A DNA stretch of 58,172 nt from Helicobacteraceae bacterium (GTDB taxonomy: Bacteria > Campylobacterota > Campylobacteria > Campylobacterales > Sulfurimonadaceae), in NCBI GenBank assembly GCA_027052175.1, contig JALUFE010000013.1:1-58172 (forward strand), read 5' to 3'. Shown in pieces: positions 1-58,172 of the stretch (the stretch's first letter is position 1; every line of letters begins with the position of its first letter). The notes below the pieces were generated by a model. It made no database searches. It was not told the origin of the DNA and saw only the letters and a program-made list of their open reading frames with translations. Made by a program: the position numbers and the translations under genes.

Positions 1-1
1 C

Positions 2-10
2 TGATATAAT
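2..10 (+). promoter_or_regulatory. candidate extended -10 element (TGATATAAT)
   Basis: TGnTATAAT match 35 nt upstream of the ATG at 45. AAGGAGG Shine-Dalgarno at 33-39. Any activator site would lie outside the window. Confidence 0.35.
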
Positions 11-44
11 TCGGACAAAATTACTCTTATTTAAGGAGGCAGAG

Positions 45-389
45 ATGAACACTCTACCACAAAATGCACAAGAAACAAAGATTGAGGGCGCTACCGTCCC
101 TTTTTATACCTATGAAGAGGATGGTGTAAACTATCTTTATTTCGACAGTTCCAAAACTGGTCATCCCGAACCGATGATAAACGCCATGGCCGGGCTTAAA
201 GCACTTGAAGATGGCCAAAAACTCGTAATGGTAAACCACAAAGCGCCGATGGGACTCTTCCCTAAAATAGAAGCTGATTATGACTATGAAGTCATAGAAC
301 TTGAAAACGGTCTTTTCAAAATAGTTTTCAGTAAAAAAACGGATGCAGCCGGAGCGACAGACTACGACGATACTGCTTGCAACGGATAA
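45..389 (+). CDS. DUF2249-like small protein
   Basis: 114 aa. GHPEPM...GQKLVMVNHKAPMGLFPKI resembles the DUF2249 pattern (H-x-P ... N-D-H-x-P-x-P-L). Strong SD. First gene of a co-oriented cluster. Confidence 0.55.
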   Translation: MNTLPQNAQETKIEGATVPFYTYEEDGVNYLYFDSSKTGHPEPMINAMAGLKALEDGQKLVMVNHKAPMGLFPKIEADYDYEVIELENGLFKIVFSKKTDAAGATDYDDTACNG

Positions 390-392
390 AAA

Positions 393-1628
393 ATGGCGGT
401 TTCAACCGATTTCGCTCCACCGTTTAAGCTGATAGCACCCTACTTTATACTGGGTATTTTCGCTTTTGTCATATCGGTTTTCATGCTCTATGGAGTGGAT
501 GTCGAAGATATCTTTCAGACTTCGGCCCAGACGATAGCGTGGGTGCATCTGTTTTTACTTGGATTTGTAATGATGATAATATTTGGTGCGATGGCGCAGC
601 TGGTTCCTGTCGTGCTCGAAGTCGGTCATTTCGCGGTCGATCTCTACTATGCCATCTATCCGCTCCTGTTTATCGGCTCGTTCACGATGGGGTACGGTTT
701 TTTGTATGCACCCGGTGTCCTGCCTTATGGCGGTATAATCGTACTTATATCTCTCCTTATCTTCGTCGCCGAAACTTTTTTGACCATTAACAAGGTCAAA
801 AAGTTCAACACGGTTATGATCAGTGTCATCATTGCCAATCTCTTTTTGTTGTTTGGAATGCTCTTTGGCATCACTTTGGCACTAGGCTATGCCGGTGAGA
901 TCAATGTAGATCTCTCGGCTCTCCTGCAGGCACATGTCTATCTCGTACTTTTTGGCTATGTTGGAGTGACGATCATGGGAATCAGCATGGTCCTTTTACC
1001 TATGTTCTGGCTTAGCCACAGCTTTAGCTGGAAACCTGTACAAACAGCATTGTGGCTGATATCTGTCGGTGTTGTCGCTGTAGTCTTCTCTTCACTGACG
1101 GATATACAGGTTATAGCCTATATAGGATACATGCTTACACTTCTGGCTTACGCTTTTTATATCTACCAGATATACATCATCTACAAAACACGCGTACGTA
1201 TCGAGAAGGATATCTACAGAGACTCCCTGCTTTTCTCCTATATCAGTTTTATAATGGCTCTCCTCTTTGGTGTTGCCGGTTTCATAACCAAAAATGAGCA
1301 TATATTTATAGCAGGAGGATTTCTTGCTCTTGTCGGTTTCGTTGCCTTTTTGATCATCGGACATCTGTATAAGATCGTTCCGTTTTTGGTTTGGTATCAG
1401 CGCTTCAGCCCACTGGTCGGTAAGGAAAAAGTTCCTATGCTTGCCGATATGGTTCCAGCTCGCAGTGCGAAATTCGGTTTTAGCTACAATGCTGCCGGAG
1501 TTGCGGTTGCTACGGCGGCACTTGCAACTTCCCAGCCGGTTTTGTTCGATGCCGGTGTGAGCTTTTTACTTGTCGGCTCACTTTTTGTCTTCAAAGATAT
1601 TATTTATATGATTAATTACAAAGGATAA
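393..1628 (+). CDS. polytopic (about 12 TM) membrane protein with His-containing TM motifs, tentatively NnrS-like
   Basis: 411 aa. Repeated motif H-x3-L-G-F/Y-V-x4-G-x5-P (WVHLFLLGFVMMIIFGAMAQLVP; AHVYLVLFGYVGVTIMGISMVLLP; IGHLYKIVPF). Starts 3 nt after the previous stop. Certain as a CDS; the family call is tentative. Confidence 0.5.
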   Translation: MAVSTDFAPPFKLIAPYFILGIFAFVISVFMLYGVDVEDIFQTSAQTIAWVHLFLLGFVMMIIFGAMAQLVPVVLEVGHFAVDLYYAIYPLLFIGSFTMGYGFLYAPGVLPYGGIIVLISLLIFVAETFLTINKVKKFNTVMISVIIANLFLLFGMLFGITLALGYAGEINVDLSALLQAHVYLVLFGYVGVTIMGISMVLLPMFWLSHSFSWKPVQTALWLISVGVVAVVFSSLTDIQVIAYIGYMLTLLAYAFYIYQIYIIYKTRVRIEKDIYRDSLLFSYISFIMALLFGVAGFITKNEHIFIAGGFLALVGFVAFLIIGHLYKIVPFLVWYQRFSPLVGKEKVPMLADMVPARSAKFGFSYNAAGVAVATAALATSQPVLFDAGVSFLLVGSLFVFKDIIYMINYKG

Positions 1629-1631
1629 AAT

Positions 1632-1943
1632 ATGATAACTAAAGAGGATATCTACAAAGCTATCTCCACAGTAAAAGACCCTGAAGTCGGATTCAACTTA
1701 GTCGAAATGGGACTTATCTACGATGCCACTTTCGACGAAGCGACCAAACATGTGCAGGTAACGATGACACTCAGCACCAAAGCATGTCCTCTCCATCAGA
1801 TGATCCTGCAGTGGGTACAAGAGGCGGTTTTGCGAGAACTTCCGGAAGTGGAATCCGTCGACATCACTCTTGTCTGGGAACCTGCTTGGAATATCTCGAT
1901 GGCAGATGAAAATGTCAAAAAAGCTCTTGGAGGCGCTTCTTAA
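1632..1943 (+). CDS. DUF59 / MIP18-family (SufT/PaaD-like) metal-sulfur cluster assembly protein
   Basis: 103 aa. Typical DUF59 N-terminus (IYKAISTVKDPEVGFNLVEMGLIY) and conserved Cys (STKACPL). Confidence 0.85.
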   Translation: MITKEDIYKAISTVKDPEVGFNLVEMGLIYDATFDEATKHVQVTMTLSTKACPLHQMILQWVQEAVLRELPEVESVDITLVWEPAWNISMADENVKKALGGAS

Positions 1944-1955
1944 AACAAATTTCAA

Positions 1956-1978
1956 TACTGCCTAATATTTAGGCAGTA
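1956..1978 (+). other. perfect 10-bp stem / 3-nt loop hairpin after the DUF59 gene
   Basis: TACTGCCTAA-TAT-TTAGGCAGTA. It is followed by A-rich rather than T-rich sequence, so it is not a classical intrinsic terminator on the + strand. Confidence 0.4.
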
Positions 1979-2065
1979 AAATAACTACAAAACCGTTTAT
2001 TTTTCCTATAATCCTTTGGTAATTTTGGGAAAACCGCTGATTGCTTGTTTTCCATGATTTTCATT

Positions 2066-2104
2066 TCAATATTTCTATATTCCTCTATTTATTAGAAATA
2101 TTGA
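2066..2104. promoter_or_regulatory. 12-bp perfect inverted repeat (TCAATATTTCTA-N15-TAGAAATATTGA) upstream of the HCO-like operon
   Basis: Read directly from the sequence. It ends 24 nt before the ATG at 2129. A TATAAT at 2007-2012 and a second 7-bp hairpin (2028-2034 / 2047-2053) lie upstream. Confidence 0.45.
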
Positions 2105-2128
2105 TATATTACAACTAAAGGATTGCTT

Positions 2129-2740
2129 ATGACGTTTGCTTCTTCGGCAGAACTACTGTCGTTTCACTGGGTCGTCTATACGATCTACGCAGCACTGATC
2201 CTCTCGGTGATTGTCTGGTTCGCTTACAACCTTACAAGAAAAGAGAAGGTCAAATCTATCGTGCGTATTCCGTTTTATGGGTATATTGCCGTATTGGTTG
2301 CCGGCGGTGTGGGACACCACATCTTTACATACAACTCCATACCATGGGTTGCACAAGACATTATGCGTGACGAGATCAAACCGGACGCTTCTTACGAGAT
2401 CACGATCAAAGATCACAAGTGGATCGATCTTCCCAAAAAAGTGGTCGTCCAATGTGGTCAAACGGTTCGCTTCAATGCCAGAAGCGAAGATCTTGTTTAT
2501 GGATTTGGACTCTTTAGACAAGACGGAACAATGGCTATGCAGATGCAGGTCAATCCAGGTAAAGATGCTACAGGGATACTCAAACCAAACGACATCCTCT
2601 GGACATTCAACAAAAACGGCAGCTTCGATCTGACCTCGACGGAGTACTCCGGACCGGAGCAGTATGATGAAAACGGACACGACAAAATGCTGGTAAAAAA
2701 CTGGCTTGAAGTTGTCGGATGTGAAAAGAAAAAGGGGTAA
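2129..2740 (+). CDS. heme-copper oxidase subunit II-like cupredoxin protein lacking CuA ligands
   Basis: Two N-terminal TM helices plus a cupredoxin-like domain. CuA ligand positions read SEDLVYGF (His to Tyr) and STEYSGPEQ (Cys to Ser, Cys to Ser, His to Gln). ATG at 2129 preferred over the TTG at 2123 (AAAGGA SD at 2116-2121). Confidence 0.7.
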   Translation: MTFASSAELLSFHWVVYTIYAALILSVIVWFAYNLTRKEKVKSIVRIPFYGYIAVLVAGGVGHHIFTYNSIPWVAQDIMRDEIKPDASYEITIKDHKWIDLPKKVVVQCGQTVRFNARSEDLVYGFGLFRQDGTMAMQMQVNPGKDATGILKPNDILWTFNKNGSFDLTSTEYSGPEQYDENGHDKMLVKNWLEVVGCEKKKG

Positions 2741-2743
2741 AAT

Positions 2744-4417
2744 ATGAGTTTGATGAACAATTTGATAAACGGTACGGACTTTGATCATACAAAGCTCAAC
2801 GCTTTACAGAAAGTCACACTGCGTGCAGTCGTTATGAGCTTTCTTTTTTACGGACTTGTAGCGACTGAGGGGATGATCATGAGAATGGTGCAAACAGGTC
2901 CATCCAATCCTCTGCCTTCGATGTTCTCTCATCCGGATCACTACTTCTCGATCATGACGGTACACCCGATCGTGGGGATATTCGGCTCGACCTATCAACT
3001 GGTCTTTGCGGCGTTTATGTTCCTAGTACCCTACCTCACCAAAAAGCCACTCTACAGCGTCAAACTCGCCAATGCGGTCTGGTTACTCATCACGATAGGA
3101 ACGGCTCTGGCATGGCTTGCGGCATTCTTTACGCATTATGCACCGCTTTATACGCTCTACTGGCCGCTTCCTGCCGACACCTCACAGTTTAGCACCATCG
3201 GCGGAATCGTCTTCATCATCGGTATCGCACTTATCATGATAGGAACACTCGGTTTTATCTACAACATCTATGCGACAATCTTCGCACGTGTGGGTATCCA
3301 TAAAAACAAAACGACAAAAGAGTTGCTTATCTCCGGATTTGGGATCGATGGAATGCTCAACCTCGTCCACAAACTCACGGGCAAACCACCCTACTCCAAA
3401 GAGCCTGCACTCGCCCTTCCGGTCGTCGCTATCTTCCGTGGTACGGTCGATACCTTCCTCGATGCCATCGTCATCCTCGGTGCCGGGGTACTTGTGCTTG
3501 TTTATCTACTCTTCGATCTCGGCGGGCATCCACTGAGTGTCGAAGCGATCAGTGCACTTCTATACAAAAACTACTTCTGGTGGGGTCTTGACCTTGTTGC
3601 TGATGGACTTGTTCTTATCTATGTCGCGGGGAGCTGGTATCTTCTAGCTACACTCATCACTGGACAGAAGCTCTTTATGGAAAACGTCGCGCGTGCAGCA
3701 CTTATGCTCGAACTCCTCGTCTCCTGGATGGTATGGTCACACCACCTCCTCTCCGATCAGCCACAGCCTGAAATGATGAAACTGATCTCTGGAGAGATGG
3801 TTACGGCATTCGAGTTGCTTACACAAGGGCTTGCGCTCTTTATCACGCTTGTAACACTCTGGAAAGCCAGACCGCTTAAAATGACACCACCGCTTGCTTA
3901 TCTTCTCGGTGGTCTTGCGGGCTTCGGTCTTGCCGTACCGGCGGGAATCATCCAGGCGGACATGGGGCTTAACCGTGTACTTCACAATACACAGTGGATC
4001 AGTTTTGCACACTTCCACATAGCGCTGATCGTTGGGCTGTATATGACACTCTACAGTGCGCTTTACGTCCTCTGGCCGCTTGTAACAAACAACACTACGC
4101 TCTTTTCCAAAAAAATGACGTGGACACACTTCTGGCTCTACCTCATCGGCGGGATCGGAATGGGTGCCTTTGGCGGGATGGCAGGACTTGAAGGGATGCT
4201 TCGCCGACATCTCTATGTCAACGGTGAGTTCAACACGCTTATGATCCTTGCAGCCGTATTTGGCAGTATGATCCTCATCGCCTGGGTGATTTTCCTACTC
4301 AATATCGTCCTCTCCGTCGGTCTCAAAGGGCTTATAGGCATCTTTCTGCCGGCCGAAGATGAAACCGCATCTTTTGGCATCGAACCCGAACCTGAACCGG
4401 TTCCCGTCAAAGCATAA
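2744..4417 (+). CDS. heme-copper oxidase subunit I-like protein, NOR-like active site (D283/D287/H333/H334)
   Basis: 557 aa, about 12-14 TM. Has MTVHPIVG (H74), FWWGLDLVADG, WSHHLL (H333/H334) and LHNTQWISFAHFHIAL (H414/H423/H425). No CXXCH. Confidence 0.8.
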   Translation: MSLMNNLINGTDFDHTKLNALQKVTLRAVVMSFLFYGLVATEGMIMRMVQTGPSNPLPSMFSHPDHYFSIMTVHPIVGIFGSTYQLVFAAFMFLVPYLTKKPLYSVKLANAVWLLITIGTALAWLAAFFTHYAPLYTLYWPLPADTSQFSTIGGIVFIIGIALIMIGTLGFIYNIYATIFARVGIHKNKTTKELLISGFGIDGMLNLVHKLTGKPPYSKEPALALPVVAIFRGTVDTFLDAIVILGAGVLVLVYLLFDLGGHPLSVEAISALLYKNYFWWGLDLVADGLVLIYVAGSWYLLATLITGQKLFMENVARAALMLELLVSWMVWSHHLLSDQPQPEMMKLISGEMVTAFELLTQGLALFITLVTLWKARPLKMTPPLAYLLGGLAGFGLAVPAGIIQADMGLNRVLHNTQWISFAHFHIALIVGLYMTLYSALYVLWPLVTNNTTLFSKKMTWTHFWLYLIGGIGMGAFGGMAGLEGMLRRHLYVNGEFNTLMILAAVFGSMILIAWVIFLLNIVLSVGLKGLIGIFLPAEDETASFGIEPEPEPVPVKA

Positions 4418-4424
4418 CAAATTT

Positions 4425-4443
4425 CAAGGCCTTTTAGGCCTTG
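4425..4443 (+). terminator. weak stem-loop after the HCO subunit I-like gene
   Basis: CAAGGCC-TTTTA-GGCCTTG, 8 nt after the stop. No T-tract follows, and the next ATG is 14 nt downstream, so read-through is likely. Confidence 0.3.
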
Positions 4444-4456
4444 CCAAGGACAGCGT

Positions 4457-5062
4457 ATGATTCATCTGCCAAGAGTTGCCAAAGAGATTCAGACAATCGG
4501 ACTGTACGATCTTGTTTTACAGGATGTCCAAAAGATCACGGGCAAACAGAAACCTGCAGTGGATGAGATACAAGAAACACTCAAAACACATCCTCAAGTG
4601 CTGCAAGACTACAAACAGATCAATCTTGAGTACAACCTCAGCAACATTCATCTCAAAAATATCGAAGTGGAAAAACTTCCGCTTGATTGCAAAGAAGAGG
4701 CACAAAAGATCAACGAAAACCTCGAAAAACTGCGTGAAATAGAGAAATATACACTCGAATTCGAACAGAGCTCGACACTTGTCATCATATTTTCGGTGGA
4801 ATTTTTCGTTCTCTTTTCGGTACAGTACTTCATTGTCCTGCTCAATCTCAAAGAGTGGCAATGGTGGATATACGGCTTTTTCGCTCTCTCGATCGTTGCG
4901 GCCTGGCTCTATGCAAAAAAAGTCAAAAAACAGTATCATATCAACAGCGCTTTGTTCGAAGATCTCTACGAAAAAACGCTTGACATGATTGCGGAGCTTG
5001 AAAATCGCGGTTGTATAGACAAAAAGGAACTCATTATAGAGGAGTGCGAAGAGCATGTCTGA
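4457..5062 (+). CDS. hypothetical membrane protein (charged coiled-coil-like N-terminus, 2 TM)
   Basis: 201 aa. Overlaps the next ORF by 8 nt (ATGTCTGA). The antisense ORF 4517-5116 is Phe/Cys-rich and looks like a shadow frame. Confidence 0.5.
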   Translation: MIHLPRVAKEIQTIGLYDLVLQDVQKITGKQKPAVDEIQETLKTHPQVLQDYKQINLEYNLSNIHLKNIEVEKLPLDCKEEAQKINENLEKLREIEKYTLEFEQSSTLVIIFSVEFFVLFSVQYFIVLLNLKEWQWWIYGFFALSIVAAWLYAKKVKKQYHINSALFEDLYEKTLDMIAELENRGCIDKKELIIEECEEHV

Positions 5063-5546
5063 TACGGTATCCCTGCAGATAGAGTGGACAACAAACAAGG
5101 CTCTCCAGGCAAGCAAAGCACTCTACGACTATGAGATGAAACATTCACTCAAACGTTATATAGGCTGGCTTTTCATCGCCTTGATGCAGTTTGGCATCGT
5201 TGCACTTTTCAAACATCAAAATCCGATGCTTTTCCTTGTCAGTTCGTTTCTCGTTGTCTACTGGTACTATGGAAGATGGTATCTTCGCCGCCGTTTGATC
5301 GAAAAATTTTACAAGAAACAAAATCTCAAAAAAAACATCATCAAGTTTTCCTGTAACGATGAAAAGCTCACCATCGGCAACGAAAAACTTTCATGGGATG
5401 ACATTCTCTACGCTATAGACACGCAAAACGCACTGCTGCTGCAGACGCAGAATGAGACACTCTATCTTCCTTATGATGCATTCAAAGATATTGAGGACAT
5501 CTCCAAGTGTACACATTTCCTCAAATCGAAAGGAAAACTCCGATGA
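5055..5546 (+). CDS. YcxB-like membrane protein (2 TM plus C-terminal domain)
   Basis: 163 aa. The architecture and the RWYLRRRL segment after the TM pair resemble the YcxB family. Confidence 0.5.
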   Translation: MSDTVSLQIEWTTNKALQASKALYDYEMKHSLKRYIGWLFIALMQFGIVALFKHQNPMLFLVSSFLVVYWYYGRWYLRRRLIEKFYKKQNLKKNIIKFSCNDEKLTIGNEKLSWDDILYAIDTQNALLLQTQNETLYLPYDAFKDIEDISKCTHFLKSKGKLR

Positions 5547-5638
5547 ATCTTTTTTTTATAATCTCCGTTATCCTTTTCGTTGTCGCACTTCTCGTCGTCG
5601 GATTTGTTATGGACAAAGAGGATATTGAGAGTGATTAG
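5543..5638 (+). CDS. candidate 31-aa single-TM micro-protein
   Basis: MNLFFIISVILFVVALLVVGFVMDKEDIESD. Its ATG overlaps the previous stop (ATGA). Too short for the ORF track. No independent SD. Confidence 0.3.
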   Translation: MNLFFIISVILFVVALLVVGFVMDKEDIESD

Positions 5639-6636
5639 GCATGCAGACGTTCCCACTCCTTGAATGCCGGTGAAAAATACTCTATGCGTACTTTTTTGAA
5701 TTCACGTGTCGAATAGAGATAACGGAACTCCTCTATTTTGATCTCGTTCGCCATCTCACCTACAATCGTCTCGACCTCCTCTTTGGATTTCCCATGCACC
5801 ATGGAAAAAAGCGGATACGGCCAGGACGGAAATGTCGGGCGCAAATAGCAGTGACTGACTGCACTGTAAGCGGCAATTGTTTCACCTATTGACTCGGCCC
5901 TCTCTTCTGGCACGCGCCAAACTACCATCGCATTCGCCGTAAAACCAGCCTTTCTATGATACAGTATCGCTGCAAAACGCCGCATTATACCGGCATCCTG
6001 CATACGCTTGACCTCTCTTTGCAAAGTCTCATAGTCTATCCCCACTCTCTCGACAAGTTCGGCAAACGGTTCCTCTGTGGGCTCTATGTTTTTTTGCAGG
6101 CTGTGGATAAGTTCATAGTGCAACGGCTCTAAGGTCATGGGAATCTTTTTTTTCTTCGCCATCTTCTCTTTCTTGGCACGATCCCCCTTCATATCGAGCT
6201 GCACGGAAATTTTGAACATCTTTTTTGTCGGGAGAATCAGGTACTCTTCTGCTTGCGTCTTCTCTGCCAGCAGTTCCACCGTCTTTTCAAGTCCAAGAGT
6301 CGAATCGGGTGGAGAGGCGATCGTAAACCAGAGATTGAAATCATGATCACGCTCATAGTTGTGACTCACCCCCGGATGTGCATTGATGATCTCGGCCGCC
6401 TTCTCGATATCATCTACTTTGAAAGCTACGAGAGATGATTTGTAGCCCAATGATTTCGTATCGAAGATAGCCGACGTCTGGCGTATGACCTTCTCATCAC
6501 ACAGTTTTCGATAAAGTGACATCAGTTCCGACTCTGTCGCACCCAATTCCTCCGCCAATAACGCAAAAGGTCTCTTGACAACCGGAAAATCTTTTTGTAT
6601 CCGTGTTAAAAATTCTTTTTCCATATCTTTTTCCAT
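5635..6636 (-). CDS. nirDL: siroheme decarboxylase, fused NirD/NirL-type (two Lrp/AsnC-like modules), heme d1 biosynthesis
   Basis: 333 aa with two tandem HTH plus AsnC-type halves (FPVVKRPFALLAEELG...; EPFAELVERVGIDYETL...). Located in a nir cluster. Confidence 0.85.
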   Translation of the reverse strand: MEKDMEKEFLTRIQKDFPVVKRPFALLAEELGATESELMSLYRKLCDEKVIRQTSAIFDTKSLGYKSSLVAFKVDDIEKAAEIINAHPGVSHNYERDHDFNLWFTIASPPDSTLGLEKTVELLAEKTQAEEYLILPTKKMFKISVQLDMKGDRAKKEKMAKKKKIPMTLEPLHYELIHSLQKNIEPTEEPFAELVERVGIDYETLQREVKRMQDAGIMRRFAAILYHRKAGFTANAMVVWRVPEERAESIGETIAAYSAVSHCYLRPTFPSWPYPLFSMVHGKSKEEVETIVGEMANEIKIEEFRYLYSTREFKKVRIEYFSPAFKEWERLHA

Positions 6637-6643
6637 AGTGGTA

Positions 6644-6714
6644 ATTGTAGAGTTTTTTACTTTAACTGAGCTTTGATAGCGGTCAAGTGAATTGTTAACA
6701 AACTATGCTACTAT
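6644..6714. promoter_or_regulatory. divergent promoter region with one FNR/Dnr-type box TTGATAGCGGTCAA (6673-6686)
   Basis: The box has one mismatch to TTGAT-N4-ATCAA. TACAAT lies on the minus strand (6649-6644) and TACTAT on the plus strand (6709-6714). Each hexamer starts 29.5-30.5 nt from the box centre. Confidence 0.6.
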
Positions 6715-6719
6715 GCCGT

Positions 6720-7301
6720 ATGTCTTATTTTCCTGCATTCATCAAACTCGACAACAAAAAGATTCTTATAATAGGAGGCGGTAAGATCGCCGGTGAAAAG
6801 CTTGAGAAGCTTCTTGATTTTACCATTTCCATTACCGTCATCGCTCCCGAAATCCTGCCCAAAACGAGGCAATACATTCAACAACATTCTTTGCAGAAGT
6901 TAGAGCGCCGTTACCAAAGCGGTGATATCGACGATTTCGATATCGTCATCGTCGCCGTCGATGATATAGAAATGCAAAAAAGAGTGTACGAGGAGTGTGA
7001 AGCAAAGAGGATTTTGTGTAACAGTGTGGATTCGATCGATTATTGCGACTTTATTTTCCCTTCCTATACAAAAAAAGGTCCACTCACTATCGCTTACTCG
7101 ACTTCTGGCATCTCACCTGCTTTTGCAAAGTATCTGCGTCGCACGATGGAGCAGCTTATTCCCGACTCCGTAACGGACTTTTTATCTCAAATGCAGCTGC
7201 TGCGAAAATCGCTTCCAAAAGGCAAAGAACGTATGCAGTTGCTTGATGAAAAAGCTAAAACATATGTCAAACAACTCTTTAAGGACACAAATGTTCAGTA
7301 A
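6720..7301 (+). CDS. precorrin-2 dehydrogenase / sirohydrochlorin ferrochelatase (SirC / CysG-N / Met8-like)
   Basis: Rossmann motif ILIIGGGKIAGEKL. 193 aa from the ATG at 6720. The ATG at 6705 lies upstream of the predicted -10, so it is disfavoured. Confidence 0.8.
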   Translation: MSYFPAFIKLDNKKILIIGGGKIAGEKLEKLLDFTISITVIAPEILPKTRQYIQQHSLQKLERRYQSGDIDDFDIVIVAVDDIEMQKRVYEECEAKRILCNSVDSIDYCDFIFPSYTKKGPLTIAYSTSGISPAFAKYLRRTMEQLIPDSVTDFLSQMQLLRKSLPKGKERMQLLDEKAKTYVKQLFKDTNVQ

Positions 7302-7662
7302 AAAAACCTTCATTCTTCTCTCTGTCGTCTTTCTCTTTTTAAGCATTATGGCGCTTGTCGTCAATATGCCGGAACACAAAGACAAAGCTGTTATGACAAA
7401 ACTGCGCCCCTACATTCCTTATGAACTGACCAAGACATTCGGCGGCCTTGATATCATAAACAAAAAGACAGGAAAGAGAATGAAGATCGATAACGCCAAA
7501 GTTTTTATAGCGTTTGACAGCTTTACGAAAAAATGGGGAAAAACGCATCTCCGCCTCGAAAAAAATACACTGCTTATCTTGAACGACAACAACAAGACGA
7601 TCGACCAGATGCAGCTTACTTCTTCACAGCGCAGCTTTGTGCATAAATTCTTCTTTAAATAA
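7291..7662 (+). CDS. hypothetical signal-anchored protein
   Basis: 123 aa from the ATG at 7291 (AAGGA SD at 7281-7285). N-terminal hydrophobic segment FILLSVVFLFLSIMALVV. The 3' end overlaps the convergent gene by 39 nt. Confidence 0.45.
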   Translation: MFSKKTFILLSVVFLFLSIMALVVNMPEHKDKAVMTKLRPYIPYELTKTFGGLDIINKKTGKRMKIDNAKVFIAFDSFTKKWGKTHLRLEKNTLLILNDNNKTIDQMQLTSSQRSFVHKFFFK

Positions 7663-8013
7663 CTCAGCATCTATATCACCCAAAATCGGCCCTTTTAAAA
7701 GAACTTCGTCGCTGTTTAATAAAAAATATGCCGGATACTGCGTAGTATAAAGCAGCTCCACAGGATAGCTCTGCTGCCCCTTTACAATGATCACTATAAT
7801 ACACTTCTCTTTGAGCCATTTCGCAATGTCCTGACGATACAGTGTCTGTATCAAGGTTTTGATCTGTTTGTCGTGTGGTTGAACCAGCAGAACTAAAAGA
7901 TATTTTTTTTCACTTCGCGCTTCTTCGATCGCTTTTTCGTAATCACCTCTAAAATGTAAATTTTCAGCTATACTCAAGCTATATAATAAAAGTATAAAAA
8001 AAAGAGATTTCAT
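7624..8013 (-). CDS. secreted thioredoxin-fold (Thioredoxin_7/DUF255-like) protein without a CXXC motif
   Basis: Signal peptide, then DYEKAIEEARSEKKYLLVLLVQPHDKQIK, where thioredoxin-like proteins carry W-C-x-x-C. Confidence 0.5.
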   Translation of the reverse strand: MKSLFFILLLYSLSIAENLHFRGDYEKAIEEARSEKKYLLVLLVQPHDKQIKTLIQTLYRQDIAKWLKEKCIIVIIVKGQQSYPVELLYTTQYPAYFLLNSDEVLLKGPILGDIDAELFKEEFMHKAAL

Positions 8014-9134
8014 TCTATTTTATAACCTACAGGATCACCTTCAAGTGTCTTCAAAAAGGCGACGATGCTCTCAATCTGATTTTTACTCAAATCTATACCA
8101 AGCTGATGTCTGGCCATTATCCGTACCGCCTCCTCGATTTTGTTCACGGAGCCGTTATGAAAGTAGGGAGCCGTACGTGTGACGTTGCGCAGAATCGGAA
8201 CACGAAAGCGAAACTGACCGTTTCTGCCGTGAAATCCCCCAATATCAGGAAAAGGATAAGGACTTTCATGAAAAAGCGAAGCGAATGAAAACTCTTTGAA
8301 GTAGCGTTTACCGTTTCTATAAACACTGTGAGGAACGATCGGCGTATCGTAAGGGCGAAGCGGAAATGTCTGTATGCTCTGGCCGCCTACAGTAATCCCG
8401 CTGTGACATCCCTTACATCCAAGCTGCATAAAAAGTGACAAACCTCTTTTAGCCTTATCGCTTATCGCATCGTCATCCCCTTCCAAAAAGCGGTCATACG
8501 CTCCGCGTGTTAGCAGTGTGCGCTCATACGCGCCTATCGCTTTGGTCACGCTATCGAACGTTATCCCCTCTTTTGGAAATACTTCTGCAAACGCTTTGAT
8601 ATAACTTTTATCTTTGCGCAGACGCTCCACCACCTCCTGAGATGTCATCGCCATTTCAAAAGGTGCCGTTATAGGTCCTTTAGCCTGATCTTCGACATCC
8701 GGACTTCGTCCATCCCAAAACTGTCGAACCGCTAAGGCGGCATTAAGTACGGTTGGTGAATTGAGATGTTTTGGATTTTGTTGATTGTGATATCCTACGG
8801 CTGTCGGACGATTGTCGTCTCCACCCGCTTCTAAGATATGACATGATGCACAGTTTATGGTTTGATCTTTTGAGAGAATAGGATCGAAATAAAGGCGCCT
8901 GCCAAGTGCGATCTTTTGAAATGAGAGAGGGTTTTTTGAGGTATCCACCAGTTTCCGTGCCTCGTTCCATCTTTTTGGAATGGGTCGAAGACCTCGTCTC
9001 AACGCCTCTTGACGAACAGCAGATGCGTCGATCACCTCTTCTTTTTCTTTTGGAAGCGGAAAGAAGTAACCCACTTTAAATAAAAAAGCCACATATGCCA
9101 ATGCAATGAAGGCGATAACAAAATGAGATTTCAT
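8010..9134 (-). CDS. di-heme cytochrome c peroxidase (CCP/MauG family)
   Basis: Two heme c sites (CASCH, CKGCH). Typical CCP motifs FWDGR and PYFHNGS. Confidence 0.9.
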   Translation of the reverse strand: MKSHFVIAFIALAYVAFLFKVGYFFPLPKEKEEVIDASAVRQEALRRGLRPIPKRWNEARKLVDTSKNPLSFQKIALGRRLYFDPILSKDQTINCASCHILEAGGDDNRPTAVGYHNQQNPKHLNSPTVLNAALAVRQFWDGRSPDVEDQAKGPITAPFEMAMTSQEVVERLRKDKSYIKAFAEVFPKEGITFDSVTKAIGAYERTLLTRGAYDRFLEGDDDAISDKAKRGLSLFMQLGCKGCHSGITVGGQSIQTFPLRPYDTPIVPHSVYRNGKRYFKEFSFASLFHESPYPFPDIGGFHGRNGQFRFRVPILRNVTRTAPYFHNGSVNKIEEAVRIMARHQLGIDLSKNQIESIVAFLKTLEGDPVGYKIE

Positions 9135-9187
9135 AACCGCATCCCCTCTTCTTTACAAGATCGCGAAGCTGTAAATCTTCAAAAGTG

Positions 9188-9550
9188 TTATTTCAATGAG
9201 TTTTCAATCGCCTCTTCCAGATCCTCCACCTCATCGTTGAATTCAGAATCACTCATCGTCGTGCGATTTTTTTCGATCGACACAATCCCTTCTCCATAAT
9301 CGATCACTACACTCGCACTCTTTCCGTCTTCGTATTTCGAAGCGACAATGGAGCGAGATCCAAGAGGTGTCATTGTCCATCCCTCTTTTTCACCTGCTTG
9401 AACGATGAGACTTCGCACTTTTTTCGTTCCGACATGCTTCGTTACGGGAATTTCAATCGCTCCTCCCGGCCCTTTTGCTGCCGGTGCACTGCATCCGCCC
9501 ATGACAACAGCCACGGCTACAGCGATACTTACAAAGAATCTCTTTTTCAT
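9188..9550 (-). CDS. hypothetical lipoprotein
   Basis: The start at 9550 has a TAAGGAGGAG SD. Lipobox VVMGGC. The longer track ORF (to 9628) would overlap cobA. Confidence 0.6.
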   Translation of the reverse strand: MKKRFFVSIAVAVAVVMGGCSAPAAKGPGGAIEIPVTKHVGTKKVRSLIVQAGEKEGWTMTPLGSRSIVASKYEDGKSASVVIDYGEGIVSIEKNRTTMSDSEFNDEVEDLEEAIENSLK

Positions 9551-9563
9551 TTTTAACTCCTCC

Positions 9564-10316
9564 TTATGGATTTGAATCTTCACCAAACCAGGCAAGTTCA
9601 TTTCGCAGTCTAACGACTTTGCCGACAACGATAAGTGCCGGAGTCGGCAATTTTTCCTCTTTCACTTTCATATAAATATCTTCAAGTGTTCCAACCACCG
9701 TCTTCTGCTCTTTTGTCGTTCCTCTGCTGATTACGGCACAAGGGGTTGACGCCTCTCTGCCTACTCTGATAAGATTTTTGGCGATATTTTTCAAATTGTG
9801 CAATCCCATCAAAAAAACGATCGTCTCGTCACTGCCAAGTGATTCCCAGTCCACCTGCGACGTTTCCTTATTGGGTGTTTCATGACCCGTTACAACTCGA
9901 AACGAAACTGCAACACCGCGGTGTGTCACAGGAATCCCCGCATATGCAGGTACAGAGACTGCGGAAGTTATGCCGGGAATAAATTCGAACTCAATGCCAC
10001 GCTCATAAAGATATTTTCCCTCTTCACCCCCGCGGCCGAAAACAAGCGGATCACCACCCTTGAGACGCACAACCACATCGTGCTTGAGTGCAGAGTTGTA
10101 AATCACTTCGTTGATCTGATCCTGGGGAAGAGTGTGTCGCCCGTCCTCCTTACCGACATAGATAAACTCACATCCATCTTTGGCCTCTTTGAGAATATCG
10201 GGATTTGCCAATCTATCATAAATGATGACATCGGCCTCTTGCACGACTCGAAGGGCTTTGATAGTCAAAAGCTCGATATCGCCTGGCCCTGCACCTGTTA
10301 AATAGACTTTCCCCAT
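9564..10316 (-). CDS. cobA: uroporphyrinogen-III C-methyltransferase (SUMT; NirE/CobA)
   Basis: VYLTGAGPGDIELLT N-terminus and full-length SUMT-like sequence. Located in the nir cluster. Confidence 0.9.
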   Translation of the reverse strand: MGKVYLTGAGPGDIELLTIKALRVVQEADVIIYDRLANPDILKEAKDGCEFIYVGKEDGRHTLPQDQINEVIYNSALKHDVVVRLKGGDPLVFGRGGEEGKYLYERGIEFEFIPGITSAVSVPAYAGIPVTHRGVAVSFRVVTGHETPNKETSQVDWESLGSDETIVFLMGLHNLKNIAKNLIRVGREASTPCAVISRGTTKEQKTVVGTLEDIYMKVKEEKLPTPALIVVGKVVRLRNELAWFGEDSNP

Positions 10317-11441
10317 TTACACATCCTCTCTTTCGGGCTCGTTTAAATAGCATGACGGGTCTTCCGCCCACAAATCGCCATATATGGCATACGCACGACT
10401 GCGCGAACCACCGTTGCAGATATCGATCACACCGCATTTTTCACATATGCCGCTGAGCTCCCTTGGATGTTTTCGCAGTTTCGTAAGCATTTCGTTCGAC
10501 TCATCCAGCCAAATTTCACTGAAAGGTTTTTGAGTCATATCACCGATGTAAAACGGAAAGAATGGATCAGGCTTCACACGCCCCATCCAGTCGATGTTGC
10601 CAAGTTTTCTGCCGGCACTGTTACCGCCCCACTTACGAAGCCGTCTTATCATCTCTTCTTTGAGTTCCGGGTAGCGCGCAGCAAATTTTTTGAGAAAAAA
10701 GATCGCATCCATCTCCATATTTCCCGTAACGATATCGATATTTCGCCCCTCTTCAATGTACGCAAAAGCTTTGTCTATGATAAACTCGACAAATTCCCTG
10801 CGCTCCTCTTTGGAGATATCGATCTTGAGATTCTCCAGTCCTCTGCCGCTGTAAACCAAATGCGAGATATAAATTTTATCTACCCCTATCGACTCGGCAA
10901 GCTCAAAGATAGCGTAGAAACTCTCTTTCGTTTCATTGGTGATCGTAAAGCGTATCCCGGCATTGCCGCCATGTTTTTGGATCAGAGCAATCGCTTCAAG
11001 ACTCTTTTTATAGGCTCCCTCAAGTCCGCGAAAATGATCATGCACCTCCTCGATCCCATCGATACTTATACCGATATAATTGAAAGTTTCGATGATACGA
11101 TCTACGTTTTTTTCGTTGATATACAATCCGTTTGTGGAAAGATACGTAACGATACCCGCCTTTTGCATCGCATCGGCTATATCGAATATATCACGTCGTA
11201 TCAGTGGTTCGCCGCCCGAAAAAATCACGAACCTGATACCAGCTTTTGTCAGTTCAGGGATAGAATTTAAAATAAACTCGGTTGAGAGAAAATCCTCCTG
11301 ATTTGGATCGGCATAACTGTAACAATGACGGCATGCGAGATTGCAGCGATTGGTGAAATTCCAAATAACAATACTGCCGCTAAGAGATCGCTCTTTTTTC
11401 CCTTCCGTTACCGATTTGATAAGATTGCTTAATCGAAACAC
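10317..11441 (-). CDS. nirJ: radical SAM heme d1 biosynthesis protein NirJ
   Basis: CNLACRHCY radical SAM motif and a C-terminal Cys-rich SPASM-like region. Directly abuts cobA. Confidence 0.9.
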   Translation of the reverse strand: MFRLSNLIKSVTEGKKERSLSGSIVIWNFTNRCNLACRHCYSYADPNQEDFLSTEFILNSIPELTKAGIRFVIFSGGEPLIRRDIFDIADAMQKAGIVTYLSTNGLYINEKNVDRIIETFNYIGISIDGIEEVHDHFRGLEGAYKKSLEAIALIQKHGGNAGIRFTITNETKESFYAIFELAESIGVDKIYISHLVYSGRGLENLKIDISKEERREFVEFIIDKAFAYIEEGRNIDIVTGNMEMDAIFFLKKFAARYPELKEEMIRRLRKWGGNSAGRKLGNIDWMGRVKPDPFFPFYIGDMTQKPFSEIWLDESNEMLTKLRKHPRELSGICEKCGVIDICNGGSRSRAYAIYGDLWAEDPSCYLNEPEREDV

Positions 11442-11449
11442 CGATGCTC

Positions 11450-12562
11450 CTACTCGTTATTGTCGGTATCATACAAAAAGATACCCGATGGTTTCGGAAC
11501 AGGCCATTCAAATTGCTTCCACCATTTCTTAGGATCTTGATTGGAAACATTGTATGCTACAACTTGACTTGCGGTATTGACACTGAAATAGAGATGAGGC
11601 GTCGTTTTAGACCATCGTAGATGCAAAATCCAACCGGGAAATTTGAAACGTCTGACTATTTTCAGGGTTTTTGTATCGACAATCTGCACGATTGGGAATT
11701 TTTTGCCGCTGAAAGATACCGCCAAATGTTTTTGATCCGGACTGAGTGCCGTAAAGACCGGATTGCCCTCCAGTTCAATCGATTTGACAAAATGAAAATC
11801 ATGATCGAAAACAAAAACTTTCTTGTTGCCGACCGCCGGGATAAAGAAATATTTTTTACTTATACTCCAAAACCCAAAATGCGGTACTTTGAGTACGCGC
11901 TCCTTTTTTCCAAGGGCAAGCGGCACCTTTTTATACTGCATAGTATCGAGATTCAAAACACCGACATCCGGAGAGTTGAAAAGCCCGACCACATAGAGAT
12001 TGTTGTGTATCATCGCATCAAAAGGTACTTTTCCGACATTTTTCAACCTCTTTTCAAGTACGAAGTGCGGCAACTTTTGTCCTGCCTGTTTGTCTTGCAT
12101 GATCCATATCTCGTCACTGTCCATACATGCAAAAACAAGCTTATTTTTATAAGTTTTGATGCCGACGTTGCGGCTGCCTGTTTTGATCGTTTGAACGGGG
12201 TTGAGATCACGATCGAGGATCTCGACTGTTTTGTTGTCATAGTTGGCAACGGCAAGAAAGTTCCTACCGATGATAAAACCGATAGCACTTTTGCTCGTCC
12301 TGTATTCTTTCGTTTTTACCTCTTTATCCGGATCAAACTTCACGACATAACCATCCCGTGTAATTACATAGCCGTCAGACCCGCGAAACTTGACAACCGC
12401 ATGGTTGAAGTTGTGCATATTTTTTATCTCATTGACGAGTAGATTATGATCTATCACGGCAAGTGCACTATTTTCACGCTCTACAACGAAGATTTTCTCA
12501 CGCGCCTGCGACGTCGAAAGAAATAGCAACACAACCGCTAAAGCAGTAAAGATTCTGTTCAT
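11450..12562 (-). CDS. nirF: NirF-like periplasmic d1-type beta-propeller protein (no heme c site)
   Basis: Signal peptide. 370 aa, similar in style to the NirS d1 domain. No CXXCH. Position between the cytochrome c gene and nirJ. Confidence 0.75.
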   Translation of the reverse strand: MNRIFTALAVVLLFLSTSQAREKIFVVERENSALAVIDHNLLVNEIKNMHNFNHAVVKFRGSDGYVITRDGYVVKFDPDKEVKTKEYRTSKSAIGFIIGRNFLAVANYDNKTVEILDRDLNPVQTIKTGSRNVGIKTYKNKLVFACMDSDEIWIMQDKQAGQKLPHFVLEKRLKNVGKVPFDAMIHNNLYVVGLFNSPDVGVLNLDTMQYKKVPLALGKKERVLKVPHFGFWSISKKYFFIPAVGNKKVFVFDHDFHFVKSIELEGNPVFTALSPDQKHLAVSFSGKKFPIVQIVDTKTLKIVRRFKFPGWILHLRWSKTTPHLYFSVNTASQVVAYNVSNQDPKKWWKQFEWPVPKPSGIFLYDTDNNE

Positions 12563-12879
12563 TTTTTGTCCTTGAAACTGTAAATATAATTTGTGAGTGC
12601 CTGAAGGTCGGCAGCACTGAGATCGTCAAAGGCCGGCATCGAATTTCGTTTATACCCAAGCTGTTTATAGGTATGTTCCGGATCCGCGATTTGTGCCATT
12701 ATCTCACCCCGGCTACGCTTGTTGGCGATGGTGCGAAAAGAAGGACCGAACGCTTCGGCAGTCTGGTGATGACATCCCCAGCAGTAGGTTTTGAAAAGCT
12801 TCTCTCCATTTTTCGTGTCTGCATGTAAAAAAATCCCGACACAAAACACAACATAGACCAGCCCGTTCCACTTTTTCAT
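12559..12879 (-). CDS. small periplasmic mono-heme cytochrome c (NirC/NirM-like)
   Basis: 106 aa with a signal peptide. CWGCHH heme site and a distal Met (NSMPAF). 4-nt ATGA overlap with nirF. Confidence 0.7.
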   Translation of the reverse strand: MKKWNGLVYVVFCVGIFLHADTKNGEKLFKTYCWGCHHQTAEAFGPSFRTIANKRSRGEIMAQIADPEHTYKQLGYKRNSMPAFDDLSAADLQALTNYIYSFKDKK

Positions 12880-12964
12880 GACAAGCTCCTTTTTTTACGA
12901 ATCATATCATAAATATGCTTGCCACTTCTCTTCGCAAACTTTAGTGGCAGATTTTCAAGTCTGC

Positions 12965-12999
12965 AAACAAAAGTGGCGCACCTCTTGTAGAAGAGGTGC
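12965..12999 (-). terminator. intrinsic terminator after nirS
   Basis: 9-bp GC-rich stem GCACCTCTT / AAGAGGTGC (12978-12999) with a 4-nt loop. On the minus strand it is followed by a TTTTGTTT tract. Confidence 0.6.
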
Positions 13000-13009
13000 A
13001 AAGTAGGTT

Positions 13010-14719
13010 TTACGCTCCTGGAACTTCTTGACGATGTTCAACTGAGTAAGTGAAAGTAGGTGTAGTCAAGTTGTAGATATACTTGATAAACTCTCCCGTT
13101 TTCGCATCGTAAATACCGATACGTCCTGTTGTCCATTCACTGATCATCGTCCATTTTCCATGATTCGCAGGTTCGGCATGAAGCAGACGAGGCTGTACAG
13201 GTTTGGCGACTTTTTTGCCGAGTCTAGCAGTGTATGGCACAAGTTCCTCTTGAGATATCTTGGACTTGACCGCCTTAGGTGTTACACGTGTATACTGTGT
13301 AGCATCCCATGTCTGCAGAATCTTGCCTGTATGAGCGTCTATAAGATGCCCTTTATGTTTGTCAACCTCGATGATACGATCTGTTTTCAGCGTCTGCTTG
13401 TTGATGAGGTAGACTTTGTTGTAGTTCGTCGGTCCGCCAAGTACACAGTCAGACCAGATATATGGCGTATCTTTACTTGTTCCGACAAACAATCCACCAC
13501 CGGCTGTCGGAACGTTGGCGACGACTTCATTGTTCATATCCCAAATGACGACATCACCGACGTTCATACTGTTTGTCGCATTGAGCTGACCATATCTCTC
13601 ATTGTACCAGGAACTTCCCTGACCCGGGTGTGGTTTTGTTCCCGGACCGGTGTATATCTTCGCTGCAAGAGAGCGGGTTTTAAGGTCGATCACACCCATA
13701 AGGTCACTTCCTTGAGATGCGACATAAACAAAACGTCCGATCTGTTTTCCTTCGTTTTCAAACGCGTCGTGAAGAATTTTACCAATATTCGGTACATCCC
13801 CAACTATTGGGAAATCAGGCTTACTGTAATCGACTATATAAACATGTCCTCCATCCTTCAGCGCGAAGACGAAATATGGTGCATACGGCGTATCGGCAAT
13901 AAATGCGACACGGCTCGGTCCGATGTTACCGTCAGGATCGATCACGCTTGAAGTCGGATAGACTTTAAGCGGCTCAAGTGTTTTGGCATCACAAAGTACT
14001 GCCCCACCAGGATTATAGTTCCCAGCCATCACATACTTGCCATCAGGAGAAACCGCAAGACCCCGAGACTCTTGTCCTACCTGCACACTGGCAATAGCCG
14101 GCTGTCCAGGAGCGTTGAGATCGAACATCGTCAAACGACCGGAACGGCTGATGGAGTATGCATATCGAGGCATTCGCTTGTTCGTCACCGTAACATGCAC
14201 GGCAAATCCTGCCTTGTGGCGAGACAGAACTTTACCTGTTGTACTGTCGATAAAGTCGACCAATGAAGCGTCCCGCTCAGTAGCAAACGTAATATCTTTC
14301 ACATCTTTTACATCCACCGGTTTAGGATATTTTTTGTACAACGCTTTTCTGTCTGCAAGTTGCTTCCACGTTTTTTTAACATCATCGAGTGAAAGTTTCA
14401 ACTCTACCGTATTTTTCCAGTTCATCAGCCAATTGACCATTCCGGCCGCATCATCTTTTGTAAACATATGTTTCCATGAAGGCATAGCGGTACCTTCTCG
14501 CCCATTGAGTATCGTCTCAACAAGCGAGTAAGCCTCTTTTTTCTTCAATGCTTTCGGTCGAAGATCTGAACCGACACCACCCTGGTGAATAGGTCCATGA
14601 CATCCTTGACACTCTTTTTCGTATACTTTTGCAAAGTTCATTTTGGAAGTACCGGCATACAAAGACCCGGCAACCAAAGAAACAGCCGCTGTGGCACTGA
14701 TCAATTTTGAAATTTTCAT
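13010..14719 (-). CDS. nirS: cytochrome cd1 nitrite reductase
   Basis: 569 aa. Signal peptide, N-terminal heme c domain (CQGCHG) and a d1 propeller domain. Confidence 0.95.
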   Translation of the reverse strand: MKISKLISATAAVSLVAGSLYAGTSKMNFAKVYEKECQGCHGPIHQGGVGSDLRPKALKKKEAYSLVETILNGREGTAMPSWKHMFTKDDAAGMVNWLMNWKNTVELKLSLDDVKKTWKQLADRKALYKKYPKPVDVKDVKDITFATERDASLVDFIDSTTGKVLSRHKAGFAVHVTVTNKRMPRYAYSISRSGRLTMFDLNAPGQPAIASVQVGQESRGLAVSPDGKYVMAGNYNPGGAVLCDAKTLEPLKVYPTSSVIDPDGNIGPSRVAFIADTPYAPYFVFALKDGGHVYIVDYSKPDFPIVGDVPNIGKILHDAFENEGKQIGRFVYVASQGSDLMGVIDLKTRSLAAKIYTGPGTKPHPGQGSSWYNERYGQLNATNSMNVGDVVIWDMNNEVVANVPTAGGGLFVGTSKDTPYIWSDCVLGGPTNYNKVYLINKQTLKTDRIIEVDKHKGHLIDAHTGKILQTWDATQYTRVTPKAVKSKISQEELVPYTARLGKKVAKPVQPRLLHAEPANHGKWTMISEWTTGRIGIYDAKTGEFIKYIYNLTTPTFTYSVEHRQEVPGA

Positions 14720-14749
14720 CTCTCTCTCCTTTTTTTACTCTCTCGAACA

Positions 14750-14779
14750 GACCACTTTGAAATAATCTTCAAAGTGGTC
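14750..14779 (-). other. 12-bp perfect intercistronic stem-loop between the norB-proximal micro-ORF and nirS
   Basis: GACCACTTTGAA-ATAATC-TTCAAAGTGGTC. No U-tract follows on the coding (minus) strand. Confidence 0.5.
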
Positions 14780-14818
14780 ACTTTTTGACGATTGTAAATC
14801 GCTTTCTCTCCCCTCTTT

Positions 14819-14971
14819 TTACTGCTCTTCTTCCAGGCGTTTTTTCTCCTGGAAGTAGATAAAGACCATTGGAAGGACTATCACCGTATGCAAAAAGATA
14901 GTCAGTGTCAACGGTCCTTGATTTAGCAACCCGAAAAAGCTCGGATTGACATCTGTAAATGGTTCTATCAT
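14819..14971 (-). CDS. candidate 50-aa membrane micro-protein downstream of norB
   Basis: MIEPFTDVNPSFFGLLNQGPLTLTIFLHTVIVLPMVFIYFQEKKRLEEEQ. AAGGAG SD 6 nt upstream of the ATG, starting right after the norB stop. One TM. Below the ORF-track length cut-off. Confidence 0.45.
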   Translation of the reverse strand: MIEPFTDVNPSFFGLLNQGPLTLTIFLHTVIVLPMVFIYFQEKKRLEEEQ

Positions 14972-14983
14972 CTTCTTCTCCTT

Positions 14984-16417
14984 TTATTGATCAGCTTCTA
15001 CTTTGCCTATAGTGAGCAAATCCCACAATAGGTAGACAAATCCGACGAATGTCACGACACCCATCGCAAGACGCCATCCCATAGCCTGAGTCATCCAAGT
15101 AAGATTTTGTGCTATGAAGTAGGCATCCCAGCCACCGCCAAGATCTGCACGCTCGACGAGCACCTGTTCATATCCGGCAATAGTAAGTGCTACAGTCATA
15201 CCAAGCACACCGAATGTGATCAAAGTGATCGCCATTTTAGACTTGAATGTCATCGTCATTTTTTTGACGCCGCTTGCACCCTGTACTCCAAGATACATCA
15301 TACCAATAAGAATCGTTGCATACGCACCGAAGAATGCCAAGTGACCGTGTGCCGCCGTAAACTGCGTTCCGTGAGTATAGATGTTTACCTGTGGAAGCGT
15401 ATGGAAAAATCCCCATATACCAGCACCCAAAAAGTTACCGAAGGCATTGAGCGCAATCCAGCCCATAGCCGGTGTATTGTTGACCGCATGCACTTCTTCA
15501 CCTTCAAGTGCTTTTGCTTCTTTATGCCCCTGCTCTTTCCCCCAGTCGTAAAGAACATGCACGAACATCGCTACAAGCGGTACAGGTTCAAGGGCACTAA
15601 AGAGCGCTCCGATCTCCCACCAGTATTCAGGTGTACCAATCCAGAAGTAGTGGTGTCCAAGACCGAGGATACCAGAACCAAAGAGCATCAAAACTTCGAT
15701 CCAGAGCCACATTTCGACTATCTCACGCTTTGCACCGAGAATCTTGATAAGACCGTATGCAGCCAAAGCACCGACAAAGACTTCCCACGTCGCTTCGACC
15801 CAAAGGTGGATAACCCACCACCACCAATACTGATCCATTGAGATATTGTCTGTAAAAAACATACCGGCAAGATAAAGACCCGCAAGTGCGAGCAGGTCAG
15901 CGACCAATACGGTCATAATTCCCGTTCGTCTTCCTTTCATATAGGTCGCAAAGACATTCCAGTAAAAAATAAGTACGACGACAACGATACCGATATCCGC
16001 CCATCTCGGCGCTTCGATATACTCACGTCCCTCGTTGATAAGCCAGATCGTACTCTCTTTTCCCGGTCCTACTTGAATGAAGATATAAACGAGCACAACA
16101 ACCGTTACAGCAGCCGTCAATACCCAAAATGCGAGCTTGCCGATCCCGGCACCAACGACCTCTTCACCTGTCTCGTCGGGGAGCATGTAGTATACTGCTC
16201 CAAGCATCGCAAAGACCATCCAGACAACGAGCGCGTTGATGTGAATCATACGTGCTACGTTAAAATCAAGCACCTCGAACAAAAATCCCGGCCATATAAA
16301 TTGGATCGCCGCAACAAGCCCTAACAGCAGCTGAGCGCCAAAGAGGACGATTGCGACACGGAAGTAGTTCATCCCCAGCTTTTGAGATTCATATTTTAAA
16401 TGTGCATTAGTGAGCAT
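14984..16417 (-). CDS. norB: nitric oxide reductase large subunit (cNOR NorB)
   Basis: 477 aa. H59, WWWWVIHLWVE (H204, E208), GHHYFW (H255/H256) and AAHGHLAFFG (H357/H359). Confidence 0.95.
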   Translation of the reverse strand: MLTNAHLKYESQKLGMNYFRVAIVLFGAQLLLGLVAAIQFIWPGFLFEVLDFNVARMIHINALVVWMVFAMLGAVYYMLPDETGEEVVGAGIGKLAFWVLTAAVTVVVLVYIFIQVGPGKESTIWLINEGREYIEAPRWADIGIVVVVLIFYWNVFATYMKGRRTGIMTVLVADLLALAGLYLAGMFFTDNISMDQYWWWWVIHLWVEATWEVFVGALAAYGLIKILGAKREIVEMWLWIEVLMLFGSGILGLGHHYFWIGTPEYWWEIGALFSALEPVPLVAMFVHVLYDWGKEQGHKEAKALEGEEVHAVNNTPAMGWIALNAFGNFLGAGIWGFFHTLPQVNIYTHGTQFTAAHGHLAFFGAYATILIGMMYLGVQGASGVKKMTMTFKSKMAITLITFGVLGMTVALTIAGYEQVLVERADLGGGWDAYFIAQNLTWMTQAMGWRLAMGVVTFVGFVYLLWDLLTIGKVEADQ

Positions 16418-17072
16418 TCGTGCCTCCTTTTAAGCGTTTCGCGTTTTGTGAAAAATTCCGCGGGAAGCCGTTCGTATCGATAGCGCTCATATGTTTCAAA
16501 AACGCCACAAGAGCAACCGCTTCATCTTTCGTGATTCCCAAATTCGGCATCATACGCGCGTGTGTCGGATATTGTGAAGGATGCATCAAAAACTCAGCCA
16601 TCGCTTCTTCTTTTGTCTGCTTGCCCGTAATGGCTTCCATTGTCCCGTCATTCCATTTTGGATCAAGCCATGCTTTGGTAAGATCAGGCGCATAATAAGC
16701 ACCGTTACCAAGAAGTGTATGGCAGTTCATACAGTTTTTCGCCTGCTCCGTCAACTTACCGTGATGCAGTAGTTCCGCAGCTTCTTTAGGGCTCCACTCT
16801 TTCCCGAAAAATGGCTCTTTCTTGCCGATAATCGGCACCTCATGTCCACGTCTTTGATCCATCTTGTAATCGATGTGATAGTTGATCACCGTGGGTGCGG
16901 GTACACGTTTTTTGATGCCTTTTTGCAAATCGGCATCGCTTCCCATACTGATTTGTCCCATCGTATCGAATGTCAACCAAATCAGCAATACGGCTGCCGT
17001 ACCCGTAACCCATGCCGCCGAACGGCGCCAGAACCGTATGCTGGTCCACACCGAAGCGCTTTTCTTACTCAT
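16407..17072 (-). CDS. norC: nitric oxide reductase cytochrome c subunit (NorC), extended form
   Basis: N-terminal TM anchor and a single CMNCH site at residues 114-118. Overlaps the norB start by 11 nt. At 221 aa it is longer than the roughly 150-aa canonical NorC. Confidence 0.85.
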   Translation of the reverse strand: MSKKSASVWTSIRFWRRSAAWVTGTAAVLLIWLTFDTMGQISMGSDADLQKGIKKRVPAPTVINYHIDYKMDQRRGHEVPIIGKKEPFFGKEWSPKEAAELLHHGKLTEQAKNCMNCHTLLGNGAYYAPDLTKAWLDPKWNDGTMEAITGKQTKEEAMAEFLMHPSQYPTHARMMPNLGITKDEAVALVAFLKHMSAIDTNGFPRNFSQNAKRLKGGTNAH

Positions 17073-17081
17073 AATTCCTCC

Positions 17082-17435
17082 TTATTTAACCGGTTGATTC
17101 CCGGTCTCCTCTGCTTGATCGTATCGTTTTTCTGCCTGTTCCACAAGATAAAAGTACAGATGCGGTGCAAACAGATACGCCACCATTGCAACCATCAATA
17201 CTTTAAATGTGAAGGGACTGCTGTGAATCCTGACAGAGAGATCATACAAACTGTACCCCTGCATAATCCAGAAAATATAAGAGACGGGCAACCATTTTTT
17301 AGAAAGGTAGCCCATCTTTGAAAATGTAACAAGCGCAGCATAACCAACGCCCAGTATCAGAACCATCGTTGAGACAACAAAGATTCCTAAAAACTCTCCC
17401 GGTGCTATTACCGGTAACGAAATGACCGTCTCCAT
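17082..17435 (-). CDS. hypothetical 3-TM membrane protein, first gene of the nor-nir operon
   Basis: 117 aa with an AAGGAG SD. Ends 9 nt before norC. Confidence 0.55.
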   Translation of the reverse strand: METVISLPVIAPGEFLGIFVVSTMVLILGVGYAALVTFSKMGYLSKKWLPVSYIFWIMQGYSLYDLSVRIHSSPFTFKVLMVAMVAYLFAPHLYFYLVEQAEKRYDQAEETGNQPVK

Positions 17436-17472
17436 TACACTGCACTCCTTTTTTTCCAGATTTACATAGAGT

Positions 17473-17514
17473 ATTATGTCGCTTTTTAAAAACTTTAGGT
17501 TTGATATGAATCAA
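17473..17514 (-). promoter_or_regulatory. class II FNR/Dnr-type promoter: perfect box TTGATATGAATCAA (17501-17514) plus -10 CATAAT (17478-17473)
   Basis: Perfect TTGAT-N4-ATCAA palindrome. The box centre lies 29.5 nt from the first base of the -10, which corresponds to about -41.5. It is 72 nt upstream of the ATG at 17435. Confidence 0.7.
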
Positions 17515-17536
17515 GGATTAGTGTGTTTTTTTTATT

Positions 17537-17902
17537 TTATTCGACAATGCAACGAGCGGTAAAAAAAGGTCTGGAGTAAGCCGGAGAGACAAAATTGTCA
17601 CCTTTGAGCTCCCAGCCGTTCGTCTTTCTGATAGTCACGAACTGAGCACCTTTTCGGATGATACGATTTTCGCAAACCACACTCTTGCCCTCCGAAAAAG
17701 CGGCTTTGACTTCATTCATCCGTTTCGTCGTTATATAATAGTGCATCCCAATAAAAAAAGCCAATACGGTTCCAACTCCCGCCATCCCCTTTTTCATGGC
17801 ATTTTTACCCATAAAAGGACGTGTTGTCACAAAAAGTGTCACACTCAAGATAACTACAGCCAAAAGCAGGTAACCGCCCTCGATATAAAAAAATTTCTGC
17901 AT
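17537..17902 (-). CDS. hypothetical 2-TM membrane protein with a C-terminal soluble domain
   Basis: The start at 17902 has a GAGGAAG SD. The track ORF (to 17971) would include the FNR-type box and the -10. Confidence 0.55.
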   Translation of the reverse strand: MQKFFYIEGGYLLLAVVILSVTLFVTTRPFMGKNAMKKGMAGVGTVLAFFIGMHYYITTKRMNEVKAAFSEGKSVVCENRIIRKGAQFVTIRKTNGWELKGDNFVSPAYSRPFFTARCIVE

Positions 17903-17925
17903 TTTTTCACTTCCTCTCTTATTGA

Positions 17926-17967
17926 ATAGTAACGAAACAGATAAATTTTCCAATTGACACAAATCAA
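17926..17967 (-). promoter_or_regulatory. FNR/Dnr-type box TTGACACAAATCAA (17954-17967) plus -10 TACTAT (17931-17926)
   Basis: One mismatch to the consensus. The box centre is 29.5 nt from the -10 of the minus-strand gene. The nearest plus-strand -10 candidate (TACTAT 17996-18001) is 35.5 nt away. Confidence 0.55.
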
Positions 17968-18032
17968 GCAAGATTAATTTTTTTGTTATCTACTTTACTA
18001 TATAGTTAGGCTTTCTAAAAGGAGATGCGGTT

Positions 18033-18218
18033 TTGGATATCGTTTTAACACTTGTTTTTAGCATCGTTATGCTTTTTTTCATGATATATCCGGCAATAAA
18101 GATTACGGAATGGATTGACGAACGATACCCTTTGCCAAAAAAACTCTATACACCGTTTATGTTAACCACTGTCTTGCTGCTCTCTCTGGCGGTAGGACTT
18201 TTCCTCCATTATGCTTAA
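18033..18218 (+). CDS. candidate 61-aa 2-TM membrane protein (TTG start)
   Basis: AGGAGA SD at 18020-18025, 7 nt before the TTG. Two hydrophobic helices. Ends 9 nt before the regulator gene. Confidence 0.4.
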   Translation: MDIVLTLVFSIVMLFFMIYPAIKITEWIDERYPLPKKLYTPFMLTTVLLLSLAVGLFLHYA

Positions 18219-18227
18219 AGGTGAATT

Positions 18228-18866
18228 ATGCATCGGTTGAGAGATTTCTTTTTTTTCGAAGAGCTCGATGAAACACACTTCAGAGAGCTGGAAAAGATTT
18301 CGAAAGTCGTACATTATAAAAAAGGCTCTATAGCTTTTTTCGAAGGGGAAGAAGCTGCCTCGCTTTTCATTTTGATCGAAGGTGTCCTGCAAGTCTACAA
18401 AACCGACAGAAAAGGCAACAGAATCATTCTTCACCACTTTTTCCCCAAAACGATGGTTGCGGAATTCGCCAATCTTGAGCATATACCTTTTCCCGCTTCA
18501 GCCGAATTTGAAACAGACGGTGCCGCTGTTATCATAGATTATCCGAAATTTGAAGAAAAATTTCTTTCACATCCAACTGTCAGCAAACTTCTGATCAAAT
18601 CTTTGACAAAAAAGATCAAATATCTTGAAAATGTCATCGACAACAATATCGTGATGAACTCGACGGCTCGTGTCGCTAAATTTATTTGCGAACATGAAAA
18701 CGACATTCACAAACTAAAAAAAAGACAAATCGCAGCCGATTTGAACATGACGCCTGAGACCCTCTCACGCATCCTGAAAAAATTCGTCACCCTCAACCTC
18801 ATAAAAAAGGAAAAGGAACAGGTTTACATTCTCGATAAAAAAGGACTGGCCTGTTTTTATGAATAA
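18228..18866 (+). CDS. Crp/Fnr-family transcriptional regulator (Dnr/NnrR/NssR-like, no N-terminal Cys cluster)
   Basis: cNMP-binding-type beta-roll (FFEGEEAASLFILIEGVLQVY) and a C-terminal HTH with the E--SR recognition motif (TPETLSRILKKF). Confidence 0.9.
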   Translation: MHRLRDFFFFEELDETHFRELEKISKVVHYKKGSIAFFEGEEAASLFILIEGVLQVYKTDRKGNRIILHHFFPKTMVAEFANLEHIPFPASAEFETDGAAVIIDYPKFEEKFLSHPTVSKLLIKSLTKKIKYLENVIDNNIVMNSTARVAKFICEHENDIHKLKKRQIAADLNMTPETLSRILKKFVTLNLIKKEKEQVYILDKKGLACFYE

Positions 18867-19767
18867 AATGAATTTTCACACATATGTCAAAGCCGTCGGT
18901 ACCGGACCTAAAAGCAATCGCGATCTCTCTTTTAAAGAGAGCGAAGATATGATGCGGCAGATTTTAGAACAAGAAGCCTATCCTGAAGAGATTGCCGCAT
19001 TTTTGACGGGATGGCGTCTCAAACCGGAAACGATCACGGAATTCCAAGGAGCACTTGCCGCGTGCGACAAAGCTTCCAATTTTCAAAAAATCGAAAACAG
19101 CATCGAACTCGGCTATCCGTTTGACGGTAAAGCGAAAAACCCCTATTTGCTGCCGCTCATAGCCAAAAGTCTCGAAAAAAGCGATCTGCGGCTTGCCGTA
19201 TATGGAGACGATATCATCCCGGCCAAAGAAGGTATCACACTCAAACAGCTTCACGAAGCGATAAATTTTCCAAGAAATCTCCATTACTTCGACCGGGCTT
19301 CTTACTCTCCGGCTATGCACAAACTCAGTGAAATGCGAAAACGCATAGGGCTTAGAACCGGCTTGAATACGATAGAGAAACTTCCCGGCATCTCACAAAG
19401 TAAATATGCGGTCACCGGCGTTTTTCACAAACCTTACGTCAAAAAATATGTCGGCATCTTTGGAGAACGCTACAAACGTCTTGCGCTCATCCAGGGAAAT
19501 GAAGGTACCCCGGAACTTTTTGGCAAAGGCAGGCTCTGGATAGCTGAGAACGGAGAGATAGAGGAGTTTCATGTCGATCCGGAAAAGTTCGATATCCATT
19601 ATGAAAAGTCTTGGGAGCGAATCACACCTCAAGAGTCTTTCAAGCAGCTCCAGGCCCCCTCAAACGAATTTAAAAAGCTTGCCAGGCTCAATGCGGCCAT
19701 TTTTCTTTTCATAGCGGACAAAAGCTCCAGTATAGAAAAAGCATATGAAAGTTTAACCGACTTTTAA
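18859..19767 (+). CDS. anthranilate phosphoribosyltransferase-family paralogue (TrpD2/YbiB-like), degenerate active-site motifs
   Basis: N-terminal glycosyltransferase-3 helical domain (EEIAAFLTGWRLKPETITEFQGAL). The GTGGD-type motif is replaced by GYPFDGKAKN. 8-nt overlap with the regulator gene. Confidence 0.55.
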   Translation: MNKMNFHTYVKAVGTGPKSNRDLSFKESEDMMRQILEQEAYPEEIAAFLTGWRLKPETITEFQGALAACDKASNFQKIENSIELGYPFDGKAKNPYLLPLIAKSLEKSDLRLAVYGDDIIPAKEGITLKQLHEAINFPRNLHYFDRASYSPAMHKLSEMRKRIGLRTGLNTIEKLPGISQSKYAVTGVFHKPYVKKYVGIFGERYKRLALIQGNEGTPELFGKGRLWIAENGEIEEFHVDPEKFDIHYEKSWERITPQESFKQLQAPSNEFKKLARLNAAIFLFIADKSSSIEKAYESLTDF

Positions 19768-21793
<2,026 letters not shown>

Positions 21794-21794
21794 A

Positions 21795-23063
21795 ATGGAC
21801 ATAGAAACACTCGCACTTCACGCAGGATACGAAAAAGACGCCCATGGCACGATGGCAGTCCCTATCTACCAAAGTACGGCTTACGAGTTTCGCGACGCCG
21901 AACATGCGGCAAATCTCTTTGCCCTCAAAGAGCTTGGCAATATCTACACACGTCTGAACAATCCTACAACCGATGTATTTGAAAAGCGTTTTGCCGCACT
22001 TGAAGGTGGAGAGGCAGCCATCGCGACATCAAGCGGGATGGCGGCGATCTTCTACGCTTTTGCCAACCTGGCGGCAGCGGGAGAGAACATTGTCTGCGCT
22101 TCACAGGCTTACGGCGGGACGCTTACCCAAACGGCGCACACGCTCAAGCGTTTTGGTATCGAAGCGCGCTTTTTCAATGTACACGATATGGAAGAACTAC
22201 GCTCAAAAATTGATGACAAAACCCGCGCGATCTTCTTTGAGACACTCACCAACCCAAGCATCGATGTCGCCGATATCGACGCCATCGTCGCTATAGCTAA
22301 CGAGCATGGGATCGTGAGTGTCACCGACAATACCGTTGCCACTCCTATCCTCTGCCAACCACTGCTTCGCGGTGTGGATGTGAGTGTCCACAGTGCCAGC
22401 AAATACACAACCGGACAAGGGCTTGCCATAGGCGGTATCATGGTCGAGCGAAAAGGACTTACGGACAAACTCAAAAGCAATCCGCGCTACGCTCATTTCA
22501 ACGAGCCCGATGAGAGCTATCACGGGCTTGTCTATACAGAAGTGGGGCTGCCTGCCTTTACACTGCGCGCACGCCTTTCTCTGCTTCGCGATCTTGGTGC
22601 AGCTCCAAGTCCCTTTAACTCCTGGCTCTTTATCCAAGGGATGGAGACACTGCCACTTAGGATGCAAAAGCACTCCCAAAACGCTTTGGCGGTTGCGAAG
22701 TTTTTAGAAGAGCATCCAAAAGTCAAAAAAGTCAACTACCCCGGCTTGCCATCAAATCCCAACTACAAAATGGCGCAAAAGTACTTCAAAGATGGTATGG
22801 CAAGCGGACTGCTTAGCTTCGAGCTTGGCTCCTTTGAAGAAGCTAAAAAAGTAGTCGATAGCGTCGAGATCTTCAGCCTTGTCGTCAATATCGGTGACTC
22901 CAAGTCCATCATCACCCACCCCGCTTCGACAACCCATCAGCAGCTCAGTGAAGAAGAACTTGTCGCTTGCGGTGTCCCAAGCGGGCTGATCCGCCTCTCA
23001 TGCGGATTGGAGAGTTCGAACGATCTCATCGAAGACCTCAAGCAGGCTTTAGAAAGAGTTTAG
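21795..23063 (+). CDS. metY: O-acetylhomoserine sulfhydrylase (PLP-dependent Cys/Met metabolism family)
   Basis: Full-length MetY-like sequence. PLP lysine context SASKYTTG. The ATG at 21795 has an AAGGAAA SD. Confidence 0.9.
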   Translation: MDIETLALHAGYEKDAHGTMAVPIYQSTAYEFRDAEHAANLFALKELGNIYTRLNNPTTDVFEKRFAALEGGEAAIATSSGMAAIFYAFANLAAAGENIVCASQAYGGTLTQTAHTLKRFGIEARFFNVHDMEELRSKIDDKTRAIFFETLTNPSIDVADIDAIVAIANEHGIVSVTDNTVATPILCQPLLRGVDVSVHSASKYTTGQGLAIGGIMVERKGLTDKLKSNPRYAHFNEPDESYHGLVYTEVGLPAFTLRARLSLLRDLGAAPSPFNSWLFIQGMETLPLRMQKHSQNALAVAKFLEEHPKVKKVNYPGLPSNPNYKMAQKYFKDGMASGLLSFELGSFEEAKKVVDSVEIFSLVVNIGDSKSIITHPASTTHQQLSEEELVACGVPSGLIRLSCGLESSNDLIEDLKQALERV

Positions 23064-23135
23064 TTAGTTTGGATAAAATTGCATTAAAAAAACAGACTGT
23101 GCACACCAAATCGTAAAGAAAATGGATTTCGCGAT

Positions 23136-24275
23136 ATGTGTGCAAGGTCTGTTAAAAAAGCAAGTGATTTGAGCCTGAACCTCCAAACGAAAAAAGAACA
23201 CTTTACCAATCCGCTGTATTTAGAGAGTGGACGCATTCTTGAGCCGTACGACATCGTTTATGAAACCTACGGTGAAATGAACGAAGACAAAAGCAATGTC
23301 GTTGTCGTCTGCCATGCACTTACAGGCAGTCATCACGCTGCAGGCCTGTATGAAGGAGATACGAAACCCGGATGGTGGGACGGGCTTATAGGCAGCGGGA
23401 AGGCTATCGACACCGACAAGCACTTTGTCATCTGCACCAATGTCATCGGCAGTTGCTTTGGCTCCACCGGTCCGATGAGTCCGCAACCACCGCATCAAAA
23501 TCCTTACAGATTCAAATTTCCCGTCGTCACCATCAAAGATATGGTCAAGGCACAGAGGATTCTCTTTGACAGGCTTGGGATCCATCATGTAAAAGCGATC
23601 GTGGGCGGCAGTATGGGTGGTATGCAGGCTCTGCACTTTGCGATCCACTTTCCTAAATTCGCAGACAGCATCATCGCACTAGCCACCACCTACGCTACAC
23701 AACCATGGGCGATCGCTTTTAACAAAGTCGCCCAAGAAGCGATCCTCAAAGATCCGGACTTTCAAAACGGCTACTATGACCCCGATGTGATCAAAGAGCA
23801 GGGATTAGCCGGTATGGCGGTGGGAAGAATGGCGGGACACATCAGCTTTCTCTCCCACGATTCGATGCAGAAAAAGTTTGGCAGAGAGTACAAAAGAACA
23901 GACGGGCTGTATGAGCTTTTTGGAAAGTTTCAAGTAGAAAGCTATCTTGAATACAACGGCTACAACTTTACCAAATGGTTCGATCCATTGAGTTACCTCT
24001 ACATCACCAAAGCGATCAATATCTATGACCTTGCACGCGGATTTGACAGCTTGGAAGAGGCGCTACGCCGAATCAGCTCGAACCTGCTGCTGCTGAGTTT
24101 CAAAGAGGATATGCTCTTTCGAAACGAGGAGATGAAACATATAGCCGATATCCTCAAAAAGATAGGCAATACCGATCACACCTATATCGATATCGACAGC
24201 GACTATGGGCATGACGCTTTTTTGGTGGAGCTTGAAAAATTTGATCACTATATCCGGGAGGTTTTGGAGCGATGA
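23136..24275 (+). CDS. metX: homoserine O-acetyltransferase
   Basis: Alpha/beta hydrolase with GGSMGGMQ nucleophile elbow. HALTGSHH motif. The exact start is uncertain. Confidence 0.9.
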   Translation: MCARSVKKASDLSLNLQTKKEHFTNPLYLESGRILEPYDIVYETYGEMNEDKSNVVVVCHALTGSHHAAGLYEGDTKPGWWDGLIGSGKAIDTDKHFVICTNVIGSCFGSTGPMSPQPPHQNPYRFKFPVVTIKDMVKAQRILFDRLGIHHVKAIVGGSMGGMQALHFAIHFPKFADSIIALATTYATQPWAIAFNKVAQEAILKDPDFQNGYYDPDVIKEQGLAGMAVGRMAGHISFLSHDSMQKKFGREYKRTDGLYELFGKFQVESYLEYNGYNFTKWFDPLSYLYITKAINIYDLARGFDSLEEALRRISSNLLLLSFKEDMLFRNEEMKHIADILKKIGNTDHTYIDIDSDYGHDAFLVELEKFDHYIREVLER

Positions 24276-24463
24276 GCGAAAAAGAGATGAGTTTCGAAGA
24301 GAAAATAGAGCGCGCGAAAAAGATACTCGAAAGGCTGATGGATCCCGAGATCACGCTGGCAGAAAGTGTCAAAGCCTACGAAGAGGGGATCAAAGAGCTA
24401 AGTGAAGCAACCAAGCTGCTCGAAGAGGCCAAACTCAAGATCAACGAGATAAAAGCCTCCTGA
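24272..24463 (+). CDS. xseB: exodeoxyribonuclease VII small subunit
   Basis: 63 aa. FEEKIERAKKILERL...LAESVKAYEEG is typical of XseB. Confidence 0.85.
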   Translation: MSEKEMSFEEKIERAKKILERLMDPEITLAESVKAYEEGIKELSEATKLLEEAKLKINEIKAS

Positions 24464-25260
24464 TGTTAGCTGCAGTCTTACAACTCAACTCACAAGGGCT
24501 CAGTTCCACAAAACTTTACAATTACATCCGCATCGCACACAAAAAGGGGGTCAGAGTGCTCCTTCTTGGCGAGTACATCCTCAACCCGTTTTTCAAAGAG
24601 CTTGAAAACCTCTCACTGGAGATGATAGAGGAATCAAGCAGACTCCAGAGCAAAGTGCTAAGAGAGAGTGCAAGAGACTACAATATGACGATCGTCGCTC
24701 CACTGGTACTTGTCAAAGGGGGCAAACCCTACAAAGCGACAGCCAAGTTTTCCCCAAAAAGAGTGATGTACTACTATCAGCAGTTTCTCATCAACTACCC
24801 ACACTGGAACGAAGAGAAGTTTTTCGCAAACAAGATAGAAGAACCAAAATCACCACTTGTTTTCAAAACATCGGGAGTGAAATTTGCCGTGCTCAATGCT
24901 TTTGAAATCCATTTCGATGCACTGTGGCACTTTGTCGATGAAAGAAACATCGACTGTGTCTTGTTGCCGGGAGCAGCGACCTTCGGCTCGTATGAGAGAT
25001 GGGAAGCACTGGTACGCACCCGTGCTTTCACCCACAACTGTTATGTGCTCCGAGCCAACCGGATCGGGGAGTACCGTTCACAAAACGAATGCTGGGAATT
25101 CTATGGGGATTCCATTCTCGCTTCACCTGATGGCGAAATTCTGAACCACCTTGGCAATCAGGAAGAATTGATGATCGTAGAGATCGATCATGACGATGTC
25201 AAAGACGCCAAAAAAGCGTGGCGATTCAAAGAAGCATTGCAAAAAAGAAATTTGCTATAA
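24463..25260 (+). CDS. carbon-nitrogen hydrolase (nitrilase superfamily)-like protein, nucleophile Cys apparently replaced
   Basis: CN-hydrolase-like layout (LLLGEY...). The position of the catalytic Cys motif reads FAVLNAFEIHF (Cys to Ala). Confidence 0.6.
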   Translation: MLAAVLQLNSQGLSSTKLYNYIRIAHKKGVRVLLLGEYILNPFFKELENLSLEMIEESSRLQSKVLRESARDYNMTIVAPLVLVKGGKPYKATAKFSPKRVMYYYQQFLINYPHWNEEKFFANKIEEPKSPLVFKTSGVKFAVLNAFEIHFDALWHFVDERNIDCVLLPGAATFGSYERWEALVRTRAFTHNCYVLRANRIGEYRSQNECWEFYGDSILASPDGEILNHLGNQEELMIVEIDHDDVKDAKKAWRFKEALQKRNLL

Positions 25261-25291
25261 TTCGAAAAAACTTTTTAAGGAGACAGAACAG

Positions 25292-26485
25292 TTGAGTGAT
25301 TCGCAACCCAACCGGAGCAGTGAAAAAAAAGAGGAGAAAGAGAATTTTTTCGAATACTTCTTCGAAGATTACTGGGATATATTCGTCGGTATTTTTGCCA
25401 TAGTGATAGCTTTTTACTTTCATCACACTCACTCCATACTGCTTTCGACACTCTTTGCGGCAGTCGGGATCGGTTCCTTGTCCCTGACTGTTTCGGAAAT
25501 CGCCGAGATCCTTTCTGAACGACTCAAAGAGCCTTATGGCAGCTTTGTACTTACTTTCAGCGCCGTTGCAGTCGAGATTATACTTCTTTATATCATCCTT
25601 CTTCAAGCCCATGAAAATCCGCAGATTCTCGATACGGTCAAAGGGGGTATCATCTCCGCCGTCATTGTAGATATGAACGTTCTTTTGGGGCTTGCCGTCT
25701 TTATTGGGGGGCTGAAATTCGTCGAACAGGAGCATAACAAAGAGACCTCAAGTGCCTATACGACCATCCTCTATGTCTCCTCTATGGCCCTACTCGTTCC
25801 AAGTCTGCTCAGCCGCAGCGACCATACGCCGCAGGTCGTTATGGAAGCGTCGATGTATATCGCGGCTTTGCTCTTTGCTTTTTATATCGTTATCGTCATC
25901 TTCCAGACCAAGACCCACACCCACTTCTTCAAACAGACTGCAAGAAGCCGTATCTTCCGCTTAAAACGCAAGCTCAAAGAACAAAACCATGAAGAAGATG
26001 AAGATGAGGATGACGACTATATCTTTGATCGCCTGCCTAACCTTGTGCTTATTTTCTCCATCTTTTTCTGTATCGCCATTATCGCTTTGGGGGCAGAGGT
26101 ATTTGCCAAAGACGGCGTTGTGCTTGCCAAAGATTTCGGTATCTCTACAGGTATTGCGGGGCTTATCATCGCGATCATCTCCGTCTCACCCGAGATCGCC
26201 ACAGCGATCAAAGCGGCCAAAAACGATGAGATCCAGCGTGTTGTCAATATCGCCATGGGGGCTTCCACCGTCTCGATCCTGCTTACCGTTCCTATCTTGA
26301 TGCTACTTGCCTATAACAGCGGCATCAAGCTCACACTCGATTTCAACCCTCTTGAAGTGGGAGCACTGATCCTTACGATCATCCTTGTTTGGAAAACGAC
26401 GGATGAAGGACATACCAACTACTTCGAAGGGATCTCCCACCTGATGTTCTTCACGGCTTATGCCATTATCGCAGCTTTCTTCTAA
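25292..26485 (+). CDS. CaCA-family cation/proton antiporter (ChaA-like)
   Basis: About 11 TM with an acidic central loop (EEDEDEDDD). A TTG start at 25292 with an AAGGAGA SD avoids the 71-nt overlap of the track ORF. Confidence 0.6.
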   Translation: MSDSQPNRSSEKKEEKENFFEYFFEDYWDIFVGIFAIVIAFYFHHTHSILLSTLFAAVGIGSLSLTVSEIAEILSERLKEPYGSFVLTFSAVAVEIILLYIILLQAHENPQILDTVKGGIISAVIVDMNVLLGLAVFIGGLKFVEQEHNKETSSAYTTILYVSSMALLVPSLLSRSDHTPQVVMEASMYIAALLFAFYIVIVIFQTKTHTHFFKQTARSRIFRLKRKLKEQNHEEDEDEDDDYIFDRLPNLVLIFSIFFCIAIIALGAEVFAKDGVVLAKDFGISTGIAGLIIAIISVSPEIATAIKAAKNDEIQRVVNIAMGASTVSILLTVPILMLLAYNSGIKLTLDFNPLEVGALILTIILVWKTTDEGHTNYFEGISHLMFFTAYAIIAAFF

Positions 26486-26537
26486 GCTGCAAAAGAGTTG
26501 TCAAAAAAGAAGGATATAATAAATTATTATAAAAATG

Positions 26538-26546
26538 TGATATAAT
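26538..26546 (+). promoter_or_regulatory. candidate extended -10 (TGATATAAT)
   Basis: TGnTATAAT 24 nt upstream of the ATG at 26570. Confidence 0.35.
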
Positions 26547-26569
26547 CCAAAGAAAAAACGGATCGTATC

Positions 26570-27235
26570 ATGAACAACTACTTCGCAAGACAGATCAAAC
26601 TCTGGGGAGAGGAGACGCAAAAATCTCTGCAAGATAAAAAGATAGCCATTATCGGAGCCGGAGGGCTGGGAAGTTCTCTGAGCTTTGCGTTGGGTTCAAG
26701 CGGTATAGGAGAGGTCCATATCGTCGATTTTGATGAAGTGAGTGTGCACAACATCCACAGACAGATCGCATTTCGCACAACGGATGAAGGCAAAAACAAA
26801 GCTGAAGTCAATGCCGATATCATTATGCAGCGATGCCCCTATACCAAGGCAATCCCACACGCTCTTAATTTCCAACAGTGGAGTGAACTGGACATCGACG
26901 TCGATCTTATCATAGACGCAACCGACAACCTGCCAACACGTGGTGAGATAGACAAATATGCCAAAGAGAAAAATATCCCGTGGATTTATGGAAGTGTCGA
27001 GGCATTCAATGGTCAGGTCTGTTTCTTTGACCAAGCCAGTTTTCGCGACTTTTTCACCATCAAAGAGCGCACCCCCGCAGGTATAGCAGCTCCTATCGTA
27101 ATGCATATCGCCTCACTCCAGGCAAATCTCGCACTTCGCTATCTGGCAGGATGGAGTGTGAAAAAAGATTTTGTTTACTACCTCTTTTTCAATGAAGAGG
27201 GGGAACTCATCACGCAAAAATTTGCAATAGGTTGA
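26570..27235 (+). CDS. ThiF/MoeB/HesA-family E1-like adenylyltransferase
   Basis: IAIIGAGGLGSSL nucleotide-binding motif. VHNIHRQ motif. Confidence 0.85.
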   Translation: MNNYFARQIKLWGEETQKSLQDKKIAIIGAGGLGSSLSFALGSSGIGEVHIVDFDEVSVHNIHRQIAFRTTDEGKNKAEVNADIIMQRCPYTKAIPHALNFQQWSELDIDVDLIIDATDNLPTRGEIDKYAKEKNIPWIYGSVEAFNGQVCFFDQASFRDFFTIKERTPAGIAAPIVMHIASLQANLALRYLAGWSVKKDFVYYLFFNEEGELITQKFAIG

Positions 27236-27244
27236 GGGAACACA

Positions 27245-27877
27245 ATGATACGCTATATACTGATCTGCCTTTTTACGATCTCTTTTCTTCAAGCGGCAGA
27301 CTTTTACGATGATTTTGAAAAATACGCCCCTTACACGCTGCCCAAAGGATGGAGCGTCGCAGCGACACATCCAGGAAGCACGACAGCCAAGTGGCAGATA
27401 ACTATCGACCATACCCGCCCACCATCCAATCAGCATGTACTCACACTTACAAAAGCGGGCAAAAGCACCTTCAATCTCTGCTACAGAAGCGATATCCGGA
27501 TGCAAAACGGCAGTATCAGTGTTTTGTTCCATGCCAACAGCGGTCGTATCGACCAGGGTGGAGGCATCATGTGGCGTGTACAGGATGCAAACAACTACTA
27601 CGTAGCACGTTTCAATCCACTTGAAGACAACTTTCGCTTCTACTCCGTCATCGATGGATATCGCCGCCTGATCTGCACAAACGACACCGTTCATCTCTCA
27701 AAAGGGTGGCACTCGATGACGATCAAACAGCAAGGAAAACACTTTAGAGGCTATATAGACGGAACCAAACTGCTTGAGTGTCAAGATGACAGGATCACCA
27801 AAAGCGGTGGTGCAGGCCTTTGGACCAAAGCGGATGCGGCAACTTCGTTTGATGATTTTCAACTCAAGGCACAATGA
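27245..27877 (+). CDS. secreted concanavalin/LamG-fold protein (DUF1080-like)
   Basis: Signal peptide. The DFYDDFE ... GGIMWRVQDANNYYVARF ... FDDFQL pattern resembles 3-keto-disaccharide hydrolase/DUF1080 domains. Confidence 0.45.
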   Translation: MIRYILICLFTISFLQAADFYDDFEKYAPYTLPKGWSVAATHPGSTTAKWQITIDHTRPPSNQHVLTLTKAGKSTFNLCYRSDIRMQNGSISVLFHANSGRIDQGGGIMWRVQDANNYYVARFNPLEDNFRFYSVIDGYRRLICTNDTVHLSKGWHSMTIKQQGKHFRGYIDGTKLLECQDDRITKSGGAGLWTKADAATSFDDFQLKAQ

Positions 27878-28881
27878 TGAAAAAAGCTCTTGTGGTACTT
27901 TTTGCTCTTTGTTTGATGATAGTCGGCTGTAGCAAAAAAGAGACGCCTGTAGTTACAGTCTATGTCTCGGAAGACCAGGTCTTCTCCGAGCCGATTCTCA
28001 AAGCTTTCGAAAAAGAGACAGGTATCCACGTCAATGCCCTCTACGATACAGAAGAGTCCAAAGGAACAGGGGTGATGAACCGCCTTATAGCCGAGCGAAC
28101 CCACCCCCAGGCAGATCTCTACTGGGCAAACGAACCCATCCGCGCAGAAGTTCTCAAAGCAAGAAATATCCTCACTCCCTATCACAGTCCCAATGCCAAA
28201 ACAATCGATCCCAAGTACAAAGACCCCGATGGGATGTGGACAGGCTTCTCAGCCCGCATCCGTCTCTTTGTCGTCAACGACGGTGCCAAACTCTCTCCCA
28301 AAAAAATTTTCGACTATATCGATCCCCGCTTCAAGAACGAAGGCGTTATCGCCAATCCGCTCTTTGGCTCCACCGCAACCCATATAGCCGCTCTTTTTAG
28401 CCTGCTTGGCGATGCAAAAGCCAGGAGTTTTTTGCAAGGATTGAAACAAAACGGTGTGGCAATCGCCACAAGCAACGGAGAGAGCGCCGATCTCGTCGCC
28501 AAAGGACGCTACGATTTCGCTCTGGTTGACAGCGACGACGCTATCAGCCGTATCGAAAGCGGCGCACCTATAAAAATCGTCTATCCCGATCAGGACAAGA
28601 AGGGCTTAGGAGTGCTCGTGATCCCAAATGCCGTAATGCTTATCAAAAACGCACCCCACCCAAAAGCGGCAAGAAAACTGATGGATTATCTCCTCAGCCC
28701 AAAAACCGAAGCTGCCCTCGCCAAAGCAAAATGCGCGCAGATCCCCTTGCATCCGGGAGTCCCAAAACCCGCAAAACTCAAATCCATCGACACACTCAAA
28801 GTGATGCCCGTAGAGTATGGAAAAGTAGCGCGAAAACTGATGCAGATCACACCGTTGCTTCTAAAATGGAGTAAAGAGTAG
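27874..28881 (+). CDS. ABC transporter periplasmic substrate-binding lipoprotein (Fe(III)/FbpA-type family)
   Basis: Lipobox MIVGCS. Family-1 solute-binding-protein-like sequence. Followed by a two-domain permease and an ATPase. Confidence 0.8.
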   Translation: MMKKALVVLFALCLMIVGCSKKETPVVTVYVSEDQVFSEPILKAFEKETGIHVNALYDTEESKGTGVMNRLIAERTHPQADLYWANEPIRAEVLKARNILTPYHSPNAKTIDPKYKDPDGMWTGFSARIRLFVVNDGAKLSPKKIFDYIDPRFKNEGVIANPLFGSTATHIAALFSLLGDAKARSFLQGLKQNGVAIATSNGESADLVAKGRYDFALVDSDDAISRIESGAPIKIVYPDQDKKGLGVLVIPNAVMLIKNAPHPKAARKLMDYLLSPKTEAALAKAKCAQIPLHPGVPKPAKLKSIDTLKVMPVEYGKVARKLMQITPLLLKWSKE

Positions 28882-30420
28882 ATGCGATTTTGGCAGCTAC
28901 TTTTATGGCTGACACTTGGTGTTTTGATCGTCGTAGGCATCGCTCCGTTACTCAAGATGTTTCTTCTCACGCTTCTTTCTTGGGATCACGCCATCTCTTT
29001 GGATATCCTCAAAGAGACGACGCTGCTGTCGACACTGCTCTTCGCTCTTGGTGTTGCTTTTTTCGCAACAACGCTCGGTACGCTGCTTGCACTGCTGTTT
29101 GCAAAAACCGACATCCCTTTTGTGGCGATATGGATGACACTGCTTGGTCTGCCGCTGCTGCTACCAAGCGATATCGTCGCCCTTGGATGGATCGATCTGC
29201 TGCTGCCCTTCGATACGTTAAGAGAATATCTTGAGAGTTATGGAGGCGCCTTTTGGATCGAAACCACGATATATATGCCTATAGCGATGCTCTTAGGCTA
29301 TTTTTATCTGCGCCGCATACCTTCGCAAATCGAGTATGCCGCCCTTCTGTATATCGATGAAAGCAGGATGGTGCGCACCATAGACCTGCCATTGCTGCGC
29401 CCGATGCTCCTTCTTTCCTTTTTGATCATTGTGCTACTCTCTCTTGGAGAGTTCGCGGTGCCAAACGCACTCCATATCAGACTCTACAGTGTCGAACTTT
29501 TTACGCGATTTAGTGCGCTTTACGACTTCGAAGCGACACTGGTAATGAGCCTACCCCTGCTTCTTATCGCTGCGGTTGCGATTTGGATCGAGCAAGCCGC
29601 TGCGAATCAAAACCATTTTACAAAGCTGCATAGCCGCAGTTATCGCATACAGCTGTCTCCATCTCTCAAAAGATCTTTGCTATTAGGAGTGGGCATACTT
29701 GTCGTACTCATCACACTCCTGCCGCTTTTTGGGATCGCATCTTCGATAGACTCTTTGACACAGCTTTGGCAGGGATTCACACATATCCTAACTCCCGTTG
29801 CACACTCGCTTCTCTACGCCGTTCTCGGCGGTGCTTTTTTAACATTTACAGGCTTCGTCGCTGCAGTGACACACCGTTATCATCCTTCAAAACTTACGCG
29901 TTTTGAAGAACAGATCATGCTCTTTTTTTTCATACTGCCTTCTATAGTCATCGCCGTCGCACTGATTGGTTTTTACAACACCGCCCTTACGGATTGGGTC
30001 TATGCTTCTGCGTTTATGCTGCTTTTTGGATATATGGCAAAGTACCTCATCCTCCCTACAAAAGCACTCCAAATCGCCCTTGACCAAATCCCAAAAAGTC
30101 TCAGCCAAGCCGCACTCATTCACGGTGCCACACCCATAAAGATGCTGTGTTTTATCATCGTGCCGCTTCTGCGCCGTCAGCTTGTTGCCGCCTTGCTGCT
30201 TGGCACACTCTTTTGCTTGCGAGAGAGTACACTCTCGATGCTTCTGCTGCCTGCTGGAGAGGCGACATTTCCTCTATATCTCGCTACCCATGCGGCAAAC
30301 GGTGCAAGCGGCGTGATTGCGGCAATGGCTTTGTGGATGGTTTTTGTCGTCTTTTTCGTAACCGTCACTTTTGTCAGACTCGCTGCAAAGTTTTCAAGGA
30401 GTCTCGATGCTGCGATTTGA
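28882..30420 (+). CDS. ABC transporter permease, duplicated (FbpB-like)
   Basis: 512 aa, about 12 TM in two tandem permease halves. Confidence 0.8.
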   Translation: MRFWQLLLWLTLGVLIVVGIAPLLKMFLLTLLSWDHAISLDILKETTLLSTLLFALGVAFFATTLGTLLALLFAKTDIPFVAIWMTLLGLPLLLPSDIVALGWIDLLLPFDTLREYLESYGGAFWIETTIYMPIAMLLGYFYLRRIPSQIEYAALLYIDESRMVRTIDLPLLRPMLLLSFLIIVLLSLGEFAVPNALHIRLYSVELFTRFSALYDFEATLVMSLPLLLIAAVAIWIEQAAANQNHFTKLHSRSYRIQLSPSLKRSLLLGVGILVVLITLLPLFGIASSIDSLTQLWQGFTHILTPVAHSLLYAVLGGAFLTFTGFVAAVTHRYHPSKLTRFEEQIMLFFFILPSIVIAVALIGFYNTALTDWVYASAFMLLFGYMAKYLILPTKALQIALDQIPKSLSQAALIHGATPIKMLCFIIVPLLRRQLVAALLLGTLFCLRESTLSMLLLPAGEATFPLYLATHAANGASGVIAAMALWMVFVVFFVTVTFVRLAAKFSRSLDAAI

Positions 30421-31105
30421 GAATGTTGTACTTGGATACGGTACAAAAGTGATCCTGAAGATACCGCATCTTCATATCGCTGCAGGGGAGAGGCTTGTGA
30501 TCAGAGGAAGTTCCGGTAGTGGCAAGAGTACACTTCTTCGCACCGTCGCCGGCTTTGAAGTACCGCTTGAAGGGTCGCTCTATCTCGAAAATCAATGTGT
30601 CAGTAAAAAAGGAAAGGTTATAACACCGCCGCACAAACGTCATATGGGTATGGTTTTCCAGGATCTAGCCCTGTGGCCGCATATGAATGTAGGAGAGAAC
30701 ATCACTTTCGGTCTAAAAATGCAGGGCATTCCGGCAACACAAAGAGCCGCCCGACTCCACGACATGCTTGCGATGACAGGTCTGCAAAACTACGCTTTCC
30801 GCTCCGTCGAAACCCTCTCAGGCGGAGAGCAGCAACGCGTCGCTCTTGCACGTGCACTTATCACACATCCAAAAACAATCCTTATGGACGAACCGCTTTC
30901 AAGTCTCGATGAAAAACACAACTGGCAACTTCGCGAAGAGATCGTCCGTCTGCAGGAAAAACTCGGATTTACTCTCCTTTATGTAACTCACAACAATGAA
31001 GAAGCGAAGTTCATTGCGACACGCCTCCTGACTCTTGTACCTAAAACAGATGAGAATGCCGTTTATGGAATAGAGAGAGAAGAATCTATATCAATACAAA
31101 AATGA
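30407..31105 (+). CDS. ABC transporter ATP-binding protein
   Basis: Walker A GSSGSGKST, signature LSGGEQQR and Walker B ILMDEP. The ATG at 30407 has an AAGGAG SD. Confidence 0.9.
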   Translation: MLRFENVVLGYGTKVILKIPHLHIAAGERLVIRGSSGSGKSTLLRTVAGFEVPLEGSLYLENQCVSKKGKVITPPHKRHMGMVFQDLALWPHMNVGENITFGLKMQGIPATQRAARLHDMLAMTGLQNYAFRSVETLSGGEQQRVALARALITHPKTILMDEPLSSLDEKHNWQLREEIVRLQEKLGFTLLYVTHNNEEAKFIATRLLTLVPKTDENAVYGIEREESISIQK

Positions 31106-31680
31106 TTGGGAATCGGGCTCTTTTTATTGACACCCGGGTTGTATATGAGTATATCGTCGAGCATGTCTCTCGTATCTGTCGGTTTATGTACATGTCCACA
31201 CAGAACGATGCTTGGTGTAAGCACTTTCTCTTTTATCTTTTTATAAAAAGTTCTGTCTCCCCTCTCTTCATGCTTTTTTTCATGATAGGATGTTTTCGTA
31301 TATGCCGGCGGCAGATGATACAAAACCACGTCGCATTCGCCAAACGCATCGAATTCCGGATCGGTATAGGGGATACATCCAAACGTTATGCCCTCAATCG
31401 TTTGTATCGTGTTGTCACTGTAAATACTTGTAATATGATTGAACCATTCCTGATTCTCCGCTACTTCTATGTCATGATTTCCACTACATATGAAAAGCGG
31501 CTTCTTAAACGCTTTCATCCACTGCGAAACCCACGCTATCTGCTCAGACAACGACTCACTGCTGGATGGTTCCAAAAAGTCCCCCGTGATACAAAAGAGA
31601 TCGAAACTCTTTTGCTGCAAGGCTACCCATTCAAACCAACCTTTGTTAAAATGAAGGTCTGTCGTATGAAGGATTTTCAT
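31063..31680 (-). CDS. metallophosphoesterase (calcineurin-like)
   Basis: Motifs DLHFN, GDFLE, GNHD and GHVH. Confidence 0.8.
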   Translation of the reverse strand: MKILHTTDLHFNKGWFEWVALQQKSFDLFCITGDFLEPSSSESLSEQIAWVSQWMKAFKKPLFICSGNHDIEVAENQEWFNHITSIYSDNTIQTIEGITFGCIPYTDPEFDAFGECDVVLYHLPPAYTKTSYHEKKHEERGDRTFYKKIKEKVLTPSIVLCGHVHKPTDTRDMLDDILIYNPGVNKKSPIPNHFCIDIDSSLSIP

Positions 31681-31733
31681 CTATGACTCAACTCTTTCTC
31701 ATTGCTTAAAAGTGACCGTTTCGTCTTTGATGA

Positions 31734-32252
31734 TTATTTGAGTTTGGAGATATACGCTCCAAGTGCTTTGATATCTTGATCGGAAAGCTTTGCCGCCTGT
31801 CCCTGCATTACGGCACCCATCCCGTGAACATTCCTTGTTTTTGCTTTATAACCCTCCAACGCCTCCTCGACTTTTGCAGCACTCCATCCACCTATGGCAT
31901 CCGACTTTCCAAGTGCCTTTTTCTCACCTTTTGCACCATGACAGCCGGCACAGCTTTTAAACAAGCTACTAGCGTCCGTCAGTGGCTTTTGCGGCTGTTT
32001 CTGTTTTTTGATATTCGACGGTGTCGGTGCTGCAGTCGCCGGGATTTTTGCAACATTCGACTCCTCTTTTGGTCCATGTGTTTCGATGGCTACACTCTGC
32101 TCTTTTTGAGGTTCCGGTTTTTTACCTACAACCGTCTCCACAACTTTTTTTTGTTTCACTCCGGTTTCCGTCTCCGTTTTTTGCTCGTTGTTACCGCATC
32201 CGACAAATAAAAGTGCCGCCGCAGCGATGATGGAGTACATATGTTTATGCAT
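31734..32252 (-). CDS. mono-heme cytochrome c lipoprotein
   Basis: The start at 32252 has an AAGGAAAAGAG SD. Lipobox LFVGCG. Low-complexity linker. CAGCHG near the C-terminus. Confidence 0.7.
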   Translation of the reverse strand: MHKHMYSIIAAAALLFVGCGNNEQKTETETGVKQKKVVETVVGKKPEPQKEQSVAIETHGPKEESNVAKIPATAAPTPSNIKKQKQPQKPLTDASSLFKSCAGCHGAKGEKKALGKSDAIGGWSAAKVEEALEGYKAKTRNVHGMGAVMQGQAAKLSDQDIKALGAYISKLK

Positions 32253-32510
32253 CTTCTCTTTTCCTTTTCTTGGTATAATATGAAGAGTATTATACAACAG
32301 ACTTCTTTCATAACATAGATATAAGCGCTGAAGAAAGGAAAAAAGAGGGAATTGTACAACATCTTTTTTCCCAAGAGAGAGGCGTGGGAGATTTTTCGTG
32401 TGTTTGGCAACAAAGCTGTGATTATGCCAAAGAACATCGGATGTGATAAAAATATCAAACCAAAAATGAAACCCTATGTTATGAGTGATCAAATAAAGGA
32501 CTTTTAAAAC

Positions 32511-33653
32511 GTGCGATTTCAACCTTACCCTTTTGAAAAATTAAACACACTGCTTGCCGGCATAATGCCGAATGAAGTTTACGAAAGCTCCTCATTGACG
32601 ATAGGAGAGCCACAGTTTGAAACACCCGAATTTATCCAAAACAAACTGTGCGAAAATGCTTCACTTTTAAAAAAGTATCCCAAAACGTCGGGGGAAGAGC
32701 TTTTACGGACAGCAATGCGCCACTTCAACGCCAAACGCTTCGGCTTGGAACTGAGTAACGAACAGATCATTCCGACTTTTGGAACACGGGAAGTACTCTT
32801 CAACCTCCCGCAGTTTCTGCTGCATGACAAGAACTCTCCCGTTATGGCATTTACAAACCCCTTCTATCAGATTTACGAAGGTGCGGCTATCGCCTCTCGT
32901 GCCAAAGTACATTATATCTCCCTGACCAAAGAAAATAACTTCAAACCCGTTATCGACGAAGAGGTACTTGCAGCATGCGATCTGGTCATACTCAACTTTC
33001 CAAACAATCCTACCGCTTCGACTTTAAGCATAGAAGAGCTTGGCAAATGGATCAAACTCGCTTTGAAATACGACTTTATTCTTCTGAATGATGAATGCTA
33101 CAGTGAACTCTATACACGAGATCCCGTTCCTTCACTGCTTCAGGCTGCAAAATTTATCGGCAATGACACTTTCAAAAACACACTCGTCGTTAATTCCATC
33201 TCCAAGCGCAGCAGCGCGCCGGGTCTAAGAAGCGGCTTTATTGCCGGAGATGCCGAGATACTCAAAAAGTATATGCAGTACCGCACCTATGTAGGATGCG
33301 CTTCACCGCTGCCGCTGCAATATGCTGCCGCTGCGGCCTGGAACGACGAAGCACACGTAGAGGCTTCACGCGCCATCTACAAAGAGAACTTCCGTCTCGC
33401 TCAAGAAATCCTTGAATGTGCAATCCCAAAGGCCACCTTTTATATCTGGCTGAAAGTACCAAACGCACTCGAATTTACAAAAAAACTCTACAAAGACTAC
33501 AATGTCAAAGTCCTCCCGGGAGAGTTTCTAAGCCGCAATGACAACGGCATAAATCCGGGCAAAGACTTCATACGCATCGCACTTGTGGAAAATCCGCAAA
33601 AGACGCAAGAGGTACTAACAAGACTCAAAAAGGCACTCGATGAACACAAATAG
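32511..33653 (+). CDS. class I/II aminotransferase (succinyldiaminopimelate aminotransferase DapC-like)
   Basis: GTG start. PLP lysine motif NSISKRSSAPGLRSGF. Confidence 0.7.
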   Translation: MRFQPYPFEKLNTLLAGIMPNEVYESSSLTIGEPQFETPEFIQNKLCENASLLKKYPKTSGEELLRTAMRHFNAKRFGLELSNEQIIPTFGTREVLFNLPQFLLHDKNSPVMAFTNPFYQIYEGAAIASRAKVHYISLTKENNFKPVIDEEVLAACDLVILNFPNNPTASTLSIEELGKWIKLALKYDFILLNDECYSELYTRDPVPSLLQAAKFIGNDTFKNTLVVNSISKRSSAPGLRSGFIAGDAEILKKYMQYRTYVGCASPLPLQYAAAAAWNDEAHVEASRAIYKENFRLAQEILECAIPKATFYIWLKVPNALEFTKKLYKDYNVKVLPGEFLSRNDNGINPGKDFIRIALVENPQKTQEVLTRLKKALDEHK

Positions 33654-34149
33654 TACGGAAACACTCAAAAAAGAGATACTTTCAGCCGTCCAAAACGGCG
33701 ATATCGCCAAGCTCTATATGCTCGAACAAAAAGCTAACGACACGTTCAACGAAAAGACACTGCTGGATTATTACCGTAATATTCTCGATCTGGCACTTGA
33801 AAAGCTCACCGATACACTTGAGTCACACACAAAGCTGAAGATGAACGAAGTACAGGACTTCGCAACGGCAAGAGCGCTGTATGAGTACGCGATGGAGCAT
33901 TATCATGCCGGCAAAAACGAAGATGCCGCAGCGCTTTTTGAGATACTCGGCGGTATCACTGACGATGAAAAGTTCTCAGAGGCGATGCAAGTCCATACGG
34001 CAGCTGCAAGAAAAGGGATCGATCTTGACACCTTCTTGGAGGAGTATGCCGATATGGACGCGGTAGAAGCTTCAGGGAATTTCTACATAGGTGATTTTAC
34101 CGACTCGGTACACTCTTTGCTTGCAGATGCAAAGAAGGAGAGCGAATGA
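33640..34149 (+). CDS. hypothetical acidic helical protein
   Basis: 169 aa. Overlaps both neighbours by 14 and 4 nt. No motif recognised. Confidence 0.5.
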   Translation: MNTNSTETLKKEILSAVQNGDIAKLYMLEQKANDTFNEKTLLDYYRNILDLALEKLTDTLESHTKLKMNEVQDFATARALYEYAMEHYHAGKNEDAAALFEILGGITDDEKFSEAMQVHTAAARKGIDLDTFLEEYADMDAVEASGNFYIGDFTDSVHSLLADAKKESE

Positions 34150-35459
34150 AGATCCACTTTATAGGCATCGGCGGTATCGGGATATCGGGTCTTGCGCAAT
34201 ATATGCGCTACAAAGGGCATAGTGTCAGCGGCTCGGATATCAGCGACACCATCATCACCCAAAAGATGCGCGATATCGGCATAGCGACAACCATTCCCCA
34301 CAGCAGCAGCGCCATTGATGATCAGGATCTTGTCGTCCACTCCGCCATCATCCGCCCGGACAACCCCGAAGTCGTCGCCGCCAAAGCAAAAGGGATCGAG
34401 GTACTTGCCCGCCGCGAAGCACTGCCGAAGATACTTGGCGACAAAAAGGTCTACTCCGTTGCGGGTGCGCACGGCAAGAGTACGACCACGGCGATCCTTG
34501 CATCGATCATGGATGGGAGTGCCATCATCGGAGCGGAGTCCAAAGCCTTTGGCAGCAATGTCCGCTATGATGCCGGCAGCGATGTGATGATCTTCGAAGC
34601 TGATGAGAGTGACGGCAGCTTTCTCAACTCCAACCCCTACTGCGCCATCGTCATCAACGCCGAGCCCGAGCATATGGAGTACTACGACTACAACTTCGAC
34701 CGTTTCTACGACTCCTACAAACGCTTTATAAAGATGGCGCAATGCCGCGTACTCAATGCCGAAGACCCCTTCCTCGCTACGCTCAAAAACGAGATAGATG
34801 CCCAGTGGCTCCATCCATCCAAGGATATCAAAAACATCGAGTATGTCCTCATCGACGACGAGCCACACACCCGTTTCACGCTCAAAGATCTCGGTACTTT
34901 CGATGTATGGGGCTTTGGCAAGCATATAGCACTCGATGCCTCGCTGGCGATCCTTGCGGCCAAAGAGTCGATGGATATCGAGGAGATCCGCAAGAAGCTG
35001 CTTGGATTTAAGGGTATCAAGAAGCGCTTCGACATCGTCGGCAAAGATGCCAACCGCGTCATCATCGACGACTACGGACACCATCCAACCGAGATTCGCG
35101 CTACATTCGAGTCGGTCAAAGAGTATGCGCAGCTCAAAGGCTTCAAGCACATCACCGCCATCTGGCAGCCACACAAATACTCCCGCACCATCGACAATCT
35201 CGACGAGTTCGTCAAGTGTTTCGAAGGTGTGGAGGAGCTGATCATCCTGCCTGTATGGAGTGCCGGGGAAGCCAAGCGCGACATCGACTTTGCAACCCTT
35301 TTCAAGCAGTACAACCCGACCTTCGCCGATCGCATCAAGCGCGCGAACAACACGATCAAGGTCATCAAAGACCAAAAAGAGCTCAAAAGCCTTGATGACG
35401 GCCTTATCATCAGCTTTGGAGCGGGCGATATCACCTACCAGATACGAGGTCTTACATAG
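34146..35459 (+). CDS. murC: UDP-N-acetylmuramate--L-alanine ligase
   Basis: IHFIGIGGIGISGLA, GAHGKSTT and DDYGHHPTE motifs. Confidence 0.95.
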   Translation: MKIHFIGIGGIGISGLAQYMRYKGHSVSGSDISDTIITQKMRDIGIATTIPHSSSAIDDQDLVVHSAIIRPDNPEVVAAKAKGIEVLARREALPKILGDKKVYSVAGAHGKSTTTAILASIMDGSAIIGAESKAFGSNVRYDAGSDVMIFEADESDGSFLNSNPYCAIVINAEPEHMEYYDYNFDRFYDSYKRFIKMAQCRVLNAEDPFLATLKNEIDAQWLHPSKDIKNIEYVLIDDEPHTRFTLKDLGTFDVWGFGKHIALDASLAILAAKESMDIEEIRKKLLGFKGIKKRFDIVGKDANRVIIDDYGHHPTEIRATFESVKEYAQLKGFKHITAIWQPHKYSRTIDNLDEFVKCFEGVEELIILPVWSAGEAKRDIDFATLFKQYNPTFADRIKRANNTIKVIKDQKELKSLDDGLIISFGAGDITYQIRGLT

Positions 35460-35788
35460 TGGGATATCTCACCGCCATAGCCATCGTGGCTATCCTCTTT
35501 ATGCTGATGCACTACTTCACAGAGCTCACCCACACCCAAAAGATCACAATCACCGCAACACTGCTTGGTTTTATCCTCTTTGCCTGGGGATACAACCTCT
35601 ACAAAGCCAAAGAGCGCGAAAAGATGCTCGACATCGTCGTCAAATACAAGCAGGGCAAAACGATCCGCTGCGGCAAGTACGATGTCAACCAAACCAACTT
35701 CAGCCTAAGTGTGGGCACCTATACCTTTATCGGCAAAGAAAATACCCCCTACTACGCGATGATGATCAGTGCTTACGACTGCGAGTGA
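35459..35788 (+). CDS. hypothetical 2-TM membrane protein (GTG start)
   Basis: 109 aa. The GTG shares its first base with the murC TAG stop. Confidence 0.45.
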   Translation: MGYLTAIAIVAILFMLMHYFTELTHTQKITITATLLGFILFAWGYNLYKAKEREKMLDIVVKYKQGKTIRCGKYDVNQTNFSLSVGTYTFIGKENTPYYAMMISAYDCE

Positions 35789-36330
35789 AAAACAGCATCG
35801 AGCAAAGCGGCGTCACTTCGGCTATGTCCATAAATGACCACCTCAAGCTCATAATCTCGAGGCCTAAAGAAAAACTCTCTGTAAAGCTCGGCGACTTTTC
35901 GCTTGTCCAAACCTCCAACCCCAGTCCCCATAAGCGGCAGCACCACCTTGATCTTTTTTGAGTGTTTTTGGGCATATCTGCCGAAAATCTTTTCCATATT
36001 TTCAAGCGCCTTTTGAATGTCACTATAAATCGGAGTGACATCCGAAGCAATCGCCCCGCCACTATAGTCCATCACCGCCACATGCATAATCCACTCAAAA
36101 TCAAGCGCCTCACACCCTTTGGTAAGGACAACATCCCCTTTGTGCAGTGGAGCGAACTTCTGCAAAGCTTCGTTCATCGCTCTTTGCAAACCCTCACCAC
36201 ACTTTTGCCTAAAAGCACCCGAAACACCGCTGCCTAGTGCCAGTATGGTATTGGATGGATTGACTATAAAAGTACCATTAGGCTCATTAAGCAGATTGCC
36301 CTCTTTGATAACGATATGCGGCTTCTGCAT
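35773..36330 (-). CDS. macro domain (ADP-ribose binding/processing) protein
   Basis: IVNPSNTILALGSGVSGAF and PLMGTGVGGL motifs. The ATG at 36330 overlaps the ung stop (TAATG). Confidence 0.75.
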   Translation of the reverse strand: MQKPHIVIKEGNLLNEPNGTFIVNPSNTILALGSGVSGAFRQKCGEGLQRAMNEALQKFAPLHKGDVVLTKGCEALDFEWIMHVAVMDYSGGAIASDVTPIYSDIQKALENMEKIFGRYAQKHSKKIKVVLPLMGTGVGGLDKRKVAELYREFFFRPRDYELEVVIYGHSRSDAALLDAVFHSQS

Positions 36331-37010
36331 TACAAACACCACGCAATCGGCTGCAGACCAAACGACTCCAAGCAGGCATTCGCTCTTGAAAAAGGCTTCG
36401 AGCCAAAAAATCCTCTATAGGCTGAAAGCGGTGAGGGATGCGGCGAAGCGATGATGCAGTGTCTGGTTGTATCTATAAGCTTGATCTTGTTTTGCGCCGG
36501 TCTGCCCCAGAGAATGAAGACGACATGCTCTTTTTCGTCACTGATAGCTTTGATCGTCGCATCGGTAAAGCGTTCCCACCCCTTTTCTCTGTGTGAATTG
36601 GCTTCCCCCTGACGTACCGTCAGTACGGTGTTGAGCAAAAACACCCCCTGCTTCGCCCAGGGAGTGAGGTCGGAGGTTTGCGGGTATGGACAGCCGATAT
36701 CATCGACCAGCTCTTTGAAGATATTTTGCAAAGATGGAGGAAAAGGCACACCGTCAAGCACCGAAAAAGCAAGACCGTGCGCCTGATTGATGCCGTGGTA
36801 GGGGTCCTGACCGAGGATGACCACTTTGACTTTGTCAAACAGAGTCGTATTGTAGGCGTTGAAAATCTTGTTGCCTGGAGGAAAAATCGTATAGCGCTGC
36901 TTTTCCTCCAAAAGAAACTTCTTGAGCTCCACCATATAGGGCTTGGCGAACTCTTGGGCAAGCACCTCTTTCCAGCTTGGATCGATTTTAGGATTTATTT
37001 GCATTGACAT
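36330..37010 (-). CDS. ung: uracil-DNA glycosylase
   Basis: Family-1 UDG motifs GQDPYH and HPSPLSA. Confidence 0.95.
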
Positions 37011-37109
37011 CTATTTGTGTGAAGAGAGTTGCATCGCCCCATATATCAATGACCCCATAAAAGCGACTGCGATAACAATCATCATGATATCTGCTGCCAA
37101 GTGCATCAT
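37011..37109 (-). CDS. candidate 32-aa single-TM micro-protein
   Basis: MMHLAADIMMIVIAVAFMGSLIYGAMQLSSHK. GAGGAG SD. The start overlaps the upstream stop (ATGA). The stop abuts the ung ATG. Confidence 0.35.
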   Translation of the reverse strand: MMHLAADIMMIVIAVAFMGSLIYGAMQLSSHK

Positions 37110-37219
37110 AGCTCCTCGAGTTTATCAATGTGTGAATGTAATGTTTTTGCGACATAGGAAAACAAAACAATTGCACTTAAAATGAGAATAGAGCCTATCC
37201 AAAACAAAGTCCCAAACAT
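37106..37219 (-). CDS. candidate 37-aa single-TM micro-protein, or the C-terminal half of a frameshifted 2-TM protein
   Basis: MFGTLFWIGSILILSAIVLFSYVAKTLHSHIDKLEEL. Lies in a different frame from ORF 37125-37331 and entirely inside it. Confidence 0.35.
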   Translation of the reverse strand: MFGTLFWIGSILILSAIVLFSYVAKTLHSHIDKLEEL

Positions 37220-37331
37220 TCAAATAAAGTTTGACAAGACCCGTCCCTATAGCGAGTATAACAGCCAATATAAATCCTAAATATGCTTTCAAAGCGCCGA
37301 TATACTCTTTTTCTCTATCGATCTTTCCCAT
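37125..37331 (-). CDS. small membrane protein ORF whose C-terminal 30 aa look non-native (possible frameshift)
   Basis: MGKIDREKEYIGALKAYLGFILAVILAIGTGLVKLYLN is followed by a Cys/Phe-rich tail. Starts 2 nt after the ttcA stop, with a GAGGT SD. Confidence 0.35.
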   Translation of the reverse strand: MGKIDREKEYIGALKAYLGFILAVILAIGTGLVKLYLNVWDFVLDRLYSHFKCNCFVFLCRKNITFTH

Positions 37332-37333
37332 AA

Positions 37334-38095
37334 TTATACCTCAAAATACTCTTTATCGAAAAAACTCCCGACAGAGATATTTTTAAACGCGGAATTCAAA
37401 GATACAAAAAGTTTTGGATGCTTCTTCTCAAGTTCTGCGAGAAGCTGCTTGGCATCTTCCCTGGCGTGTGGAGCCTTAATATCGAAGCGAAGCGCAGGAC
37501 ATGCCTCGTCCCCAATCGTCTCAAAGCCGTTCTCATCGGCAAAAGCGCGCAGTTGCCGTTCTCGCAGCTGGATCAGCGGACGGATAACATACAGACCGTT
37601 GCCGGCTTTGTAGATGGGTGCGAGACTTCGCAGCTGCCCGTTGTAGATAAAGTTCATAAAAAAGCTCTCCGCCGCATCGTCGAGATGGTGACCGAGGGCC
37701 ACCTTGTTGCAGCCGAACTTCTTGGCAGCACTGTAGAGCGAACCGCGACGCATGCGGGAGAAGAAGGAGCAGTAGGAGGAGTTTTTGCGTATCTTTTCGT
37801 TGGCAAGTTCGTAGACATTGGTATCGTAGATCTCATGCGGGATGCCGTACTCTTCGCAGTGTTTGTGCAGGTTTGTATAGTCTTCGCCCATCCCGTATGT
37901 CACGGTTACAGCAACAAAATCGAATGCAAACGGAGCGCGTCTTTTCTGCTCTTTGAGGGCGTGCACCAAAGTCAGCGAATCCTTGCCTCCTGAAAGCCCC
38001 ACAAGGATCTTGTCCCCCTCCTCTATAAGCCCAAACTCCGCATTCGTCTTGCCGATGCGGCTCATAATTTTTTTAGAAATTTTCGCGTTTTTCAT
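37334..38095 (-). CDS. ttcA: tRNA 2-thiocytidine biosynthesis protein TtcA (PP-loop ATPase)
   Basis: SGGKDS PP-loop. 253 aa, TtcA-like throughout. Confidence 0.85.
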   Translation of the reverse strand: MKNAKISKKIMSRIGKTNAEFGLIEEGDKILVGLSGGKDSLTLVHALKEQKRRAPFAFDFVAVTVTYGMGEDYTNLHKHCEEYGIPHEIYDTNVYELANEKIRKNSSYCSFFSRMRRGSLYSAAKKFGCNKVALGHHLDDAAESFFMNFIYNGQLRSLAPIYKAGNGLYVIRPLIQLRERQLRAFADENGFETIGDEACPALRFDIKAPHAREDAKQLLAELEKKHPKLFVSLNSAFKNISVGSFFDKEYFEV

Positions 38096-38796
38096 ACAAC
38101 CAAACGCTCTATCAGCTCATCAAGAAGGCGCATCAAAAAGTCCGCACTGATCTTCGCACTGCTCTCTACAAACTCTTCGAAGTTAAAGCCCGCATCCATA
38201 TCCGCCGCATCGCTGATGGAGCGAAGGATGAAAAAGGGCACATCGAGTGCGTCACACACAACCGCGACACTCGCTCCCTCCATCTCAAGCGCGTCGGCTT
38301 TGAAAGTTTTTGCGATAAACTCTTTTCTCTCTTCACTGGCGATAAACTGATCACCCGTTGCGATAATGCCCTCATGCACTTCCACACCCATCTTCTGTGC
38401 CACTATCTTCGCAAGCGCTCTTAGATCCGGATCACTCTCGACATAGACACTGCCACCGGGAACGAAACCGTGAGGATGACCAAATATTGTGATATCGAGA
38501 TCGTGCTGCGCAAGCTTGGTAGCCACGACAAGATCACCGATCTTAAGATCGGGATTGACCGCACCGGCAACTCCCGTAAAGAGCAGGATATCGCATGCAA
38601 ACATCTCTAACATCGTCGTTGCGGTCAAAGTGGAAAAGACCTTGCCTATCTTTGAGTAGGCAACTACGACATCGAGCGACTTGTATTTTCCTTTGTAGTA
38701 GCTGTTCTTCGCAAAATCGACCTTCTCATAAGCATCCAGCTTCTCCAAAATCGGTTTTATCTCTTCGGGCATCGCACCCATTATGGCTATTTTCAT
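38092..38796 (-). CDS. mtnN: 5'-methylthioadenosine/S-adenosylhomocysteine nucleosidase
   Basis: MKIAIMGAMPEE N-terminus and MEGASVA motif. Confidence 0.9.
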   Translation of the reverse strand: MKIAIMGAMPEEIKPILEKLDAYEKVDFAKNSYYKGKYKSLDVVVAYSKIGKVFSTLTATTMLEMFACDILLFTGVAGAVNPDLKIGDLVVATKLAQHDLDITIFGHPHGFVPGGSVYVESDPDLRALAKIVAQKMGVEVHEGIIATGDQFIASEERKEFIAKTFKADALEMEGASVAVVCDALDVPFFILRSISDAADMDAGFNFEEFVESSAKISADFLMRLLDELIERLVV

Positions 38797-39515
38797 ATAT
38801 CTACCTTAAATGTTTCTACTACTGTGTCATATTTCGGCAGTTTTGTCAAAACATTACTCTTCTCATCGACGATGCAGCTTCCGCCCCAAAAGCCAAGCCC
38901 GTCTTCAAAGCCGACCCGATTGACAAAAATCACTTTGGATTTGGAGTTCAGGGCTGCAGCATTGATCAACGAATACCACTGCCTCTCTATCAGCAGTCCG
39001 TCCTCCCCAAATCCGCGCGCGGGGCTGGCAGCTATAACGATGATGAGATCGGGATCCTCTTCGTAGAGTCTGGAGTGCATCTTGGCACTCCAGAGATCTT
39101 CGCATACAAGTATAGAGATTTTCAGCTTGCCGACTTCAAAAGATTCGAACTCGCTTCCGGCGGCAAAGTAGCGCGCCTCCTCGAACATCCCGTAGTTTGG
39201 TAGATGGACTTTGTAGTGCTTGGAGAGCAATTTGCCATCACTGAAATAGAGTGCGCTGTTTCTAAAAACTTTTTTATCACGAAGAGCCGCTCCTATGACA
39301 ATATCGACATCTTTGCTTACAGCAGCGAGATCTTCAAGTTCCGCTATATCCCACGCATCTTCGTAGAGCTTGTCTTGAAGTAGATAGCCGTTTAACGCAA
39401 GCTCTGGAAAGACGATCATATCACTATTGTTTTTATACTCGTTTATAATGCACAAAGCATCTTGGAGATTGGAGCGGTTGAGCTTGGGAGAGGTCTGGGC
39501 GAGTGTTATCCTCAT
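38793..39515 (-). CDS. carbon-nitrogen hydrolase family protein (intact Glu-Lys-Cys triad)
   Basis: FPELAL (Glu), KVHLP (Lys) and ILVCEDLW (Cys). Confidence 0.8.
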   Translation of the reverse strand: MRITLAQTSPKLNRSNLQDALCIINEYKNNSDMIVFPELALNGYLLQDKLYEDAWDIAELEDLAAVSKDVDIVIGAALRDKKVFRNSALYFSDGKLLSKHYKVHLPNYGMFEEARYFAAGSEFESFEVGKLKISILVCEDLWSAKMHSRLYEEDPDLIIVIAASPARGFGEDGLLIERQWYSLINAAALNSKSKVIFVNRVGFEDGLGFWGGSCIVDEKSNVLTKLPKYDTVVETFKVDI

Positions 39516-39529
39516 AGTGTATCTACAGC

Positions 39530-40468
39530 TTAGCTGCAGACCTCCTCTTTGACTTTTTGCAGTGATACCGTATCGGAGATGTTGAGCGTTTTGAGCTCTT
39601 TGGCAATGCGGCGGTTGAGTCCTTTGAGCACAACACCGTTGCCAAACTCTATGGCGGTATCCACTTTATCGGCGATTGCCTTTATGGACTGCTTATAGCG
39701 CACAGGGGAAGTGAGCTGTTTTTTCAGTAGTTCTATGGCTTCGGTTTTTGTGCTGTAGGGTTTTGTCGTTACATTGGAAATCACCGGTGCTTCGAAACTC
39801 TCTTTGATGTACTTTTCCATAAGCGGAGCAAGCTTCTCGACCGCCTCTTCCAAAAGCGCACAGTGGCTGGCTACCGACATATTCAGAAGCAGCGCTCTTT
39901 TGGCTCCCGCATCTTTGAAAGTCTGCTCAAGGCTCTGTAAATCAGGCTTGAGACCAGCGACAACAAGCTGACCGTCCTGGTTGTAGTTTGCCGGCCAAAC
40001 AGATTTACCCTCGCGCTGCGCCTGGGCACAAATGGCTTCTACCTGCTCGTCATCCAGACCGACAATCGCCATCATTCCTGCCTCTATCTCGTTGCATGAT
40101 TCCTGCATATAAAGACCACGCTTGTGTACAAGTTCTATGGCATCTTCAAACTCGATAGCTCCCGCAGCACATAACGCGCTGAACTCTCCAAGAGAGTGCC
40201 CCAAAAAGTACTTTGGTTTAAGGTCTGGACACTCGTTTCTAAAGTGCCTGTAGGCTACCATCTGCACAAGCAGTATCGCCGGCTGCGTATAGGCTGTTTC
40301 GTTGAGCTGCTCATTCTCTTCAAAGATCAATTTTGTAAAGTCAACGCCTATACGCTCTCCCGCCTTTTTGAACATTTCACGCGCCAGTTCACTGTTATCG
40401 TAGAAATCTTTTCCCATTCCCACTGCTTGCGAGCCCTGCCCCGCAAAAATATATGCCAATTTATTCAT
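39530..40468 (-). CDS. fabD: malonyl CoA-ACP transacylase
   Basis: GQGSQ and GHSLGE motifs. Confidence 0.95.
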   Translation of the reverse strand: MNKLAYIFAGQGSQAVGMGKDFYDNSELAREMFKKAGERIGVDFTKLIFEENEQLNETAYTQPAILLVQMVAYRHFRNECPDLKPKYFLGHSLGEFSALCAAGAIEFEDAIELVHKRGLYMQESCNEIEAGMMAIVGLDDEQVEAICAQAQREGKSVWPANYNQDGQLVVAGLKPDLQSLEQTFKDAGAKRALLLNMSVASHCALLEEAVEKLAPLMEKYIKESFEAPVISNVTTKPYSTKTEAIELLKKQLTSPVRYKQSIKAIADKVDTAIEFGNGVVLKGLNRRIAKELKTLNISDTVSLQKVKEEVCS

Positions 40469-41246
40469 TGAGATACTCCTTCATCTTTGATATCTTTTTT
40501 CTCAGTGTATTTCGGTTCAGCCCCAATATCCGCGAAAGCTGCAACTGTGACTTGAAACGCTTCATCCCTGCCTTGATTAAAGGTACTTCATATATATGCA
40601 AAAACTTTCTATAGTCATCGTTTCCGCCGAGTTTTTCATATAGATAATTATACATCAACTCCATCATCTCTTTTTCATCGATGCTATCAAAAACAGCTCT
40701 CACTATCACCTGCCGCTTCAAAGAGAGTGCATTTTGTGAAAGATCCGGTTCGAAGTTCTCCATATCCCACTTTATTTCGGTACCAAGCATTTGAGTGACT
40801 TCATCGAAAAACTGTCTGCAAAGTACCTCTACGTCCTCTTTACGTTCCCTAAGTGGAGGAATTGTAAAATCGATACCGAAAAACTCCTCAAGCTTCTCAT
40901 TTTCATAAGCATTAGAAGCAGTCGCTATAATGCGAACCCCGTTTTTTTCAGCTTCTTTAAGAACAACTTTTATGTTTGCCACATTTTCAAGATCGGAAAT
41001 AATAATTTCCGATGAAGAATGAAGCACAGATAAAAGCTCCTCATAATTTTTTGCCTTTACTATCGGTGCAGAAGGAAGAATGTATCGAGCAAGCGTTTTT
41101 TTGCCTACACCCACTTCGCCCCGAATAAGTGCACTGACTTTGAGCGAGCGAAGAAGTGTCGCTGTCTTGAAGGTCTCCATAGAGACCTGCGAGACGGTTA
41201 TGAAATTAGTGGCATCCACAGCCACCACCGGTAGAACAGCACTCAT
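40461..41246 (-). CDS. compact sigma54-activator-like AAA+ / Fis-HTH regulator lacking the GAFTGA loop and any receiver domain
   Basis: Walker A GEVGVGKK, IPPLRERKEDV arginine-finger region and a C-terminal HTH (LSRILGLNRNTLRKKI). The conserved FITVSQVSM segment requires a start at 41246 or 41285, so the gene overlaps slyD. Confidence 0.6.
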   Translation of the reverse strand: MSAVLPVVAVDATNFITVSQVSMETFKTATLLRSLKVSALIRGEVGVGKKTLARYILPSAPIVKAKNYEELLSVLHSSSEIIISDLENVANIKVVLKEAEKNGVRIIATASNAYENEKLEEFFGIDFTIPPLRERKEDVEVLCRQFFDEVTQMLGTEIKWDMENFEPDLSQNALSLKRQVIVRAVFDSIDEKEMMELMYNYLYEKLGGNDDYRKFLHIYEVPLIKAGMKRFKSQLQLSRILGLNRNTLRKKISKMKEYLNE

Positions 41247-41715
41247 CCTGTTGATTTTCAACAGGAATACCGGTTGCTGCCTCATCCGGCGTTGCCTCTC
41301 TGACGTTGTTAAGTGTCACCGTGAACATAAGATCTTTGCCTGCAAGAGGGTGGTTGAAATCAACAACAACGCTGTCATCTTTAATTTCCTTGACGGTTAC
41401 CTGGACAGTCTGTCCATCTTCCCCCTGGCCATAAAGCGTCATTCCCTCCTGAAGATCGATACCCGCAAACTGCTCTTTTGGCAGCTCCTGAGTCGCTTCA
41501 GGATTATACTCACCATATGCATCTTCCGCTTTTACAAGTATATCCGCTTTTTCTCCGACATTCATATCTTTGATACCCGCTTCAAGACCGGGAATAATCT
41601 GTCCTTTGCCGTACATAAATACTAACGGTTCCTGTCCTACATTGCTGTCAATAACTTTATCTCCATCTTTTACCTGATACTCTATAGAGACTATTTGACC
41701 TTCATTGATTGCCAT
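41206..41715 (-). CDS. slyD: FKBP-type peptidyl-prolyl isomerase SlyD with a Cys/His-rich tail
   Basis: MAINEGQIVSIEYQVKDG... with IF insertion and a C-terminal CCSTGGGCGCH. The ATG at 41715 has an AAAGG SD. The track extension to 41913 is noncoding-like. Confidence 0.9.
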   Translation of the reverse strand: MAINEGQIVSIEYQVKDGDKVIDSNVGQEPLVFMYGKGQIIPGLEAGIKDMNVGEKADILVKAEDAYGEYNPEATQELPKEQFAGIDLQEGMTLYGQGEDGQTVQVTVKEIKDDSVVVDFNHPLAGKDLMFTVTLNNVREATPDEAATGIPVENQQDECCSTGGGCGCH

Positions 41716-41768
41716 TGTTAACCTTTTTTTAAATTTAAGGGATTTTAGCATAAAAAAGCAAAAACTTA

Positions 41769-41936
41769 AACCCGGATTTTGCATTAAAATTTGATACAAG
41801 ATGCGTTGATGCTTTGCATAAGGAGCGTTTAGAGAATTTGAAGTGGCTACCTTTTTGGTAGTCCTAAAATTCAATGAATGCTCATTGTGCAAATGATTGG
41901 TGCAGATTTGCAAATATCTAATGCAAAATCCGGGTT
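41769..41936 (-). repeat. 18-bp perfect inverted repeat (AACCCGGATTTTGCATTA / TAATGCAAAATCCGGGTT) enclosing 132 nt; candidate structured sRNA or long slyD leader
   Basis: The arms lie at 41769-41786 and 41919-41936. On the minus strand the 3' arm is followed by GTTTTTGCTTTTTT. A TATATT -10 candidate lies at 41963-41958. Confidence 0.55.
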
Positions 41937-41977
41937 AAAAGAGCTGAACACACTGATAATATACGTCAAGCTCTTTC

Positions 41978-42874
41978 TTAAATATATTTCTTGGCAATCT
42001 TCGCCGCTTTAGAGGATGGGTACTTTTTAATCAGTGCTTTAAAGAAGAGCTTTGCATTTTTTTTATCGCCCGTGTATTTCATAGAAAGAGCAGTGTGCAG
42101 CATCAAAGTCGGCATCCAACTTGCTTTGGAGTAGCGCTTGGCACTCTCTTTATAATATGCGAGTGCCGTCGCATAATCTTTTCGATAGTAGTAGATTTCT
42201 CCAAGTCTGAAAGAGCTGCGAGCCGGCTTATAGTTATGTGTGAAAAGATACTTGTAATATTCGATCGCTTTTGTATAATGTTTCTTGGCATACGCTCTTT
42301 CGGCGCGTTTGAGTATCTCCGCTTTGGAAAGTTTTGAAAGCGTATTCTTGCCTCCTTTTGCAAGATCTTTGAGCTCTTTGGCAACAAGTTTTTTAAAAAC
42401 ATTAATCTCATCGACGACTTTCGCAAGTTCCTCTTCAGAAACATAATGTTCCGTTAAAGTTGTATTTAGATCATCAATCCTATTTTTGAGTGTAGAGATA
42501 TCGATGCTGTTTTGTGTCGCAAGCGCTTCGAGACGCTTTTGATATTCATCGACACTAAACTCGTCGTTTTTGATTTTTTTGGAAAGTTCTTGAAGTTGAA
42601 TCTGTAGTTGATGATTCTTTTGGGCAAGTCCTTCTATCACACTTTGCAATCCGTCGATACGCTCTCGCAATGATTCTACTTTGCTATCTTGCGTTTTGGT
42701 TTTTATCTCGACATGCTGAAGTTGTTTTTTTGTCTCAAGAAGTACTTTCTCCTCACGCGTCAGGCCGTACGGATGAGAGCTTTCTAAATCTCCTGCACCA
42801 TACGCCGACGGCTCACTGGCCGCCTCTACGGCAGGAATAAAAAATAGCAGAACAAAAAAATTATAAAATCTCAT
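41978..42874 (-). CDS. Tol-Pal-associated periplasmic coiled-coil/TPR protein (YbgF/CpoB-like)
   Basis: Signal peptide, long coiled coil and C-terminal TPR repeats. Immediately downstream of pal. Confidence 0.75.
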   Translation of the reverse strand: MRFYNFFVLLFFIPAVEAASEPSAYGAGDLESSHPYGLTREEKVLLETKKQLQHVEIKTKTQDSKVESLRERIDGLQSVIEGLAQKNHQLQIQLQELSKKIKNDEFSVDEYQKRLEALATQNSIDISTLKNRIDDLNTTLTEHYVSEEELAKVVDEINVFKKLVAKELKDLAKGGKNTLSKLSKAEILKRAERAYAKKHYTKAIEYYKYLFTHNYKPARSSFRLGEIYYYRKDYATALAYYKESAKRYSKASWMPTLMLHTALSMKYTGDKKNAKLFFKALIKKYPSSKAAKIAKKYI

Positions 42875-42889
42875 TCCAGCTCTGCAAAT

Positions 42890-43474
42890 TTACGGAAGAA
42901 CTTTGAAATCGACTCTACGGTTCTTCGCCCAGCACTCTTTCGTGTGCTCAGTACATACGGGATTGCTTTCCCCGTAACTTACCATGCTGATCTTCTCACT
43001 CGATACACCCTGCGCTACAAGTCCCTCTTTGACAGTTTTTGCACGTTTGAGGCCCAAGGCAAAGTTGTATTCGTCACTGCCCCATTCGTCACAGTTCCCT
43101 TCGAGTTTAATTTTGAACTCATCCTGTGCCTCTTTTGCCACATCTGCATCTTTATCAAGGATGGGCTGCTGATCAGGCCTAATGTTGTATTTGTCAAAGT
43201 CAAAATGAATAGTTTGGAATTTAGACTGCAACTCCATCATTTTCTCTTCGCTTGTCTTTGAAGCTGTACTTTCACTTCCTACTGTCTGCATATCGGAGCT
43301 GACTTCCTCCGTTGCGACCTCTTCTGCTTCACCACCGTTTTGACTTTGCTGCTCTTTTACATTTTGTTGGGACTGTTCGGCTGCTTTTTTATCTACAGCC
43401 GGCTGCTTCGAACTACAACCGCTAAGAAGAAGTACCGCTATCGCTACACTTGATAATACCGTTTTTTTCATCAT
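42890..43474 (-). CDS. pal: peptidoglycan-associated lipoprotein (OmpA-like C-terminal domain)
   Basis: Lipobox LLSGCS. OmpA-C motifs (GNCDEWGSDEYNFALGLKRA, NRRVDF). Confidence 0.9.
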   Translation of the reverse strand: MMKKTVLSSVAIAVLLLSGCSSKQPAVDKKAAEQSQQNVKEQQSQNGGEAEEVATEEVSSDMQTVGSESTASKTSEEKMMELQSKFQTIHFDFDKYNIRPDQQPILDKDADVAKEAQDEFKIKLEGNCDEWGSDEYNFALGLKRAKTVKEGLVAQGVSSEKISMVSYGESNPVCTEHTKECWAKNRRVDFKVLP

Positions 43475-43503
43475 TTGCCTTTACTCAGGATTTCAGTCCG
43501 ATT

Positions 43504-43512
43504 ATTATACCA
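43504..43512 (-). promoter_or_regulatory. candidate extended -10 (TGGTATAAT) for pal
   Basis: TGnTATAAT on the minus strand, 30 nt upstream of the pal ATG, inside a 185-nt tolB-pal spacer. Confidence 0.35.
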
Positions 43513-43659
43513 AACTTTCATTAATTCTCTTCTGTTTTTTGTGATTTTATTCTTTCCGATTCTTTCGATATCTCTTTTCCAATAAAAACTTATCTATAAT
43601 TATTCCTAATCTAAGATACTACGAAGAGAATTTTTTTCGACCTTCTTTCTTACCCTTTA

Positions 43660-44907
43660 TTACCAATCAAGAGATTGTATCCGTCCATGTGTTATAGGAA
43701 AAAGATAGTTCTTGTTGTACCCAAGCCGTATAACACCTATGGCACTTTGATTTTTATAATTTTTTATAAACAGTATGGCATCTCCATCATCGGAAAATCG
43801 AGGAAACTGATTGATCCCCGTCGCTGTCAGTCTCCGGATGAAATCACTTTGCAGAGAAATCAGATGAAGATTGAAGGTATTTTTTGAAAAAGCGTTGGAG
43901 CTCTCTCTGGCTTCGTAGACTATGTAGTTACCGTGAACACTACAGGCAGAATTCGTTTTTCCGTAATATACAAGCTGCTCTACACTGCTGCTTGAAAGTT
44001 TTTTTTCGAATATATTCGGATATCCCAACCGGTCAGAGATAAAAACAATCTTGTCTTTTCCAAGAAACTGTCCCCCTACATCGATCCCTCCATATCTCGT
44101 TAAACGTTTAAAACTTCGATCCGCAACACTATAGAGATAGATATCCGGCTGCGAGGATGGTGCCATCGTCACCAGCAGTCTCTTTCCGTCTTTACTCACA
44201 TCCGAACAAACAATCATTCCGTCACTTGTCGCGACAGAGCGTATCTTGCCCTTTCTTATATCAAAATATTTCAAAGTCGGCTTTGTATCTCCCAACGCCG
44301 TGTAATATATGGCATCTTGTCTTTGATTTGCCCATTTCGGAAAAATATTGAACCCTCCCTTGAGTATGACATGCCTGTATGTGAGCGTATAATCTGCTAT
44401 CACTATCTCACTCTTCTTAGGGGCTACTATATTTGCAAATACTACACGTTTCTTGATCCACCCGATATCGTCTCCGCCCATGTATTTATTGATATCATAC
44501 GCAATAGCATGGGACAAAAAAACATAGGCGGATTTTTTCGATATTTTATAATTTTTCGCAAAAACGGAATTGCCGTTATGGATAAGTTTCATTGCAACAT
44601 TGAGCTTTCCGCTGTCGTCTTCAAAAAGCTTGTAGCGCACGACATAGTCCATATCTTTATTTGCCGCAACGGTCGACGTCGCATTAAAATAGGTCAGTCT
44701 TCTATGCTTGTCGACATTAAAAAGAGAAATAACATTCATGTCGGCAAAAAGTGCTTTGAAAAAACGCATTTTAAAAGTGTTGTCATAATTGATAGATGCA
44801 TCTTCAAGCGCTAAAGACGGAAGAGATTCGACTTTTTTTTTCACTTCGATTGTCAGGTCTGTTGCAAAAAGTGCCACGCTCAAAAAAAACATAAATAAAA
44901 TCTTCAT
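43660..44907 (-). CDS. tolB: Tol-Pal system beta-propeller protein TolB
   Basis: 415 aa with a signal peptide. N-terminal TolB domain plus WD40-like repeats. Position between the tolA-like gene and pal. Confidence 0.85.
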   Translation of the reverse strand: MKILFMFFLSVALFATDLTIEVKKKVESLPSLALEDASINYDNTFKMRFFKALFADMNVISLFNVDKHRRLTYFNATSTVAANKDMDYVVRYKLFEDDSGKLNVAMKLIHNGNSVFAKNYKISKKSAYVFLSHAIAYDINKYMGGDDIGWIKKRVVFANIVAPKKSEIVIADYTLTYRHVILKGGFNIFPKWANQRQDAIYYTALGDTKPTLKYFDIRKGKIRSVATSDGMIVCSDVSKDGKRLLVTMAPSSQPDIYLYSVADRSFKRLTRYGGIDVGGQFLGKDKIVFISDRLGYPNIFEKKLSSSSVEQLVYYGKTNSACSVHGNYIVYEARESSNAFSKNTFNLHLISLQSDFIRRLTATGINQFPRFSDDGDAILFIKNYKNQSAIGVIRLGYNKNYLFPITHGRIQSLDW

Positions 44908-44910
44908 ACA

Positions 44911-45663
44911 TTACTCCTTCACTTCCGGTTTCAGAATGATGACTATCCTTCCCTTTTCTTTGGCAGGATTCTTTGGAAAGACGATACCTTTTAACCGTTC
45001 TCTAATCTTATCAGCTTCTTCATTTAGTGTCTCACTTCCAGAATAGTTCAAAATGCGAAAATCAAGCATCTTGCCAAGCGGACTGAGTTCTATCACCGCC
45101 CTAACCTGTTCCCCTTCACTATTGGGGGGCGGAAAAAAATGATCGTAAACAATTGCATGAATTTTAGCGGAATACTCATTTACCTCCTCGGCACTCGATG
45201 CAGAGACGGGCTTTGTTTTTTTATCATTTCGATGTGAAATGCTTTTTTGAGTTTCATTGTCGACTACATCTGGAGCAGATATACTTTTTTCAATCTCTGC
45301 GATGCGTTTTGCATCAACTTTACGATTTTTTTTCGTATGTGTATCGACTTTTTTTGTCCAAATATTATTAAAAAGAGAATCTACATCCACATTCTCATTT
45401 ACGGAATCGACACTGTCTCTTTTTTTTTGTATCTTTTTTATCGGCTTTTGCCGCCGCACATTCCGTGCTGAAGAGTGCTTCGTACTGACAGGCACATCTT
45501 TTAAAGAAATTGAAATGTATTTTTTTTCGGTTAAACCGTAAGTATGCAGTTTCTTCTCGACAAAAAGTAAATGCACGAACAAAAACAACAGAAGAAAAAA
45601 AAGTAAAAAAGAGAATGCGCCGCTTAGATAAAACAGACGCGGATTATCATCCGTTTGTAGCAA
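44911..45663 (-). CDS. TolA/TonB-like energy-transducer protein
   Basis: N-terminal TM (FSFLLFFLLLFLFVHLLF), Lys-rich linker and a TonB_C-like end. No ATG lies upstream of the TM, so an in-frame TTG at 45663 is proposed. The start is uncertain. Confidence 0.55.
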   Translation of the reverse strand: MLQTDDNPRLFYLSGAFSFLLFFLLLFLFVHLLFVEKKLHTYGLTEKKYISISLKDVPVSTKHSSARNVRRQKPIKKIQKKRDSVDSVNENVDVDSLFNNIWTKKVDTHTKKNRKVDAKRIAEIEKSISAPDVVDNETQKSISHRNDKKTKPVSASSAEEVNEYSAKIHAIVYDHFFPPPNSEGEQVRAVIELSPLGKMLDFRILNYSGSETLNEEADKIRERLKGIVFPKNPAKEKGRIVIILKPEVKE

Positions 45664-46036
45664 GAGACACCTCGGTAAAACCTGCCTGCTTGACTGCAGC
45701 CAGCACTGACATAACGGTTCCGTAATCGAGCCGTTTGTCAGCACTGATAAGAACACTCGCTTTGAGATTGAGTTTTTGGGCATATTTGTAAAAATTGTCA
45801 CTAAAAGCATTTTTTTGAAATATCTCTTTGTTGACTTTAATGACACCCTCTTTGTTAATCGTAATATGCACGGGAGGGATTTTTTCTACTTGTTTGGAGT
45901 TTGAACCCTGCGGCAGCATAACCGTCTCTTCAAAAACGATATTGGGAGCTATCACCATCAAGATTGCAAGAAGTACAAGCATGATATCCACCATCGGAGT
46001 GATGTTGAGCTCCGGCTTTTCCTCCCAATCAAACAT
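45647..46036 (-). CDS. TolR/ExbD biopolymer transport protein
   Basis: 129 aa. ITPMVDIMLVLLAILMV TM with the conserved Asp. Confidence 0.9.
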   Translation of the reverse strand: MFDWEEKPELNITPMVDIMLVLLAILMVIAPNIVFEETVMLPQGSNSKQVEKIPPVHITINKEGVIKVNKEIFQKNAFSDNFYKYAQKLNLKASVLISADKRLDYGTVMSVLAAVKQAGFTEVSLATNG

Positions 46037-46040
46037 TTTA

Positions 46041-46610
46041 TTATTCTCCGTTTCGAGCTAGGAGCGACTCACTTTGCATTTGAATGAAATTGATGGTTTC
46101 ATAGGATTTTCGTTTCAACAGCTGATGATAGGTATAGGCAAAAATCGCTACAAATATACCTGCCGCAGTCGCAATGAGTGCATCTGCCACACCTGTAGCT
46201 ATAACACTCATCCCTCCACTTGTTTTTCCGATGTGTGCAAAGGTATCGAGAATCGAAACGACAGTTCCAAAAAGTCCGATAAAAGGAGCGGTTGACGCAA
46301 CGATAGAGAGAAAAGTCATTCCTTTCGTAGCCTCTTTTGTAGCGGAGAGAATCGCCAAATCAAATAACTCTTTATTTAAACTATTTGCACTTTTTATGAA
46401 ATGGCTTAAATAAGAGCTATCACTCACGCTGCTTGCACCCATTAGTAAAGTCTCAAGCGATTTTTTTTCAATTTTGTACCAGGATTTCATGCTAAAAAAA
46501 CGATATAGAAAGAGCCAGTTTACAGCTATGAAATAAATCGAAAGAAATAGAAGCACACCCAGTGTTACAGGGTGAGACTTCAAGTAAAAATCAATGAGGT
46601 TGTTCAGCAT
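46041..46610 (-). CDS. TolQ/ExbB (MotA/TolQ/ExbB proton channel family)
   Basis: 189 aa, 3 TM. TAPFIGLFGTV motif. Confidence 0.9.
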   Translation of the reverse strand: MLNNLIDFYLKSHPVTLGVLLFLSIYFIAVNWLFLYRFFSMKSWYKIEKKSLETLLMGASSVSDSSYLSHFIKSANSLNKELFDLAILSATKEATKGMTFLSIVASTAPFIGLFGTVVSILDTFAHIGKTSGGMSVIATGVADALIATAAGIFVAIFAYTYHQLLKRKSYETINFIQMQSESLLARNGE

Positions 46611-46613
46611 GAA

Positions 46614-47006
46614 TTACAGAAGATTTTTTGCCGCAGTTTCAAGTCTTGCAGATGCAGTAGCTATAGCAATACCGGAATCTGCAATATCGTTAAGAAGTGC
46701 TTTCGCTTCTTCAAGCGCTTTGGATATCTCTCCTTCATTTTCGCCTCTTATGGCGACTGCACCCTCTACCAGGACGACAACTTTTTCTTCATCCACCTGC
46801 GCAACACCCCAGTTGATGAGAACTGATTCTTGTTTTTTGTCCTCTTTGACGATATCGATGACACCACTCGTAAGCAGAGTCGTCAGACTCGCGTGATGCG
46901 CAAGGACACCGAACTCTCCCTCTTCACCGGGAAGAGTAGCGGAAACGACCTGACCTTCAAAGATCTGACCGTTGGGAGTGAGGATCTCGAGTGTAAACGT
47001 ATCCAT
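46614..47006 (-). CDS. atpC: F1 ATP synthase epsilon subunit
   Basis: 130 aa with a typical AtpC N-terminal beta-sandwich sequence. Downstream of atpD. Confidence 0.95.
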   Translation of the reverse strand: MDTFTLEILTPNGQIFEGQVVSATLPGEEGEFGVLAHHASLTTLLTSGVIDIVKEDKKQESVLINWGVAQVDEEKVVVLVEGAVAIRGENEGEISKALEEAKALLNDIADSGIAIATASARLETAAKNLL

Positions 47007-47026
47007 TACAGTCCTTTAATGTGTTA

Positions 47027-49331
<2,305 letters not shown>

Positions 49332-49341
49332 AAATAATTCC

Positions 49342-50859
49342 TTATTCCGTTACGAAAGAGGCTTTGAACTCATCCAACGCTTTAATCATGAGCGCTTTTG
49401 TCTCATCGTCGATTTTTTTGCTGCTTCTGATATTTTCAAAAATCTGCGGATAAGAAGCTTCGATAAACGGATAGAGTTCCGCTTCGAACTTCGTTACGGC
49501 AGATACCGGAATATCATCAAGATAACCCTCGTTGCCGGCAAAAATAATCATTACCTGCTTCTCTGCCGGAAGCGGAGAATATGGAGGCTGCTTGAGAACT
49601 TCGACCATTCTTTGACCGCGTTCAAGCTGCTTTCTTGAAGCCTCATCAAGGTCGGAAGCAAACTGTGCAAACGCCTGAAGCTCTCTAAACTGAGCGAGAT
49701 CGAGTCTCAGAGTACCTGCAACCTGCTTTGTCGCTTTGATCTGCGCTGCACCACCGACACGAGAAACGGAAAGACCGACGTTGATCGCAGGTCTGATACC
49801 CGAGTTGAAGAGATCAGTCTCAAGGAAGATCTGACCGTCGGTAATGGAAATAACGTTTGTCGGGATGTATGCCGCAACGTCACCTGCCTGTGTTTCGATG
49901 ATAGGAAGTGCGGTCAATGAACCAGCGCCTTTCTCATCACTGAGTTTCGCTGCACGCTCAAGAAGTCTTGAGTGTAGGTAGAAAACATCACCAGGATATG
50001 CTTCACGACCCGGAGGACGTCTCAGAATCAAGGACATTTCACGGTATGCAACCGCGTGCTTAGAGAGATCATCGTACACGATCAAACCGTGTCTTGAGTT
50101 GTCGCGGAAATACTCTCCCATCGTTACACCTGTATATGGTGCAAGGAACTGAAGCGCAGCAGCTTCTGCAGCAGTTGCAGAAACAATGATAGTGTACTCA
50201 AGCGCGCCATGCTCCTCAAGACGTCTTACGATCTGAGCAACAGTAGACTCTTTTTGACCCACAGCAACGTATACGCAAACGACGCCGTTACCTTTTTGGT
50301 TGATTATCGTATCGAGGGCGACAGTCGTTTTACCTGTTTGTCTATCCCCGATGATAAGCTCTCTTTGTCCTCTACCGATAGGTACAAGTGCATCGATCGC
50401 TTTGATACCTGTCGCCATTGGCTCATGAACGGACTTTCTGTCCATAATGCCAGGTGCTTTCTCTTCGACAAATCTTGTCTCAGTCGCCTCGATCGGACCT
50501 TTACCGTCAATCGGCTCGCCGAGTGCATTGACAACACGTCCAAGAAGAGCGTCACCGACAGGTACGCGAAGCAGTTTTCCGAGTCTTTTAACACTCATTC
50601 CCTCTTTAAGTGCTCCCCCGCTTCCGAGTACAACGACACCGACACTCGCTTCTTCGAGGTTGAGAGCAAGACCTTTCGTCCCCTCTTCAAATTCTACCAT
50701 CTCTCCTGCCATAACGTTGCTCAGGCCGTACACCTGCGCAACACCATCAGCATAAGAAACAACTTTACCAGTTTCATCGACATCGACACTTAGTTCGAAA
50801 TTGTCGATACGCTCTTTGATTATAGAGCTGATCTCGTCAGCTTTTATCTTTGCTACCAC
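49342..50859 (-). CDS. atpA: F1 ATP synthase alpha subunit
   Basis: GDRQTGKT Walker A. 505 aa. Confidence 0.97.
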
Positions 50860-50880
50860 TATTGTTCTCCTCTCGTGAAG

Positions 50881-51417
50881 TTAAATTGCTTTTAATATAT
50901 GATCGACGATACGATTGCCGATTCTTGATCTTGAGAAGCTGATCTCGACGCCAAGTCCGTCAACATCCACTTTTATTCCATCGAAATCGCTCTTGACAAA
51001 AGAGAGAGCGATCGTAGAATCAAATTTTTTTCCCAAGCCTGCACTCAATTCGCCAAGCACACTCTCTTCGATTTCCGTATCGCTGTAAACGACACCTCTA
51101 TATTCTCTCTTTTTATCCGCTATGTAAGATTGAAGCGTAGCCGCAATATCCGCTATCAGATCGACTCTATTGTGCTCGACAAGAAGTTTGATGAAATTTT
51201 CCATCTGTTTCGAGTTTGCACCTGCAATAGCTGCTGTCAAAATCTCGGCACGTTTTTCTTTCGAAACTTCCGGAGAATTCATCACTGCCGCTATCTTTCC
51301 GTCGTTCAGAGCTTTTGCCAGCGCTGAAAGAACTTCAGCAGCGCTTTCAAGCGATGTCATATCAAACTCTTTTGCAAGCGCTTTTACATATTTTTTTGCT
51401 ACAAGTTCGTTCATCAT
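50881..51417 (-). CDS. atpH: F1 ATP synthase delta subunit (OSCP)
   Basis: 178 aa. Position between atpF and atpA. OSCP-like helical N-terminus. Confidence 0.9.
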   Translation of the reverse strand: MMNELVAKKYVKALAKEFDMTSLESAAEVLSALAKALNDGKIAAVMNSPEVSKEKRAEILTAAIAGANSKQMENFIKLLVEHNRVDLIADIAATLQSYIADKKREYRGVVYSDTEIEESVLGELSAGLGKKFDSTIALSFVKSDFDGIKVDVDGLGVEISFSRSRIGNRIVDHILKAI

Positions 51418-51924
51418 CTATGCAACCTTTTTGAGAATTACGTTGACCATAGTGTCTTTTGAAAGTTCGTTCGTACCCTCTTTGACAACCTCTTGCAACA
51501 CCTCTTCGACAACTGAAGCCACCATACGTCTCTCTGCCAGTTCAAGTTTGCTTTCATGAGCTTTCTCAAGATTCTCAAGATCGTTCTCACACTGTTCTAA
51601 AATAGAATCGTTGAGTATTTTGCTCTCTTTTTTTGCTCCTTCAAGAATCTCAACAGCAAGTTTTTCAGCTTCAGAGATCTTTGCCAACGCATCCTTCTTT
51701 TTCTGAACAGACTCGTTGAGTTTATTTTGAACGCTCTTGAGCTCGTTCGCTATTCCTGCACTTCTATTGGCGAAAAAATTTTTTGTAGGTTTTGCAAGCA
51801 GATACCACAGTATCCCTGCAAACAGAACAAAGTTAACCGTTCTTTGAACAATATCCGTATGTGATCCATCTGCTGCAAATACAAGGGTTGAGAGAGCTAA
51901 CAATACTGCTAAAATTTTACCCAT
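51418..51924 (-). CDS. atpF: F0 ATP synthase subunit b
   Basis: N-terminal TM plus a long charged helix. Located in the atp operon. Confidence 0.85.
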   Translation of the reverse strand: MGKILAVLLALSTLVFAADGSHTDIVQRTVNFVLFAGILWYLLAKPTKNFFANRSAGIANELKSVQNKLNESVQKKKDALAKISEAEKLAVEILEGAKKESKILNDSILEQCENDLENLEKAHESKLELAERRMVASVVEEVLQEVVKEGTNELSKDTMVNVILKKVA

Positions 51925-51933
51925 CTGTTATCC

Positions 51934-52356
51934 TTATATTTGACTGAATTTGAGCTTGAGTGCGTCCTTGAAAGCAGGAATGTCGGCAAGCAGCTCGCGT
52001 CTAAGCTCCTCCCCTCTTGCTTCCAAAGATTTTTCAAACTCTGTATATTCGCTCGCTAAAGCGGCCTTTTTTGCCTCTATACGACTCTCGGCCAATTCTT
52101 TGGCATCCGCAATAACCTTCTCTCTTAGTGCCGCAGCTTCTAGTTTGGCATTCATCACGATAGACTCGGCTTTTTCCAAAAGTTCCTTGATCTCGCTGTC
52201 GTTCGAGCCCACTTTGCTCAAATCGCGCTTGATATCTTCGTCTCTTTTTTGCATAAAAGCGAGCAACGGTCGATAAAGCCAACTATTTAGAACGGCTATA
52301 AGTATAAGAAAGACAACCAATGTGCTTAAAAGCAGTAATGGACTGATATCTAACAT
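51934..52356 (-). CDS. F0 ATP synthase subunit b'
   Basis: Second b-type subunit (one TM plus a charged helix). First gene of this atp block, with an AGGAGG SD. Confidence 0.8.
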   Translation of the reverse strand: MLDISPLLLLSTLVVFLILIAVLNSWLYRPLLAFMQKRDEDIKRDLSKVGSNDSEIKELLEKAESIVMNAKLEAAALREKVIADAKELAESRIEAKKAALASEYTEFEKSLEARGEELRRELLADIPAFKDALKLKFSQI

Positions 52357-52481
52357 AGCACCTCCTAAAAGTTGCGTGATTATACTATGTTTAAATTGAA
52401 AAGTTAGTTAAAGTTAATGTTTTGGATTCTTTTTTTGAGATAAGGGGAAAAAGTGTGTAAAATTAAGACATAAAAAGAGGA

Positions 52482-53336
52482 TCAATCAACTCTTTTTACG
52501 AAAGCATCAACTTGCTCTTGATTGTCAAATTCAAGAGTAATTTTATCAGACGAAACGACACTTTTGATTCCCATTTCTTTGAGCTTTGCATAAAGGTCCA
52601 TCAGGTAGAGATGCTTGCTCTCTTTTTCTTTTTTCAAAGGCTTTTTGGCTTCGTTACGCGACTGCTTCATCCTTTTGATGATATTTTCAACTTCACGCAC
52701 ACTAAGCTTTTGGCCGACAATGGAGTTGACCATTGTCGTTTGATCTTTCTCGTCAAGCCCTACTAACATCTTTGCATGTCCGGCATTAATTTTTTTTTGA
52801 ACAAGTGCTTCTTGTGTATTTTTGGAAAGATTGAGGAGTCTGAGCGTGTTCGTTATATGTGTTCTGCTTTTATGAATGATGGAAGCGAGTTCTTCATGGG
52901 TGACACCATGGAGTTTGATAAGTGCTTCGTAGCTCTGAGCGAGTTCGATAGGATTGAGATCCTCTCTTTGTATATTCTCTATAAGCGCATACTGCTGCAT
53001 CTGCTCTTTGGAAATGTCCAGCACTATCGCTTTGATACTCTCCATCTTTGCAAGCATGCTGGCTCGAAAACGCCTCTCGCCCGCAACGAGAATATACCCC
53101 TCGATCCCGTCTTCGACGACGATAACCGGTTGAATAAGACCATCTTTTTTTATGGAATCGGCAAGCTCCTTCAGACTTTCCTCGCTAAAGTGCTTCCGTG
53201 GCTGGTAAGGATTGGGTTCTATATTTTCCAGAGGAATCTCGATGACACTGTTTTGTGTACTCGATTCATTCTCATACGCTTCTCCTACCTCTCCAAGAAG
53301 TGCATCCAGTCCTCTGCCGAGTGCCGCTTTTTTCAC
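52482..53336 (-). CDS. parB: chromosome partitioning protein ParB
   Basis: GLGRGLDALL N-terminus, ParB box (IQPVIV, GERRFRA) and an HTH. Confidence 0.95.
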   Translation of the reverse strand: MKKAALGRGLDALLGEVGEAYENESSTQNSVIEIPLENIEPNPYQPRKHFSEESLKELADSIKKDGLIQPVIVVEDGIEGYILVAGERRFRASMLAKMESIKAIVLDISKEQMQQYALIENIQREDLNPIELAQSYEALIKLHGVTHEELASIIHKSRTHITNTLRLLNLSKNTQEALVQKKINAGHAKMLVGLDEKDQTTMVNSIVGQKLSVREVENIIKRMKQSRNEAKKPLKKEKESKHLYLMDLYAKLKEMGIKSVVSSDKITLEFDNQEQVDAFVKRVD

Positions 53337-54115
53337 TTGATAATCGCCTGTGCAAGATTTTGATATGCTTTCGAGCCACTTGACTTGACATCGTAAAGAA
53401 TAACAGGTTTCCCAAATGAGGGGGATTCTGCAAGTTTAACGTTTCGAGGAACGACGATATATTTTTCCTCTTCATTTTTAAAGAGTTTGCTTTTAAAATG
53501 CTGCTTGAGATCGGCAAACACCTGTTTGGAGAGATTGTTTTGCACACTATACATAGTCGGTAGGAAACCTTTTATTGTCAGCTTGGGATTGATCGATTTT
53601 TTAACCAGCTTAATCGTATTTAACAATTGTGCAAGTCCTTCAAGTGCAAAAAATTCACACTGGATAGGGATAATTACCGAGTTGGAAGCCGAAAGCGCAT
53701 TGATTGTCATCGGCCCCAATGCCGGCGGAGCATCGATGATGATATAATCATACTCTCTTTTTACCTGTTCGATGGCCTTTTTAAGTACCAACTCGCGCCC
53801 TTTTGCTTTTTCAACGTCATAGTACTCTTTTTCTATCCCGACAAGTCCTATATTTGAAGGAGCGAGATGGAGCGTCGGGATATCTGTTTTGAGAATGATA
53901 TCTTTGAGTTTTTTCGCACCTATAAGTACATGATAGATATTAAATTCATAATCGTTACGGTGAAAGCCAAACGATGTTGTGGCATTTGCCTGCGGGTCCG
54001 AGTCGATAACGAGGACTTTTTTTTCCGCAACTGCCAATGAAGCAGCCAGATTGACAGCAGTAGTGGTTTTACCGACCCCGCCCTTTTGATTCGCTATGAC
54101 TATAACTTCACTCAT
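53333..54115 (-). CDS. parA: chromosome partitioning ATPase ParA/Soj
   Basis: Deviant Walker A KGGVGKTT. Confidence 0.95.
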   Translation of the reverse strand: MSEVIVIANQKGGVGKTTTAVNLAASLAVAEKKVLVIDSDPQANATTSFGFHRNDYEFNIYHVLIGAKKLKDIILKTDIPTLHLAPSNIGLVGIEKEYYDVEKAKGRELVLKKAIEQVKREYDYIIIDAPPALGPMTINALSASNSVIIPIQCEFFALEGLAQLLNTIKLVKKSINPKLTIKGFLPTMYSVQNNLSKQVFADLKQHFKSKLFKNEEEKYIVVPRNVKLAESPSFGKPVILYDVKSSGSKAYQNLAQAIIK

Positions 54116-54756
54116 CGTAGACTGTATATCCTCTCGCCATTTATCGTTATCGAGCCGTCATCGTTAAGAACGGCAGATCGCATGGAAACTTTTTTTGCGT
54201 TCTTTATATGTGCAAAAAAAGATCTGTTTTTGTAAAATTCTACACTATAATTTCTAAAAACTTGCTTCCACGAGATACTTTTTTTCACATTTTCCATAAA
54301 TCTCTGCACGATCTCTTCCGGAGTCATTACGATATCAAGTACTCCAAACTCTTCTGGTGCTGCAACAAGGTTGATCCCCACACCGCAAACAAGAGCACTG
54401 TCAACTACTGACGTAATCATCCCTCCGATTTTTTTCTCTTCTATATAGAAATCATTGGGCCACTTGATCCAGCACCGCGATCCCTGCTTGGCTAGGACCT
54501 CTTTTAAAAGCCAAGCAAAGTATATCGATGCCGACTCAAGCGGGAGATCGGCAGGCAACGATCTGCGCTCGACTATAAAACTCAAAAAGAGATTTCCCTC
54601 TTTGCCTATCCAACTGTTGCCTCTGCTGCCAATACCTTGAGTCTGTTTTTTTGTAAAAACGGCAAAAGGCGGTGTAACCTTTTTGGTTTTGTAGGCATTT
54701 TTAAGCCACTCCTGCGTTGAAGCGACTTCATCAAGCAAGAGTATCTGCAACGCCAA
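54112..54756 (-). CDS. birA: biotin--[acetyl-CoA-carboxylase] ligase (no N-terminal HTH)
   Basis: QTQGIGSRGNSW motif. 214 aa. Confidence 0.9.
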   Translation of the reverse strand: MALQILLLDEVASTQEWLKNAYKTKKVTPPFAVFTKKQTQGIGSRGNSWIGKEGNLFLSFIVERRSLPADLPLESASIYFAWLLKEVLAKQGSRCWIKWPNDFYIEEKKIGGMITSVVDSALVCGVGINLVAAPEEFGVLDIVMTPEEIVQRFMENVKKSISWKQVFRNYSVEFYKNRSFFAHIKNAKKVSMRSAVLNDDGSITINGERIYSLR

Positions 54757-55639
54757 TCCTCTTCCCGTTGAGATAATCTTTGATATCCATCTCTTTTTTG
54801 GATGCTGGCTGTACGCGGCAGATCGCTACTCTGCCCTTTTCGCAGCCAATCTCGGCACACTCATCCACCTTGACGATCTTCCCTTTTTCAAAATGTCCCT
54901 CATCCTCAAGCAGTTTCATCTTTTTGAGCTTGAGTCCGCTTGCAAGATAGACTCCCGGCCATGGAGTAAACGCTCTGTACTTATTATAAAGCAGTTGTGC
55001 ATCGTCAAACTCCACAAGTCCATCCTCTTTGGTGATCTTCTTGCAGTAGGTAGCTTCGGCATCATTTTGCGCTACCGGGGTATAGCTTGAAAAGTTCTTC
55101 AAAACATCCAGAGTCAAAGAAGCGGCGATATGCGTCAACTTCTCAAAAAGCTCATGGGCCATCTCGTCTTCGCCTATCTCACACTCCTCTATCTTTATAA
55201 TATCTCCAGTATCGAGCCCTTCATCCATCAGCATCGCCGTAACACCCGTTTTGGTATCGCCACTCAGAATAGCCTGCTGAATGGGGCTTGCTCCCCTGTA
55301 TTTTGGGAGTATCGAAGCATGCAGATTGATACATGGCGCGTGATCGAGTACTGCTTTTGGCAGTATCTGTCCGTATGCGGCTACAACGATAAAGTCACAC
55401 TCTTGCCGTAAAACCGATGCAATCGATATTTCATCTTTGAGTGAGCTGGGTTGGTAGACCTTTATGCCATGCTTTTGTGCCAACACTTTTACCACTGGAG
55501 GAGTAAGGATTTTTTTACGCCCTACAGGTTTGTCGGGCTGTGTATAGACACTTACGACCTCTATTTCCTCATCTTTTATCAGCTTTTTTAAAATCTCCTC
55601 GGCATAGTCGGGAGTTCCCATAAAGATTACTTTTATCAT
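54731..55639 (-). CDS. fmt: methionyl-tRNA formyltransferase
   Basis: IFMGTPDYA N-terminus and HASILPKYRGASPIQ motif. Confidence 0.95.
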   Translation of the reverse strand: MIKVIFMGTPDYAEEILKKLIKDEEIEVVSVYTQPDKPVGRKKILTPPVVKVLAQKHGIKVYQPSSLKDEISIASVLRQECDFIVVAAYGQILPKAVLDHAPCINLHASILPKYRGASPIQQAILSGDTKTGVTAMLMDEGLDTGDIIKIEECEIGEDEMAHELFEKLTHIAASLTLDVLKNFSSYTPVAQNDAEATYCKKITKEDGLVEFDDAQLLYNKYRAFTPWPGVYLASGLKLKKMKLLEDEGHFEKGKIVKVDECAEIGCEKGRVAICRVQPASKKEMDIKDYLNGKRIGVADTLA

Positions 55640-55706
55640 GACAATATCCTTTTACTTTTGAAATTATAACTGATCTTACAGGATGAAATATTATGAGGAA
55701 ACAGAT

Positions 55707-56465
55707 TCACGCTTGAAAAAGCGTACCGCCTGCATGGTTGCCATGGAGTAGGAACTCTTTGGCATCGCTTAGATCAAATCCGCTTGAGAGAAATGTATCG
55801 ATACCGTTTTCCAAAAGATAGGAAGCAGCTTTGAGTTTTGTCACGATCCCGCCGGTGGCGAAGACATTGTTTGGAGTGACATCTTTGAGAAGTTCCTCTT
55901 GGGGTATCTCACGAACCACTTTGAGCACATTTGCGTCATCATTTTTGCGTGGGTCTTTGTCATAATAGGCATCGATATCTGAGAGAATGACGAGCATGTC
56001 GGCATCAGCCATTTTGGCTATATACGCAGAGAGCTGATCGTTATCACCAACGACAAGTTCTTCCGTTGCCGTTGCATCGTTTTCATTGACGATTGGGACT
56101 ACTTTGTTTTCCAGCAGGGTATCGACCGTGTTGCGAACCCGTTGGATATCGTCGGCTTTGTTCAAATTGGCTGCCGTGACAAGTACTTGCGCGACGATGA
56201 TGTCATACTTGTCGAACTTTTTGGCATACTTCTTCATCAAAACCGGCTGTCCGATGGCTGCAAGGGCCTGCTTGTTCTTGAGAAGACTTCGATCGAGCTT
56301 GAGTTTTGTATATCCCGCCGCAACTGCTCCGGAGCTGACAAGTATCACCTCATAGTGGCTTTGAAGCTCGGCGATGAGATCAACAAGCGCACTCATGCGC
56401 TCTAACGCCACGGAGTCGTTTTCCGTCAGTACTGCGCTGCCGACTTTGATAACCAATCGCTTCAT
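55707..56465 (-). CDS. proB: glutamate 5-kinase (short form without PUA domain)
   Basis: [11 protein letters not shown]-terminus. Amino-acid kinase fold. 252 aa. Confidence 0.95.
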
Positions 56466-57584
56466 CTAACCCTCTTGGAGAGCAACTTTACGCTGTGTAT
56501 CGACAAGGTTGAAAAGAGCGTATTTGAGCGCTTCGATATTTTTACCCGTTGCCGAAGAGATCGGTGCTATGAAGTACGGCTTGCTTTTGTCATATCCAAG
56601 TGAAGTGTCCGCACTCTCTTGAATATAGTAGGGAAGCTCACTGTCGAACTTAAAATTCGATTCATTGCTTGGATGCAAGCCCTGAGACTCAATAAAGCTT
56701 TCCACCTTTTGTACCAGCTCTTCAGGTGCTACGATGTCCGCACGGGTAAGAGCGATCGCATAAGAGGAGTTTGCCAGCACGTCGCTGAACTTTGAAACTT
56801 CGGCTTTGAGTGTCTCTATCTGTTCGTCAAGCTCTCTGTAAGAGGCGAGATCGACCATAAACAGCAGCGTTTTCGTTCGCTCGATATGCTTGAGAAACTC
56901 GATCCCAAGCCCCCTGCCGTCACTCGCTCCTCCGATAATCCCGGGAATATCCGCCATGATAAAACTCTCAAAATCTCCTATGTTCACCTGTCCGAGTTTT
57001 GGAGTAAGTGTCGTGAACTCATAGTTGGCGATCTCCGGCTTGGCGTTGGAGACGACAGAGATGAGTGTTGATTTACCGACATTTGGAAAGCCGACAAGCC
57101 CCACATCGGCTATAAGTTTGAGTTCAAGGCGTATCGCTTTACTCTCTCCCGGCTCACCGGGCTGTGCATAGGTCGGGCGCTGATTCGTGGCGGATTTGAA
57201 GTGGGTGTTGCCAAGTCCGCCGCGTCCGCCTTTGAGCAGTGTGATTGCATCACCGTGATTAACAAGATCGGCAAGCACTTCGCCGCTCTCTGCATCGAGT
57301 ATCTGTGTTCCAGGCGGAACAGGGATCACTTTTGCCGGAGCCGATTTACCCGTCATATTGCTTCCAAGTCCGGGTCTGCCATTTTCGGCTTTTATATGCA
57401 TATTGTTATGAAAGTGCGAAAACGCGTGAGTGTTGTTGTCGCATTTGAAGACGATATCGCCGCCTTTGCCGCCGTCTCCGCCGTTTGGTCCGCCGTTAAG
57501 TACGAACTTTTCACGGCGAAATGCGACACATCCAGGCCCACCTTTTCCCGAAGTTACTTTTATCTTGACACTGTCTTTGAACAT
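56466..57584 (-). CDS. obgE: GTPase ObgE/CgtA
   Basis: Gly-rich Obg fold (GGDGGKGGD). G motifs GFPNVGKST and DIPG. Confidence 0.95.
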
Positions 57585-57698
57585 TTTTTGCCTTTTGTGT
57601 TTGTCGTAAGAGTTATCGACAACATTTAAAAAAGTACTAATACAATTATAGTAGATTTTTAAATGTTTCGAGATTGAAGTGATTTGTGTTTTAGTTGG

Positions 57699-57715
57699 TC
57701 GGGCACAAAGCCCGA
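57699..57715 (-). terminator. weak stem-loop after rpmA
   Basis: TCGGGC-ACAAA-GCCCGA, 11 nt after the rpmA stop. No clear U-tract on the minus strand. Confidence 0.3.
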
Positions 57716-57725
57716 AAATGTAGAA

Positions 57726-57983
57726 TTATGCAGCAGGTATAACAGATACTTGTTGTCTCTTTTTATCTTTACGCTCGAATGTAACGACACCGTCAACAAG
57801 CGCATAGATTGTATGGTCTTTCCCCATTCCTACATTTTTGCCTGGATGAACTTTCGTTCCTCTTTGTCTGATGATAATGTTACCGGCAATGACGCTCTCA
57901 CCACCGAATTTTTTCACACCGAGTCTTCTTCCCGCTGAATCGCGGTTATTCTGTGTACTACCCTGACCCTTCTTATGTGCCAT
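57726..57983 (-). CDS. rpmA: 50S ribosomal protein L27
   Basis: [24 protein letters not shown] is the canonical L27 N-terminus. Confidence 0.97.
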
Positions 57984-58011
57984 GACTTCTCCTTAAAAGA
58001 TTTGTAAACGC

Positions 58012-58172
58012 TTATGCGGCGATTTTAGTGATGCGGACTCTTGTGAAGTCTCTTCTGAAACCTCTTTTTGTTTTCGAGTCTTTTCTACGTCTTTTCTTGA
58101 AAGTGATAACTTTTTTATCACGCCCTTCGTTGATGACTTCAGCAGTGACTTTCGCACCCTCTACAAATGGAG
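58012..58172 (-). CDS. rplU: 50S ribosomal protein L21 (3' part; 5' end outside the window)
   Basis: The minus-strand frame reads ...[52 protein letters not shown], stopping at 58012-58014. Confidence 0.9.

Follow-up and report, generated by a model that had tools for sequence, protein, structure and literature searches.

gNOR is among the few heme-copper oxidoreductase (HCO) families whose function is only predicted, and it is the exception to the rule that the binuclear centre of these enzymes has three histidines. Descriptions of the family that precede the works cited below are reportedly those of Sievert et al. 2008 and Hemp & Gennis 2008. Its published definition combines an Asp in place of the otherwise invariant active-site His, the lack of the cross-link Tyr, a cupredoxin subunit that is devoid of the residues binding CuA, and kinship with the B family (PMC11214002). 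The members are predicted to oxidise quinol and are common in sulfidic habitats, and none of them has been characterised biochemically (PMC11214002). The same survey (Murali et al. PNAS 2024; PMC11214002) counted gNORs in 156 GTDB genomes and described the loss of the universally conserved metal ligand as unique to gNOR in the superfamily; a synthetic, bioinorganic mimic of the gNOR site is cited there as reducing NO. An appendix table lists gNOR with 'D' at the Tyr/Glu position and Sulfurimonas, Sulfurovum and Persephonella as hosts, and eNOR with Q at the same position (PMC8756737). The name norGH and the description 'non-electrogenic quinone-oxidizing' are found in PMC8906906, and a preprint mentions a His-to-Glu change of a heme ligand in gNOR (10.1101/592808).

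The closest solved relative of both the catalytic core and subunit II of the proteins analysed here is the ba3 enzyme of Thermus thermophilus (1EHK/3S8F; subunits I and II), a B-family O2 reductase. cNOR (NorCB; P. aeruginosa 3O0R and the NorCB encoded close to our locus) is likewise devoid of the Tyr and has a carboxylate at the +4 position (E208 in NorB, D287 in gNOR), and its NO -> N2O chemistry is predicted to be common to gNOR. In contrast with gNOR, it has three His ligands and a heme-c subunit and belongs to the C-family branch. The E. coli bo3 ubiquinol oxidase also has a CuA-less subunit II and uses quinol as its electron source, but it reduces O2, belongs to the A family and has kept its His3-Tyr site. 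Finally, qNOR is quinol-fed and has no separate redox subunit, but it is a fused C-branch enzyme.

We analysed a stretch of 58,172 nucleotides of a Helicobacteraceae bacterium (contig JALUFE010000013.1), hereafter called the window. A sequence-only reading had singled out an atypical heme-copper pair at 2129-4417 as a candidate member of a proposed, uncharacterised NOR family, and had mentioned that one such family is reported to carry a His-to-Asp ligand swap. The family in question is gNOR (PMC11214002), and by its match to the published sequence definition the pair almost certainly codes for a gNOR-type (norGH) HCO. It is thus a fresh example of an already described family rather than a new family. 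Its NO-reductase activity is predicted, from active-site logic, genetic context and the published synthetic mimic.

Active site of subunit I

The pair consists of two genes:
2129..2740 (start at 2123 or 2129), + strand: gNOR subunit II, with a CuA-less periplasmic cupredoxin domain (ORF, alignment, profile matches, hydropathy)
2744..4417, + strand: gNOR subunit I, 557 aa with 12 TM helices (Pfam COX1, active-site alignments, AF2 model)

Both ORFs are as first described, and all the residues named at that stage in subunit I were found at their positions. The subunit I ORF, which starts 3 nt past the subunit II stop, matches the COX1 family of Pfam (E 1.1e-48). Its low-spin heme ligands are H74 (MTVHPIVG) and H425 and its high-spin heme ligand is H423, the latter two belonging with H414 to the LHNTQW..AHFH motif. 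The B-site ligands are D283, which replaces the His, and the helix-VII pair H333/H334 (WSHHLL); D283 and D287 are both in the FWWGLDLVADG motif. There is no Cys in the sequence of subunit I and no Tyr in its helix VII or at the cross-link position of helix VI. Inspection of the sequences also bore out the lack of CXXCH in either ORF.

Three methods yielded the same ungapped register, with D283 in the His column and D287 in the Tyr/Glu column: a MAFFT alignment of subunit I with 10 other HCO representatives and the window's own NorB, a profile-profile comparison by hhalign (Prob 100, E 3.7e-59), and hmmsearch with a profile of TM5-TM10 against T. thermophilus ba3 (E 5e-9 to 4e-8). The residues of ba3 paired by hmmsearch with those of subunit I are H233 with D283, Y237 with D287, H282/283 with H333/334, H376 with H414, H384 with H423 and H386 with H425, and in the MAFFT alignment D287 also faces E208 of the window's NorB. 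Together with the presence of the D-x3-D motif in 238 of 238 full-length members, these alignments agree with the earlier placement of Asp283 at the metal-ligand His and Asp287 at the cNOR Glu position, and with the absence of a cross-link Tyr, since D287 aligns with Y237 of ba3. One HMMER local alignment, with mitochondrial COX1, puts D287 opposite the His at the cost of a 4-residue gap. It is outweighed by the three ungapped alignments and is less parsimonious because 50 residues separate D283 from H333. The sequence-only reading had itself named H262 as the residue that might prove to be the true active-site ligand; this scenario fails because H262 is not conserved, being a His in just 5 of 30 members.

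The likeness to ba3 thus comprises the ungapped FWW-x2-[H/D]-x3-[Y/D] register and common HH, HNT and H-x-H motifs, and the differences are the replacements of H233 by D283 and of Y237 by D287 and the loss of the CuA ligands. With Asp at both positions, gNOR is expected to be unable to form the His-Tyr cofactor, and it probably lacks CuB.

An AF2 model of subunit I has 12 TM helices (pLDDT 75.7, pTM 0.81) and is weak around the active site, with pLDDT ~50 at 271-290, 330-340 and 410-420. Foldseek searches with this model retrieved HCO subunit I structures at TM ~0.7 and did not separate the A and B families. No match was found among PDB sequences by phmmer with subunit I, nor with a narrow profile (at least 83% identity); a diverse profile or a core-region profile was needed to obtain PDB matches. 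None of the NCBIfam models reached its cutoff with the two gNOR subunits, with NorB/NorC or with the accessory ORFs, and subunit I reached 82.6 with the oxidase models, for a cutoff of 670.75. In the NCBI and JGI records, subunit I is called 'cbb3-type cytochrome c oxidase subunit I'.

The cupredoxin subunit and the limits of the family

The ATG start of subunit II at 2129 lies 7 nt past the ribosome-binding site AAAGGA (2117-2122), and the hydropathy profile reveals one strong and one weaker hydrophobic segment in the N-terminal region. The subunit II profile matches the CuA domain of ba3 (2cua, 1ehk_B; E 3e-9 to 1e-6), and similarity to CyoA is marginal (E ~0.1). All the CuA ligands of ba3 are replaced (H114 by Y124, C149 by S170, C153 by S174 and H157 by Q178), in keeping with the initial description of the partner as a cupredoxin without CuA. 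Its only Cys residues are C109 and C198 when numbered from ATG 2129, or C111 and C200 in the 205-aa frame starting with TTG. The SxDLxYGFG and STEYSGP motifs are invariant in the family alignment of subunit II and are present in 113 of 120 close homologues.

The pair therefore has the sequence features by which gNOR is defined, namely an HCO subunit I with retained heme ligands (H74, H423 and H425 in 30/30 members; COX1; 12-TM model), an Asp at the helix-VI active-site His (D283, for which the HMMER alignment with mitochondrial COX1 is the gapped alternative), an Asp (D287) and no Tyr at the cross-link position, and a cupredoxin subunit II in which the CuA His/Cys/Cys/His have become Tyr/Ser/Ser/Gln. 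We found no difference from published gNORs in the two core genes. The latter have the same Asp pair, keep the HH pair and the heme ligands, and share the CuA-less cupredoxin; their described affinity is with the B family, and the best PDB matches of our pair are to ba3. Published gNORs likewise occur in Sulfurovum/Sulfurimonas-type sulfur oxidisers of sulfidic habitats, together with other NORs. In contrast with the His-to-Glu change mentioned in the preprint (10.1101/592808), all three heme-ligand His residues are invariant in the gNOR members collected here.

Assignments to other HCO families were rejected. B-family O2 reductases have a His3 CuB site, a His-Tyr cross-link and CuA, whereas in our pair H233 and Y237 are both Asp and the CuA ligands are absent. 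The cNOR, qNOR and nNOR families are characterised by H-x3-E and by a heme-c subunit or a fused N-terminal domain, as opposed to D-x3-D and no CXXCH here, and subunit I is only 17% identical to the window's NorB. Similarly, sNOR/bNOR (H-x3-N, CuA subunit II) do not fit the D-x3-D motif and the absence of CuA; H-x3-N is present in other representatives, P0359 and P0360. As for eNOR (H-x3-Q, CuA subunit, K-channel), the motif again differs.

The residues D283, D287, H333, H334, H74, H414, H423 and H425 are each conserved in 30 of 30 members that are 43-95% identical, and E42/R47 and H/Q66 of subunit I are also invariant in this 30-member alignment. Amino-acid identity is 83-96% in over 120 clusters from several genera. 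A search of 1.84 billion representatives indicated that the family is discrete: P0241 and P0242 are the only full-length 50%-cluster representatives inside it among the matches listed, at 44-59% identity, and full-length HCOs outside it are at most 28% identical, mostly 25-28%, among the 150 matches listed. Within the cluster of subunit I, identity is at least 43%. We also surveyed 185,579 species genomes with a gNOR-specific pattern scan and tblastn. The best 80 of up to 538 listed relatives are 63-89% identical, with subunit II encoded alongside in all of them, and the nearest relatives among these 80 loci are from Sulfurovum, Nitratifractor and Sulfurimonas MAGs. gNOR hosts are mostly Campylobacterota of vents and sulfidic habitats.

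A four-gene module and its surroundings

The following features are found downstream of subunit I:
4425..4443, no strand assigned: G+C-rich inverted repeat of 8 bp (CAAGGCCTTTTAGGCCTTG) between subunit I and orf201, with no T-tail on the + strand
4457..5062, + strand: orf201, a 201-aa protein with a soluble N-terminal part, a hydrophobic hairpin at ~106-155 and conserved ISNIH and EKYTL motifs
5055..5546, + strand: YcxB-like membrane protein of 163 aa, overlapping orf201 by 8 nt (Pfam YcxB, 23.6 bits for a cutoff of 23.3)
14984-17072, - strand: NorCB (cNOR), by comparison of NorB with P. aeruginosa 3o0r_B

In Campylobacterota, gNOR is part of a conserved module of four genes, coding for subunits II and I and for two small membrane proteins, orf201 and the YcxB-like protein. 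The orf201 gene is directly 3' of that of subunit I at ~70 of the best 80 genome loci, and in the reciprocal test starting from orf201, a gNOR subunit I gene was found directly upstream in 58 of 59 metagenome loci. The YcxB-like gene follows orf201 at 65 of 65 eligible metagenome loci and at most of the best 80 genome loci. The orf201 protein, which matched no Pfam or NCBIfam family and is absent at distant gNOR loci, is a candidate accessory subunit or assembly factor. The repeat at 4425-4443 is possibly an mRNA-stability or attenuating hairpin.

Upstream of the pair, the genes for a DUF2249 protein, a 411-aa membrane protein and a DUF59 protein were considered as accessory genes and rejected, since none of the 80 genome loci has them and only 2/80 metagenome loci do. 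The 411-aa membrane protein was also considered as a possible third HCO-like protein; comparisons with HCOs gave E 0.023 for COX1 and an hhalign probability of 8%, and its single-sequence AF2 model has a pLDDT of 54.

The genes for a true cNOR (norCB), nirS and heme-d1 genes are located 1-13 kb downstream of the gNOR pair, and the nirS/norCB setting initially noticed is correct. The window's NorB matches P. aeruginosa cNOR (3o0r_B) with E 1.3e-92, which bears out the proposal that two different NO-reductase candidates are present in one organism. The c-type cytochromes encoded nearby are nirS, NorC and CCP. Among the best 80 genome loci, norB, nirS or nirDL adjoin gNOR at several others, and at most of them no nir/nor gene is found within 6 kb, on contigs that are short. 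Distant gNORs are adjoined by Rrf2 and hemerythrin genes.

The region preceding the module contains the following elements:
1944..2128, + strand: intergenic region of 185 nt 5' of subunit II (sequence features, comparison with relatives)
1957-1977: inverted repeat
2007-2012: TATAAT
2101-2114: degenerate FNR-like sequence TTGATATATTACAA

An FNR/DNR box, with the form TTGAT-N4-ATCAA, is present in 77 of 103 upstream regions of related loci, for 0.25 expected, at ~72 nt from the ATG. The nor operon of the window has its box at a matching distance. In these regions, boxes of the NssR type (TTAAC-N4-GTTAA) are about as frequent as in shuffles (39/103, vs 37), hence without enrichment. Judging from the boxes, the gNOR module of Campylobacterota would usually be transcribed from an FNR/DNR-type activated promoter. 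No well-placed FNR/DNR box was found upstream of the window's gNOR (1944-2128), where this promoter is predicted to be lost or replaced.

The additions to the gNOR literature that we surveyed are the four-gene module, the FNR/DNR box present in relatives but not here, and the invariance of the heme-ligand His residues. The window locus leaves the existing knowledge of the gNOR family unchanged. The gains are a corrected annotation in place of the 'cbb3-type' name of public records, the definition of a unit of four genes for heterologous expression, and a testable prediction on the promoter box.

Proposed function and rival explanations

Overall, we consider it probable that the pair is a gNOR-type, quinol-fed NO reductase, with the following mechanism. 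Subunit I would bind the low-spin heme via H74/H425. In its binuclear centre, the high-spin heme with its ligand H423 would be paired with a non-heme metal that is probably iron. The ligands of this metal would be H333, H334 and the D283 carboxylate, and D287 would be either a fourth ligand or a proton shuttle. Since the module lacks CuA, heme c and a gene for cytochrome c, electrons would most likely pass from membrane (mena)quinol straight into subunit I, in the manner of bo3 oxidase and qNOR. The predicted reaction is 2 NO -> N2O + H2O; O2 reduction requires a His-Tyr cofactor, which is precluded here by Asp at both partner positions. gNOR would thus act as a second NO sink beside nirS, the heme-d1 genes and cNOR, possibly better suited to sulfidic conditions.

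The strong conservation of the cupredoxin domain (STEYSGP, SxDLxYGFG) suggests that it has retained a function, and with c-type cytochromes encoded nearby, a periplasmic cytochrome c or another carrier might dock on it or on subunit I and feed the NO reductase in place of quinol. We regard such a donor as unlikely: subunit II has no redox cofactor ligand left, the conserved module comes without a cytochrome c gene, and a CuA-less subunit II is known in quinol oxidases, quinol being the predicted donor (PMC11214002). It is also rather improbable that the altered centre performs another chemistry, whether it dismutates NO, reduces a different small oxidant, or serves in sensing or detoxification without respiratory turnover. 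A precedent has been proposed in active-site-substituted qNOR relatives of Methylomirabilis, which would be NO dismutases (NOD). The uniqueness of the metal-ligand swap in the superfamily (PMC11214002), the lack of adjacent denitrification genes at most of the best 80 loci and the co-conservation of two small proteins, orf201 and the YcxB-like protein, point in that direction. However, the Tyr-less, carboxylate-rich site parallels those of cNOR and qNOR, its mimic is cited in PMC11214002 as reducing NO, and the FNR/DNR-type promoters and nir/nor neighbours are consistent with denitrification.

The 'cbb3-type' names of NCBI and JGI imply that the pair is a terminal oxidase and reduces oxygen, which appears very improbable. 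General COX1 homology would fit this annotation, and high-affinity oxidases are driven by FNR boxes as well, but Asp stands in for both residues of the His-Tyr cross-link, helix VII offers no alternative Tyr, there is neither CuA nor heme c, and the NCBIfam oxidase score is far below its cutoff. The disappearance of the canonical ligands could also betray a decaying, non-functional oxidase paralogue. This is hardly credible given intact ORFs, the 83-96% amino-acid identity over >120 clusters in several genera, the invariance of the substituted residues themselves, and the maintenance of synteny and promoter boxes.

If gNOR, in its favoured role of NO reductase, is indeed sulfide-tolerant, part of the N2O produced in sulfidic habitats would come from this enzyme. 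The window locus is clean and intact and sits beside cNOR and nirS, and it is therefore a convenient system to address why two NORs are kept. A more speculative proposal, to which we give little weight, is that gNOR of Campylobacterota is more than a non-electrogenic enzyme of two subunits and forms a four-component, FNR/DNR-controlled and energy-conserving module, with orf201 and the YcxB-like protein as subunits or metal-insertion factors, or else that its Asp2His2 site carries out a chemistry other than NO -> N2O.

With regard to proton supply, the invariant Y299 of subunit I aligns with Y248 of ba3, and equivalence to the K-path of ba3 is ambiguous, as the registers of hhalign and hmmsearch are one helical turn apart. 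The invariant polar residues Y299, S349, T354, E357 and T360 of helices VI and VIII coincide with positions of this path or are no more than one turn away from them. They could provide protons from the cytoplasm, which could make NO reduction energy-conserving.

The gNOR gene pair and its active site

Two tightly coupled ORFs represent a new, intact member of gNOR (norGH), an already described family of heme-copper oxidoreductases (HCOs) predicted to reduce NO:

2129-2740, + strand, gNOR subunit II; ATG start after AAAGGA, with an in-frame TTG at 2123
2744-4417, + strand, gNOR subunit I, 557 aa

The exact sequences of both proteins have already been deposited in NCBI/ENA. Subunit I has the HCO fold and matches Pfam COX1 with an E-value of 1.1e-48, but it scores far under all NCBIfam oxidase cutoffs; subunit II has no family match in Pfam or NCBIfam. 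Subunit I is devoid of Cys, and neither subunit contains a CXXCH site.

A sequence-only reading of the locus had singled out H74, D283 and D287 in FWWGLDLVADG, H333/H334 and H414/H423/H425 of subunit I, all of which are found at those positions. It had also placed D283 at the position of a metal-ligand His, a register on which three differently made alignments concur without gaps. In a MAFFT alignment with ten distant HCO representatives and the NorB of the window, D283 shares its column with His in all other sequences, and the D287 column contains Tyr in O2-reductase-like, Asn in sNOR/bNOR-like and Glu in NorB sequences. Comparison by hhalign of a 30-member family profile with a 9-member profile of other HCOs gave the same register (Prob 100, E-value 3.7e-59). 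An hmmsearch of PDB sequences with a profile of TM5-TM10 of the family yielded the B-family oxidase ba3 of Thermus thermophilus as top matches (E-values 5e-9 to 4e-8), with FWWGLDLIAD opposite FWWTGHPIVY. The ba3 counterparts of D283, D287, H333/H334 and H414 in that alignment are H233, Y237, H282/H283 and H376, respectively, while H423 corresponds to the high-spin heme ligand H384 and H425 to the low-spin heme ligand H386. The ligand pattern is Asp-His-His plus Asp, with intact heme ligands.

Two alternatives to D283 as the ligand were considered. The local HMMER alignment of a full-length profile to mitochondrial COX1 contains a four-residue gap that brings D287 opposite His; we judged it inferior, because without a gap the conserved Trp stays aligned and the distance to the HH pair remains 50 residues. 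The sequence-only reading had itself named H262 as a residue that might turn out to be the real active-site ligand. This scenario fails, since only 5 of the 30 family members have His there and most of the others have a hydrophobic residue.

The active-site pattern is not a chance occurrence. D283 and D287 are invariant in 30 members (43-95% identity), as are H333, H334, H74, H414, H423 and H425; the named hosts of these members include Actinomycetota, Bacteroidota, KSB1 and Campylobacterota. All 238 full-length members retrieved have D-x3-D. The invariance of the three heme-ligand His (H74, H423 and H425) in these diverse proteins contradicts the remark in a preprint (10.1101/592808) that a heme-ligand His is replaced by Glu in gNOR. 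The gNOR genes are under strong purifying selection. When 1.84 billion 50%-identity representatives were searched, the matches listed included only two other full-length family representatives, 59% and 44% identical, whereas full-length HCOs outside the family among 150 listed matches have at most 28% identity to the window protein (mostly 25-28%). This indicates that the family is discrete.

A profile of diverse subunit II sequences matches the CuA domain of ba3 (2cua, 1ehk_B and engineered variants; E-values 3e-9 to 1e-6), with much lower scores for A-family subunit II and CyoA of bo3. The alignment places TSkDLtYGF opposite TSPDVIHGF and rSTEYSGPkq..m opposite ICNQYCGLGHQNM, and thus the CuA ligands H114, C149, C153 and H157 correspond to Y124, S170, S174 and Q178 (numbered from the ATG at 2129), the last position being variable within the gNOR family. 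Subunit II keeps a strongly conserved cupredoxin scaffold but cannot bind CuA. The pair is devoid of CuA, heme c and a His-Tyr cofactor.

Family assignment and proposed reaction

We assigned the pair to gNOR because its features are the published defining features of that family. According to PMC11214002 (Murali et al. 2024), an Asp replaces the otherwise universally conserved active-site His in gNOR, the tyrosine cofactor is absent, and the cupredoxin subunit has no CuA residues. The family is described there as descended from the B family and prevalent in sulfidic environments, with quinol as the probable donor, and it is not among the families listed with a completely conserved proton channel. 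For gNOR, the appendix table of PMC8756737 has 'D' as the residue of the Tyr/Glu position; the hosts it names, with reference to Sievert et al. 2008, are Sulfurimonas, Sulfurovum and Persephonella. In PMC8906906, the genes are called norGH and the enzyme is considered quinone-oxidising and non-electrogenic. Our literature search found no report of a gNOR being purified or assayed. The 80 best genomic matches to the window protein, 63-89% identical, come from MAGs that carry the labels Sulfurovum, Nitratifractor, Hydrogenimonas, Sulfurimonas and related Campylobacterota. The earlier proposal of an uncharacterised NOR-type HCO is thus supported, the type being gNOR.

Related subunit I proteins (P0018, P0035, P0102, P0115, P0441 and others) are called 'cbb3-type cytochrome c oxidase subunit I' at NCBI, and the JGI name is 'cytochrome c oxidase subunit 1'. 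These names amount to a systematic misannotation, masking a putative NO reductase in as many as several hundred genomes. Our own additions to the description of gNOR are modest, namely a four-gene module, the prediction of an FNR box together with its absence in the window, and the invariant heme-ligand His.

The B-site metal would be non-heme iron, as the analogous His3-Glu FeB site of cNOR suggests. As no redox subunit exists, electrons probably enter at subunit I from menaquinol, and the invariant E42/R47 (helix I) and H/Q66 (helix II) are candidate quinol-entry residues. The predicted reaction is 2 NO + 2 e- + 2 H+ -> N2O + H2O, and gNOR would serve alongside cNOR as a second NO sink, perhaps one that tolerates sulfide. 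In the literature on gNOR, the protons are taken as periplasmic and a cytoplasmic proton path is described as absent. Helices VI and VIII contain the polar residues Y299, S349, T354, E357 and T360, which do not vary within the family and are located at, or at most one turn from, the K-path positions of ba3 (Y248, S309 and T312). Y299 aligns with Y248; the hhalign and hmmsearch alignments differ by one helical turn on the counterparts of S309/T312, and given this disagreement gNOR might conceivably have a cytoplasmic proton path after all.

Genomic context of gNOR

Denitrification genes, NO-stress genes and FNR-type promoters are all linked to gNOR. A denitrification island, mostly on the opposite strand, is found downstream of gNOR, and the remainder of the window contains housekeeping genes:

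5635-6636, - strand, nirDL/GH-like gene
6705-7301, + strand, precorrin-2 dehydrogenase
8010-9134, - strand, cytochrome c peroxidase
9564-10316, - strand, nirE-like methylase
10317-11441, - strand, nirJ-like radical SAM enzyme
11450-12562, - strand, nirF-like gene
13010-14719, - strand, nirS
14984-16417, - strand, norB
16407-17072, - strand, norC
17082-17435, - strand, 117-aa membrane ORF preceding norC
18228-18866, + strand, Crp/Fnr regulator

NorB is a bona fide cNOR that matches 3o0r_B with an E-value of 1.3e-92, the FeB His and Glu being aligned with its H204 and E208. As the sequence-only reading had put forward, two NO-reductase candidates of different structure are thus encoded in this organism.

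Two further genes, which in Campylobacterota nearly always follow subunit I immediately, complete the four-gene gNOR module:

4457-5062, + strand, 201-aa protein
5055-5546, + strand, YcxB-like 163-aa protein

Subunit I is adjoined by subunit II in 79 of 80 GTDB loci and by the 201-aa protein gene in ~70, including loci where subunit I is just 63-66% identical; the YcxB-like gene is also conserved beside it in this set. Reciprocally, among metagenome loci found via the 201-aa protein, 59 had enough upstream DNA, and subunit I is encoded directly upstream on the same strand in 58 of them, which supports the linkage of this protein to gNOR. The YcxB-like gene follows the 201-aa gene in 65/65 metagenome loci. 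In the 201-aa protein, which matched no family, the N-terminal part is soluble; the protein also contains a hydrophobic hairpin, and its ISNIH and EKYTL motifs are conserved. Distant gNOR loci encode subunits II and I alone, without the 201-aa and YcxB-like proteins. In Campylobacterota, these two proteins may act as accessory subunits or in assembly. The neighbouring genes at the distant loci encode, among others, Rrf2 and ArsR regulators and hemerythrin-domain proteins, which typically accompany genes for NO stress.

Upstream of gNOR, a trio of genes is set apart from it by a 185-nt spacer with an inverted repeat:

45-389, + strand, DUF2249/TusA-like gene
393-1628, + strand, 411-aa polytopic membrane protein, with 3-nt spacers on either side
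1632-1943, + strand, DUF59/SufT-like protein

This trio shows no linkage to gNOR elsewhere, being found beside it in 0/80 genome loci and 2/80 metagenome loci. In the 411-aa protein, a His-x(~20)-LxP motif is repeated, and the Pfam COX1 match is below threshold (E-value 0.023), with 8% in hhalign and a pLDDT of 54 in single-sequence AF2. The protein might belong to the NO response, as a distant HCO-like or NnrS-like type. Perfect inverted repeats are present at 1957-1977 (9-bp stem), just 3' of the DUF59 gene, and at 4425-4443 (8-bp stem), just 3' of the subunit I stop, neither with a T-tail on the + strand.

Predicted FNR-type promoters

The motif TTGA[TC]-N4-[AG]TCAA occurs within 260 nt in 77 of the 103 unique regions upstream of subunit II at related gNOR loci (L001-L165), versus an average of 0.25 and a maximum of 2 in shuffled upstream regions. 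It starts 61-80 nt before the ATG in 47 of these 77 cases, and it comes in 43 distinct sequences within otherwise unalignable AT-rich DNA. A TATAAT-like (-10-like) element is located ~20 nt downstream of the box, and the whole is laid out like a class II promoter activated by FNR/DNR/NNR. The gNOR promoter regions of the window and of its closest relative, L086, have no well-placed FNR/DNR box, that of the window containing only the two-mismatch TTGATATATTACAA at 2101-2114, 28 nt before the ATG.

The nor operon of the window has the same FNR/DNR box with the same spacing as the gNOR relatives. A perfect box, TTGATATGAATCAA, is located at 17501-17514, ~70 nt upstream of the 117-aa membrane ORF leading into norC; this arrangement points to a nor operon of three genes controlled by FNR/DNR. 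A DNR-like box, TTGATAGCGGTCAA, is found at 6673-6686 in the spacer between the divergent nirDL and precorrin-2 dehydrogenase genes, and a one-mismatch box at 17954-17967, upstream of the Crp/Fnr regulator region.
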